The notes under the pieces: generated by a model
Databases searched by the model: none
What the model saw: only the letters and a program-made list of their open reading frames with translations
What the model was told of the DNA's origin: nothing
Translations under genes and position numbers: made by a program
In this document: piece after piece, positions 1 through 32,000 of the stretch
Position numbering within the stretch: the stretch's first letter is position 1
Layout of the letters: every line of letters begins with the position of its first letter
DNA from: Candidatus Brocadia sp.
Lineage (GTDB): Bacteria > Planctomycetota > Brocadiia > Brocadiales > Brocadiaceae
Direction: 5' to 3'
Assembly (NCBI GenBank): GCA_021650915.1
Contig: CP091279.1
Location: 600,001 to 632,000, forward strand
Length of the DNA: 32,000 nucleotides

Positions 1-894
1 CCTCATGTTCCCATTCATCTCAGTACCCAGGCGAACACCACGAATGCACAATCGGTTGAATTTTGGCGCCGGCAGGGTGTGAAACGGGTTGTTCTTGCGC
101 GGGAATTGACCCTGGGGGAAATTAGGGAGATTACGGACAGGTCTCAGATAGAAACCGAGGTCTTTGTTCACGGTGCGATGTGTATGTCATATTCAGGCCG
201 CTGTCTCCTGAGCGGATTTATGGCCAACCGGCATGCCAATCTGGGAGACTGCTCCCATTCATGCCGGTGGCACTATGTATTAAAAGAGGAAAAGCGCCCC
301 CTTGAATCCTATCCAATTGTCGAGGATGAAAGTGGCACCTTTATCCTGAGTTCCAAAGATCTCTGTACGATTCAATACATCCCGGAATTGTTCCATGCCG
401 GCGTTACGGCGTGGAAAATCGAAGGCCGTATGAAAAGCCCTTATTATGTTGCGGCTGTGACGAGGGTATATCGGGAGGCTTTGGATCGTTATTGTGCTGA
501 CCCTCATACCTATGTTTGTGACCAGAGATGGTTGTCTGAACTTGAAAAGGTTAGTCACCGGGAATATGGTGTCGGATTCTTTTTCGGAAATCAAGGATAT
601 CAGAGTCAGACAACACATCCTGGAGACAGGTATCTGAAAGAATATGATTATCTTGGTACGATTCAAAATGTCCTTCCCGATGATATGGCAGAGGTGGTCG
701 TCAAGAACAGGATTTCGAGTAATACTCCCATAGAAATTATGGGAAGACGTCTAAGCGAAGACTTTACTCAGGTACTGTTGGACATTAGGAATGAATACCA
801 TGAGTCCATTGAAGTTGCCCAGGCAGGACAAAAGGTGCTGATAAAGATGTCCCGTCCCGTTGAGAAGTATTTTATGCTGAGGAAATGCGGATGA
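1..894 (+). CDS. U32 family peptidase (collagenase-like), 5' end outside the window
   Basis: Frame 1 is open from nt 1: PHVPIHLSTQANTTNAQSVEFWRRQG precedes the tracked Met at 79. The gene therefore starts upstream of the window. It contains the U32 signature-like block EVFVHGAMCMSYSGRCLLS. Confidence 0.85.
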   Translation, partial: PHVPIHLSTQANTTNAQSVEFWRRQGVKRVVLARELTLGEIREITDRSQIETEVFVHGAMCMSYSGRCLLSGFMANRHANLGDCSHSCRWHYVLKEEKRPLESYPIVEDESGTFILSSKDLCTIQYIPELFHAGVTAWKIEGRMKSPYYVAAVTRVYREALDRYCADPHTYVCDQRWLSELEKVSHREYGVGFFFGNQGYQSQTTHPGDRYLKEYDYLGTIQNVLPDDMAEVVVKNRISSNTPIEIMGRRLSEDFTQVLLDIRNEYHESIEVAQAGQKVLIKMSRPVEKYFMLRKCG

Positions 895-1133
895 AGAAAG
901 TGGCAAAAAATATTGCAAAGAACACCGGCGGCGTTTGCCTTATCCTCATAGGCTGTATCTTGATTTTTACACCCGGACCTGGGCTCCTCACCATCCTGGC
1001 GGGTTTATATATCACTAGTTTTCCGGGGAAACCTGCGCTCGTTGCCAAGGTGAAAAGGACAAAATTTTACCACCGGTATGTTATGAAGATAGAATCAAAA
1101 ATTAAATCAAAATTTAAGAGAAAGAACGAGTAA
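885..1133 (+). CDS. Small PGPGW-type membrane protein
   Basis: 82 aa with two hydrophobic segments, an FTPGPGLLTILAG motif and a Lys/Arg-rich tail. The start overlaps the upstream stop by 10 nt. Confidence 0.6.
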   Translation: MRMKKVAKNIAKNTGGVCLILIGCILIFTPGPGLLTILAGLYITSFPGKPALVAKVKRTKFYHRYVMKIESKIKSKFKRKNE

Positions 1134-1137
1134 AAGC

Positions 1138-2178
1138 ATGAATAGAAAAAAGCTGCTCTCTCTTGCACTTGCCATTTTTATGACAGGTTGTAGCTCGTCT
1201 CAGTATTTAAAAAAGATGTCCCCTTTTAAAAAAGAAGAGGCAAGTCTTGAGCCCGGCAAGGGATCACAACCGGCTGATGCGCAAAAAAAAGACGATCTCT
1301 TTGTCTGTGCGGGGGATATTGATGTTACGTACAAAAAATTAGGTGAAGTCAGTCTCGGTGAGTACGGTTTTTCCGGGCATGATGTTTTGGCTATCAAAAT
1401 AAGGGAAAAGGCCCGCGCGGTGGGCGCTGAGGCGGTGGTTAACGTTCAATACGACACCGGTGCGTCAAAAACATGGCAAGGGTACGGTGAATTGGGCGGC
1501 ACGGATTATGGGGTAAGATATACATCGTGGTGTAAGGGGATGGCGATACAGTTTATGGAATCCCACAATTCCCTGGGGCTCTTGTCATCTAACCTTACGC
1601 CGGAGAATAAGGAATGGTTTGGTTTAAAAAAAGCACAGCAGGGCGTCATTGTTGTTCATGTTCAGCCTGGGAGTGTTGCATCTGCTGCAGGTATTAAACC
1701 GGAAGACCTCATTGTGGAATGGAACGGGGAAAAGATTGAAAACCGGAATCACCTGAAAAAGCTTATGGAAAGAACTGCCGGCAAAGAAGCCAGGTTAATC
1801 TTGTTGCGTGCAAAAGAAATCAAGACGGTAGCCTTGTCCGTACCGTTAATAACGCATCGTCCGGTTGCCTCGCCAGCGCCGCAGTTACCTGCAACAGAAA
1901 CAAGAACTGAGACCGTGGTAAGCGAAACATCTCATGATGCCCCTCATGATACCAAAAGTACAAATACGCCGGAGGTACATAATGAGATAGGGGATCTTTA
2001 TCTGCGCAAAGGCATGTATGACGACGCCATTGGGGAGTACCAAAAGGCTATTGCATCAGACCCAAATTCCGCCATTTCCTACTTCAATTTGAGTCTTGCC
2101 TACGATAAAAAAGGCTTGAAAAGAGAAGCTGAAGAGGCGTATGCTACGTATAAGAAATTAAAACCAAAGCGCAAATAA
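1138..2178 (+). CDS. Lipoprotein with PDZ domain and C-terminal TPR repeat
   Basis: Lipoprotein signal MNRKKLLSLALAIFMTGC (lipobox MTGC). PDZ-like block GVIVVHVQPGSVASAAGIKPEDLIVEWNGEKI. TPR-like block GDLYLRKGMYDDAIGEYQKAIASDPNSAISYFNLSLAY. Confidence 0.75.
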   Translation: MNRKKLLSLALAIFMTGCSSSQYLKKMSPFKKEEASLEPGKGSQPADAQKKDDLFVCAGDIDVTYKKLGEVSLGEYGFSGHDVLAIKIREKARAVGAEAVVNVQYDTGASKTWQGYGELGGTDYGVRYTSWCKGMAIQFMESHNSLGLLSSNLTPENKEWFGLKKAQQGVIVVHVQPGSVASAAGIKPEDLIVEWNGEKIENRNHLKKLMERTAGKEARLILLRAKEIKTVALSVPLITHRPVASPAPQLPATETRTETVVSETSHDAPHDTKSTNTPEVHNEIGDLYLRKGMYDDAIGEYQKAIASDPNSAISYFNLSLAYDKKGLKREAEEAYATYKKLKPKRK

Positions 2179-2182
2179 GGAA

Positions 2183-2201
2183 AGGCACGTGCCTGTTTTT
2201 T
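2183..2201 (+). terminator. Possible intrinsic terminator after the lipoprotein gene
   Basis: Palindrome aggcacgtgcct (2183-2194) followed by g and six T (2196-2201), 5 nt after the TAA at 2176-2178. The stem is short, so support is only moderate. Confidence 0.4.
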
Positions 2202-2262
2202 GTCCACGACTGCACATTCAAGAAATTGTTGCGTTTGTCAAAAAATATTCGGTGTACCTCTA

Positions 2263-2916
2263 ATGAAATATCTGATTTTTTTCTGTATCTTTATCGTGCC
2301 TATTCATTTGTTACCTGCCGCAGAATTACTAAAAAATGGTGATTTTGAAACGGCAGACACCACGGGCTGGAAGTATTGGGAAACCTATCCATGGGATGGT
2401 GACGGAGCTCCGGTAGAATTGCCTGCCCATCTGTCGATTGCTCTTCCTGGCAATATTGGAGTGCCCGTGCCACCTGCCACGAGCGGTTCTCTTGCCCTGA
2501 CGCAGCAAGTTGGTTTTGGCGGAACTGCGAGAGGAGGGCTTTATCAGGAAGTGAAGGTCATTGTAAATACCCCCTATGTGCTCACGGGTCATATGTCTTT
2601 CTATGGTGACGATATTGGGGATATATCAATTATTGGAATCCTGGACGGTTCCTGGAATCCAACACTTGCCTATACCAGTTTGAACAAATATTGTATCGGT
2701 GGTAATGTGGTTTCACCCTGGGTGGAATTATCCCTGATAGTCATCCCATCAAGAGATGTAATTACCGTCTTTACTGAGACCAGACAGGACTGGATGCATG
2801 GGAATGTTGCAGGATGGTATGATGATCTCAGCCTAAAACCAGTTCCTGAACCCGCAAAACTATTTATATCACACAATCCAAAAGCCAATTCGGTATATAA
2901 GGACAAGCAAGAATAA
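2263..2916 (+). CDS. Secreted protein with CBM4/9-like (galactose-binding-like) N-terminal block; function unknown
   Basis: The ORF track starts at TTG 2200, inside the upstream terminator. ATG 2263 gives signal peptide MKYLIFFCIFIVPIHLLPAAE followed by LLKNGDFETADTTGWKYWE. The C-terminus carries a VPEP motif. Confidence 0.6.
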   Translation: MKYLIFFCIFIVPIHLLPAAELLKNGDFETADTTGWKYWETYPWDGDGAPVELPAHLSIALPGNIGVPVPPATSGSLALTQQVGFGGTARGGLYQEVKVIVNTPYVLTGHMSFYGDDIGDISIIGILDGSWNPTLAYTSLNKYCIGGNVVSPWVELSLIVIPSRDVITVFTETRQDWMHGNVAGWYDDLSLKPVPEPAKLFISHNPKANSVYKDKQE

Positions 2917-3021
2917 TTCGTCCTTTGATAGTAACCCAGAGTTTACCGTCCTCATAAAACCTCTTCATTATATCTCTGGATAATCTTGCCTCTTGTATCA
3001 AGAATTTACAATCACCGTTTG

Positions 3022-3049
3022 TTGAAAAAGAAAAATTTTATGGTACAAT
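3022..3049 (+). promoter_or_regulatory. Sigma70-like promoter candidate (TTGAAA-N16-TGgTACAAT)
   Basis: -35 TTGAAA at 3022-3027 and -10 TACAAT at 3044-3049. The spacer is 16 nt, with an extended -10 TG at 3041-3042. Confidence 0.35.
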
Positions 3050-3072
3050 GATTTTATAGTGGCTTATCGTTT

Positions 3073-3122
3073 GTGTGTCATGGCACATGTGTGTGACGTC
3101 ACAGAAGTGTGCCATGACACAC
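3073..3122. promoter_or_regulatory. Perfect 15-bp inverted repeat with nested palindrome (operator cluster, or hairpin/terminator)
   Basis: GTGTGTCATGGCACA (3073-3087) is the exact reverse complement of TGTGCCATGACACAC (3108-3122). The loop contains the perfect 12-bp palindrome TGTGACGTCACA (3092-3103). A T-rich tract ttttaccgttttt follows at 3123-3135. Confidence 0.5.
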
Positions 3123-3434
3123 TTTTACCGTTTTTATGAAACCTATTTATTCGATTTTTAAATCTTTTGGTTATCTCTGTAGCAGAGGAAGTCTTTATAA
3201 AATTATAGGTTACAACAAGTCTGATAATAAATATGATTGAAGGGGGGTAATAGGGTATTTATCTTGCTGTTAACATATAGTTAATGAGAAGTAGAGTGAA
3301 TACTTCCTGATCATTTTGTGGCCAATGACAGTCATTGAACAGCAAATAATTCCACGACCTTGGTTTGACAATGCAAATATTCAGAGTGAGCTGATTTTAT
3401 AATAAAGCTGCTATCACATGGGAGGTGATGATTC

Positions 3435-4859
3435 ATGAATGAGAAACCAAGACCCTTTGTTCGAATGATAATTGCATGTCTATTCTTTTTCATTGCAGTT
3501 ACTCTGAACATTTTTTTGCCCCGTTATTGGCATACTATCCCAGAAATTGTGAAGCATCTTCTGCTTGTCTTCAGCGCCATAATGTGCGTACACATTATGG
3601 AGTATGCATATCTCTGGTGGGAAATTTTCGGGCATATCCGGAATATTTTAAAAGAAACTCTTCAGGCTACTCATCAACTTATTGATGACAACAGAAACGC
3701 CTTGGAAAAATCTTTACAGACAACCAACCGGCTCATTGGATCGGCGGCAATTATTGGTTTAAAAAATGTCTATTCTTCTCGTAAGGATGTAAAAGGTGAT
3801 ATCTACGATGCCATAGAAAATGCGGAAAAACGGGTATGGCTGCTTGGTATCACCGCCTCCGAAAATATCCTGCTTGACGAATTGCTCTCTACGCTGAACA
3901 ACAAACTGGCCGACGGACTCGATGTTAGGATACTCCTCCTCGATGCGCTTCGAAGTTCAGCGGTCTTTCGGACTTTGCTGGAAAGCACCGCACATGAGGC
4001 GGCAAAGATTGTCAACGCGGACAGGACAGATACCCATCTAACCGACGACCCATATTTCCATCAACGGCTCTACAGTGATTTTACTCATGTGTGTGACAGA
4101 CTTGGAAGCTATCCACGTATCAGCGCTACCGTTAGATTTTACACACAAACTCCCGCCTGCTGGATGATGATTGTAGACAACTCTGCCCATTTTCAACCCT
4201 ATACCTTCGGACGAAGCGCAAATAAGCATTCTGCGAATCTGTGCACGGGCGCTAATATGCCGGTATTCAAATTTCAGATGCAGGAAAACGGAAGGCCATT
4301 TGAGATACTCGAAGATAATTTCCAAAAGTTGTGGCTGACCTCAAATTTAGACTTGTTTCACATAGAAGCCAGGATAGCAAACCGCAATCGGATTATTTCT
4401 GATGTATTTCATGATAACAGTCAGTGGTTTAAGCATGTCTATGAAGCGCTTTATGTGCAGAAGGGCGCTATGCAGTTTACCGGTGACCGGCGTAAATTTC
4501 CCCGTCAATCCTGGGATGGTGTACAGTCCTTGCTAAAGGTCTGTTTGCCGAATTGTCAAACTCCCATAAAGGCTTCTCTTTGCGATTATTCCCGTGAAGG
4601 AGCCGCGATAAAATTAGATGCCCTCAATCACCCGCTGAAGATGGGAGATATTGTTACCTTGCAAAATACATTGCCATCTGAACCGCGACCAGAGAATTTC
4701 ATTATTGCTCATTTTCTGAAAAGGAATCAATTCATCATCAGGCGGATAATAAATGATTCTCAGCCGGTAATTGGATTACAAATAGTTTCGGAAGGCGAGA
4801 GACGTGATGAACAAGATCACTTTAACGGAATAACGACAGCGTCTCATTCATTATCATAA
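3435..4859 (+). CDS. Membrane protein with C-terminal PilZ (c-di-GMP-binding) domain; central domain unassigned
   Basis: Strong SD GGGAGGTGA 7 nt upstream of the ATG. Two N-terminal hydrophobic helices. PilZ motifs RRKFPR (RxxxR) and DYSREG (DxSxxG) lie ~25 aa apart, from nt ~4482. Confidence 0.75.
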   Translation: MNEKPRPFVRMIIACLFFFIAVTLNIFLPRYWHTIPEIVKHLLLVFSAIMCVHIMEYAYLWWEIFGHIRNILKETLQATHQLIDDNRNALEKSLQTTNRLIGSAAIIGLKNVYSSRKDVKGDIYDAIENAEKRVWLLGITASENILLDELLSTLNNKLADGLDVRILLLDALRSSAVFRTLLESTAHEAAKIVNADRTDTHLTDDPYFHQRLYSDFTHVCDRLGSYPRISATVRFYTQTPACWMMIVDNSAHFQPYTFGRSANKHSANLCTGANMPVFKFQMQENGRPFEILEDNFQKLWLTSNLDLFHIEARIANRNRIISDVFHDNSQWFKHVYEALYVQKGAMQFTGDRRKFPRQSWDGVQSLLKVCLPNCQTPIKASLCDYSREGAAIKLDALNHPLKMGDIVTLQNTLPSEPRPENFIIAHFLKRNQFIIRRIINDSQPVIGLQIVSEGERRDEQDHFNGITTASHSLS

Positions 4860-4869
4860 GAAACTTCTT

Positions 4870-6912
4870 ATGGAAAACATACAGATAAATATTAACCATA
4901 TCTGGGTTATGACAGCCGCATGCATGGTGTTTTTCATGCAACTCGGCTTTACTTCTTACGAGGCAGGATTTGCACAATCCAAAAATGCCATTAGCGTTTC
5001 TATCAAAAACCTCATGGTCACCCTGGTCGCCTCTCTTACGTTTTATATTTGTGGATTTGGATTGATGTTTGGCAACAGCTATACCGGCTGGGTTGGCGCC
5101 GACCATTTCTTTGCCCTGGGGGTAATGTCACATCAGGACAATTTAGGCTATAGTTTTTTCTTTTTTCAATTGGTCTTTGCCGCCACGGCTGCTACCATCA
5201 TGACCGGAGCTATCTCTGAACGGTCAAATTTTTTTTCCAATGTCGTCGGAGTTGTATTTGTAACTGGTATTATTTATCCGGTTTTTGGACATTGGGCATG
5301 GGGACATCTCTTTTGTCCGGAACAGTTAGGCTGGTTAAGAGGATTGGGGTTCATTGATTTTGCTGGTTCTACTGTGGTGCATTCGGTTGGCGGCTGGTTT
5401 GCCATGGCAGGGGCAATTACCGTAGGGCCAAGGATTGGTAAATACAACCCGGATGGGTCTTCAAATCAGATGGGCCTTCATAACATTCCATTGGTTACGA
5501 TAGGCACCTTTTTCCTTTGGTTTGGTTGGTTTGGATTTAACGGTGGGAGCCTTCTTCGGGCGAGTGGGGATATTGGTCTCGTCATTACCAACACGAACAT
5601 GGCGCCAGCAGCAGCGGGAGTTTCGGCAATGATATTTAATTATATAAAAGAAAAGAAACTCGATGCCGGCAAGCTCTTCACGGCTATATTAGCAGGTTTA
5701 GTCGCTGTTACCGCAGGTTCAAATATGATACAACCCGATGGCGCCGTTTGTATCGGTGTTATTGCTGGTATCGTATCGATTCTCGCGCAGGATTTCATTG
5801 AAAAGGTGATGAAGATTGACGATCCCGTTGCTGCTATTGCCGTTCACGGGGTAGGTGGTGTTATTGGTACACTTTGTGTTGCTCCTTTTGCTGATAAATC
5901 CTATCTTCTGGTAGAAAATGGTAACCGTTTGCACCAGCTTGGTGTTCAGGCTATTGGAGTCGGCGTGGCCTTTGCATGGTCATTTGGTCTGGGAATGCTC
6001 TTTTTCTGGTGCTTAAAGAAGGTGATTGGCATTCGGGTGAGCCAGGAAGAAGAACGGCGGGGACTGAACATTGCCGAATATGAAGATGTAGTTTCATGGC
6101 TCGATTTTATGCGTATTACCAGACTTCAGGACATGAACGTCGTACTGGAGAAAAGGGTTGCCGAACGAACAGAAGATCTGCAGAAGGCGAATGTTGCCCT
6201 TGAAAAGGCCAACAAACTCAAATCAGAATTTCTGGCAACCATGTCACATGAACTGCGCACCCCGTTGAATGCCATTATTGGCTTCGCAGAGGTTTTACGC
6301 GACGAAGTGAGCGGTTCTCTGAACGCAGACCAAAAAGACTTTGTCAGTGATATTCATAGTAGTGGACAACACCTTCTGAACATGATTAACGGTATCCTTG
6401 ACCTTTCCAAGATCGAGGCTGGAAAATTAGAGCTTCAGTATGAGGTCTTTTCCGTAGAAGAGACTATTCATGAGGTGTTGGATGCCATCGCCGGGTCTTT
6501 CCATAAGAAAGGCATCCGCGTACGTACGTGTATCCATGAGGATATACCGCCGATAACGGCTGATAAGGCAAAAATTAAGCAGGTTCTGTATAACTTGTTA
6601 TCGAATGCCTTCAAGTTTACGCCTGATAATGGCAGGGTTTCCATTAATGCAAAACTTATAAATCAACATATTCAGATCGCGGTGAGCGATACCGGCATTG
6701 GCATTCGGCAGGAAGATATGGATAAATTATTTAAGGTGTTTCATCAGGTGGATAGTTCGTTTTCACGGCGGTACGAAGGAACCGGTCTTGGTCTGATCCT
6801 TGCAAAGCGCCTGGTTGAATTACACGGTGGCAAGATAGGGGTAAAAAGTTTGTTTGGAAAGGGAAGCACCTTTATCGTTACGCTACCAGTAAAAAGTTGT
6901 GCGTCGGTGTAG
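4870..6912 (+). CDS. Ammonium transporter (Amt) domain fused to histidine kinase (HisKA + HATPase_c); ammonium sensor kinase
   Basis: The N-terminal ~400 aa are Amt-like: AGFAQSKNAISVSIKNLM, DFAGSTVVHSVGGW, AIAVHGVGGVIGTL (twin His). A coiled-coil linker follows, then the H-box FLATMSHELRTPLNAIIGF and the N/G boxes LLSNAFKFTP, DTGIGI, GTGLGLILAKRLVELHGG. The start lies 10 nt after the PilZ gene stop. Confidence 0.95.
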   Translation: MENIQININHIWVMTAACMVFFMQLGFTSYEAGFAQSKNAISVSIKNLMVTLVASLTFYICGFGLMFGNSYTGWVGADHFFALGVMSHQDNLGYSFFFFQLVFAATAATIMTGAISERSNFFSNVVGVVFVTGIIYPVFGHWAWGHLFCPEQLGWLRGLGFIDFAGSTVVHSVGGWFAMAGAITVGPRIGKYNPDGSSNQMGLHNIPLVTIGTFFLWFGWFGFNGGSLLRASGDIGLVITNTNMAPAAAGVSAMIFNYIKEKKLDAGKLFTAILAGLVAVTAGSNMIQPDGAVCIGVIAGIVSILAQDFIEKVMKIDDPVAAIAVHGVGGVIGTLCVAPFADKSYLLVENGNRLHQLGVQAIGVGVAFAWSFGLGMLFFWCLKKVIGIRVSQEEERRGLNIAEYEDVVSWLDFMRITRLQDMNVVLEKRVAERTEDLQKANVALEKANKLKSEFLATMSHELRTPLNAIIGFAEVLRDEVSGSLNADQKDFVSDIHSSGQHLLNMINGILDLSKIEAGKLELQYEVFSVEETIHEVLDAIAGSFHKKGIRVRTCIHEDIPPITADKAKIKQVLYNLLSNAFKFTPDNGRVSINAKLINQHIQIAVSDTGIGIRQEDMDKLFKVFHQVDSSFSRRYEGTGLGLILAKRLVELHGGKIGVKSLFGKGSTFIVTLPVKSCASV

Positions 6913-7252
6913 TTAAAGAAGTCTCTGGATCATATGAAATGAAGATGTGTGAGATGAAGTGGAATAACACTAAATATTTCTTCAATATCATGAACAGCAG
7001 TGTCACCCTTTGTCTTTAGCATGATTATGTGTATAGCTGTGAAAACGAGCATACAATGGTTGTTTTCATTCCGTGCACTAAAATGTCTGACTGAAAGTCC
7101 TCTGTGTTACGTTTAATACAGTGGTAAAACAAGCAAATGTATTACCTACTGAGGTTGATACAAACATTGTGTTCAACCCAGGCTCTAACTCACCAAACTC
7201 ATTCTCAATGGGTACGGTCGATGCGATAATGTCAGAAAAAATATTTTTCCCT

Positions 7253-8596
7253 TCAGCGCTTCCGTCCTTTTTTATAAGATACAAGCCTCTCTTTAATCAC
7301 CTTATCGAATCCGTGATCAGTCGGCTTGTAATACTCTTTCCCTTGCAATTCCTCAGGCAGATACACCTGTTCTACATATCCTCCAAAGCTATGCGGATAT
7401 TTGTATCCCATCCCGTATCCAAGGTCTTTCATGAGCGATGTTGGGGCATTACGAATATGAAGCGGCACAGGCAGCGCACCTTTCTCCCTGACATCCTTCA
7501 ATGCCTCCAGATAAGACAGATATGAGGCGTTGCTTTTGGGTGCACAGGCGAGGTAGGTAACGCCCTGAGCGAGAGGTATCCATCCTTCCGGCATCCCCAC
7601 AAAGTCAAATGCATCCTTTACGGCAATTGCCAGTTGAAGCGCCTGCGGATCAGCGTTTCCAATATCCTCTGAAGCGAATATGACCATGCGTCGCGCAACA
7701 AAGAGCGGTTCCTCGCCCGCCTCCAGCATCCGTGCCAGCCAGTAAAGGGCGGCATCAGGATCACTTCCGCGCATCGATTTGATAAATGCGGAAATCACGT
7801 TATAATGTTCCTCCCCTCCTTTATCATAGAGGAGCGCCTTCCGTTGCATTGCCTCCTGGGCCGTCGCCAGGGTCACATTCCGGTTCCTTTCCTCATCAGG
7901 TTTCTCAAGCATAACAGCCGCTTCCAGGGAATTTAAGGCCACCCGCGCATCTCCTTGTGCAAGTCGTGCAATGAAATCAAAGGCGTCATCGTCTACTGCC
8001 ACGTTCAAATTGCCAAGCCCTCGTTCCTTATCCCTGAGGGCATTTTTCATAATAACTTTGATGTGGTCATTGGTGAGTTGTTCCAGCACCAGCACCTTGC
8101 AGCGGGAGAGAAGCGGTGCATTTACTTCAAAGGAAGGGTTTTCGGTAGTAGCGCCAATGAGAGTTATCGTGCCGTCTTCCACGTGATGAAGAAACGCATC
8201 CTGCTGGGCCTTGTTAAACCGATGAATCTCGTCTACAAAGAGGATAGTTTTTTTATTATAAAACCTTAACTGCTCCTTGGCCTCTTCAATGACAACCCTG
8301 ATATCCTTTACTCCGGACAACACCGCTGAAAACGAGACAAAATGCGCATCCATTGCCTGAGCAACGATAAAGGCCAGGGTAGTTTTGCCAACTCCGGGAG
8401 GCCCCCAAAATATCAGAGACACCAGTTCCTTATTTTCCACAAGCCGGTGAAGGATCTTGCCGGCTCCCACCAGATGCTCCTGACCAATAAATTCTTGTAA
8501 ATCCCGAGGCCGCATACGATCGGCAAGAGGAGCCTTTTTTATCGTGCCTGGCTTTATATTAAATAAATTTTTTTGCAGCTTCTTTGTTGTCGTCAA
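7253..8596 (-). CDS. rarA: Replication-associated recombination protein A (AAA+ ATPase, MgsA/RarA)
   Basis: LADRMRPRDLQEFIGQEHL, Walker A GPPGVGKTTLA, Walker B LFVDEIHRFNKAQQDAFL, and the MgsA C-terminal block DPDAALYWLARMLEAGEEP. The track start is TTG. Confidence 0.92.
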   Translation of the reverse strand: MTTTKKLQKNLFNIKPGTIKKAPLADRMRPRDLQEFIGQEHLVGAGKILHRLVENKELVSLIFWGPPGVGKTTLAFIVAQAMDAHFVSFSAVLSGVKDIRVVIEEAKEQLRFYNKKTILFVDEIHRFNKAQQDAFLHHVEDGTITLIGATTENPSFEVNAPLLSRCKVLVLEQLTNDHIKVIMKNALRDKERGLGNLNVAVDDDAFDFIARLAQGDARVALNSLEAAVMLEKPDEERNRNVTLATAQEAMQRKALLYDKGGEEHYNVISAFIKSMRGSDPDAALYWLARMLEAGEEPLFVARRMVIFASEDIGNADPQALQLAIAVKDAFDFVGMPEGWIPLAQGVTYLACAPKSNASYLSYLEALKDVREKGALPVPLHIRNAPTSLMKDLGYGMGYKYPHSFGGYVEQVYLPEELQGKEYYKPTDHGFDKVIKERLVSYKKGRKR

Positions 8597-8835
8597 TTTT
8601 ATCTCACTTCCGTTTTTCTCCGGTCATAAACGCTGGCATGTGTGCCGCTTTTCCCGAGATTTCTGTTCCTGTCTTACACATCCCCGAGCGTCTCGTTCGA
8701 CTGAGTTCACGAAGAAGTCTCAAGGGGAGAAGAAAGAAGTCTTCACCGGGGAGAGGATTCAGGGGTGGGTTCAGTCCTACGATAATAAGCATCCGAAGGT
8801 CAAATTTCATAAATCCCTCAATTCGCATCCGTAGC

Positions 8836-9483
8836 CTATTTTTTCGGTACCTTTTCCCAATCAGCCAGAAACCGTTTAACACCGTCATCCGTGAGCGGGT
8901 GTTGAACAAGTAAATCAAACACATTAAAAGGAATGGTAGCAACATCGGCTCCCATTAATGCCGCATCCCGGACATGAACGGGATTGCGAATGCTGGCAAC
9001 AATGATCTCCGTTTGATAGCCGTAGTTATCGTAAATCGTACGGATTTCCTGTATCAGATCCATACCAAACTGGCCCCGGTCGTCCAGACGCCCGACGAAT
9101 GGACTCACAAACGTGCCACCGGCCTTTGCTGCCAAAAGCGCCTGATTCGAGGAGAAACAGAGCGTTACATTGGTTTTAATACCCTCATCGGCTAATCGCC
9201 TTACTGCCTTCAAGCCATTTTTTATGAGAGGGATTTTTACCACGATATTGTCTGCGATCCTTACCAGATCTTTCGCCTCCTTAATCATGCCTTCCGTATC
9301 AAGACTCACCACCTCGGCGCTGACAGGGCCCTTCACAAAGGAACAAATCTCCTCAACCGTCTCGCGAAAAGGCCGCCCCGTCTTGGCTATTAATGAAGGA
9401 TTCGTTGTGACTCCATCCAGGATCCCCAAGCTATGCGCCTCACGAATTTCTTTTACATCCGCCGTATCAATAAAAAACTTCAT
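8836..9483 (-). CDS. tal: Transaldolase / fructose-6-phosphate aldolase family (short type 3B)
   Basis: 215 aa with [24 protein letters not shown] and the Schiff-base lysine context [10 protein letters not shown]. Confidence 0.92.
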
Positions 9484-9551
9484 TCTCTTTCCTTTCTCTA
9501 ATCATTTTTCAAAGACTAACAAAATATGAGTTGACAAGTCTCCTTTTCTCT

Positions 9552-10544
9552 TTATGCGCAAAGTCTGTATACCAGCAATTCCAGTAATAATTGTGTATTC
9601 ATAGAACTTGTCTTGGTTTTCACATCGGTTTCTAATAAAAGTTCATGGTTTTTTGCAAGATCTTCTACGCTGTACCGTTTCACCTGTTCAAAAAATCGCT
9701 TTGCAAAGAATGGTATGATCTGTAACTCGGAGGCGACCTTTTGCTCGTTCTCGCCTTGTTGTAACAGTTGTTTTGCCCGCCACAATCTTTTAATCTGCCA
9801 TGCCAGCAAACTGATGATCCTCGCCGAATCTTCGCCGTGTGATAACATCTGAATTAAAACTTTCAGAGCCAGCGTTACGTTTCTTTGTGCAACGGCCTCG
9901 GTTAGTTCAAATACCGTGCGATCTCTATCCACGCCCACGAGGGCATCCACATCTCTTTCATCAATGGTGGTTTTCTCACCCAGATAAATCGATAATTTTT
10001 CAAGATGTTTGTCCAAAATCGCCAGATTACCACCGACACTATCAACGAGTTTTTGGGTAGCAGGGGCATTAATCTCTTTTTTGTACTGCCGTGCATGAGC
10101 CTGCACCCAGTTCGGCAGAGAGTGTTCCTTTAACTTTTTACACTCAAGAGAAATACCCACTTTGTCTACAAGGGTTGCCAACTTTGTCCGTTTATCCCAC
10201 TTCTTGCAGATGAGTACCAGATGGGAACGGCTTGCGGGCGTCTGTAAATACTTTTCAAGTATACTCCGGTTTTTATCAATAAATTCGTCTGCTTCTTCAA
10301 CAAGAACCAGCTTGTTTACCCCCGGAAAGAATGGCACCGTCCTTAATTCATCAAACACCACACCGCCGGAAATTTCATCCCCGTTGAATTCAATCAAAGC
10401 TATACTGGGGTCGTTGTCCTTGAGTAGATTCGTCTTTGTCGCCGAAAGCGCCTCGTGAATAAAAAACGCCTCATCTCCAAAAAATACAAAGATGGGAAAG
10501 GTTTTGCCTTTGTTCATCAAGGTCTTTAACTGATAAATATCCAT
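9552..10544 (-). CDS. holA: DNA polymerase III subunit delta
   Basis: 330 aa with the N-terminal pattern PIFVFFGDEAFFIHEA and a helical C-terminal domain typical of HolA. The ATG shares one nt with the cobU stop (TAATG at 10542-10546). Confidence 0.8.
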   Translation of the reverse strand: MDIYQLKTLMNKGKTFPIFVFFGDEAFFIHEALSATKTNLLKDNDPSIALIEFNGDEISGGVVFDELRTVPFFPGVNKLVLVEEADEFIDKNRSILEKYLQTPASRSHLVLICKKWDKRTKLATLVDKVGISLECKKLKEHSLPNWVQAHARQYKKEINAPATQKLVDSVGGNLAILDKHLEKLSIYLGEKTTIDERDVDALVGVDRDRTVFELTEAVAQRNVTLALKVLIQMLSHGEDSARIISLLAWQIKRLWRAKQLLQQGENEQKVASELQIIPFFAKRFFEQVKRYSVEDLAKNHELLLETDVKTKTSSMNTQLLLELLVYRLCA

Positions 10545-11206
10545 TATTTTATCCTCTGGGCAATTCCAGCCACCATAAAATAGACCTCATCCGCTTCACC
10601 GGCAATGATTTGGTTTGCATACCCTGCAATATCCCGGAATTCACGTGATAAGGCATTGTCAGGCACAATACTCAATCCAACCTCATTCGATATCAGAATT
10701 ACATCCGACCCAGACTCACGGCACGCTCGCCTCAGTTTGTGAATCTCTGCAAGGATCACCTGTTGTCTTTCCTGTGGACTTCCTGTCTGAAGCCCGGAAC
10801 AACCAGCCGAGTTTGTCATTTGATTTGATTCTCCTCCCCTGCCGGGAGAGGGTAAATCATACCCTTTTGCAGGAGGTTGAGCGAACGGCTGTCCGCCCCT
10901 ACCACCTGGAACTGTTTCACTGTTTAAAAGCATATTCGTAATATAGAGGGTAATACAATCAATCAAGACAAGGCCTGTCGTACCGCTAATATCCGATACA
11001 ACTTTGTTAACGTGAAAAGGAGACTCAATTGTCATCCAGTTCTGCGGACGCCGTGCACGGTGGATACGAATCCGTTCATGCATCTCGTCGTCTTTAGCCT
11101 CTGCGGTAGCAATATAGACTACATCATTATACTTTTTGGTAAGTCCTTCTGCAAAGGCAGACTTGCCGCTCCGTGCGCCTCCAAGGATAAAGGTTATTTT
11201 GGCCAT
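10544..11206 (-). CDS. cobU: Adenosylcobinamide kinase / adenosylcobinamide-phosphate guanylyltransferase, with an internal low-complexity insertion
   Basis: P-loop ILGGARSGKSAFAE, YIATAEAKDDEMHERIRIHRARRP, LISNEVGLSIVPDNALSREFRDIAG. At 220 aa it exceeds the ~180 aa I recall for canonical CobU. Confidence 0.9.
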   Translation of the reverse strand: MAKITFILGGARSGKSAFAEGLTKKYNDVVYIATAEAKDDEMHERIRIHRARRPQNWMTIESPFHVNKVVSDISGTTGLVLIDCITLYITNMLLNSETVPGGRGGQPFAQPPAKGYDLPSPGRGGESNQMTNSAGCSGLQTGSPQERQQVILAEIHKLRRACRESGSDVILISNEVGLSIVPDNALSREFRDIAGYANQIIAGEADEVYFMVAGIAQRIK

Positions 11207-11290
11207 ATTTCACCTAATTTTACCTATATTTTAATGCCTTTCAATACAATTTAAAACACTATAATAAACGAATTAATATTTTCTACGGGT

Positions 11291-14095
11291 TTATCTGTAA
11301 ATGTGCATAATGCCAACGCATGTCGTTCTGACATTTAAAATTCCTTCACACTCCGATCGGAGCTGTGCCTCGAAGTTGCGGATGAGTAATGAAATTTGTT
11401 CATCCGTTTCTTTTAGGTTTGAGACAGCATGATTTTCTTTCCATTCCTGCTGCATGAGAAGTTCAACATCGCTTTTCATCTGGCTACCCGATAAAATGAA
11501 TTCTTTATATAATTCTTTTTTTATTCCATCTTCAAAGTTGACCATAAAAAGATATCTGACTGAAAAAAAGTCTGGTATTCCATCATTTTTTAATTTGAGG
11601 ACATCTCCAGAAATGGCATCGCTCCTATAATGACTTATTAATGCATCTACTAAAGGATGGCCAACTCCCATAAGATCCATCCCCTTTTTCCTGGTGGCTA
11701 TTTGCCTTGAGAAGGTTACGTTTTCATAGTGTGACGATATGCCGGCGTATTTTTTGAGCGCAGACGGGACTACAATGTTTACAATTTCTCCCGAAGGGAC
11801 GAAACTTCCCCCGAGACGTATAATAGCTTTTTCACAAAATATTTTCAGGTCTTCGAGGGTATATCTTCCTTTAAGCTCAATATAGCTTTCAAGATTAAAG
11901 GTTTTTAAATCCTGTGCTAATTGTCGCAAGGCGTTGCTCGACTCTTTGGCTTGTCTCAGCGCTTCGGCTATTTCTTCTTCTGTCCTTTTGTAATTCTTAT
12001 TGATCAGGGCTTCTTTATACAAATCATTATAGTTTAAAGAGGAGCCGAGAAAGCCCAGAATTTCTGATCTAAAATCCTCCGTTACTTCCCCCGTGACGTT
12101 ATCAATCCTCCCTATCGTTTTTGCTATTTCAAAGAGTTTTTGTTCGAGAATGGAATAAACATCCTCTTCTATCGTTCCTTCGGCAATAAGATTATATACC
12201 TGCGCGGTATCCGTCTGCCCATACCGGTGTATCCTTCCTATCCTCTGTTCAACTGCCATAGGATTCCATGGCAGGTCATAGTTGAAGAGAATCCTGCATA
12301 TCTGTAAGTTTATGCCTTCTCCGCCGGCAGAGGTGCTTATGAGAAATTGAGCCCCGTTTTCGTTCCAGAATGATTCGCACGACGCTATCTTATCCTCAAG
12401 AGGGCCGCCCTTAATTATGGCAATTTTATCATTTGAATAATACTTGCTCAGTTCTTCCTTCAAAAAATAAAGAGTCTCAAGATACTGCGTAAAGATAACA
12501 ATTTTTTCCTTTTCATTCTCCCTTCTGATTTGCTCAATTGCCCTCACCAGCGTGTCAAACTTTCTGTCAGGACCATCGTCCACAAGGCCTATCAACTCTT
12601 TCACCTTTTGGTCTTCATTAGGGATGTTTGCGGGCGCATCAATGATGTCATCGCTGATTTCCTGTGCATCAAGCGCCCAATGGGTTATCTCCTCATCAAA
12701 TTTCGGCCGTTTTTTAAGTTGTTGCTTCAATCGGGCAATATATGCATCCGCATCCGTGTAATCAATAGCCCCCCTCTCATAGGATAAAAGTTCAAAGACG
12801 ATCTTACGCATTTCCTCCTGATATTTTACTATCTGTTTAGAAATATCCTCTCTGGCAGTAAGATTATGCAAGCCACCCTCCATCGCCATTTGTCTCCTCG
12901 CATAAATGGCTAATAATCTTCGCCTTAATGCCTGCTTGATAGCCCTGGGGCTTGACGACATAATTTTCTGAAAGATTGCCATGACAAAACCCACAGCCCT
13001 CTGCTGTTTTGTCGTCTTGTCACTTCCCACACCGGCGGCATTATATCCTTCTTTCAGATATTCTGTTAGCTTCTCATAAAAACGTTGCTCTCTGATCGAA
13101 AGGCTGAATTTTTGAGAATGCACCTTACGTCTCATAAATATCGGATTTCCTTCAACGTCGGTCACTTCCCGTTTTGTCCTCCTTATCATAACCCGTCCAA
13201 GGAGTCCTCTGTGGTCTAGCATTGCTTCGGGGTTTTCAAATAACTGGTCATCAAGCAGTTGTATTAAAGACCAGAATTGATAACCATCCCCCTGATGTGG
13301 AGTAGCTGAGAGAAAGAGCATATCACGGGTTATTCCTTTCAGCTTTTCTGCCAAACGGTAATTTTGTGTGACTTCGATTTTTTCCCCATATTTTTTTCTG
13401 GTGAGATGGTGCGCCTCATCAAAGACGATAATATCCCATTCCGGGCCTTTCATGAGCTTTTCAAGCCGCGCTGGTTTCTTGATCGTGTCAATTGAGGCTA
13501 TCACAAGATTATGCCTTTCCCATGCATGGGGGTTTGCATCTGAGAAATCCAGTCCAAATATGTCAAAATAGATTCTAAAGCAATCCTTCAGCTCGTTACG
13601 CCAATTTACGGTAAGCCCCGCCGGACAGACGATAAGCGCCCTGTCCGCATCCCTTCTCGAAAGGAGTTCTCTTATGATCATACCGGTTTCAATCGTCTTC
13701 CCAAGTCCAACTTCATCCGCAATGAGGAGCCTTCTCCGCCTTGTCTCAACGACCTGGTGGGTCAGCAATATTTGATGCGGAAGCAGGTCTGCCTTGCTGT
13801 TTGACAATTCACCGCCAGAGTTTTCCACGGGGAATTGATACGCAAGTTGTTTTAAGAAAAAATCCACAGGCTTATCAGAAATACCCTTTTCAAATTTCTG
13901 AAAAATATCATCAATTGGCTCAACCATTTCCGGGGGAAATGTCTCAAGAATCCTTTTCCCGTCTTGCTCAAAGGCGACGTCAACCGTGTATTCACCGCCA
14001 CCCTCGCACACCCGGATTACTTCGCCCGCTCCTAATTCGGGACGATATTTCACTTTTACCCTGGTATTCTCTTTTATGATCATACTATTTGTCAT
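11291..14095 (-). CDS. SNF2-family helicase (COG0553-like; BrxHII-like or RapA-like)
   Basis: 934 aa. Motif I LIADEVGLGKTIETG, motif II VFDEAHHL, SATPHQG, and the helicase C block NYDLPWNPMAVEQRIGRIHRYGQ. The ATG overlaps the upstream gene stop (ATGA at 14092-14095). Confidence 0.9.
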   Translation of the reverse strand: MTNSMIIKENTRVKVKYRPELGAGEVIRVCEGGGEYTVDVAFEQDGKRILETFPPEMVEPIDDIFQKFEKGISDKPVDFFLKQLAYQFPVENSGGELSNSKADLLPHQILLTHQVVETRRRRLLIADEVGLGKTIETGMIIRELLSRRDADRALIVCPAGLTVNWRNELKDCFRIYFDIFGLDFSDANPHAWERHNLVIASIDTIKKPARLEKLMKGPEWDIIVFDEAHHLTRKKYGEKIEVTQNYRLAEKLKGITRDMLFLSATPHQGDGYQFWSLIQLLDDQLFENPEAMLDHRGLLGRVMIRRTKREVTDVEGNPIFMRRKVHSQKFSLSIREQRFYEKLTEYLKEGYNAAGVGSDKTTKQQRAVGFVMAIFQKIMSSSPRAIKQALRRRLLAIYARRQMAMEGGLHNLTAREDISKQIVKYQEEMRKIVFELLSYERGAIDYTDADAYIARLKQQLKKRPKFDEEITHWALDAQEISDDIIDAPANIPNEDQKVKELIGLVDDGPDRKFDTLVRAIEQIRRENEKEKIVIFTQYLETLYFLKEELSKYYSNDKIAIIKGGPLEDKIASCESFWNENGAQFLISTSAGGEGINLQICRILFNYDLPWNPMAVEQRIGRIHRYGQTDTAQVYNLIAEGTIEEDVYSILEQKLFEIAKTIGRIDNVTGEVTEDFRSEILGFLGSSLNYNDLYKEALINKNYKRTEEEIAEALRQAKESSNALRQLAQDLKTFNLESYIELKGRYTLEDLKIFCEKAIIRLGGSFVPSGEIVNIVVPSALKKYAGISSHYENVTFSRQIATRKKGMDLMGVGHPLVDALISHYRSDAISGDVLKLKNDGIPDFFSVRYLFMVNFEDGIKKELYKEFILSGSQMKSDVELLMQQEWKENHAVSNLKETDEQISLLIRNFEAQLRSECEGILNVRTTCVGIMHIYR

Positions 14096-14520
14096 GAGGA
14101 TAGGTTGTACCCCGTTTTGTATATGGTTATTCCACGTACATTATAAGCTGTAGTAGAACCAAAGATAAGTTCTATGGGAAGGTTTTCCCCGCGGTATTCA
14201 ACCCAGAGGGAGTCCCCTCTGATAATCCGACCTTTGCACACGATCTGAACCTGTATCAGTTTTCGCACGAAGAGAGACGCCGATGACTGTAAAATCCTGT
14301 GAATTTCTCGTGCAAGAGATTGCCTCTCCTGAGATGCCGTCATGTAAAGCGCTTCTTCGACACCGACAATAAAAAATGACGAACGAGGAGATATGCCATC
14401 AGGGCAATTCCTTATTTCTCTCAGAAAATCTAAAATACCTATCTTTATTTCATTCGGTTCGACACCATCCTCTTTGTAAGGTTTTACGTATCTATACTCT
14501 ACTATTTCGTAACCTGGCAT
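14092..14520 (-). CDS. Hypothetical protein, translationally coupled to the SNF2 helicase
   Basis: The ORF track gives TTG at 14544. ATG at 14520 is preceded by AAGGTG 7 nt upstream, giving 142 aa. I recognise no motif. There is a 4-nt overlap with the helicase start. Confidence 0.6.
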   Translation of the reverse strand: MPGYEIVEYRYVKPYKEDGVEPNEIKIGILDFLREIRNCPDGISPRSSFFIVGVEEALYMTASQERQSLAREIHRILQSSASLFVRKLIQVQIVCKGRIIRGDSLWVEYRGENLPIELIFGSTTAYNVRGITIYKTGYNLSS

Positions 14521-14600
14521 ATATTTGCACCTTACAGATTTCAAATAGACAACATCTTGGTTTTTTGAAAAATTCTTGTATTAACGTAGGTAACATGCAC

Positions 14601-14630
14601 CGTAGAGACAATTCATGAATTGCCTCTACG
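14601..14630. repeat. Short palindromic repeat element (cgtagagacaatt-catg-aattgcctctacg)
   Basis: 13-bp arms with one mismatch around a central catg. Confidence 0.5.
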
Positions 14631-14841
14631 CCCTGTTACAAGGCACTTTCAACTATTGATGTTTTCAAAAAAACCTTAATCCGGCGATAATTTTAAATCT
14701 TGACTTAAGAATTAACACAAAAGATTCGCATCTACCGGGCAAACGAGCTATAAACGCAAATTGACATATTTCACTTTTTACGTGAAAACTACTATTTCAA
14801 AAATACTAGATACTGTCAACTGAATGGCTCATAATAGTATC

Positions 14842-14925
14842 TGTCATTGCGAGGGTGTTTTTTCCCGAAGCAAGCCTTTTTGAGGTGTCCTGGAGATTGC
14901 TTCGGAAAAAACCCTCGCAATGACA
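14842..14925. repeat. REP/MITE-like inverted pair of a ~30-nt module (tgtcattgcgaggg...ccgaagcaa)
   Basis: 14842-14875 and the reverse complement of 14895-14925 match at about 29 of 31 positions with two single-nt indels. They can fold into a long hairpin. Confidence 0.7.
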
Positions 14926-14994
14926 CGTTTTACCTTTTTGGACATACCATAGCGCAGCACAGCCGCAACCAAATTTCCTTTATGAAAGTGGGGA

Positions 14995-15086
14995 GATTGC
15001 TTCGGAAAAGGCCCTCGCAATGACAGTGACCATGCACTTTGATGGCACACACTGCACGTTGTCATTGCGAGTGAAGCGAAGCAATC
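14995..15086. repeat. Second inverted pair of the same ~30-nt module
   Basis: gattgcttcggaaaaggccctcgcaatgaca (14995-15025) pairs with tgtcattgcgagtgaagcgaagcaatc (15060-15086). Both are copies of the module at 14842-14925. Confidence 0.65.
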
Positions 15087-15261
15087 TTTCACTCATAAAA
15101 AACGGTACCTCCTGAAAGGGGCTTATGAAAAAACTTACAAAAAAAAGAAGTTTTTATACAGTAATACTATATCATCCCTTCGGGATTTTTTCACATTTCC
15201 AAAAAAGAGTTTAACCACGAAACACGAAGGTCACGAAGAAAAACTCATCCTAATACTATAA

Positions 15262-18200
15262 TTACACCTCAATCAGGCTTACTATTTTCTGTATGGGTAT
15301 CTGAAACGTAGGATTCCTCTTTTTTAAATATTCCAGGGCAACACGCATCTGTGGGATTGCCTGTTTGAATTCATTCAACCATAACATCAGATTCTCTGAG
15401 GCATTGGCAAGCCCCATAAGATAATGAATGATATCCACCAGCGCTACATTATCAAATCTTTCCTCTTCCATATCGGGAAATAGTTTTAGCTGACGAGGAT
15501 TCCTTGCGTCTTTTTTAAAAAGCGCCTGGAGGTCTTTATACCGTTCGTCAGGCTGTTTTACCTCGTAAGTCCTCCCCCGTTTTGCCCTGCCTTTGCGCAT
15601 AACACCGGCCTTTATCAATCCGTCAATTTCAAGAATACCGCGGGTTGCCTTATGCACCTCGTCGCTCTGTATCTCTTTTCTATCACAAAGACAGGTGAGA
15701 TACACATAGCTTACCGTGTCTATATGCTCAAGTTCTGAGGATAAAGGATGCGCGGTATCGATGAGTTGCTCCACCATCATCCGTATAGAGGCGAGTGCCT
15801 TTTGAAGAGGCACGACATCTCCATTGTGGTCAACTATGGCGCCATAGTGCTTGCTGTATAACTCAAGGCATTTGCCGATGAGGATAATGTTTATATCTGC
15901 GGGTAAGAGCTTTTCGCTTCCATATCTTCCCGACTCTATCATGGCAATCTCTTCCCTTGCCTTTGCACGTATCTCTTGCCTGACGCCTGCCCATGAACGT
16001 TTCTTTGTGTTGCCATTACCATTTCGCTTTTTACAGACATGGATGAGATCGTAGGAGATTGCCTGTTTATCCATGAGATGCAAGGAGCTTTCAGACTCAC
16101 CATGTATGGGGTAGACCGCCTCTATCAAGAAACCCGCATTGCAGACAGATTCAAGGAGCGATTCCCATGCACTCCCTTCTGCATGATGAAAGGTAAAAAC
16201 CACAAGTCCTTGATCTTCGAGGTATTCATGACATTTCTTCCACACATTAGTAAGTCCTTCTTCATAATCTTTTGCAGTTTTACCACGTGTGGGATTTTCA
16301 ACAATTTCCTCCACCTTTGGTGTTAATTCGGGTGAAAAGTGAGGATATGTTTTTGAGAGCAATAGTCTAAGCCAGACATAAAAGAAATCAGCAAGTTCAG
16401 AATAGTTGACATTATCAGCGTATGGCGGATCAGTAATTACAATGTTAAACTTCCCTTCTATTGTGTTACGTGAATTTCCGCAAAATATTTTTGAATCATT
16501 GTTTGCCTCTATAATTTCATTTCTATTCTCACTTATAATTTTGTTCTCGGAATATTTACGGTCGTAAGGTTTATAACAAAATACTTTTCCTTCAATAGCT
16601 TTATTTATGCACTTCAAAAAATTACATTTTCCATAGCTAACGCCCCAAACATTACCCTCTGCAAAAGTAGCTTTCGGTTGAAAGTCATGCCGTGCAAAAA
16701 CTCCTTCAGTTTTATCTGCATCAGATCTATGTCTTGTAAATACGTTGTTACTTTCCAGTGTTGTAAAAAACCCGCTTATCAACATCTCTTTCATTACCTG
16801 ATCCTCTTCCTCACCAATCGCCTTCAGCAATGTGCTCAGGCAGAGGAGTTGTCTCGGATTAAACATCTGATGCCAGTATCTATAATGATGTTCAATAAGC
16901 CTGTGCGTTTCTTGCCCATCGGGAATTGCACTCTTTGGATAAGGAAGCTTTTCTTTTTCCTTTTCCCACCGCTTTTCTACATCCTGATAGCGCTTCAGGT
17001 CTGAGGGATTTATTCTTTTAAAGAACTTCCCGTTGTTTTTGTTTATCATACATGAATGGGTCAGTCTTTTGCTCTTTGTGACCTCATGAAAGAGGTTCTT
17101 TTCAAGCGTTTCACCCGCACACTCAGGACAATAACCCTCTATGGCATACGGCCTGGTTGGCAGCAGTTGCTCCTGTGGCAACTTTCGTATGGAATTGATA
17201 ATCTTGTCCTTTGTGCCGCATGATTCGCAAACAAAAGAGCCCTTTTCGGCAACATTTCCCCTGTTCGGGCTGTAATCTTTTTTACAGGCAGGGCACGAGA
17301 CATCTTCAGGCAAAGCGCCACGATACTGCCAGACGGCATAGCAATGAGGACAGAGTAGGACGGCAAGGGGAACTTTTTTCTTTGTCTTTTTCAGCGATTT
17401 GGCTTCTGCCTCCACATTTTCATGGGAACACCAGGGGCATGCAGCCCTGTGTGTCATGCTATTCCACAACGCCCATCGCTTATGGGACCGCAATTCTCCC
17501 GCTGCATCCTTCGGATTACACACGGTAAGCGCCTTTTCTGCTATCAGGGAAGCAGATTCTATATCCATATCAAACACCTTTTTACAATGCTTGCATTCAT
17601 AATCGGGCACGTACCTGATGGTTGGTGTTTTTTGAGCAATAATATAATTGTTAAAAAGAGTCACTTCCCGTTTACAATTGGGGTTTGTGCAGATGGCGGA
17701 TTTTACCCAAAAGGTGTAGATAATGTCGGCGTCTTCCTTAGCGCTTCTATTATTGGAAGACAACCCCCCTGATCCTCCTTTGTCAAGGGAGACATCGCTG
17801 CTTGCCCCACAGCAGGGACACCCGGTTTTATAGTGGCTGAGGAGTTCTTCTTTTACCGATTTTCCCGTATGGGTCTTGCGCGCCTCAAGTCTTTTGAATG
17901 CATCTCTGAGCCTGTCGATATCAACCGGTTCTACCTCAGTCTTTACGATAAACCAGGCAACGGGATTTAAATCGATACCCGTCACATGACAGCCGAGGCG
18001 CAACGCCTCGACAACGGTTGTGCCACCCCCCATAAATGGATCAAGTATCTTTACGCCGTTTGTATCGGGGTCATTGGTATGATCATTGTAAAACTCCTCC
18101 ATGATGTTTGTGCCGGCAGGCTTCATGGAGGCCAGGAGTATCGCCCTGAATACGCAGGATGCCCTGCGGGCAAACCATTTATGCATTTGATAGATGGGTT

Positions 18201-18276
18201 TGAAGGCATTGCGTTCCGGTACAGCCAGTCTGTTGATTTCGACGATGGGAAATGATTCTTCGATTGCCTTTTTCAT
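15262..18276 (-). CDS. DUF1156-type DNA methyltransferase with multiple Zn-ribbons (PglXI-like, inferred N6-adenine/N4-cytosine class)
   Basis: 1004 aa. The N-terminus PIYQMHKWFARRASCVFRAILLA resembles the DUF1156 signature. SAM motif ILDPFMGGGTT at aa 78-87 and catalytic ITDPPYA at aa 614-620 (nt ~16420-16431). Eight CxxC-type pairs lie between aa ~150 and 390. Confidence 0.85.
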   Translation of the reverse strand: MKKAIEESFPIVEINRLAVPERNAFKPIYQMHKWFARRASCVFRAILLASMKPAGTNIMEEFYNDHTNDPDTNGVKILDPFMGGGTTVVEALRLGCHVTGIDLNPVAWFIVKTEVEPVDIDRLRDAFKRLEARKTHTGKSVKEELLSHYKTGCPCCGASSDVSLDKGGSGGLSSNNRSAKEDADIIYTFWVKSAICTNPNCKREVTLFNNYIIAQKTPTIRYVPDYECKHCKKVFDMDIESASLIAEKALTVCNPKDAAGELRSHKRWALWNSMTHRAACPWCSHENVEAEAKSLKKTKKKVPLAVLLCPHCYAVWQYRGALPEDVSCPACKKDYSPNRGNVAEKGSFVCESCGTKDKIINSIRKLPQEQLLPTRPYAIEGYCPECAGETLEKNLFHEVTKSKRLTHSCMINKNNGKFFKRINPSDLKRYQDVEKRWEKEKEKLPYPKSAIPDGQETHRLIEHHYRYWHQMFNPRQLLCLSTLLKAIGEEEDQVMKEMLISGFFTTLESNNVFTRHRSDADKTEGVFARHDFQPKATFAEGNVWGVSYGKCNFLKCINKAIEGKVFCYKPYDRKYSENKIISENRNEIIEANNDSKIFCGNSRNTIEGKFNIVITDPPYADNVNYSELADFFYVWLRLLLSKTYPHFSPELTPKVEEIVENPTRGKTAKDYEEGLTNVWKKCHEYLEDQGLVVFTFHHAEGSAWESLLESVCNAGFLIEAVYPIHGESESSLHLMDKQAISYDLIHVCKKRNGNGNTKKRSWAGVRQEIRAKAREEIAMIESGRYGSEKLLPADINIILIGKCLELYSKHYGAIVDHNGDVVPLQKALASIRMMVEQLIDTAHPLSSELEHIDTVSYVYLTCLCDRKEIQSDEVHKATRGILEIDGLIKAGVMRKGRAKRGRTYEVKQPDERYKDLQALFKKDARNPRQLKLFPDMEEERFDNVALVDIIHYLMGLANASENLMLWLNEFKQAIPQMRVALEYLKKRNPTFQIPIQKIVSLIEV

Positions 18277-18279
18277 TTT

Positions 18280-18615
18280 CTAGTCGATTGCAAGATGAAT
18301 CTTTATGGCGTTTTCCACTTGTTCAAGGATATCGTTGCCAAGTGTGCCAATATACCTTTTGAGGCGGCTTTTATCTACAGCCCTCATTTGAGGTATCTTT
18401 AATTTAGAGTCATAATCAAGCCTGCTGTCATTTTTCTTTACAAATACCTCAAACGGGAACACCCTTTCAACCTTTGATGAAAAAGGGATTGCCATAACAG
18501 TTTTCAGATGCTTATTAGCTTCATTGCATGATATGATCAAAGCAGGTCTTTGCTTTTTTATCTCAGCGCCAACAGATGGTTCAAAATCTACAAGATATAT
18601 ATCACCACGCTTCAT
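18280..18615 (-). CDS. mazF: Type II toxin, MazF/PemK family endoribonuclease
   Basis: 111 aa beginning MKRGDIYLVDFEPSVGAEIKKQRPALIIS, typical of PemK/MazF. The start overlaps the antitoxin stop by 4 nt, and the stop lies 3 nt before the methyltransferase ATG. Confidence 0.9.
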   Translation of the reverse strand: MKRGDIYLVDFEPSVGAEIKKQRPALIISCNEANKHLKTVMAIPFSSKVERVFPFEVFVKKNDSRLDYDSKLKIPQMRAVDKSRLKRYIGTLGNDILEQVENAIKIHLAID

Positions 18616-18842
18616 TCTTCGAGTCCATCACTGAGAGTGTCTTCCCATTCCTTGTATACTTCATAGTCTTCATTCACTGCCGCTTTATATGCTGCCTCCA
18701 ATTTATTTCTGAGTCTTTTCTTTTCGTCATGCAGTTTCTTTTCCTTAATCGCTTCGGCTATATAGGCAGATTTATTCTTAACTGTTGATAATATCTGCGC
18801 AACATCTTCAGGTAATAATATATTGATTCTTGTATTACTCAT
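18612..18842 (-). CDS. Antitoxin (RHH/MazE-like) partner of MazF
   Basis: Position upstream of mazF. ATG at 18842 has SD GGAGGTG and lies 1 nt after the PglZ stop (TGAtATG). MSNTRINILLPEDVAQIL fits a ribbon-helix-helix beta strand, and the tail is acidic. Confidence 0.7.
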   Translation of the reverse strand: MSNTRINILLPEDVAQILSTVKNKSAYIAEAIKEKKLHDEKKRLRNKLEAAYKAAVNEDYEVYKEWEDTLSDGLEE

Positions 18843-18843
18843 A

Positions 18844-19818
18844 TCACACCTCCAGTACAATCCATGGTGTCAGCATCTCCATCAATGACAGACCTCCATG
18901 CTTATATAATTTCACTGCTGCCTCTCCGGTAGACCTTGTTTTTACGCGCCCCTTGACCATTGCCACCAGCCTTTTGGCATCTATTAAAATATCATCTGAT
19001 GATGGGGTATTGGGGTTTTCCTTAAGATAAGCATATCTGTTATTTCCGAAATATTCATTCAGTTTTTGCGTCTCCTGGCTGCTCCTCACGAAATCCATTC
19101 CCGTACCAAAGAATAGATAACCATGATCGCTGGTAATAATGATCCTGTCTTTCCCTTTTATTTGCTGTACGGTGTTCATCCACGCCGTTTCAAATTGAAC
19201 ATGGATATGCTCAAAGTGATGATCGAATCGCGCTCCGCTATCTGTGTATGTATTGTCAGGAAATGCAGACCAGACAAGCAATGCATTGTTTTCATGGATA
19301 TTGCCTATGCTTTGCGTTGGGCTTCCTGAGTACAGCGCCGTAATTCCCCTGTCAGTGAGTTCCCTTCTGCCGGCAAGTTGTGAAGGCCCAACGCCAGCGC
19401 ATTGCAATTCACGCTCTATAAAGTTCATCGTCTCGCTGGGTATAGCGGCATGAGAACAGCCTATTTCCACAATTTTAAAACCAGATTTTTCAGCAAGTTT
19501 TATCATAATAGGAATCTCACGCAGGGAAAGGCCATCAAAGACAGCGACAGCGGTTTGGCTGTCGGAAAGAACGTTGAATAACTGTTTACTTATATCTGGC
19601 GGTGATAACAATTCTTCATAAATTCTGTCCGCTGAAGCCGCTATCAGGGTCTCAAATCTGTTGATAGACGCTTCGCCTTTTTTGAGATATTCTGTGGGAC
19701 TAACTGCGTGATAATGCGAGGGGCTCCAAATCTCTTCTATAAGCCATTTCTTAATCCAGGGTAGTCTCGGCCCGGCATTGGTTAGTTTTTCCAGTAATGA
19801 GAGATTAAAATATTCCAA
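18844..19818 (-). CDS. pglZ: PglZ-domain (alkaline-phosphatase-like) protein, unusually short
   Basis: 324 aa with four PglZ-like blocks: AVAVFDGLSLREIP, HAAIPSETMNF, IIITSDHGYLF and YKHGGLSLMEMLTPWIVL. The TTG start directly abuts the upstream TGA. Confidence 0.7.
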   Translation of the reverse strand: MEYFNLSLLEKLTNAGPRLPWIKKWLIEEIWSPSHYHAVSPTEYLKKGEASINRFETLIAASADRIYEELLSPPDISKQLFNVLSDSQTAVAVFDGLSLREIPIMIKLAEKSGFKIVEIGCSHAAIPSETMNFIERELQCAGVGPSQLAGRRELTDRGITALYSGSPTQSIGNIHENNALLVWSAFPDNTYTDSGARFDHHFEHIHVQFETAWMNTVQQIKGKDRIIITSDHGYLFFGTGMDFVRSSQETQKLNEYFGNNRYAYLKENPNTPSSDDILIDAKRLVAMVKGRVKTRSTGEAAVKLYKHGGLSLMEMLTPWIVLEV

Positions 19819-22476
19819 TCAGCCACCCTTTTTATTTACTTCAAGCGCTATATCCAGAGAATAATCTGCGCCAGGAATCGATGGAAGGGACTCGATCTGC
19901 TGCTCTATCTGGGATTTTGAGAATCGGCCGGTTTTTGTAATGGCTATTTCTGCCGTAACGTCTCCCTGCCCGCTGAGATTCCCTCTGATCGATCCGGGAA
20001 GTGTGCTTAAATCTCCTATGTTAGTTTTCTGATAGAATAGCTTATAAATAACCGTTATTATCTCTGCAGCCTGATATTGCTGCAACCTGAAAGCAGTCTC
20101 CTCCCTGAGACTCCCGATGCTTGTCCTGGGAGGTATTTTTAAGGAAACGATTTCTTTTTTGGGACATGTACACGTTTCCTGGCCACATCTTTGACAACGA
20201 ATAGGCTGAGGAATGGGTTCTTCGCATGCACAGGTCTTTTGCCCGCAACGTGGACAAATTTGTGGCGGAGCAGTTGGGGATGGAGGCTGTTGTTCTGAAA
20301 AGGGAGAAACAATCTTTGCGTTGAAAAGCTCTGTTTCGGAAAGATCGGGATTCCTCCTGCAATAATTACCTCTACTGTGTTGTATCCCGATAGTTCCTTC
20401 CCTGCAAAGTTCCCGAATTGCCGCTGAAACCGCACGAACATGAGCTGGAACAGGGAAGCCTAGTGTTGCCCTGTATTCTGCATCGATATCCTTAACGAGT
20501 TTCTCTTTTATATGGTCAAGCCGTGATTCGAGATGTTCCTTTATCGTCAGTAAAGGGAAATAATCCTGATTAAGGGATTCAAGCGCCTTATCTTTCGTAA
20601 ATTCTTTTGGCAAAGGCTCCAGTTCGATTTGGTCATCTCGTGCATTTTCACCATATTTTATCCAATGAACAAAGACCAATCCCGCTCTTTTAATCCGTTC
20701 AATAATGAATGATTGATCTGCCCTTGCTATCCTTTCGAAATCAGACTTTTTAGAAGCGCTTCGTGTCCCTTCTGCAAGCTTCTTCGCAGCGATTACCCTC
20801 GTTGCCCACTTTAACGTGTCTCTGTCGGATAGTAATTGAAATTCAGCATCCTTTGGTTCGAGTACCAGGATAAGGTTTCTTACGTCCATACCATAATAAA
20901 TGTTGTGCCTTTCCTCCTGAGTCAAACGCCTTCCGGCAATTACATATCGCAGGCGGTTTTTATCAAAGCCATTGAGGAGTTGTTTTGTTTGATCAGGGGA
21001 GTCAAATACAACCGTACCCGATGTCTCCCGAAAAATTTCGGATTTAACAAGATCGATAATAAAATCCTTGGCGGCATATTTGTAATCAAGAGACCGATAT
21101 TCAACCCTTGCTTCAGGTTGTTCTTCGATATCAAAGGAGAATCTGTCTCCATCAGTATGAAAATAAGAGGCATATTTCTGGAAATTCATTATCGCCTGGT
21201 CAAAAGCATTAATATCTGTCATTGGAGAAAGGATATCTGTTAAAAGCGTATTGCGGGAAGATCCTTTTTCCGATTCAAATCCGGTAAGTGAATAAAGGAG
21301 AACGGCAGAAGCGAATCGGTTCGCTATCGGGACTTTTGGCCTGAGTTCTTCCATATTTTCGATTGCCCTGTTTATAAGGTCTCCTCCGACATCCAAATCT
21401 CTCAGCATGATAATATTCGCTTTGTCTTCTAAAGAGGCGTCGGCCGGCGTGATGATGTCGTTTGTGCTATGAGTGAGCCTAACAAGATTTCCGAGAAATG
21501 AAAGGGCGCCTCTCACATTCTGAAAACCCCCTCTTGCCGGTATCTTTTTTAAAATAATATCTATCAAAGATGGAGAAAACGGATATGTCTCATGAAATCT
21601 GCTTTTTAACTCATTCGCATCTAAAGAGACATGTCTTTGCCATATGTTTACAAAACTATCGATAACAGGCGAAGGAGATTTATTGTTGAATTCGAGGTAA
21701 TTTTCAAACAAACGGTGTAATATTACCTTGCACTGGTCTTTTGTATTATCAAATTTAACCATAAAGGGTTTAACCCGTTTTAACGTACTCCCCGGTTCTT
21801 CCCTATCACCGTAAAGGCTCGCAAAGAGTGTAATCTGCTTCGATCTATTACTGAATTCGGAAATCATCTGCAAAAAAGCGATATTTTGCGCCTGAATAGC
21901 AGGGTCGGCGATGACTTTTATACCCTGTTCAAGTTCATCAAGAATAAGAATAAGTTTATGATCACCAATAGCTTCCTTAAATTCAGGAAGGCTAAGATGG
22001 GTTATTTTGTCCGGAGCTTTTTTACCAAACTTCTTGTATATCAAGTCCCAGACATATTTATAGGGGATGTCGGTAAACTTGTTTATAATAACGACTATGT
22101 CATCAGGGATAACGCAGTTGAGATTATTACGCTTAAGCCAGTTTTGCGCAATGGCGGTGTGACTAAAAAGATTGTAAATGAAGAGGAGGAGGTGTGATTT
22201 ACCACTCCCTTTTAAACCCTCGAAAAGGAACAGTCCCGATGAGTTTTTCTTTGTAGAGAACCTTACGTTTATTTGTTCGATAACTTTCAGAATGTCTGAT
22301 GTTGGATATGTGAGGCTGAAAAATAATTCCGGATCAGCTTCAATTTTCTTCGCATCTTGGGAATTTAAATTAGCCAGATCAATAATCCCTTCAATGCCCT
22401 CTTCAGAGATAGTTTCGAATCTTGGTCTTAGATACGACGAATAACCCATACTATTCTCTATTTTAAAATTTACCAA
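19819..22476 (-). CDS. brxC: DUF499 / BrxC(PglY)-like AAA ATPase with C-terminal duplicated Cys motif
   Basis: Walker A EGLKGSGKSHLLLFIYNLF (DUF499-like GKSH) and Walker B LILILDELEQ. Cys motifs CPRCGQKTCAC and CQRCGQETCTC. The track start is TTG 22476, overlapping cobS by 14 nt. The first ATG, at 22449, lies 13 nt after the cobS stop. Confidence 0.8.
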   Translation of the reverse strand: MVNFKIENSMGYSSYLRPRFETISEEGIEGIIDLANLNSQDAKKIEADPELFFSLTYPTSDILKVIEQINVRFSTKKNSSGLFLFEGLKGSGKSHLLLFIYNLFSHTAIAQNWLKRNNLNCVIPDDIVVIINKFTDIPYKYVWDLIYKKFGKKAPDKITHLSLPEFKEAIGDHKLILILDELEQGIKVIADPAIQAQNIAFLQMISEFSNRSKQITLFASLYGDREEPGSTLKRVKPFMVKFDNTKDQCKVILHRLFENYLEFNNKSPSPVIDSFVNIWQRHVSLDANELKSRFHETYPFSPSLIDIILKKIPARGGFQNVRGALSFLGNLVRLTHSTNDIITPADASLEDKANIIMLRDLDVGGDLINRAIENMEELRPKVPIANRFASAVLLYSLTGFESEKGSSRNTLLTDILSPMTDINAFDQAIMNFQKYASYFHTDGDRFSFDIEEQPEARVEYRSLDYKYAAKDFIIDLVKSEIFRETSGTVVFDSPDQTKQLLNGFDKNRLRYVIAGRRLTQEERHNIYYGMDVRNLILVLEPKDAEFQLLSDRDTLKWATRVIAAKKLAEGTRSASKKSDFERIARADQSFIIERIKRAGLVFVHWIKYGENARDDQIELEPLPKEFTKDKALESLNQDYFPLLTIKEHLESRLDHIKEKLVKDIDAEYRATLGFPVPAHVRAVSAAIRELCREGTIGIQHSRGNYCRRNPDLSETELFNAKIVSPFSEQQPPSPTAPPQICPRCGQKTCACEEPIPQPIRCQRCGQETCTCPKKEIVSLKIPPRTSIGSLREETAFRLQQYQAAEIITVIYKLFYQKTNIGDLSTLPGSIRGNLSGQGDVTAEIAITKTGRFSKSQIEQQIESLPSIPGADYSLDIALEVNKKGG

Positions 22477-23278
22477 GTAACAAAAGACTTAATAAAAACA
22501 CCAGTTCAGCAATCTCATTGGTAGCGCCCAGGGTATCTCCCGTCATCCCACCAATTTTCTTTTTAATATACCAAATCCAACCGAGAGTGAAAATAAGCAT
22601 TATTGCAAATATAAAAAATCCACCCAACCCAAAAAAATACCAGAATAAGACAACAGGAAAAACTGACAAAAAGATCACCTGTATTCGTGTAGTATCTTTC
22701 GTAATAAAACTCCCCGTACCCGATTCATTCCGGGCATATGTCGATATCCCTGCGGCGCAGACCTGCGCCCATCTTCCTGCAACAGGCATGATCAACAAGG
22801 CAACACATTTATTAACTAGGACCGGGGTGGTAACGCAGGATTCACATGGTATGCTGATACGAAAAGGGGAACTATGAATCGTGGAGATTTCCCCAATGCT
22901 CAGCAAACAGGCATATTTGAGTCCGATCATACCTATCAGCCCGATAGCCCCAAAGCTGCCGATGCGGCTATCCTTCATGATTTCCAGGCGTTTTTCCTTA
23001 TTCCAGCCACCCCAAATACCGTCACAAGTATCTGCAAGACCGTCGAGATGCATTGCACCGGTAATCATAATAAATATCAGCACAATCAAAGCGTCTGCAA
23101 TAAGGGAAGGGAAAAAGCAATACAACGGCAGATACGCAAGACAGAGAAAAACGCCTATACACAAACCCACCACGGGAAACCAATACACCACATGGCAACA
23201 ATCCCTTGGTTTTATCCGATCCTCCCTGTCAAAGGGGATAATAGTTAAAAACTTGAGTGCCCATAAAAAGGTATTCAT
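22463..23278 (-). CDS. cobS: Adenosylcobinamide-GDP ribazoletransferase (cobalamin synthase)
   Basis: 271 aa polytopic membrane protein with LKFLTIIPF and HLDGLADTCDG motifs. Confidence 0.9.
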   Translation of the reverse strand: MNTFLWALKFLTIIPFDREDRIKPRDCCHVVYWFPVVGLCIGVFLCLAYLPLYCFFPSLIADALIVLIFIMITGAMHLDGLADTCDGIWGGWNKEKRLEIMKDSRIGSFGAIGLIGMIGLKYACLLSIGEISTIHSSPFRISIPCESCVTTPVLVNKCVALLIMPVAGRWAQVCAAGISTYARNESGTGSFITKDTTRIQVIFLSVFPVVLFWYFFGLGGFFIFAIMLIFTLGWIWYIKKKIGGMTGDTLGATNEIAELVFLLSLLLLGKF

Positions 23279-23518
23279 TTAATACTTATCTCCCGTTTTC
23301 TGTCGCCTTGTATTTGTTGGTTGTAGCTATGGTGTAGTCAGTTTTTATGAGATTAAGAATTTTGACAATAACTGTCAACAAGAATTCTGGATACTATAAG
23401 CGAAGAACACACCAAGGAGGAATTGCTTTGAGGAGTTTATACTAAGCAAAGCGAATATACTTGCATTATCATCCGAAGTAGCCGAAAAGTGTTAACATAT
23501 ATTTTGTAAAACATTATT

Positions 23519-23545
23519 TTGACAGGGAGGGCTTTTCTATATAAT
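23519..23545 (+). promoter_or_regulatory. Weak promoter candidate for the aldehyde dehydrogenase gene
   Basis: TTGACA (23519-23524) and TATAAT (23540-23545) match consensus, but the spacer is only 15 nt. The site is ~30-50 nt upstream of the candidate starts. Confidence 0.25.
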
Positions 23546-23576
23546 AATTAGCAGGGCAAAATTACAAACTGATTTT

Positions 23577-25076
23577 ATGGGAGGAATACTGATTATGGAA
23601 GGGAAAAATTATATTAATGGAATATTTGTGAACGGCTCCTCCGGAGACCGGTTTGAAAGTAGGAATCCTGCTAATACTGATGAGGTATTGGGAACATTTC
23701 CGTCTTCTACAGACAAAGACGTGAATAATGCCGTTAGTGCAGCAAAAGCTGCCTATCAGGGGTGGAAATGTTTGTCCCGTATTAAACGCGGTGAGTATCT
23801 GGATGCATTTACTCAACTCCTGAAAGCAGGCCATGAAGAGATATCCCAGCTGGTTACGAGGGAGTGCGGGAAGGGGATCGTCGAAGGCAGGGCAGATGTG
23901 ACGGAAGGGATTCACATGTGCCAATATGTTTTTGGTACGGTGAGGATGCCACATGGCGACGTAATTGATTCTGAGATTCCTGAAAAGGACGCATTCTTAC
24001 GCAGGAAACCAAAGGGAGTGGTTGCGGCAATTACGCCCTGGAATTTTCCTTTTGCTATTCCCCTGTGGCTGATCTGTCCTTCAGTGGTAGAGGGGAATAC
24101 GGTTATTCTCAAACCTTCCAGAGAAACAGCGTGTACGGCACACAAGATTGCCGAATATGCGCATAAGGCAGGGTTTCCTCCCGGCGTTATTAATGTTGTA
24201 CAGGGAGGTTGCGGTGATTTGCTGGTGAAACATCCTGATGTTCACGTTGTGTTGTTTGTAGGCTCGAATGATGTGGGTTCGGGGATAAAGCAAATTGTCG
24301 CCGGGTTTCGTGACAAGATGTGTGCCTGTGAAATGGGTGGAAAAAATGCCGTAATTGTCCTTGATGATGCTAACCTGGATATTGCAGTGAATGCAGCTAT
24401 TATCAGTGCCTTTAAGACATCAGGACAGCGATGTACCTCCGCAAGCAGGCTTATTGTACATGAGAAAATACTGAGTAATTTCGAAAAGAGGTTTATCGAA
24501 CTCACGAAAAGAATCAAGATTGGCAATCCTCTGGATGAAACGGTTTTTATGGGGCCAGTGATTAATCAGGCAGCAACGGAAAAGGTTGCACGATACAATG
24601 ATCTGGCGCGGGAAGAGGGAGCGGAGGTGTTGTGCAATGGAGGGATGCTTGTTGGTGAGCCGTTTAAAAAGGGGTACTTCATGTCTCCTTTTGTGTATCG
24701 TATGGAAAACAATCCAAAGAGCCGGGTGCTTCGTGAAGAGGTGTTTGGGCCGCATGTTGCGATAATTCCAGTAAAAGATATCGATGAGGCCATCGGGGTT
24801 TATAACGATACCGATTACGGTCTTTCCTGTGCAGTAATTACTGAGGATTATCGGAAGGCGAAGAGGATACGCGATGATTGTGAATACGGACTTGGCTACG
24901 TAAACCTGCCAACCATTGGGGCTGAGGTGCATCTGCCCTTTGGCGGGGTAAAAAAGAGCGGAACCGGCTTACCTTCGGCAAGTACGCTGATCGATGTTGT
25001 TACACACCGTACGGCATGGACGGTGAATCATGCAAAAAAAATCAAGATGGCTCAGGGACTGACGGTGAAGTTATAG
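23577..25076 (+). CDS. NAD(P)-dependent aldehyde dehydrogenase family protein
   Basis: YINGIFV N-terminus, the TPWNFPFAIP block, the catalytic Glu context CEMGGKNA, and the catalytic Cys context GQRCTSASRL. The more likely start is ATG 23595, with GGGAGG 10 nt upstream. Confidence 0.9.
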   Translation: MGGILIMEGKNYINGIFVNGSSGDRFESRNPANTDEVLGTFPSSTDKDVNNAVSAAKAAYQGWKCLSRIKRGEYLDAFTQLLKAGHEEISQLVTRECGKGIVEGRADVTEGIHMCQYVFGTVRMPHGDVIDSEIPEKDAFLRRKPKGVVAAITPWNFPFAIPLWLICPSVVEGNTVILKPSRETACTAHKIAEYAHKAGFPPGVINVVQGGCGDLLVKHPDVHVVLFVGSNDVGSGIKQIVAGFRDKMCACEMGGKNAVIVLDDANLDIAVNAAIISAFKTSGQRCTSASRLIVHEKILSNFEKRFIELTKRIKIGNPLDETVFMGPVINQAATEKVARYNDLAREEGAEVLCNGGMLVGEPFKKGYFMSPFVYRMENNPKSRVLREEVFGPHVAIIPVKDIDEAIGVYNDTDYGLSCAVITEDYRKAKRIRDDCEYGLGYVNLPTIGAEVHLPFGGVKKSGTGLPSASTLIDVVTHRTAWTVNHAKKIKMAQGLTVKL

Positions 25077-25111
25077 TCGGCATCCGAACAAACCGATTCT
25101 CACAGGAATCA

Positions 25112-25564
25112 TTATTTCCTAACCGTAACTCTTACAAGCTGTTTTGCCCCATTTTTTTTGTAATATAAAATTTCTACTTTCAGGTCGTTAACAAAGGCGG
25201 CCAAGAGGGTATCAAATATAGCCTTACTTGTTCCGTGACCGTAGGAGTCGGTAAATACCAAACTGAATCCGTATATATTGGTGTCGTCCTTGAGTTTGAT
25301 CAGAATTTCGGCATTGAGATACTCCTCGGTGCCGGGACGTCCATACCCTATACCAGTAACCTGGCTTGTTATGTATTCAATCTTGCTCAGTGGGGTTCTT
25401 AAGATATCCTCGGTATCAGGGCGGCGGTCTATGTCGATCATTGGACCTGGTGAATACTGGACGGTTTTATTCAAAGGATTTGGATTATCTGCATGGATAT
25501 TTTCAGCCTTTAGCCAGGCGATTACGAGACAAGATAGTGCAATACTAAATAACAGTTTTAACAT
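25112..25564 (-). CDS. Small secreted hypothetical protein
   Basis: 150 aa with signal peptide MLKLLFSIALSCLVIAWLKAENIHA. The ATG directly abuts the upstream stop (TAAATG at 25562-25567). Confidence 0.6.
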   Translation of the reverse strand: MLKLLFSIALSCLVIAWLKAENIHADNPNPLNKTVQYSPGPMIDIDRRPDTEDILRTPLSKIEYITSQVTGIGYGRPGTEEYLNAEILIKLKDDTNIYGFSLVFTDSYGHGTSKAIFDTLLAAFVNDLKVEILYYKKNGAKQLVRVTVRK

Positions 25565-26506
25565 TTACGTTCCCTTTCTTTCCTCTGAGATATTCCTGTT
25601 TCGTACAACATCTATTGCTTGTTCAAAGCTGCCAACCTCAGTTATTATTAACGTGTTTGGGAGAGCAATACTTACGGCAGAGTTCCTGGCAACGAGGATT
25701 TCATCGATGAAATGCAATTCCCTTAAAACAACTTCTATTTTATCATCAAGAAATTCTGAGGGAATTGTCCTGCCCTGGCCGTCCAGACCGCCGGTTACTA
25801 CAATATTTGCAGGGACAGATAGCTTGGTTAGCATAGCATAATAACAGAGGGCGGCCGCAAGCCCGGCACTCTGTAAGTTACATCCGGAAGCTATTTGCGT
25901 TACGCCTTCTTCAAGGAAGTATTTTATATGGGTTATCGTGGGTATACGTAGATTGTTAATGTGTTTCGAATGGACAAATTGGTTTATCCAGATAACAACA
26001 GGTGAAAAAATATCTTCAGGTAAAATTGCTGTGGTGTCTTGTAATACCGTTGTGTCTTCTGAGAATATACATTTCAAGCAGGTCGAAAAGCTTATCTTCG
26101 AATGATAGGTGAGTAGCGTTCTCACCTCACCCACTTTTGGCATTGGTTTATATATCGGATTCGCAAGCTTATCATCCAGAAGGATGTCCAGAATACTATC
26201 TTCCCAAGTACCTTTTTCGTGGGGAGGAGATTCGTTGATATAAGTTCTAATGTGATCCCTCAGTGCTATCCGTTTATTAAGGTTCAGATAGCCTGGGATT
26301 TTATTAAGAGCGTATTGGATAGCCGTTAATACGTCTGATATCGTTGATTCCTGTAGGCCAAAATCATCTTTTTCCAACTCGGAACATACGAATTCATTTG
26401 GACACATCTTGCAGTATTCAATCCCTTTATCACATTTATTGAGAATGTCGTCCAGATATTGAATATAGTTACCAATTTTCAGATGTTGCTTGGGACTAAA
26501 ATTCAT
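25565..26506 (-). CDS. Protein with C-terminal Lon-protease-like (S16) domain and a Cys-rich N-terminus
   Basis: The block QSAGLAAALCYYAMLTKLSVPANIVVTGGLDGQGRTIPSEFLDDKIEVV parallels Lon PSAG...MTGE...G.V.PIGG..EK (Ser-Lys dyad). N-terminal Cys cluster CDKGIEYCKMCPNEFVC. No AAA+ module is present. Confidence 0.55.
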   Translation of the reverse strand: MNFSPKQHLKIGNYIQYLDDILNKCDKGIEYCKMCPNEFVCSELEKDDFGLQESTISDVLTAIQYALNKIPGYLNLNKRIALRDHIRTYINESPPHEKGTWEDSILDILLDDKLANPIYKPMPKVGEVRTLLTYHSKISFSTCLKCIFSEDTTVLQDTTAILPEDIFSPVVIWINQFVHSKHINNLRIPTITHIKYFLEEGVTQIASGCNLQSAGLAAALCYYAMLTKLSVPANIVVTGGLDGQGRTIPSEFLDDKIEVVLRELHFIDEILVARNSAVSIALPNTLIITEVGSFEQAIDVVRNRNISEERKGT

Positions 26507-26604
26507 AAGAATCGTCTAAATTACGCAATTAAAAGGCCGATAATAAACCTGTTTTTGCCGATAGGTGAATAAGATAAAATTGTCTTAAATAACGCAGGCC
26601 TGGA

Positions 26605-26835
26605 TTGAAAAATTTCATGAAGTATAAAAGAATTGTAATGTCAAAAAGTAGTTACCAAGTAAATAATTTTACCAAAAAAGACTGTGAAGTATTAAATGAC
26701 TCCTTTTTGGAATATTATGCACTCTGTGCGTTACGAAAAAACTTAATGCGGGCTGTAGAATTAGCTCAGCATAACAACCTGTTATATTCTCGCAATACTA
26801 TCTATGCATACAAAGGAATGAAATTACATCATTAA
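26605..26835 (+). CDS. Hypothetical small protein (weak call)
   Basis: 76-aa ORF from TTG (ATG at 26617). The translation looks helical, but there is no SD and no recognisable motif. It lies in AT-rich DNA. Confidence 0.25.
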   Translation: MKNFMKYKRIVMSKSSYQVNNFTKKDCEVLNDSFLEYYALCALRKNLMRAVELAQHNNLLYSRNTIYAYKGMKLHH

Positions 26836-27054
26836 ATCAATAGTTATTTCGAGAAACAATTTGTGACCAACTCTTGTTATGATGAATGTATCTGCTATGA
26901 ACCAATATATCGGTATGCATATTTTAGATGATGAAAAAGGATTTCAAGAATTTAAAATATGGATAAAACATATGAATTATAAACTATTTCTTGAACATAG
27001 TCATTCAAATGAATATTACAGAAGTAAACAAATAAATATTGAATAAGAAGGAGC

Positions 27055-27228
27055 ATGTCTTGCATGAAAAGGTACTTTAAGGATGATTGCTCGCATTGTA
27101 ACGAATATCCCCATGAGTGTGATGTCTGTTCTAGTGAAATAAAGGCATCTATACATTTTAAATCTCGCCATCGCAGTAACAAAAAGCGTGATTTTAAAAA
27201 AGATGATAAAATAGTATACAACAATTAA
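27055..27228 (+). CDS. Sub-threshold 57-aa Cys/His-rich ORF (possible Zn-finger peptide)
   Basis: Not in the ORF track (under 60 aa). Translation: MSCMKRYFKDDCSHCNEYPHECDVCSSEIKASIHFKSRHRSNKKRDFKKDDKIVYNN. It has two CxxC pairs plus a HxxxxH. SD AAGGAG at 27048-27053 lies 10 nt before the second ATG (27064). Confidence 0.3.
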   Translation: MSCMKRYFKDDCSHCNEYPHECDVCSSEIKASIHFKSRHRSNKKRDFKKDDKIVYNN

Positions 27229-27407
27229 TTTGTTGTGTACAAGGGTAATCCCGAAGTATACAAAGACCATCTGTTGCTACTTTACGAATAGAGTATAGAT
27301 TTCTCATTATTTTATTTGAAGAACAGTATCTTATACTAAAAGCTATCATACGAAATGTCGAAAGATTCTGAGTAACTATGTGTCCTGAGAAGAAAGGAAT
27401 AAATAAT

Positions 27408-27659
27408 ATGGTTATGGTTATTAATGAAAAGAATATGCAAAATGAGTTTGTCTGTCCCCATTGTAAAGGTTATACTTTTATATTCATTGGGCTGCAAAGA
27501 CAAAAAGGATTATTCGAAAACCACGAGTTGTGGCGCTGTAAAAGTTGTCATAGTACGTTTGCTAAAGAAACGATAGATGTGAAAAAATCAATGGAAAATG
27601 AATCTTTTAATAAGAGAGCATTTCAATATTACTGCAAAAGCAGATTTACTAACGGATGA
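27408..27659 (+). CDS. Small Zn-ribbon protein
   Basis: CPHCKG...CKSCHS. The track start is 27378. ATG 27408 has AAAGGA ~9 nt upstream. The stop overlaps the MBL hydrolase start by 4 nt. Confidence 0.55.
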   Translation: MVMVINEKNMQNEFVCPHCKGYTFIFIGLQRQKGLFENHELWRCKSCHSTFAKETIDVKKSMENESFNKRAFQYYCKSRFTNG

Positions 27660-28288
27660 AATTGCCTAATATAATCTTTGAAACATTAGCGGTAGGTCCC
27701 CTTGCGGTAAACTGCTTTATTATTGGATCTAAGAAGGACAATAAAGCGGTCGTTATTGATGCTGGCGGAGACCATAAAGAGATTCTGAAACTGCTAAAGA
27801 AACACAACCTCACCTTACAAGCCATCATAAATACTCACGCCCATTTTGATCATGTGGGCGGGGTAAAACCTTTGCAGGATTTGACCGGAGCAAGATTTCT
27901 GCTTCATCAGGAAGACATTCCACTTCTGAATCATCTCAACGAACAAACTGCTGCTTTTGGGCTACCACCCATTGCTATTCCAAAAATTGACAGACCACTT
28001 GTTGATATGGAAGAAATTATTGTTGGAGATGAAACGATACGGGTTATTCATACTCCCGGGCATTCTCCCGGTAGCATCTGTTTTTTTGTCGATAATGCGA
28101 TATTCGTGGGAGATACGCTCTTTGCAGGCTCAATTGGGCGGACAGATCTCTACGGCGGTTCTTATACGAAACTCATAAACTCGATAAAAACACGACTCTT
28201 TACCTTCGAAGACCATGTAATCGTATATCCGGGACATGGGACATTCACCACCATTGGAGATGAAAAACTGCATAATCCGTTTTTCTAA
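27656..28288 (+). CDS. MBL-fold metallo-hydrolase (glyoxalase II-like)
   Basis: 210 aa with INTHAHFDHVGG (HxHxDH), HTPGHSPGS and the GDTLFAGSIGRTD block. Confidence 0.9.
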   Translation: MKLPNIIFETLAVGPLAVNCFIIGSKKDNKAVVIDAGGDHKEILKLLKKHNLTLQAIINTHAHFDHVGGVKPLQDLTGARFLLHQEDIPLLNHLNEQTAAFGLPPIAIPKIDRPLVDMEEIIVGDETIRVIHTPGHSPGSICFFVDNAIFVGDTLFAGSIGRTDLYGGSYTKLINSIKTRLFTFEDHVIVYPGHGTFTTIGDEKLHNPFF

Positions 28289-28694
28289 TGTTCAGAAGAG
28301 CAAAAGTATCATTTTTGTAATGGAAGACCGTATCGTTTGGTCTGTCTCATAAATTCCCTGATCTTGCAACACAATATTTTCATCTGAGGCTGCAAGAATA
28401 GATAACTCTGTTAATTAATGTCCTTCAGGCTGAGTCCGAATGTTATACACGCGATTGTATTGATCACACTACACGGCATATAGTATAGCACATCATTGAA
28501 ATAATAGCTAGTGTTTGAACGGAAACCCCCCAGAGCCCTGTAAAGTAAGGAGAAGCTGGTGAAAAATGTTCATGAAAGTCATTGAATTTTTTCGGGTAAA
28601 AGGGTAAAATATGGCGAAAATGAAGGGATTCTGGGTATAAAGAGTCCAAATATTCGGTTCATTAACCCACTAGCCAAAGGACATTCGATAGAAG

Positions 28695-29435
28695 ATGAGA
28701 AAGAGATTTGAGCAGCAATTGAAGCTTGGCATCATACCCATTTCAGGGGTAAAACTGCCAATAAAGAGTCGAGATGAGCTACCACCGATACTGAGGGCGT
28801 TGCAACATATCTATGTTACACCGGAGTTGAACGAGGAGGTATTCCGGATATTAGAGGCGAAGGTAACGAAGGGGAAGAAAAAGACGGGAAGATATGGGAT
28901 GGATTTATGGCATATTTTGGTGTTGTCGGTGGTAAGATTAGGGTTAGATGCCGATTATGACAGGTTGGAGGATTTTGCCAACCATCACAAACTTATCAGG
29001 CAGATAATGGGGGTTGAGACGGCATTTGGAGAGGCGAAGGTTTTTTCGATGCAGAGCATCAAGGACAATATAAGATTGTTGGATGAGGAGACCCTCAGGC
29101 AGATAAATGAAGTGGTGATATCATCGGGGCATCAGTTGGTTAAAAAAAAGGACGAAGGACTGTGTATTAAGGTGGATACGTATGTGTTAGAGACGAATGT
29201 ACACTTTCCGGCCGATATGAATTTATTGTGGGATGCGGGACGCAAGAGTCTGGACATGATAGAGGATGCAATAGAGGAAGGCATCCTGGCGGGGAAAGGA
29301 TGGCGCAAGAGCAAATATTGGAGGAGAGAGTTAAAAAAGCTGATGAGGATAAGCGCAAAGGCGTCAAGCAGCGGGGGGGAAAAACAAGGAAGAGCATGTG
29401 AGGAGTTACTTGGAATTATCGAGGGGTTTGAGTGA
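28695..29435 (+). CDS. DDE transposase, N-terminal part (orfA; frameshifted relative to orfB)
   Basis: MRKRFEQQLKLGIIPI...KSRDELPPILRALQHIYVTPE resembles N-termini of the IS4/IS5/ISNCY-type transposases I recall. It ends shortly after a G7A4 run (29373-29384). Confidence 0.75.
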   Translation: MRKRFEQQLKLGIIPISGVKLPIKSRDELPPILRALQHIYVTPELNEEVFRILEAKVTKGKKKTGRYGMDLWHILVLSVVRLGLDADYDRLEDFANHHKLIRQIMGVETAFGEAKVFSMQSIKDNIRLLDEETLRQINEVVISSGHQLVKKKDEGLCIKVDTYVLETNVHFPADMNLLWDAGRKSLDMIEDAIEEGILAGKGWRKSKYWRRELKKLMRISAKASSSGGEKQGRACEELLGIIEGFE

Positions 29436-30159
29436 AAAGATAGGAGCGAGTCTGTTAGCCATCTACGAAAAGGTGCTAACGACGAACCAGGTAGACAAGC
29501 ATGCAGGGAAAATAGGGACACTGGAGTATTTTCACGGGATGTTGAATAAACAGATAGACCTGGTGGAGAGAAGGGTGATCCGGGATGAGGTAATACCGGC
29601 GGCAGAAAAGGTTCATTCGTTGTTTGAGCCGCATACGGAGTGGCTGTACAAAGGCAAGTCAAACAAAAGGGTAGAGTTGGGACATAATATTCTGGTAGCA
29701 AGCGATCAGTGGGGTTTCATCGTGGACCATGTGGTAGGAGAAAAACAGGCGGATGTATCGTTGGTAATTCCATTGGCAGATAGGTTGTTGAGCCGTTACG
29801 GAGAAGGCACAATAAAGAGTATAAGTTTTGATAAAGGTTTTTACAAGAAAGAGAATAAAGAGTTGCTGAGTTTGTATATACCAGAGGTAATCCTTCCCAA
29901 GAAGGGCAAGAAGAATAAGGCGGAACAGGAAGAGGAATCGGGTAAGACATTTAAGAAGCTAAGGCACAAGCACTCGGCGGTAGAATCGGATATCAATCGT
30001 TTGGAGCATCACGGCTTGGATAGGTGTCCGGACAAAGGGCTGCATGCCTTTAAAAGATATTGTGCAATGGGCGTGTTAGCTGCGAATTTGCACAAGCTGG
30101 GAAACGTGCTGCAGGAGAAGGCACGGAAGCAGTGCGAAAAGTTGCGAAAAGCCGCCTAA
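29398..30159 (+). CDS. DDE transposase, C-terminal part (orfB, +1 frame)
   Basis: The block HSAVESDINRLEHHGLDRCPDKGLHAFKRYCAMGVLAANLHKL is typical of the DDE_Tnp_1 C-terminus. This frame is open from 29353, so it overlaps orfA across 29353-29435. Confidence 0.75.
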   Translation: MRSYLELSRGLSEKIGASLLAIYEKVLTTNQVDKHAGKIGTLEYFHGMLNKQIDLVERRVIRDEVIPAAEKVHSLFEPHTEWLYKGKSNKRVELGHNILVASDQWGFIVDHVVGEKQADVSLVIPLADRLLSRYGEGTIKSISFDKGFYKKENKELLSLYIPEVILPKKGKKNKAEQEEESGKTFKKLRHKHSAVESDINRLEHHGLDRCPDKGLHAFKRYCAMGVLAANLHKLGNVLQEKARKQCEKLRKAA

Positions 30160-30324
30160 GCAAGCAAAAAACACGAAGAAAAACAGTCTGCCGGGAGGCA
30201 GGTACGCCCAGACAAGGCTAAAATAAAGGGGAAAACAAGGGAAATATGTAAAAGAACAGTATTTTTGCCAAAAACCCTAATCTCAAATCTTAAAATTATC
30301 TATTGGTAAATAGAAAATCGACCT

Positions 30325-30349
30325 CGCACTTTTACAAAAAGTGCGTTTT
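30325..30349 (+). terminator. Hairpin plus T-run at the transposase 3' end, overlapping the right IR
   Basis: cgcacttt (30325-30332) and aaagtgcg (30338-30345) flank the loop tacaa, followed by tttt (30346-30349). Confidence 0.4.
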
Positions 30350-30458
30350 CGTTCAGACACTAGCTAATCAACAGTGTCATATATTTATATCCTTCTCCGG
30401 AAAACTGACGATTAATAAGTACCCCGTGATAACAGCCAGGCACATCTATTTCTGTACG

Positions 30459-30500
30459 CTAAGGTGTACCCCATTGTCTGTACAAGGGGGTACACCTTAG
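30459..30500. other. Perfect 14-bp stem hairpin downstream of speE
   Basis: ctaaggtgtacccc (30459-30472) is the exact reverse complement of ggggtacaccttag (30487-30500), with a 14-nt loop. There is no U-tract on either strand. Confidence 0.5.
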
Positions 30501-30553
30501 GTCTGGTATAAGTACGACATAGGGACGACATGTGTTTTGTAACTATTCGTAGC

Positions 30554-31501
30554 TTAAGGGCTTGTGGATTCTGTAGAAATACCGGGATAATGTTCCGTTA
30601 GAGGATATTTGTCCCGTATTATGCGCTTTTGTCGTTGTATATCCGTCCGCAAATACTTTGGCAGATTAAACAAAGCATGGTGGGTAATGCTATCATAAAA
30701 ACGAAGGTTGCCGATGAGTCTTGAATGGATCCTTGCATCAATTTCATCGCCCGAAATATCGAGGTTTGACGGATTGTGGGTTGCCATGGTAAATCCCCAT
30801 GGTAATGCATAGGAAGGAATATAGGTAACATAGGGGAATACATGGGGGAAAACGTTACTGAGGGTATTGCAAATACTCGTGAATGCATCATTTTCAGAGA
30901 CGGAGGCGGCACCCGAATGTACGATGAGTATCCCGTTTGCCTTTAGTTTATCCGCAATGACCTGGTAGAATTCCATCGTAAAAAGCATGTACGATGACCC
31001 TCCCTCGAGCGGATCATTTACATCGATGACAACCACATCAAAACGGTCCTGTGCCCGTTCTACATATTTTCTTCCATCTTCAATGACGAGCTCCACACGA
31101 TTATCATCAAATGCGCCGGCATGAAATGAGGGGAGATATTTTTGAGAACAAGCGATCATTTCCTTGTCAATGTCAACCATAACGGCTTTTTTTACCGATT
31201 TATACCGAAGCGCTTCGCGAAGCGTTGCTCCTTCACCACCACCTAAAATGAGAACGCTCTCGGCCCCAGGATGTAAGATAAGAGAAGGATGCACGAGTGC
31301 CTCGTGGTAAATAAATTCATCCATCTCTGCCGATTGAAACTCGTTATCAAGAATGAGACAGCGTCCGTAATTATAGGTGTTCACAATGATGATTTTCTGA
31401 ATCGAAGACTGCACCTGGCATACGACATCTTTAAAGGCATGTTTATGCACTTCGTAGTTGTTAAAATAATCGTCTAGCCAATGCGTTTGTGCTTTTTCCA
31501 T
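30554..31501 (-). CDS. speE: Spermidine synthase (polyamine aminopropyltransferase)
   Basis: 315 aa with LILGGGEGATLREAL, DVVVIDVNDP and the YHEALVHP block. Confidence 0.92.
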   Translation of the reverse strand: MEKAQTHWLDDYFNNYEVHKHAFKDVVCQVQSSIQKIIIVNTYNYGRCLILDNEFQSAEMDEFIYHEALVHPSLILHPGAESVLILGGGEGATLREALRYKSVKKAVMVDIDKEMIACSQKYLPSFHAGAFDDNRVELVIEDGRKYVERAQDRFDVVVIDVNDPLEGGSSYMLFTMEFYQVIADKLKANGILIVHSGAASVSENDAFTSICNTLSNVFPHVFPYVTYIPSYALPWGFTMATHNPSNLDISGDEIDARIHSRLIGNLRFYDSITHHALFNLPKYLRTDIQRQKRIIRDKYPLTEHYPGISTESTSP

Positions 31502-31518
31502 AAAGACTGCTCAATATT

Positions 31519-31944
31519 TTATAAATAACTTCGCGTGTTAGAATCAACGATGCAGACCGTCTCTTTTGTCGGTTTGTCATTGCGAATGTTTTTCGATAAG
31601 AGGTCTCCTCTTTCCAGCTCTATAAGGGAGGTTTCCTGAGCATGAAATGCCCGCGTGATGAAGGCGGCGGCATTCTGTGAATTAATGGTGTTGCCGCATA
31701 TGAAGATATCCACAGCAGCGTATCCATACTCAGGCCAGGTATGAACTGAAATATGTGATTCGGCAAGGATTGCCACGCCGGTAACGCCATAAGGGCTAAA
31801 TCGGTGACATACCAAATCTACCAGAGTTGCCTTTGCAGCCTCTGTCGCCTTTATCAGAATGCTCTTTACGATATCAACGCTGTCAATAATCTCCTTGCCG
31901 CATCCCCATGCCTCAAGAATAAGATGTCTGCCTAAGGTATCCAC
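31519..31944 (-). CDS. speH: S-adenosylmethionine decarboxylase proenzyme (small prokaryotic class)
   Basis: 141 aa with a GTG start, LGRHLILEAWGC and the self-processing site context LAESHISVHTWPEYGYAAVDIFICG. It lies directly upstream of speE. Confidence 0.9.
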   Translation of the reverse strand: MDTLGRHLILEAWGCGKEIIDSVDIVKSILIKATEAAKATLVDLVCHRFSPYGVTGVAILAESHISVHTWPEYGYAAVDIFICGNTINSQNAAAFITRAFHAQETSLIELERGDLLSKNIRNDKPTKETVCIVDSNTRSYL

Positions 31945-32000
31945 TTTGTTATGTATTCCTTGTAATTTTGTATTTTCCCCGGTTCATTATTTCGCGTCAT

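Follow-up and report, generated by a model that had tools for sequence, protein, structure and literature searches.

Does a membrane protein with a PilZ domain, encoded directly upstream of an ammonium-sensing histidine kinase in Candidatus Brocadia sp., regulate that kinase, or does it only share a place on the chromosome with it? We refer to the two genes as ORF1 and Amt-HK and to the whole 32,000-nt stretch of DNA that was analyzed as the window. Both open reading frames, including the 474-residue length of ORF1 and a stop codon 10 nt before the Amt-HK start, are as a first-pass annotation of the sequence had described them:

3103–3126, + strand: terminator-like hairpin followed by a T-run, 3′ of the upstream gene, whose end is at 2916
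3420–3428, + strand: Shine-Dalgarno (SD)-like sequence GGGAGGTGA, 6 nt 5′ of the ORF1 ATG, read directly from the sequence
3435–4859, + strand: ORF1, 474 residues, a membrane protein with two predicted transmembrane (TM) helices, a stalk, a pseudo-PLD domain and a PilZ domain
4860–4869, + strand: ORF1/Amt-HK spacer GAAACTTCTT, 10 nt, containing no SD-like sequence
4870–6912, + strand: Amt-HK, an Amt-HisKA-HATPase_c fusion of 680 residues, assigned as a Ks-Amt5 orthologue

The signals flanking the two genes are consistent with their transcription as one unit. ORF1 is preceded by a strong SD, Amt-HK has none of its own in the 10-nt gap, and a spacer of this kind is compatible with translational coupling. 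No terminator-like site was found at the junction, and the hairpin at 3103–3126, which is part of a longer palindrome (3073–3126), is likely to be the 5′ limit of the unit. Two weak terminator-like patterns (3626–3643 and 5091–5104) both lie within coding sequence, and the total of four terminator-like sites is equal to that in shuffled sequence (3.8). The apparent co-transcription proposed in the first-pass annotation fits this pattern of SD and junction.

The predicted architecture of ORF1 is as follows:

3465–3527, + strand: TM helix 1, approximately residues 11–31 (AF2 model and hydropathy)
3546–3614, + strand: TM helix 2, approximately residues 38–60 (AF2 model and hydropathy)
3615–3752, + strand: long stalk helix, residues 61–106, predicted cytoplasmic, running on from TM2 in the AF2 model
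3753–4457, + strand: PLD-fold domain without the catalytic residues, residues 107–341 (structural matches)
4155–4211, + strand: degenerate HKD region, residues 241–259 (motif spacing and beta-hairpin)
4485–4784, + strand: PilZ beta-barrel, residues 351–450, with RRxxxR at 4488–4505 and DxSxxG at 4584–4601

The two N-terminal TM helices already noted in ORF1 are backed by Kyte-Doolittle hydrophobic segments centered at approximately residues 14–22 and 43–52 and by helices in the AF2 model (7–31 and 37–106; full-length pLDDT 85.8), and no further 19-residue window in the protein has a mean Kyte-Doolittle value above 1.2. The N-terminus is predicted to be cytoplasmic because it contains three Lys/Arg residues, and the long modeled stalk suggests that ORF1 may be a dimer. 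In TM2, His41 is kept in 75 and His53 in 76 of the 82 relatives of ORF1 that were compared.

The C-terminal PilZ signature noted earlier is upheld by fold matches and by motif conservation. The Pfam match is marginal (PF07238, 23.6 bits against a gathering threshold of 22.5 bits; residues 351–413, profile positions 1–56 of 102), and Pfam PilZ was matched at E ≤ 0.01 in 20 of the 82 relatives. The RxxxR motif (R352-R353-K-F-P-R357), located in the linker preceding the barrel, and the D/NxSxxG motif (D384-Y-S386-R-E-G389) are both conserved in ~95% of relatives, with R353 and R357 each kept in 78/82, D/N384 in 80/82, S386 in 75/82 and G389 in 65/82; the c-di-GMP signature is under strong conservation. 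The AF2 model has a six-stranded beta-barrel between residues 366 and 450, for which the Foldseek matches include MotI, BcsA, PlzD, Alg44, PA0012 and YcgR (among the PDB entries are 5vx6, 4hg6, 1yln/2rde, 4rt0, 8u0i, 5y6g, and 4i86), with c-di-GMP-bound PilZ structures among them. From these motifs and the model we infer that the barrel binds c-di-GMP. The barrel, both motifs and the flexible linker before RxxxR are common to ORF1 and YcgR, MotI/DgrA, PlzD/VCA0042, Alg44, and BcsA PilZ, but the N-terminal partner differs, being a pseudo-PLD domain in ORF1 and a PilZN/YcgR_N, glycosyltransferase or HlyD-like domain in the canonical receptors.

The central domain, which had been left unassigned, proved to be assignable to the PLD fold from structural matches. 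Modeled alone (pLDDT 91.7, pTM 0.89) it has the PLD alpha/beta fold, and 76 PDB entries matched it at E ≤ 0.001; among the matches listed, 50/50 belong to the PLD superfamily. The closest structures were FAM83A/B DUF1669, TrmBL2, F13, PssA, PLD1/2, and NucT, the top neighbors being non-catalytic members of the fold (FAM83/TrmBL2 entries 5qhm, E 3.3e-6, 5lzk, 4urj, and 5box). The HxKxxxxD catalytic motif is missing. Mapped by motif spacing and secondary structure (the beta-hairpin) rather than by superposition, the His position (241) is His in 0/82 relatives, Trp243 invariantly occupies the Lys position (82/82), and Asp248 is the sole HKD residue retained (80/82). As judged by model and motif, this is a PLD-fold pseudoenzyme domain, and because the catalytic His and Lys are lost it would serve for binding or as a scaffold and not for catalysis. 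Its conserved basic residues include R116, R133, R179, R234, K279, and K298. The FAM83 DUF1669 and TrmBL2 C-terminal domains, its best structural matches, are likewise PLD folds without catalysis that are used for binding, and the DUF1669 pseudo-PLD of FAM83 anchors CK1 kinases (PMC6008594). The likeness to ORF1 is at the level of the fold only (9–14% identity, TM-score 0.4–0.58), and as FAM83 is vertebrate-only and TrmBL2 archaeal, it is an analogy of use and not family membership. Our literature searches, which did not target the combination of pseudo-PLD and PilZ in particular, did not encounter it.

The second gene of the pair encodes these domains:

4903–6090, + strand: Amt domain (Ammonium_transp), residues 12–407, with N1/N2 residues Q24, E31, K46, T51, and N124
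6220–6423, + strand: HisKA (DHp) domain, residues 451–518, with the H-box SHELRTPLN
6562–6894, + strand: HATPase_c (CA) domain, residues 565–675

Its earlier identification as a fusion of the Ks-Amt5 type was confirmed by domain content, by structure match and by the residues of the sensing site. The Amt domain, carrying the N1/N2 signature residues, is fused C-terminally to HisKA and HATPase_c, the same architecture as Ks-Amt5 (kuste3690/KSMBR1_3866; PDB 6EU6), which is also the best PDB match (6eu6, E 3e-196) with 69% identity overall and ~72% in the Amt domain. Among PDB relatives of this domain 8qj3/8qpf, which we take to be Sd-Amt1, ranks second. The sensing-site residues Q24, E31, T51, and N124 are identical in Amt-HK and Ks-Amt5, whereas position 46 is Arg in Ks-Amt5 and Lys in Amt-HK, where it resembles the switching Lys of Sd-Amt1 (for the roles of these residues in ammonium receptors, see PMC11152129). 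On this evidence we consider Amt-HK a true Ks-Amt5 orthologue, with the role of ammonium sensor assigned by orthology. Receptor kinases of the Ks-Amt5 type are characterized by binding NH4+ without transporting it and by stronger autophosphorylation in its presence.

We propose, tentatively and at somewhat short of an even chance, that the two genes form a unit in which ORF1 would be a c-di-GMP-responsive accessory regulator of the sensor and not a phospho-acceptor. The proteins would most likely be made from one transcript with coupled translation. ORF1 would be a membrane-anchored receptor facing the cytoplasm, binding c-di-GMP by its PilZ barrel and docking beside Amt-HK in the membrane, and either the kinase/phosphatase output or the localization of the kinase would be made dependent on both c-di-GMP and external ammonium, with Amt-HK most likely signaling via an ordinary receiver of the CheY/DivK type whose gene lies elsewhere in the genome. 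A physical or regulatory contact between ORF1 and the kinase is what we infer from this arrangement.

Related systems offer partial precedent for such a contact. In Pseudomonas aeruginosa the two-component kinase SagS is controlled by HapZ, a PilZ adaptor, and c-di-GMP switches CckA (PMC12564702). Both are cases of c-di-GMP acting on histidine-kinase signaling, either directly or by way of a PilZ protein. What ties ORF1 to its kinase is genomic linkage, and the architecture differs from that of HapZ-SagS: HapZ is a soluble single-domain PilZ protein that targets a hybrid kinase's receiver domain, whereas ORF1 is membrane-anchored with a pseudo-PLD domain and Amt-HK has no receiver. In Shewanella denitrificans, Sd-Amt1 (Amt-HAMP-GGDEF; PMC11152129) already provides a general link from ammonium to c-di-GMP. 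That protein puts the synthesis of c-di-GMP under the control of ammonium in a single polypeptide, while in the window the putative reader of c-di-GMP is a protein of its own, encoded next to the sensor.

Conservation of the adjacency had been set beforehand as a test of the pairing, and the adjacency recurred. Of the 24 anammox species genomes, 16 had a same-strand pair with a gap of −19 to 84 nt, as did one further locus (L047), across four lineages (Brocadia, Jettenia, Kuenenia, and a groundwater lineage). A PilZ-less form of ORF1 (350–382 residues) still adjoins Amt-HK; therefore c-di-GMP input is not essential to the link, and the PilZ domain does not hold the pairing together. Direct adjacency is absent from the Scalindua genomes (in Scalindua RBC_AMX3 both genes are present, unlinked) and from L012, and the link is not obligatory, as seen in Scalindua, in K. 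stuttgartiensis and in relatives outside the anammox bacteria. Of the suggested connection between ammonium sensing and c-di-GMP signaling, then, the adjacency, the PilZ signature and the Ks-Amt5 orthology stand, but the PilZ-less pairs and the non-obligatory link weaken it, and it is partly supported.

In the studied strains of K. stuttgartiensis the ORF1 homologue is split by an insertion sequence (IS) or deleted, so the model organism for Ks-Amt5 does not have the pair in intact form; the IS lies between the ORF1 5′ region and Ks-Amt5, and this species tolerates disruption of ORF1. Ks-Amt5 is absent from the CSTR1 proteome, and in MBR1 its RNA is low and unresponsive, which beside the split ORF1 is circumstantial support for coupling. 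The Ks-Amt5 literature searched makes no mention of the upstream neighbor. ORF1 is a testable candidate regulator for sensors of this type.

The alternative that survives best, although we consider it rather unlikely, is that ORF1 is co-expressed with the sensor and is a c-di-GMP effector with a target of its own (such as a lipid of the membrane, a different protein, or a process in the envelope or in EPS), sharing a promoter with the kinase and neither touching nor regulating it. The operon signals at the junction fit this role equally, and a membrane anchor with a PLD fold and conserved basic residues would suit an anionic lipid head group. The ORF1 family is rare (1.84 billion representatives yielded 268 clusters), extends outside the anammox bacteria to Acidobacteriota, Syntrophobacteraceae, Actinomycetota, and Eisenbacteria, and has no Amt or kinase neighbors there; since it exists without Amt-HK beside it, a kinase-independent function must exist. 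Two other contexts speak against a purely parallel role. In Scalindua an ORF1 homologue lies in a same-strand two-component cluster with DUF2231, a response regulator and, in some cases, an Amt-HisKA_2 kinase (an Amt-kinase of a second type) and a second regulator, which supports an independent association of the family with signaling genes. In Pyrinomonadaceae the cassette of stalk, pseudo-PLD and PilZ carries a fused class III cyclase at its N-terminus in place of the TM helices, suggesting that the cassette may behave as a regulatory module. Taken together, the cluster and the fusion suggest a regulatory role on signaling proteins rather than that of an independent effector.

It is less probable still, and in our view quite unlikely, that ORF1 and Amt-HK are neighbors simply by descent from an unrearranged spot in Brocadiaceae, with no functional meaning. 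The four genes upstream (encoding a U32 peptidase, a PGPGW protein, a PDZ-TPR lipoprotein, and a 238-residue protein) are just as syntenic in Brocadia, Kuenenia, and the groundwater lineage, and as a large part of the conservation is within Brocadiaceae and accompanied by these genes, shared ancestry explains part of it. The missing adjacency in Scalindua, in L012 and outside the anammox bacteria, and the disrupted copy in K. stuttgartiensis, also suit such an explanation. Yet the pair survives in Jettenia, where rearrangement has placed the upstream block ~9 kb away, and the window genes 3′ of Amt-HK are syntenic in no locus, the gene following Amt-HK being on the opposite strand in the Brocadia, Jettenia, and K. 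hertensis loci. The consistently short same-strand gap, an Amt-HK without its own SD, and the second, differently arranged association of an Amt-kinase with response regulators in Scalindua likewise count against inheritance alone.

A non-canonical output partner, with ORF1 as phospho-acceptor in place of a response regulator, had been raised in the first-pass annotation and is very improbable. The observation behind it was confirmed: Pfam scans of all plausible genes in the 32-kb window found no receiver domain, a locally built REC HMM had no match at E ≤ 0.1 among window ORFs of at least 60 residues, and the kinase has no receiver gene beside it as in a classical two-component operon; in addition, the literature still treats the regulator cognate to Ks-Amt5 as unidentified (PMC12918730). 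ORF1, however, has no REC or HPt domain, and both HisKA and HATPase_c of the kinase are canonical. Furthermore, in three lineages with divergent Amt-HK orthologues (L040, L051, and L052; Ca. Anammoxibacter and two others) an ordinary single-domain, CheY-like receiver of 123–129 residues is encoded 3–10 nt downstream of the kinase, and relatives 56–60% identical to that receiver occur in K. stuttgartiensis (annotated DivK), Kuenenia sp., and Brocadia.

That ORF1 is instead an active PLD-superfamily enzyme (a lipid synthase/hydrolase or nuclease) switched by c-di-GMP is hardly credible, for all that there is a faint NCBIfam cardiolipin synthase match (E 0.023), a PLDc_2 match in 2/82 family members, fold matches to PssA, PLD1/2 and NucT, a relative named cardiolipin/phosphatidylserine synthase family protein in one database record, and some non-anammox relatives in mobile or defense-like contexts, when the nucleophilic His and the Lys are lost in all 82 relatives compared, each chain has a single PLD-like domain, non-catalytic structures rank top, a PADLOC search gave no match, and the family profile finds no PLD in the PDB at the sequence level. 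In HKD enzymes of the superfamily one active site is built from a pair of HKD half-sites, supplied by tandem domains or by a homodimer.

Returning to ORF1 as accessory regulator, a broader version of the proposal, which we regard as speculative and on balance doubtful, is that the cassette would be a portable module for c-di-GMP input, clamping onto signaling enzymes: a Ks-Amt5-type kinase in Brocadiaceae, where it would be tethered to the membrane, and a class III cyclase in Pyrinomonadaceae. If true, ammonium signaling would be gated by c-di-GMP in a bacterial counterpart of kinase anchoring by the FAM83 pseudo-PLD, and the Pyrinomonadaceae fusion would let c-di-GMP signals cross over to cAMP or cGMP. 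On this broader version, with ORF1 split by an IS in laboratory strains of K. stuttgartiensis, the published physiology of Ks-Amt5 would come from a background without the natural partner of the sensor and possibly without its native promoter. The window copy of ORF1 also departs from its family at position 295, which is Asn here and His in 81/82 relatives, and might be functionally altered.

ORF1, which encodes a 474-aa membrane protein, and Amt-HK, the Amt-histidine kinase fusion orthologous to Ks-Amt5 (the ammonium sensor histidine kinase of Ca. Kuenenia stuttgartiensis), are arranged as follows:

3435-4859, plus strand: ORF1, 474 aa (ORF call)
4870-6912, plus strand: Amt-HK, 680 aa, with Ammonium_transp, HisKA and HATPase_c domains by Pfam

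The first-pass annotation had described both reading frames, the 10 nt between them, the three-domain fusion and two transmembrane (TM) helices at the N-terminus of ORF1, and all of these are present; the helices correspond to two hydrophobic segments near the N-terminus, with none elsewhere in the protein. The closest solved structure to Amt-HK is that of Ks-Amt5 (6eu6), to which its Amt domain is ~72% identical. Of the sensing-site residues, Amt-HK keeps Q24, E31, T51 and N124 and has Lys in place of Arg46 of Ks-Amt5 (the roles of these residues are described in PMC11152129). Amt-HK can be classed as a typical member of the Ks-Amt5 group. Based on the identities of neighboring genes, including 87% between Amt-HK and its Brocadia sp. 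WS118 ortholog and 90% between the U32 peptidase of the window and a B. pituitae protein, the host is judged to be a Brocadia-like anammox bacterium.

A strong SD sequence precedes ORF1 and none precedes Amt-HK in the window, and a terminator-like site was looked for at the junction of the two genes and found to be absent. These features, together with the gene order, would be in keeping with a two-gene operon in which translation is coupled. The gene upstream is followed by a hairpin and T-run: the 519-nt gap before ORF1 contains a long imperfect palindrome with a T-run at 3073-3126 (TGTGTCATGGCACA ... TGTGCCATGACACA), which was scored as a terminator-like hairpin of the upstream gene and could alternatively be an operator. 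A sigma-70 promoter scan returned 14 sites vs. 10.8 in shuffled sequence, i.e., no excess, and a perfect TTGACA (3365-3370) and TATAAT (3398-3403) were not counted as a promoter, as the spacer between them is 27 nt.

The reading that we tentatively favor is that ORF1 is a co-expressed, membrane-anchored c-di-GMP receptor that modulates the ammonium sensor kinase. ORF1 would be made together with Amt-HK, would be a probably dimeric receptor whose pseudo-PLD domain may serve as a docking or ligand-binding module, and may modulate either the output or the localization of the kinase. All of our functional statements derive from sequence, structural models and the surrounding genes: the architecture, motif conservation, gene arrangement and distribution are observed, and c-di-GMP binding, co-transcription and kinase contact we infer. 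There are precedents for a PilZ adaptor acting with a kinase (HapZ with SagS) and for c-di-GMP switching a kinase (CckA; PMC12564702), for pseudo-PLD DUF1669 domains that anchor CK1 kinases (PMC6008594) and for the coupling of ammonium to c-di-GMP synthesis by Sd-Amt1 (PMC11152129). The alternative that survives best is that ORF1 is a parallel effector that merely shares a promoter with Amt-HK. An operon would accommodate this as readily. We give it a somewhat lower probability than the favored reading; it ranks ahead of a gene order without functional meaning, which in turn ranks ahead of ORF1 as a phospho-acceptor or as an active PLD enzyme.

The pairing was surveyed at 24 anammox species-representative loci, a sample dominated by one family, and at 16 of the 24 a full-length, same-strand Amt-HK ortholog (69-87% identity) follows the ORF1 homolog with a gap of -19 to 84 nt. 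The paired loci belong to Brocadia, Jettenia, two Kuenenia species and a groundwater Planctomycetota lineage, and the adjacency, whose conservation had been put forward as a check, is kept in these lineages. It is absent in Scalindua and outside the anammox bacteria, where the ORF1 relatives have no Amt or kinase neighbor. Two loci were uninformative, one (L016) lying at a contig edge and the other (L014) having an IS200-like transposase gene after ORF1, beyond which the contig stops. In Jettenia the pair is intact although the upstream genes have been relocated. Synteny of the window genes downstream of the pair was found at none of the compared loci, and in Brocadia, Jettenia and K. hertensis Amt-HK is followed by a gene of the opposite strand. 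The groundwater homologs of ORF1 (350-382 aa) are without PilZ and still adjoin Amt-HK: it is the TM and pseudo-PLD part, and not PilZ, that is linked to the kinase gene.

Both ORF1 and Amt-HK follow the species tree within this small clade. The strongest argument for a functional link over inherited gene order comes from Scalindua, which has a second, differently built two-component association. The Scalindua loci are without direct ORF1/Amt-HK adjacency, and one assembly carries a Ks-Amt5-type gene and an ORF1 homolog on separate contigs. They have a same-strand cluster headed by the ORF1 homolog, followed by a DUF2231 protein, a small ORF and a response regulator, and at three loci (L019, L022 and L037/L038) also by an Amt fused to a HisKA_2/HWE kinase and then a second regulator. 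The cluster at L037/L038 is as follows:

6001-13383, one strand: ORF1 homolog, DUF2231 protein, small ORF, REC protein with Cys-rich C-terminus, Amt-HisKA_2/HWE kinase, second REC protein, Tll0287-like protein, HAMP-HisKA_2 kinase

Upstream of it are genes for a sigma-54 activator, a REC protein, a PAS kinase and a hybrid-cluster protein. We consider a meaningless gene order to be improbable.

Two relatives of ORF1 outside the anammox bacteria have neighbors of another kind: one (L049, 1-6350) lies directly after TnsB/TniB/TniQ of a Tn7-like element, and the other (L034, 6001-10809) adjoins genes for SNase, GmrSD and an EcoRI-type methylase and a phage tail gene. Despite these contexts, a role in a defense system was set aside for the anammox genes because of their fixed syntenic chromosomal position and the absence of catalytic residues. 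PADLOC returned no match for ORF1.

The window contains no receiver-domain gene, in agreement with the first-pass annotation, as Pfam recovered no such domain in any plausible gene and a locally built receiver HMM gave nothing at E<=0.1 across all window ORFs of at least 60 aa. The response regulator of Ks-Amt5 was described in a 2026 paper as yet to be identified (PMC12918730). A candidate is provided by the most divergent full-length Amt-HK orthologs (58-61% identity), those of Ca. Anammoxibacter and two long metagenomic contigs, in which the gene order is TsaE, Amt-HK and a single-domain, CheY/DivK-like receiver of 123-129 aa (gap 3-10 nt), with no ORF1 homolog:

L040, 9070-9447: receiver gene adjoining Amt-HK
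L051, 7299-7670: receiver gene adjoining Amt-HK
L052, 6074-6463: receiver gene adjoining Amt-HK

Proteins with 56-60% identity to this receiver are found in K. stuttgartiensis (annotated DivK), other Kuenenia and Brocadia (P0373, P0387, P0470); similarly close proteins exist in other phyla, and those of Kuenenia and Brocadia are to be read as relatives and not as established orthologs. As the divergent orthologs adjoin an ordinary receiver, Amt-HK most probably signals via a conventional, unlinked receiver. The earlier suggestion of ORF1 as a non-canonical output partner, to which the receiver-free window had lent itself, is made unlikely by this arrangement, and we consider it very improbable that ORF1 is a phospho-acceptor of the kinase. 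Another receiver (118-122 aa), found 2.4-6.5 kb downstream of Amt-HK in Brocadia and Jettenia, was judged unlikely to be the cognate regulator, as a ~523-aa kinase of its own precedes it and BLAST detects no similarity to the receiver that adjoins the divergent Amt-HKs.

An AF2 model of ORF1, built on 82 relatives (mean pLDDT 85.8), places TM1 at residues 7-31 and has TM2 continue into a 70-residue helix (residues 37-106), followed by an alpha/beta domain (109-341), a low-confidence linker and a beta-barrel (358-450). The Pfam match to PilZ (residues 351-413) is marginal, with a score of 23.6 bits where the cutoff is 22.5. However, in Foldseek the barrel resembles the c-di-GMP-bound PilZ domains of MotI, BcsA, PlzD, Alg44, PA0012 and YcgR, and the c-di-GMP-motif residues are conserved among the relatives (R353 and R357 each in 78/82, D/N384 in 80/82, S386 in 75/82 and G389 in 65/82), so that we consider the assignment sound. 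The C-terminal PilZ signature recognized in the first-pass annotation is borne out by these matches and by both motifs, and ORF1 agrees with a PilZ domain in every sequence and fold test.

The central ~250 aa, previously left unassigned, do form a domain and can be assigned to the PLD fold, as a model of this domain alone (pLDDT 91.7, pTM 0.89) had only members of the PLD superfamily among the Foldseek matches listed. The best matches are non-catalytic (DUF1669 of human FAM83B/FAM83A and archaeal TrmBL2), and the next are Vaccinia F13, PssA, PLD1/2, Streptomyces PLD and NucT. The HKD region, placed at residues 241-248 by inference from motif spacing and a beta-hairpin, has His at the His position in 0/82 relatives and an invariant Trp at the Lys position, the Asp alone being retained. 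With the catalytic His and Lys gone we read the domain as a pseudoenzyme, and although the fold is that of PLD, failure of the defining HKD test makes an active PLD enzyme scarcely credible. A PDB sequence search with ORF1 alone had zero matches at E<=10 and one with the family profile had just one, spurious match to a designed protein; the kinship with PLD therefore rests on the fold and on faint NCBIfam/Pfam matches.

The family is rare and uncharacterized: of 1.84 billion representative clusters searched exhaustively with the central domain, 268 matched at E<=0.001. Longer relatives from Pyrinomonadaceae (P0077, P0078, P0086, P0089) have an N-terminal class III cyclase instead of the two TM helices, for example:

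L048, 5001-6719: class III adenylate/guanylate cyclase, pseudo-PLD and PilZ with intact motifs; soluble

That the cyclase replaces PilZ at the C-terminus proved to be wrong, as the Pfam coordinates put the cyclase at the N-terminus with PilZ kept. Since these relatives retain the pseudo-PLD and the PilZ motifs, the invariant core consists of stalk, pseudo-PLD and PilZ, and its fusion to a signaling enzyme suggests a regulatory cassette; judged by its domains, the cyclase protein is a possible c-di-GMP-regulated cyclase architecture. Two histidines of TM2 are shared by most relatives, His41 (3555-3557) by 75/82 and His53 (3591-3593) by 76/82. This is unusual for a simple anchor, and the residues might bind a metal or haem or form a polar contact to a partner within the membrane. 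Codon 295 of ORF1 (4317-4319, AAT) encodes Asn where 81/82 relatives have His, within an EDHFxKLW motif. Because independent assemblies yield a 99%-identical protein with the same Asn, this is a real, lineage-specific change and no sequencing error, and the copy in the window might be atypical in its behavior.

In K. stuttgartiensis, loci L042-L047 were compared. The complete CSTR1 genome (CP049055) and OCTL01000117 have an ORF1 homolog split at approximately codon 410 by a 1.4-kb IS with a DDE transposase, terminal inverted repeats of 32 nt and a direct repeat of 12 nt:

L043 (CP049055.1, CSTR1), region 1212-4001: ORF1 homolog split by the IS, whose terminal inverted repeats are at 2441-2472 and 3815-3846

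A 54-codon remnant of ORF1 lies directly upstream of Ks-Amt5 in the split copies and is all that is found in three further assemblies, in which the 5' part of the gene is gone. The homolog is uninterrupted on a metagenomic contig that encodes an identical Ks-Amt5 protein. Ks-Amt5 was undetected in the CSTR1 proteome (PMC7709395), and in MBR1 its RNA was low and unresponsive (PMC7438415), a pattern that a polar effect of the IS could explain. That model strains have an IS-disrupted partner gene may bear on the very low published expression of Ks-Amt5.

The Ks-Amt5 literature we examined does not mention a neighbor of the ORF1 type, nor did we find a citation of the flanking locus tags. The combination of pseudo-PLD and PilZ was likewise undescribed in the literature searched, where the searches were aimed at anammox PilZ proteins and PilZ kinase adaptors and not at the combination. 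ORF1 and Amt-HK represent a variation on the known themes of PilZ adaptors and Amt-based receptors and not a new kind of system; the analysis defines a rare family with a PLD pseudoenzyme as the partner domain of PilZ, of which these searches gave no description. Ks-Amt5 is the founding Amt-based ammonium receptor, and its downstream wiring becomes testable with two candidates, the conserved, co-oriented ORF1 as a probable c-di-GMP receptor and the CheY/DivK-like receiver. In anammox reactors c-di-GMP is tied to aggregation, and therefore a link between ammonium sensing and the reading of c-di-GMP would be of applied interest.

Elsewhere in the window, an ~11-kb island (11291-22476, minus strand) interrupts the cobalamin pair CobU (10544-11206) and CobS (22463-23278). 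It looks like a restriction or defense island and comprises the following:

SNF2/ResIII helicase, 934 aa
ORF, 150 aa
DUF1156 N6/N4 DNA methylase, 1004 aa
18280-18615: MazF/PemK toxin
two proteins without assignment, 324 and 885 aa

A DDE_Tnp_1 transposase ORF (29398-30159) overlaps a 246-aa ORF (28695-29435), and a low-GC stretch around the transposase ORF is located at 26-28 kb (GC 0.34-0.35).

Follow-up and report, generated by a model that had tools for sequence, protein, structure and literature searches.

Does the dense gene cluster between cobS and cobU of Candidatus Brocadia sp. (GCA_021650915.1, CP091279.1) represent a new kind of BREX system, as an earlier note on this DNA had suggested, or a member of a defence family that is already known? 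The cluster occupies positions 11291-22476 of the window (the whole 32,000-nucleotide stretch that was analysed) and consists of seven genes, all on the minus strand. It is bounded upstream by cobS (22463-23278, minus strand; CobS profile 1.4e-57) and downstream by cobU (10544-11206, minus strand; CobU profile 1.6e-55), and an upstream cobS likewise flanks the island in B. sapporoensis (locus L009) and in Brocadia sp. UTAMX2 (L076). The ORF list returned the same positions that had been given for the seven co-directional genes and the 0.74-kb spacer among them. The tight packing noted earlier (gaps of 0-3 nt or 4-nt overlaps) also agrees with the measured spacing: 0 nt between the ATPase and PglZ genes, 1 nt between PglZ and mazE, 3 nt between mazF and the methyltransferase gene, and 4-nt overlaps for mazE/mazF and for the DUF8076 gene and the helicase gene. 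All seven ORFs are full length compared with their homologues, their catalytic motifs are preserved and every gene is under purifying selection (dN/dS 0.09-0.23); the cassette is intact.

The first gene encodes an ATPase (19819-22476, minus strand) listed at 885 aa from a TTG codon. Its relatives are called at 876 aa, a length that fits an ATG at 22449, and this ATG is probably the true start. The protein carries Walker A (GLKGSGKS at aa 87) and Walker B (LILDE at aa 177) motifs and two CPxCGxxxCxC Cys4 knuckles at aa 741-771 (window positions about 20164-20256). Its profile matches are weak and partial (NCBIfam DUF499_antiphage, 3.9e-13; PADLOC HmaC, 1.5e-10; PADLOC DUF499, 2.5e-8), with those to the DUF499 and HmaC profiles falling far under the curated cutoffs; neither Pfam DUF499 nor a sequence search of the PDB gave a match. 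The protein is a STAND/ORC-like AAA+ ATPase, a distant relative of DUF499 proteins and the predicted scaffold or loader of the system.

The two largest proteins were assigned more readily. The 1004-aa methyltransferase (15262-18276, minus strand) matched the Pfam families DUF1156 (31.2 bits, cutoff 24) and N6_N4_Mtase (44.6 bits, cutoff 26.7), as well as PADLOC HmaB (9e-47), DUF1156_antiphage (1.1e-43) and PglXI (2.7e-29). Motif I (FMGGG, aa 81) and motif IV (DPPY, aa 616) are separated by a large target-recognition insert with seven CxxC motifs (aa 153-386), and a segment of the gene at 16442-16780 cannot be aligned with locus L008. We predict that it is a DUF1156-type N6-adenine DNA methyltransferase. 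The 934-aa SNF2 helicase (11291-14095, minus strand) contains the Pfam domains SNF2-rel_dom, Helicase_C, ResIII and DEAD, with a DEAH motif at aa 226. Its profile matches include DrmD (1.6e-106), PADLOC HmaA (2.5e-101) and BrxHI|BrxHII (4e-101), and RapA is its best solved relative (7e-39). A Pfam search found no nuclease domain in this protein, and its match to the phospholipD_antiphage profile is confined to the helicase C-lobe (residues 489-667). Among the profile assignments made beforehand, DUF1156, SNF2 and Helicase_C were borne out by strong or above-cutoff matches, whereas those to DUF499 and PglZ were weak and partial.

The second gene (18844-19818, minus strand) encodes a stand-alone PglZ of 324 aa in the ORF list. 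A homologue search returned at least 500 proteins of 321-332 aa, and among 33 of them the invariant columns are D95, G96 and S98 (DGLS), P127 and E129 (PSET, with T130 at least 90% conserved), S230-D231-H232-G233 (SDHG) and H307-G308-G309 (HGG). Matches to PglZ HMMs were weak (about 1e-6) and covered only the C-terminal ~100 positions of profiles that are 741-855 positions long. The predicted structure (AlphaFold2, pLDDT 82) was more informative, with the PglZ domain of PorX as the best Foldseek match (E 1e-8, probability 1.0) and the BREX PglZ 9zn5_B also matched (4e-6). The description of this protein as a short, PglZ-only polypeptide is consistent with these fold matches. By analogy with a precedent for PglZ nuclease activity (PMC12205998), it is a candidate metal-dependent phosphodiesterase or nuclease effector.

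The small gene preceding the helicase (14092-14520, minus strand) encodes 142 aa when started at an ATG (14520), or 150 aa when started at a TTG (14092-14544). The earlier note had left this protein without a name, but PF26277 (DUF8076) is on record for the exact protein. Judged by its sequence, it belongs to the family called a BrxB/BrxF-like iSTAND by Rakesh & Krishnan (Nucleic Acids Res 2026;54(3):gkag035, PMC12839542; preprint 10.1101/2025.10.09.681413), whose iSTAND alignment has the C-terminal motif '...PVYSTGFNLSS' in common with it. That alignment includes CBX30016.1 of Desulfobacterium sp., and two of the loci surveyed here (L003 and L023) come from Desulfobacterium sp. N47. Although iSTANDs are called rapidly evolving in PMC12839542, conservation within DUF8076 is rather good, with columns averaging 68% identity. 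The structural model is confident (pLDDT 94); its best PDB match in Foldseek was not significant (E 0.23), the weak matches were nearly all P-loop NTPases, and the BrxB of 9zn5 was absent among the best 50 matches listed. DUF8076 contains no Walker A motif and gave no match to PADLOC BrxB or BrxF even at E values up to 10. We propose that it is the counterpart of BrxB/BrxF, an inactive P-loop protein with a regulatory or adaptor role. The reported lack of a recognisable BrxA, BrxB and BrxF is upheld at the level of HMM matches, BrxA and BrxF profiles finding nothing in any island ORF, but it cannot stand unqualified as a lack of any BrxB/BrxF equivalent, DUF8076 being of the family named a BrxB/BrxF-like iSTAND.

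Several named systems share parts of this gene set, and the locus might simply be one of them: type-3 BREX, Hma/Type-1 BR or MANTIS/Gao_RL/Type-2 BR. The PADLOC profiles lean that way, since the best matches of the window proteins are HmaA, HmaB and HmaC, with BrxHI|BrxHII and PglXI also matched, and so do the NCBIfam matches to DUF499_antiphage and DUF1156_antiphage. Type-3 BREX, which Goldfarb et al. in 2015 are said to have described as BrxF, BrxC, PglXI, BrxHII, PglZ and BrxA, has in common with the window an ORC-like ATPase, a PglXI-like methyltransferase, a BrxHII helicase and PglZ. However, the window ATPase barely matches BrxC (E 0.006), its PglZ is a bare 324-aa domain, its methyltransferase carries DUF1156 and its gene order is different. 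With BrxA (DUF1819) and BrxF also lacking matches, and with neither a BrxC-type (DUF6079) ATPase nor a long multidomain PglZ in the locus, canonical type-3 BREX was ruled out. The earlier view that the island matches no canonical BREX type, of which there are six, was correct. The Hma or Type-1 BR system (PADLOC; Halomonas HmaA study, PMC11232893) has the same triad of helicase, methyltransferase and ATPase, but its helicase ends in a C-terminal PD-(D/E)XK nuclease and it has neither PglZ nor an iSTAND.

Among BR-type systems, a mechanism has been worked out for MANTIS alone, which is the same as Gao_RL and Type-2 BR (Shaw et al., bioRxiv 10.64898/2026.09.23.753747). It has a homologous DUF499 AAA+ ATPase (MtsA) and a DUF1156-type methyltransferase (MtsC), and within its operon a small gene for a co-regulator likewise accompanies a motor of the helicase family. 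It differs in that MtsD is a helicase-PLD nuclease whereas the window helicase is nuclease-free, in that the small partner MtsB is of another family (DUF3780 in PMC12839542) where the window has DUF8076, and in that the window locus adds a stand-alone PglZ. Moreover, the NCBIfam equivalog scores are low, at 48 bits against a cutoff of 1200 and 150 bits against a cutoff of 1000. A search of the island found no DUF3780-like gene, and with neither a PLD nor a PD-(D/E)XK nuclease on the helicase both Type-2 BR and Type-1 BR were ruled out. Set against these differences, and against a PglZ aligning only with the C-terminal end of full-length profiles, membership in any of the three named systems has almost no chance of being correct.

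What does account for the whole core is the Type-3 BR (DUF499-centred BREX-related) system, reported by comparative genomics from 569 taxa (PMC12839542). It is defined there by a DUF499 ATPase, an N6-methyltransferase whose N-terminal helical domain is DUF1156, a nuclease-less BrxHII-like helicase, a stand-alone PglZ of alkaline-phosphatase-like fold with metal-binding and catalytic residues, and a small iSTAND with a P-loop fold and eroded Walker motifs, the last encoded by a separate gene in 82% of Type-3 BR taxa. The window has all five components, namely the ATPase, the stand-alone and active-looking PglZ, the DUF1156 N6-methyltransferase with a Zn-finger insert in its target-recognition domain, the DUF8076 protein, by family identity the iSTAND, and the RapA/BrxHII-like SNF2 helicase. 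Because this five-gene set matches the published definition, the locus is an already described subtype. Our best reading, held with high confidence, is an intact Type-3 BR anti-phage cassette between cobS and cobU that carries MazEF as cargo and a MITE-like spacer.

Comparison across genomes points the same way. The five core genes keep an invariant order, which recurs across 64 non-redundant loci spread over many phyla, with all five genes present in 36/64, and a homologous ATPase of 874-889 aa is the first gene of every related locus. The phyletic range (Desulfobacterium, Nitrospirota, Ignavibacteriota and others) is as broad as in PMC12839542, and several of the groups recovered have taxa in its supplementary alignments, including the Desulfobacterium protein mentioned above. 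The gene order had been listed as a difference; within this family it is the rule, although conservation extends to the five-gene core and not to the toxin-antitoxin pair or the spacer. The suggestion of a BREX-like or DUF499-DUF1156-helicase island closest to type-3 BREX was correct.

The stronger proposal, that all seven genes with their short PglZ, embedded toxin-antitoxin pair and extra gene define a hybrid or a BREX subtype not yet described, draws on the weak matches of the ATPase and PglZ and on the fact that no system or model in PADLOC-DB v2 (2023), Pfam or NCBIfam covers the whole gene set. MazF, in addition, goes unmentioned in the main text of PMC12839542 and in the supplements examined. 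We nevertheless regard the proposal as very unlikely, since a subtype with the same core five genes is in the literature as Type-3 BR, in substance the outcome that the note itself had named as refuting. In addition, close relatives lack the toxin-antitoxin pair or have another in its place, and the spacer was inserted. The window locus does depart from the published description in several respects. It carries MazEF, whereas the backup RNases of PMC12839542 are HEPN, PIN and Schlafen, and it contains the MITE-like spacer; its methyltransferase has seven CxxC motifs as opposed to one or two 4C fingers; and the two Cys4 knuckles in its ATPase linker are absent from that description. Cargo between PglZ and the methyltransferase, found in ~64% of the loci surveyed here, also contrasts with auxiliary nucleases that are said to be lacking or limited.

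How such a cassette might work can be sketched by analogy, and we infer the whole mechanism from MANTIS (Type-2 BR) and type-I BREX. In MANTIS the methyltransferase is loaded by the ATPase together with the co-regulator, hemimethylation occurs at asymmetric 6-bp sites, and restriction is the task of the motor (10.64898/2026.09.23.753747). In the Brocadia system the ATPase, probably aided by DUF8076, would load and activate the methyltransferase at short asymmetric sites, so that host DNA would be marked with m6A. The same ATPase-methyltransferase complex would recognise unmethylated sites on incoming DNA and recruit the SNF2 translocase. Because this helicase is without a nuclease, we propose that the stand-alone PglZ would block phage DNA as a metal-dependent nuclease or phosphodiesterase. 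The locus is no new BREX type, which removes a false lead, but a clean, intact example of Type-3 BR. The combination of a bare PglZ and a nuclease-free helicase offers a minimal setting in which to ask whether PglZ is the restriction effector of BREX, and how a small, inactive P-loop-like partner controls it. The practical reach of the finding is limited: the host is an anammox bacterium that is uncultured or available only in enrichments, and the functions are assigned by inference.

The remaining two genes lie between PglZ and the methyltransferase. The mazE-type antitoxin gene (18612-18842, minus strand) encodes 76 aa from an ATG, or 82 aa from a TTG (18612-18860); the ATG at 18842 is the likely start, gene callers giving the same size in L075 and L076. 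It is followed by the mazF/PemK toxin gene (18280-18615, minus strand; 111 aa). The toxin is well supported (PemK_toxin, 9e-30, 103.5 bits), while the antitoxin matches NF050104 weakly (2.6e-5) and is probably of the ribbon-helix-helix (RHH) type. The pair has the features of a MazEF type II toxin-antitoxin system, a PemK/MazF-fold toxin preceded by a small overlapping antitoxin gene; it differs in its position inside a defence operon and in its weakly matching, RHH-like antitoxin.

This pair had been taken as a defining trait of a subtype, a view that its distribution contradicts. L075, L076 and L078 have conserved the MazEF pair, and among the loci compared MazE was found only in the window, in L075-L077 (same slot) and in L078, where the same MazEF family stands alone among housekeeping genes. 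The closest Brocadia relatives have MNT-HEPN in the PglZ/methyltransferase slot, UTAMX2 (L076) has MNT plus MazEF, and MazEF alone occupies it in the window and one other genome. Homology to L005, L008 and L009 breaks off precisely at the PglZ stop codon and at the methyltransferase start codon, with MNT-HEPN in between. This comparison identifies MazEF as swappable cargo, not a core part of the cassette, and most likely an addiction or hitchhiking type II module.

Insertions are common at this one junction alone. Cargo was found at the PglZ/methyltransferase junction in 38/59 loci, compared with 1/60, 5/39 and 7/37 at the other three junctions, and by our tally roughly 30 of the 38 carry a PIN, HEPN, MazF or Schlafen module. 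At this junction 16 distant loci share an RHH-PIN pair, Schlafen occurs in 6, and the divergence of RHH-PIN follows that of PglZ across those 16 (Spearman 0.66, in a correlation that ignores phylogeny). HEPN, PIN and Schlafen have been proposed as 'backup effectors' (PMC12839542). MazEF could similarly serve as a second-line abortive-infection RNase upon shut-off or inhibition of the operon, and its translational coupling to its neighbours (gaps of 1 nt and 3 nt) and the purifying selection on MazE and MazF would suit such a role. That MazEF and the other RNase modules form an integrated abortive-infection effector, released when phage blocks expression or the core, is a possibility that we consider on balance unlikely. 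Cargo turns over even between Brocadia loci that are 88-97% identical, 21/59 loci have no cargo at the junction, the co-divergence lacks phylogenetic correction and the same MazEF family exists as a stand-alone pair in L078. Toxin-antitoxin modules are in any case common in defence islands for addiction reasons. Slightly more doubtful still is the broader idea that the junction is a dedicated toxin slot in which endoribonuclease modules are exchanged, by short-homology recombination at the ribosome-binding-site and start region, as an abortive-infection layer coupled to the system; if true, Type-3 BR would be two-tier (restriction plus abortive infection) far more often than its published description suggests. 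With MazEF read as swappable cargo, the Brocadia series still shows, down to the nucleotide, how toxin modules turn over within a defence operon, in the states MNT-HEPN, MNT plus MazEF and MazEF alone, and bears on the wider question of why BREX-like loci harbour toxin-antitoxin and RNase modules.

Finally, the non-coding spacer of ~0.74 kb between the methyltransferase and DUF8076 genes (14521-15261) is no mark of a subtype but a variable insertion. It is missing in L005 and L008, where the methyltransferase stop abuts the DUF8076 start; the two genes adjoin in most relatives (median gap 9 nt), and B. sapporoensis L009 has a 113-nt piece of the spacer at another of its junctions. Within the spacer lie 34-nt direct repeats (14892-14925 and 14992-15025), inverted copies of GTCATTGCGAGGG and a palindrome at 14601-30. 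Its RNA fold has a z-score of -8.4, and Rfam holds no family for it. By this repeat architecture the spacer is a MITE-like, strongly folding insertion, and an 82-aa ORF within it (14844-15092) is probably spurious. Such a structured insertion at a junction that is normally closed could have a polar effect on the two genes that follow it. Taken further, the cassette would be a decaying or inactivated remnant in which DUF8076 and the helicase are uncoupled from the operon and restriction is lost. We consider this improbable, since every ORF is full length and DUF8076 and the helicase remain under purifying selection against both L005 and L075 (dN/dS 0.10-0.17). The genes of L075 are also intact despite a different spacer of ~540 nt at the same junction. 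In what we read as an intact cassette, the insertion may even provide DUF8076 and the helicase with a promoter, as a promoter-like site lies within it (14819-14791, minus strand; a consensus match only). We also observed that metagenome contigs break at the spacer.

The five-gene core of the cassette is, by gene content and sequence relationship, a member of the published, computationally defined Type-3 BR subtype, the DUF499-centred class of BREX-related systems (Rakesh & Krishnan, NAR 2026, PMC12839542), and the MazEF pair is best described from its context as cargo. An ORF listing of the window bore out the positions of all seven minus-strand genes reported in the earlier note: an ATPase (19819-22476), a 324-aa PglZ-like protein (18844-19818), a MazE-like antitoxin (18612-18860), MazF (18280-18615), a methyltransferase (15262-18276) and, past a spacer at 14521-15261, a small ORF encoding DUF8076 (14092-14544) and an SNF2 helicase (11291-14095). 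The spacing described there, with gaps of 0, 1 and 3 nt and two 4-nt overlaps, was also recovered. An ATG at 22449 fits the 876-aa ATPase called in relatives, and starts at 18842 and 14520 likewise give the 76-aa MazE and 142-aa DUF8076 called there. The cassette is bounded by cobS (22463-23278) and cobU (10544-11206), and cross-genome homology ends at the cassette ends. No tRNA that could serve as an integration site was found within the window, and the Pfam-annotated neighbours of related loci include no integrase.

All seven ORFs are full length relative to their homologues, and dN/dS lies between 0.09 and 0.23 for each of them (compared with the homologous loci L005, L075 and L076), with DUF8076 and the helicase, which lie beyond the spacer, and both MazEF genes included. 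On these observations a decayed remnant was rejected as unlikely.

The family assignments vary in strength. MazF is robustly matched (PemK_toxin, 9e-30), and the methyltransferase scores above the Pfam cutoffs for DUF1156 and N6_N4_Mtase, with a PADLOC match to HmaB (9e-47) that is stronger than that to PglXI (2.7e-29). The helicase matches HmaA and BrxHI/BrxHII (~1e-101) and DrmD (1.6e-106); profile searches returned helicase domains only, and its nearest solved structure is RapA. DUF499-type matches to the ATPase are partial (1e-10 to 1e-13, with curated cutoffs of ~1200 bits); judged by these profiles, it is a distant DUF499 relative. Both its Walker B motif and its Walker A motif, GLKGSGKS, are intact, the Walker A lysine being K93 in the 885-aa numbering and K84 when counted from the ATG at 22449. 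A Pfam search of the window proteins matched neither DUF8076 nor PglZ; for the same proteins or their homologues, precomputed matches are on record. Sequence searches of the PDB with the PglZ profile, the DUF8076 profile, the ATPase and the methyltransferase gave nothing usable.

Profile matches of the 324-aa PglZ are weak and C-terminal (~1e-6). The protein belongs to a family of at least 500 homologues of 321-332 aa that are ~60% identical, and across 33 homologues the motifs DGLS, PSET, SDHG and HGG are invariant or nearly so. The best Foldseek match of its AlphaFold model (pLDDT 82) is the PglZ domain of PorX (E 1e-8, probability 1.0), followed by the BREX PglZ 9zn5_B and then by NPP/autotaxin enzymes.

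The 142-aa protein is on record as DUF8076 (PF26277). A Candidatus Brocadia sp. protein encoded on a 4.05-Mb contig matches it with 100% identity. Its model is confident (pLDDT 94). For the putative P-loop ("inactive STAND") fold, a Foldseek search against the PDB found nothing significant (best E-value 0.23), and almost all of the weak matches are to P-loop NTPases (adenylate kinase, RFC, p97/NVL and RAD51 paralogues). BrxB of 9zn5 is absent from the top 50 Foldseek matches listed for the model, and the PADLOC BrxB and BrxF models gave no match in 40 DUF8076 proteins even with E allowed up to 10.

The order ATPase, PglZ, DUF1156 methyltransferase, DUF8076 (~142 aa) and SNF2 helicase was found in all PglZ-homologue contexts examined (Nitrospira, a Nitrospirae MAG, Desulfobacterium sp. 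N47 and sister Brocadia). A scan of a genome collection combined with tblastn extended it to 64 non-redundant loci, 36 of which carry all five genes, distributed across Planctomycetota, Nitrospirota, Desulfobacterota, Bacteroidota, Ignavibacteriota, Verrucomicrobiota and other phyla. At species level, the nearest genome is that of Ca. Brocadia sapporoensis (PglZ identity 90%).

The BR classification distinguishes Type-1 (Hma), Type-2 (Gao_RL, with DUF3780 and a PLD-helicase) and Type-3, reported from 569 taxa and comprising a DUF499 ATPase, a DUF1156 methyltransferase with a Zn-finger TRD, a stand-alone active PglZ, a BrxHII-like helicase from which the nuclease has been lost and, in 82% of taxa, a small iSTAND protein (PMC12839542). 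In the supplementary iSTAND alignment, one sequence, ending in ...YIFGTPNKRRECP PVYSTGFNLSS, falls within the DUF8076 family of our own alignment, and another is CBX30016.1 from an uncultured Desulfobacterium sp. Desulfobacterium sp. N47 is the source of two of our loci (L003 and L023). Both the gene set and the iSTAND family thus match the published description, and the cassette core is therefore assigned, on sequence, to Type-3 BR. The proposal of an undescribed BREX subtype does not stand, since the same five-gene set had already been published; the earlier note's observation of the island holds, and its interpretation holds in part. Defining features of canonical type-3 BREX, Hma and the Type-2 BR system MANTIS were not found, and membership of these was rejected. 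No entry for Brocadia or MazF was found in the parts of the published supplements that were accessible, and no experimental work on a Type-3 BR system came up in a literature search. What is new here, namely MazEF in a cargo slot, a well-resolved turnover series and some unreported details, is a minor novelty.

Among these details, the ATPase linker (aa 741-771, window 20164-20256) carries two tandem CPxCGxxxCxC Cys4 knuckles, of which the main text of the BR paper makes no mention (PMC12839542); one to three copies are present in relatives at 52% identity or above, and more distant ATPases have a cysteine-free, Pro/Glu-rich linker. The window methyltransferase contains seven CxxC motifs, a higher number than the one or two 4C fingers reported for Type-3 BR. 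Two of its segments (16442-16780 and 17737-17795) cannot be aligned with the gene of L008, another homologous locus, which is otherwise 83-88% identical. They probably represent variable regions, either specificity-determining or of low complexity, and the first is consistent with a specificity-determining region that differs among relatives.

The status of MazEF was resolved by comparison with close relatives. In blastn alignments with L005, L008 and L009 (the last from B. sapporoensis), all ~89% identical, homology ends at window 18837, just beyond the PglZ stop, and restarts at 18267-18279, around the methyltransferase start at 18276. At this PglZ-methyltransferase junction, the 557 nt of MazEF stand where the three relatives have a 732-nt MNT-HEPN pair. 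Brocadia sp. UTAMX2 (L076), 97.4% identical to the window across the flank, ATPase and PglZ, has the order PglZ-MNT-MazE-MazF-methyltransferase, with MNT retained and HEPN replaced. Brocadia loci that are 88-97% identical thus display three states of the slot: MNT-HEPN (L005 3767-4498), MNT plus MazEF (L076 9388-10336) and MazEF alone (window 18280-18842). In UTAMX2, MNT and MazE are each preceded by a 16-nt near-repeat, GAGGTGTRATRTGAGT, made up of a Shine-Dalgarno sequence and start codon, so that loss of MNT by microhomology deletion is a plausible origin of the window state. The pattern suggests that slot modules are gained and lost as cassettes by microhomology. The MazEF family also occurs stand-alone amid housekeeping genes (L078).

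The same junction is the one most often occupied across the wider set of loci. Inserts longer than 350 nt are present at 38 of 59 PglZ-methyltransferase junctions (a count slightly biased because 2 of the 38 loci were located via MazF), at 1 of 60 ATPase-PglZ junctions, 5 of 39 methyltransferase-DUF8076 junctions and 7 of 37 DUF8076-helicase junctions. RNase-type modules dominate the slot cargo: RHH plus PIN (16 loci: L044, L046, L047, L049-L052, L054, L055, L057, L059-L063 and L066), other PIN modules (3 loci), MNT and/or HEPN (about 6 loci), Schlafen/AlbA_2-HATPase_c_4 (6 loci) and MazEF (the window and two more non-redundant loci, L075 and UTAMX2 L076/L077); Fic and DUF3800 are also found. 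The RHH (~89 aa) and long PIN (~167 aa) pair is conserved in 16 distant genomes (Ignavibacteriota, Bacteroidota, Verrucomicrobiota and others), and PIN and PglZ co-diverge with a Spearman coefficient of 0.66, a correlation uncorrected for the phylogenetic non-independence of the pairs. In this 16-locus clade RHH-PIN looks like a stable pair of extra components, the sixth and seventh. HEPN, PIN and Schlafen domains embedded in BREX and BR loci have been proposed to act as "backup effectors", with Type-3 BR said to be without them or to keep them in limited instances only (PMC12839542). Judging by the loci sampled here, our counts suggest that backup-type RNase modules are common in Type-3 BR; MazF extends the published list of embedded RNases. 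Elsewhere in the cassette, DUF8076 and the helicase are separated by insertions of 5 kb in two Desulfobacteraceae loci (L017 8677-13294 and L019 14751-19343), the latter with a 1039-aa ORF resembling, by eye, a large methyltransferase-type enzyme, possibly type IIG.

The 0.74-kb spacer is missing in L005 and L008, where the DUF8076 start directly follows the methyltransferase stop. The window spacer holds direct repeats of 34 nt together with inverted GTCATTGCGAGGG copies and a 30-nt palindrome, and its predicted RNA fold is strong relative to shuffles (z = -8.4). No credible RNA family emerged from Rfam searches of the whole window at the gathering threshold or of the spacer with E up to 1. 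A 113-nt piece of the spacer recurs at the ATPase-PglZ junction of B. sapporoensis (L009 3302-3414), repeat units of the form GTCATTGCGAGGG...CCGAAGCAATCTCC together with the palindrome occupy intergenic cassette junctions that differ among Brocadia genomes, and four short-read contigs (L071-L074) break within the spacer repeats at window 14921. The spacer is best read as nested MITE-like repeats, with such elements placed at window 14521-15261 and 31576-31588 and at the B. sapporoensis junction. An 82-aa ORF (14844-15092) was rejected as a gene, consisting of translated repeat copies with no family match. A consensus-matching TTGACA-17-AATAGT site with an upstream TG lies on the minus strand at 14819-14791, a putative promoter from which the last two genes could be transcribed.

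The MazEF version of the whole cassette, 88-91% identical, was also found at a different chromosomal site (L075, ERZ25039527 contig_79876, 6146-17156), with mutS upstream, Fic downstream and no integrase among the annotated neighbouring genes. Homology is confined to window 22470-11304, and so the cassette moves as a unit. Compared with B. sapporoensis, the cobS flank (window 22462-23055 against L009 1-594) has 78% nucleotide identity, below the 89-91% of the island itself, which hints at recombinational exchange of the island between Brocadia species.

The nearest characterised relative is MANTIS, in which MtsC hemimethylates asymmetric 6-bp sites and the helicase-nuclease MtsD restricts unmodified DNA (bioRxiv 10.64898/2026.09.23.753747). 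The PglZ of type-I BREX acts as a metal-dependent nuclease and associates with BrxB in a sub-complex (PMC12205998), and BrxC dimers bind PglZ-BrxB through the inactive AAA+ domain of BrxB, as cited in the MANTIS text (bioRxiv 10.64898/2026.09.23.753747). By analogy, the ATPase, with or without DUF8076, would load the methyltransferase for self-marking, unmodified sites would lead to recruitment of the SNF2 translocase and of the stand-alone PglZ as nuclease, and DUF8076 might bridge or regulate PglZ or the helicase.

Outside the cassette, GC content dips to 0.34-0.35 at window 26001-28000 (~0.43-0.47 elsewhere), which may mark another acquired segment. On the plus strand, window 4870-6912 encodes a 680-aa fusion of an ammonium-transporter domain with HisKA and HATPase_c (annotated in L071), an Amt-histidine-kinase sensor that is notable for an anammox bacterium.

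Follow-up and report, generated by a model that had tools for sequence, protein, structure and literature searches.

Genes at the locus

The DNA analyzed is a 32,000-nt stretch of the anammox bacterium Candidatus Brocadia sp. (contig CP091279.1, positions 600,001-632,000), here called the window, and all coordinates are positions within it. An island flanked by cobS and cobU carries an operon with the following features, listed from cobS to cobU:

22463-23278, minus strand: cobS (cobalamin-5-phosphate synthase; Pfam CobS, 1.4e-57), the upstream housekeeping flank
19819-22449, minus strand: DUF499-type AAA+ ATPase (BrxC/HmaC-like), with weak matches to NCBIfam DUF499_antiphage (3.9e-13) and PADLOC HmaC (1.5e-10)
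18844-19818, minus strand: pglZ, encoding a stand-alone short PglZ-domain protein of 324 aa (PADLOC PglZ, 3e-6; NCBIfam BREX_PglZ_4, 1.9e-6)
18847-18853, minus strand: mazE Shine-Dalgarno sequence (SD), GGAGGTG, which the final codons of pglZ supply
18612-18842, minus strand: mazE, encoding a MazE-like ribbon-helix-helix (RHH) antitoxin of 76 aa (NCBIfam TA_MazE_antitoxin), overlapping the toxin gene by 4 nt
18280-18615, minus strand: mazF, encoding a MazF/PemK endoribonuclease toxin of 111 aa (Pfam PemK_toxin)
15262-18276, minus strand: DUF1156 N6-adenine DNA methyltransferase (HmaB/PglXI-like), 1004 aa (Pfam N6_N4_Mtase and DUF1156)
14545-15261, no strand: non-coding insert of 717 nt with MITE-like inverted and direct repeats, between the methylase gene and p150
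14092-14544, minus strand: p150, a conserved protein of 142-150 aa, found in 83 loci
11291-14095, minus strand: SNF2-family helicase with no nuclease fusion (HmaA/BrxH/DrmD-like), 934 aa (Pfam SNF2-rel_dom and Helicase_C)
10544-11206, minus strand: cobU (adenosylcobinamide kinase; NCBIfam PRK05800, 2.4e-55), the downstream housekeeping flank

The host operon is a DUF499/DUF1156/SNF2 system of the "Type-3 BREX-related (BR)" or Hma-like kind, with a short stand-alone PglZ. The methylase matches PADLOC HmaB (9e-47) and PglXI (3e-29) and NCBIfam DUF1156_antiphage (1e-43). The helicase matches PADLOC HmaA (2.5e-101) and BrxHI (4e-101) and has SNF2 and Helicase_C domains only. In the available portions of Rakesh and Krishnan (NAR 2026, PMC12839542), Type-3 BR, which overlaps PADLOC 'Hma', has the same gene set as the window: a DUF499-type ATPase, a stand-alone PglZ of ~324 aa, a DUF1156 N6-methyltransferase with a Zn-ribbon-rich insert, a small iSTAND-like protein, and an SNF2 helicase without a nuclease fusion. 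Type-3 BR systems are recorded there in roughly 569 taxa. p150 is probably the iSTAND component, which those portions place in 82% of Type-3 BR taxa; the p150 homologue at locus L161 carries a precomputed match to PF26277 (DUF8076). The earlier note on this DNA had set the operon beside BREX loci. It is BREX-related, but it is not canonical BREX: two NCBIfam BREX PglZ models, whose cut-offs are 140 and 400 bits, scored 26.8 and 21.7, PADLOC BrxC matched only at E 0.006, and no BrxA, BrxB or BrxL gene was found in the operon with PADLOC and NCBIfam profile searches.

The ATPase likely starts at the ATG at 22449, 13 nt after the cobS stop, giving 876 aa, the length at which the homologue in L161 is also called. 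The ORF finder had used a TTG at 22476 (885 aa). The TGA stop of the ATPase directly adjoins the TTG start of pglZ, and the two reading frames are in register. We rejected a single ATPase-PglZ protein made by read-through of this TGA, because hundreds of PglZ homologues stand alone at ~324 aa and are called as genes of their own. At least 120 of the homologues listed among 500 hits are 316-335 aa long, several with a precomputed PF08665 match, and the position of the stand-alone pglZ is conserved across 144 loci. Profile matches of the window PglZ are limited to its C-terminal part. The gap between the methylase gene and p150 is normally 5-30 nt in homologous operons, and L083 shares the 717-nt insert of the window. 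IS200 transposases and MITE-like repeats were also found in operon junctions.

A MazE/MazF-type pair between pglZ and the methylase gene

The junctions around the toxin-antitoxin (TA) pair are as the earlier note had described them. On the minus strand, the antitoxin ATG (18842-18840) lies 1 nt (18843) past the pglZ TGA (18846-18844), and its SD, GGAGGTG (18853-18847), falls in the last pglZ codons, CTG GAG GTG TGA. The antitoxin TGA (18614-18612) and the toxin ATG (18615-18613) overlap by 4 nt (ATGA). After the toxin stop, TAG (18282-18280), come AAA and the methylase ATG (18276-18274). Thus, the pair is squeezed in on the same strand between pglZ and the methylase gene, with tight junctions and no intergenic room. 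In Ca. B. sapporoensis, the junction string GGAGGTGTGATATGAGT also stands before the MNT gene. The end coordinate of 18860 that the earlier note had given for the pair is an in-frame upstream TTG and not the antitoxin start. That start would give 82 aa; gene calls give 76 aa, and homology between cassettes begins at the ATG at 18842.

The assignment to the MazE/MazF type was borne out by the PemK_toxin profile, by sequence alignments of MazF with proteins of solved structure, and by the upstream, overlapping antitoxin gene, and we regard the pair as a genuine type II TA pair and not a product of chance. MazF matches PF02452 (PemK_toxin) at E 9e-30 and 103.5 bits (cut-off 23.1) over residues 2-107 of 111, and PDB matches to MazF9, MazF and EndoA (E 1e-16 to 3e-12) align with it from one end to the other, the best of them being M. 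tuberculosis MazF9 (5HJZ, E 1e-16). In B. subtilis MazF, the catalytic positions are R25 and T48. In the window MazF, Arg23 (in KKQRPALII) is aligned with the Arg of the QRPA motif of MazF9, and the Thr position is a Ser (IPFSSK versus VPVTSN in the MazF9 alignment); the catalytic roles of both residues are putative, being assigned from other MazFs. MazE aligns over its full length with NCBIfam NF050104 (TA_MazE_antitoxin) at E 2e-5 and 24.9 bits, below the cut-off of 65. There was no Pfam match for MazE at E<=0.01, and a PDB sequence search returned nothing.

Annotated proteins of Ca. Brocadia sp. genomes include a MazF that is 100% identical, and the two genes are conserved side by side in L081, L083, L161 and L162-165. 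Both genes are under purifying selection, at a level like that of pglZ: in four related islands, dN/dS for the pair is 0.07-0.31 (MazE 0.09-0.31, MazF 0.07-0.26).

The pglZ-methylase junction in homologous operons

The earlier note had proposed surveying homologous islands for the presence or absence of a TA pair at this junction. We surveyed 128 non-redundant homologous operons, typing cassettes by Pfam on cluster representatives, and found the pglZ-methylase junction empty in 64 and occupied in 64. In about 50 of the latter 64, the cassette is a TA pair or a lone RNase or Fic toxin. Inserts longer than 400 nt are present at 65 of 138 pglZ-methylase junctions, versus 1 of 144, 7 of 83 and 12 of 72 at the other junctions. 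The pglZ-methylase junction is the system's preferred slot for accessory cassettes. The earlier note had not recognized a MazEF wedged at this position, a view that made the arrangement too exotic, because the junction is a general hot spot.

In distant relatives, the junction holds cassettes of the VapBC, HicAB, AbiE and Fic types, among others, and cassettes without DNA-binding function (Fic, Schlafen, HEPN) use the same slot. A VapBC pair is retained there across ~50% protein divergence and many phyla. In a distant clade, its VapBC-like PIN protein co-diverges with the core genes (Mantel r 0.87-0.89, versus 0.91-0.97 between core genes; these are raw statistics in which loci are treated as independent despite shared phylogeny). 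We considered whether this PIN protein is exclusive to BR-3 operons, and it is not: all three homologues sampled (56-60% identity) lie in stand-alone TA loci.

Embedded genes have been described in related systems. Payne et al. (2024 preprint, 10.1101/2024.01.29.577857) described 'guilt by embedding' in Hma, BREX and DISARM operons, as well as those of type I RM, and reported embedded genes, nearly always in the same orientation, in 62.7% of Hma systems, as compared with 50% of pglZ-methylase junctions here. Their survey dealt with three-gene Hma, with its focus on larger systems (Septu, GmrSD-like, ABC ATPase plus nuclease) and has no mention of MazF or PemK.

Cassette turnover among Brocadia islands

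Different cassettes lie between flanks that are ~90% identical: MNT-HEPN in L001 and L082, MNT plus MazEF in L081, MazEF in L083, and none in L084 and L085. Homology is lost right past TGAtATGAGT and regained at methylase codon 3-4. Among the 128 non-redundant operons, MazEF at the junction is restricted to the lineage of the window, and the next-closest islands have MNT-HEPN or nothing there. The window MazE and MazF were absent from the first 80 genome loci (tblastn); the MazEF-bearing relatives came from a metagenome scan and a MazF protein search. The earlier note had raised the prospect of a recent strain-specific insertion. MazEF is indeed lineage-specific, but the insertion is not a single-strain event, because the islands with MazEF differ by 12% and occupy two genomic locations.

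One MazEF copy has been relocated upstream of a type I hsdM gene, together with a 70-nt fossil of the pglZ 3' end that is still 90% identical. The fossil shows that this copy is secondarily derived from a BR-3 island. Of 10 contexts surveyed for the MazEF subfamily, 4 place it 3-13 nt upstream of a gene for a DNA methyltransferase, the partners being the BR-3 DUF1156 methylase, type I hsdM and two N6_N4 methylases; the other six contexts have no methylase. The idea that this subfamily always guards methylases was rejected, as it fits four of the ten contexts, one of them derived from a BR-3 island. Ordinary stand-alone chromosomal TA loci of these MazEF and VapBC subfamilies are also common, and thus neither subfamily has an exclusive tie to the BR-3 defence system.

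These data bear on the possibility that the pair is a selfish hitch-hiker: an addictive MazEF that settled in a permissive, well-expressed junction and is kept because its deletion is lethal, with no role in defence or regulation. The common stand-alone loci, the fast turnover of cassettes among close relatives, the IS200 transposases and MITE-like repeats that likewise sit in operon junctions, and the half of operons with no insert at all are what such an element would lead one to expect. However, a hitch-hiker would not readily explain the strong preference for a single one of the four junctions, the strong enrichment of inserts for RNase-type toxins in the same orientation and with tight coupling, or the persistence of VapBC in the slot. 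In addition, Hma-embedded cassettes have usually turned out to be defence systems in published experiments (7 of 9 tested; 10.1101/2024.01.29.577857). We consider the hitch-hiker possible but doubtful.

Expression of the pair

Around the pair, no sigma-70-like promoter or terminator scored above shuffled controls, in a phylum (Planctomycetota) whose promoter consensus is poorly known, and the same scan, subject to the same consensus limit, found no sigma-70-like coding-strand site in the last ~250 nt of pglZ. A scan of L162 for promoters and terminators likewise gave nothing above shuffled controls. Since the genes share a strand and meet at tight junctions that leave no intergenic room, the natural reading is co-expression with the operon, and we infer that the operon transcript carries mazE, mazF and the methylase gene, whose translation is coupled.

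Classical type II TA loci, mazEF among them, are autoregulated from their own promoter. In keeping with this, a promoter and operator could lie within the 3' end of pglZ, making mazEF, perhaps together with the methylase and helicase genes, an independently autoregulated unit. The 70 nt of pglZ that moved with the cassette to the hsdM locus fit this proposal. However, besides the lack of a sigma-70-like site in that part of pglZ in our scan, the best promoter-like site at the hsdM locus is upstream of the fossil and not within it, and in L001 the cassette that follows the identical pglZ 3' end is another one, MNT-HEPN. We find an independent unit unlikely.

An SD-like motif precedes the methylase start at 48 of 64 empty junctions versus 13 of 63 occupied ones (raw counts, with loci again treated as independent despite shared phylogeny), and there is no SD-like motif upstream of the methylase start in the window. 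Such a methylase, with no SD of its own, probably depends on ribosomes that terminate at the mazF stop. The position bias, the reuse of the SD encoded in pglZ and the loss of the methylase SD suggest that cassettes are integrated in operon expression and not simply parked there.

Coupling of this kind could also be the point of the arrangement. RHH MazE, alone or with MazF, might act with the forced coupling to set the level of the methylase and downstream proteins, as the controller (C) proteins of R-M systems do, with toxicity being secondary. The proximity to methyltransferase genes in 4 of 10 contexts and the missing methylase SD at occupied junctions are consistent with such a module. Against it are the derivation of the hsdM-linked copy from a BR-3 island, the six contexts with no methylase, the many cassettes in the same slot that do not bind DNA, and the region upstream of mazE, in which neither an operator-like repeat nor a promoter was found. 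We judge a primarily regulatory function very unlikely.

Discussion

The explanation we favor, with chances that we see as evenly balanced, is that a functional type II TA cassette was captured at the pglZ-methylase junction, where it would be co-transcribed, coupled, and able to serve as a second-line abortive or addiction module. An RHH MazE-like antitoxin and a MazF/PemK endoribonuclease would have been acquired by recombination at the junction, where the cassette uses the SD in the last pglZ codons and replaces the methylase's own start region. The pair could then form a second layer on top of methylation-based defence. Shutoff of host expression by a phage, destruction of the operon transcript, or loss of the island might each be the trigger, allowing labile MazE to decay. 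Freed MazF would cleave RNA, causing cell arrest (abortive infection) or killing of segregants, and segregant killing would stabilize the island, which itself encodes no toxic restriction nuclease. Some observations count against this explanation. Half of the homologous operons do without an insert, which makes the cassette dispensable to the core system, and the MazEF and VapBC subfamilies also occur as stand-alone loci. TA modules are intrinsically hard to lose, and thus retention and co-divergence could be explained without a role in defence.

Compared with canonical mazEF loci (E. coli MazEF, B. subtilis EndoAI/EndoA (ndoAI-ndoA) and M. tuberculosis MazEF9), the pair likewise has the antitoxin gene first and overlapping genes, and it shares the MazF fold family and a conserved, putatively catalytic Arg. 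The B. subtilis antitoxin is also of the RHH type, like the window MazE. Unlike canonical mazEF, the window pair has no intergenic promoter or operator of its own; its start is coupled to the pglZ stop and its stop to the methylase start.

Toxin modules are known inside other methylation-based defence operons. For example, PrrC lies in the type I RM system EcoprrI, and DarTG2 lies between hsdS and hsdR (PMC3710099, PMC12255303). As in those systems, the toxin here would act as a second line after neutralization of the first. The RM proteins themselves hold PrrC inactive, whereas here there is a dedicated antitoxin gene, which argues against a need for PrrC-like masking. DarT targets DNA, whereas the MazF family targets RNA. 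HEPN (with MNT), PIN and Schlafen proteins are described as 'backup effectors' within BREX and BR loci in the available portions of PMC12839542. MazF/PemK is missing from the effector superfamilies given in those portions, whereas the window operon carries MazF; neither MazF nor PemK appears in the portions of its text and supplements available to us, and those of the supplements also contain no antitoxin, RHH or Brocadia. We likewise found no description there of the pglZ-methylase preference, of cassette swapping between near-identical islands, or of the coupling junctions.

A broader proposal is that Type-3 BR has a dedicated "effector slot" in this junction, with swappable RNase-toxin cassettes as its abortive arm (MazEF, VapBC, HEPN-MNT, HicAB, Schlafen and Fic). 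Toxin release would respond to the state of the BR machinery, translation of the toxin gene would gate methylase synthesis, and VapBC would be a fixed seventh core gene pair in one large clade. On this proposal, Type-3 BR, having no nuclease-fused helicase, would rely on the toxin cassettes. We speculate along these lines while thinking it improbable.

We know of no agreed killing mechanism for BREX-type systems. The embedding of defence and TA genes in Hma, BREX and RM operons is already published in general terms, and embedded nucleases have been proposed as back-up effectors in the literature of 2024-2026; this locus adds MazF. For genome annotation, small TA pairs in Hma and BR operons are to be taken as expected features, not as mis-assemblies. 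The natural series of near-identical Brocadia islands (empty, MNT-HEPN, MNT plus MazEF, and MazEF) is suited to testing what an embedded TA pair contributes, and could separate its contributions to defence, island stability and methylase dosage.

Host operon and mazEF cassette

The mazEF pair lies in an operon whose gene set, judged by its protein families, is that of the Type-3 BREX-Related (BR) system. In the description by Rakesh and Krishnan (2026, PMC12839542), a DUF499 ATPase is accompanied by a stand-alone PglZ, a DUF1156 methylase that in some cases has two Zn fingers, iSTAND, and a nuclease-free helicase resembling BrxHII. The best PADLOC matches of the operon proteins are HmaC, PglZ, HmaB/PglXI and HmaA/BrxHI, and the NCBIfam matches (DUF499_antiphage, DUF1156_antiphage and DrmD-like) all fall far under the equivalog cut-offs. 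The proteins fall short of the canonical BREX models.

Genes of the host operon, in order
19819-22449, minus strand: DUF499-type ATPase, first gene
18844-19818, minus strand: short PglZ of 324 aa, after the ATPase
18612-18842, minus strand: mazE, after pglZ
18280-18615, minus strand: mazF, after mazE
15262-18276, minus strand: DUF1156 N6-adenine methylase, after mazF
14092-14544: 150-aa protein (p150), between methylase and helicase
11291-14095: SNF2 helicase, last gene

The operon is inserted in a string of cobalamin genes, all on one strand, with cobS upstream (13 nt from its stop to the ATPase ATG, 22447-22465) and cobU downstream (84 nt from the helicase stop to its start, 11206-11293). 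Housekeeping genes flank the island on either side, and no integrase was found at the window's defence island. Elsewhere in the window, 26500-27500 is low in GC (0.30-0.34 versus about 0.43 elsewhere) and has no ORF of at least 100 aa.

The earlier note had described a toxin-antitoxin (TA) pair wedged between pglZ and the methylase gene by coupled junctions, and the minus-strand sequence of 18200-18950 and the ORF table match that description throughout. pglZ ends in CTG GAG GTG TGA (stop at 18846-18844), and its final codons form the Shine-Dalgarno (SD) sequence GGAGGTG (18853-18847) of mazE, a 76-aa ORF whose ATG (18842-18840) lies one base past the pglZ stop. mazF begins at an ATG (18615-18613) that overlaps the mazE stop TGA (18614-18612), and only AAA stands between its own stop TAG (18282-18280) and the ATG (18276) of the 1004-aa methylase. 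The coupling geometry is tight. The ATPase/pglZ junction is a further one of the termination-reinitiation type, the ATPase TGA abutting an in-frame pglZ TTG with zero spacer (…GGC TGA TTG GAA…, 19816-19821).

The 111-aa MazF is a PemK/MazF toxin by a full-length Pfam match (9e-30) and aligns end to end, with the QRPA Arg matched, with M. tuberculosis MazF9, S. aureus MazF and B. subtilis EndoA; identical proteins are already annotated in Candidatus Brocadia genomes. The 76-aa protein has a full-length match to the NCBIfam MazE antitoxin model, with a score under the cut-off, and a sequence search found no match to it among solved structures. dN/dS is 0.09-0.31 for mazE, 0.07-0.26 for mazF and 0.10-0.13 for pglZ, and we conclude that the pair is genuine and selectively maintained.

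A preferred accessory slot

The matches listed for the 324-aa PglZ include hundreds of homologues of about the same length. An alignment of 27 of these homologues yielded 80 loci from GTDB genomes and 80 from metagenomes; in tblastn searches with the window's proteins, the five-gene core (ATPase, PglZ, methylase, p150 and helicase) was collinear across many phyla.

Junctions between core genes with an insert of more than 400 nt
ATPase to PglZ: 1 of 144 loci
PglZ to methylase: 65 of 138 loci
Methylase to p150: 7 of 83 loci
p150 to helicase: 12 of 72 loci

With duplicates removed, 64 PglZ-to-methylase junctions were empty (6-60 nt) and 64 were filled. To assign insert types, we grouped the inserted ORFs into clusters and searched representatives of these against Pfam.

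Inserts between PglZ and methylase
Ribbon-helix-helix (RHH) + PIN, VapBC-like: 27 loci
Schlafen-AlbA2 proteins: 8 loci
MNT and/or HEPN/HepT: 7 loci
Other PIN pairs: about 6 loci
Fic/DOC: 4 loci
DUF3800: 3 loci
DUF433 + DUF5615: 2 loci
AbiE-like pairs on top of VapBC: 2 loci
HicBA: 1 locus
NYN: 1 locus
IS200 transposase: 1 locus (L137)
No family assigned: a few

Among the filled junctions surveyed, MazEF was confined to the lineage of the window. We conclude from these comparisons that mazEF is inserted at the system's preferred accessory slot.

TA or nuclease genes occur occasionally at other junctions. ParDE-like genes follow the ATPase in locus L021 (9367-9953), and between p150 and the helicase there are DUF433/DUF5615 (L018 5031-5698), TumE (L105 5374-6037), a Zeta toxin (L087 10400-11214), a YhcG PD-(D/E)XK nuclease (L014 7491-8600) and IS200-type transposases (L012, L016 and L125).

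In a distant clade of this system (Ignavibacteria, Bacteroidota, Verrucomicrobiota, Proteobacteria, Binatia and others), the RHH protein and a PIN protein of 167-195 aa occupy the slot in the 27 loci (L039-L077 and others; e.g., L055 10972-11741). Ignoring kinship, PIN distances there correlate with those of PglZ, ATPase, methylase and helicase (Mantel r 0.87-0.89, p 0.0005), and core-core comparisons give r 0.91-0.97. The PIN-core correlation argues that the VapBC-like pair has long been carried along with the operon, and it behaves like a fixed extra gene pair. The same PIN subfamily also occurs as stand-alone TA pairs (3 of 3 sampled cases).

Cassette turnover in Brocadia

Five island variants have flanks 83-99% identical and differ in what lies between pglZ and the methylase gene.

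Islands nearest to that of the window
L083, 98-99% identical: MazEF, window-type junction, one codon different
L161, 88% nt identity over 7.2 kb, adjoining mutS (L161 1-1170), not cobS, in another genome: MazEF, same junction
L081, 94-97% identical: MNT, then MazEF
L001 (Ca. B. sapporoensis) and L082, about 90% identical: MNT-HEPN
L084/L085, 83-94% identical: empty junction of about 9-12 nt

In DNA alignments, homology runs through GGAGGTGTGATATGAGT, breaks, and restarts at GCAAT(C/A)GAAGA, methylase codon 3-4, so each cassette supplies its own methylase start. L081 (6959-7925) has pglZ, MNT, a 47-nt spacer, mazE with a GTG start, and mazF. We regard it as an intermediate arrangement, in which MNT is the orphan antitoxin of an MNT-HEPN pair whose HEPN was replaced by MazEF. 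The string before its mazE, AGAGGTGTAATGTGAGT, shares 15 of 17 positions with the pglZ-end/MNT-start string; if the DNA between the two repeats were deleted, exactly the window's junction would result. Between the window and L161, mazF has a synonymous divergence of 0.14, mazE of 0.24 and pglZ of 0.44; the lower values for the cassette, from small counts, hint that it spread between islands after these had diverged. We conclude from the alignments that cassettes are replaced between near-identical islands.

The methylase also varies. Around residues 450-650, identity to L083 drops to 26-60% in islands otherwise 96-100% identical, with similar dips in L081 and L161. This segment looks like a swapped target-recognition region, and near-identical islands therefore probably methylate different motifs. 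Downstream, the methylase-to-p150 gap is a non-coding insert of 717 nt (14545-15261), present also in L083 (8245-8964); most homologous operons have 5-30 nt. Its repeats (14834-15033) are MITE-like inverted repeats (TGTCATTGCGAGGG...CCCTCGCAATGACA) and a 34-nt direct repeat with copies spaced 100 nt. Its presence would uncouple translation of p150 and the helicase from that of the genes upstream. Ca. B. sapporoensis has a related 113-nt element at its ATPase-pglZ junction (L001 3302-3414).

The same MazEF subfamily occurs at other loci. A MazF 95% identical to the window's (P0124, loci L162-165) is separated by 8 nt from a type I hsdM downstream (cassette at L162 4704-5340, likewise in L163-L165). 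The pglZ 3' end (window 18912-18843) survives in degenerate form as the 70 nt before the mazE of this cassette (L162 4704-4773), and this fossil shows, as we read it, export of the cassette from a Type-3 BR island into another methylase-led operon. Relatives 77-78% identical are followed after 12 nt by N6_N4 methylases, in one case with a ResIII helicase next, and five further relatives (72-77%) are ordinary stand-alone TA loci. These mixed contexts indicate that the MazEF-methylase link is recurrent, not obligatory. The pair may also be a purely selfish TA.

Probable coupling to the methylase and possible role

In rough counts that ignore kinship, the methylase start has an SD-like motif in front of it at 48 of 64 empty junctions, where the pglZ end (CTGGAG...) provides that motif, and at only 13 of 63 filled junctions. 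None lies in the 20 nt before the window's methylase ATG (…ATCGACTAGAAA), and we infer that ribosomes ending at the mazF stop translate the methylase, whose synthesis would then depend on mazF translation. MazE, or the coupling itself, may instead have a regulatory role. Promoter and terminator scans around mazEF gave no signal above shuffled controls; a promoter may lie inside pglZ, and our preferred reading is that mazEF would be co-transcribed with the operon. We suspect a second-line role for the pair, abortive or addictive.

Genes embedded in defence operons have been published, in the 2024 Hma study (10.1101/2024.01.29.577857) and for PrrC and DarTG2 in type I RM loci (PMC3710099, PMC12255303). 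The 2026 BREX survey (PMC12839542) describes HEPN(+MNT), PIN and Schlafen "backup effectors" within BREX/BR loci; MazF would be the window's addition to these. The accessible portions of that survey, of the 2024 embedding study and of the other embedded-toxin literature cited here contain no mention of MazF/PemK that we found. With embedding known and MazF/PemK unmentioned in those portions, mazEF appears to be a further member of the embedded class, and we judge three details that it adds to be useful: the preference for one junction, the SD reused from the end of pglZ, and the natural allelic series that the Brocadia islands form.
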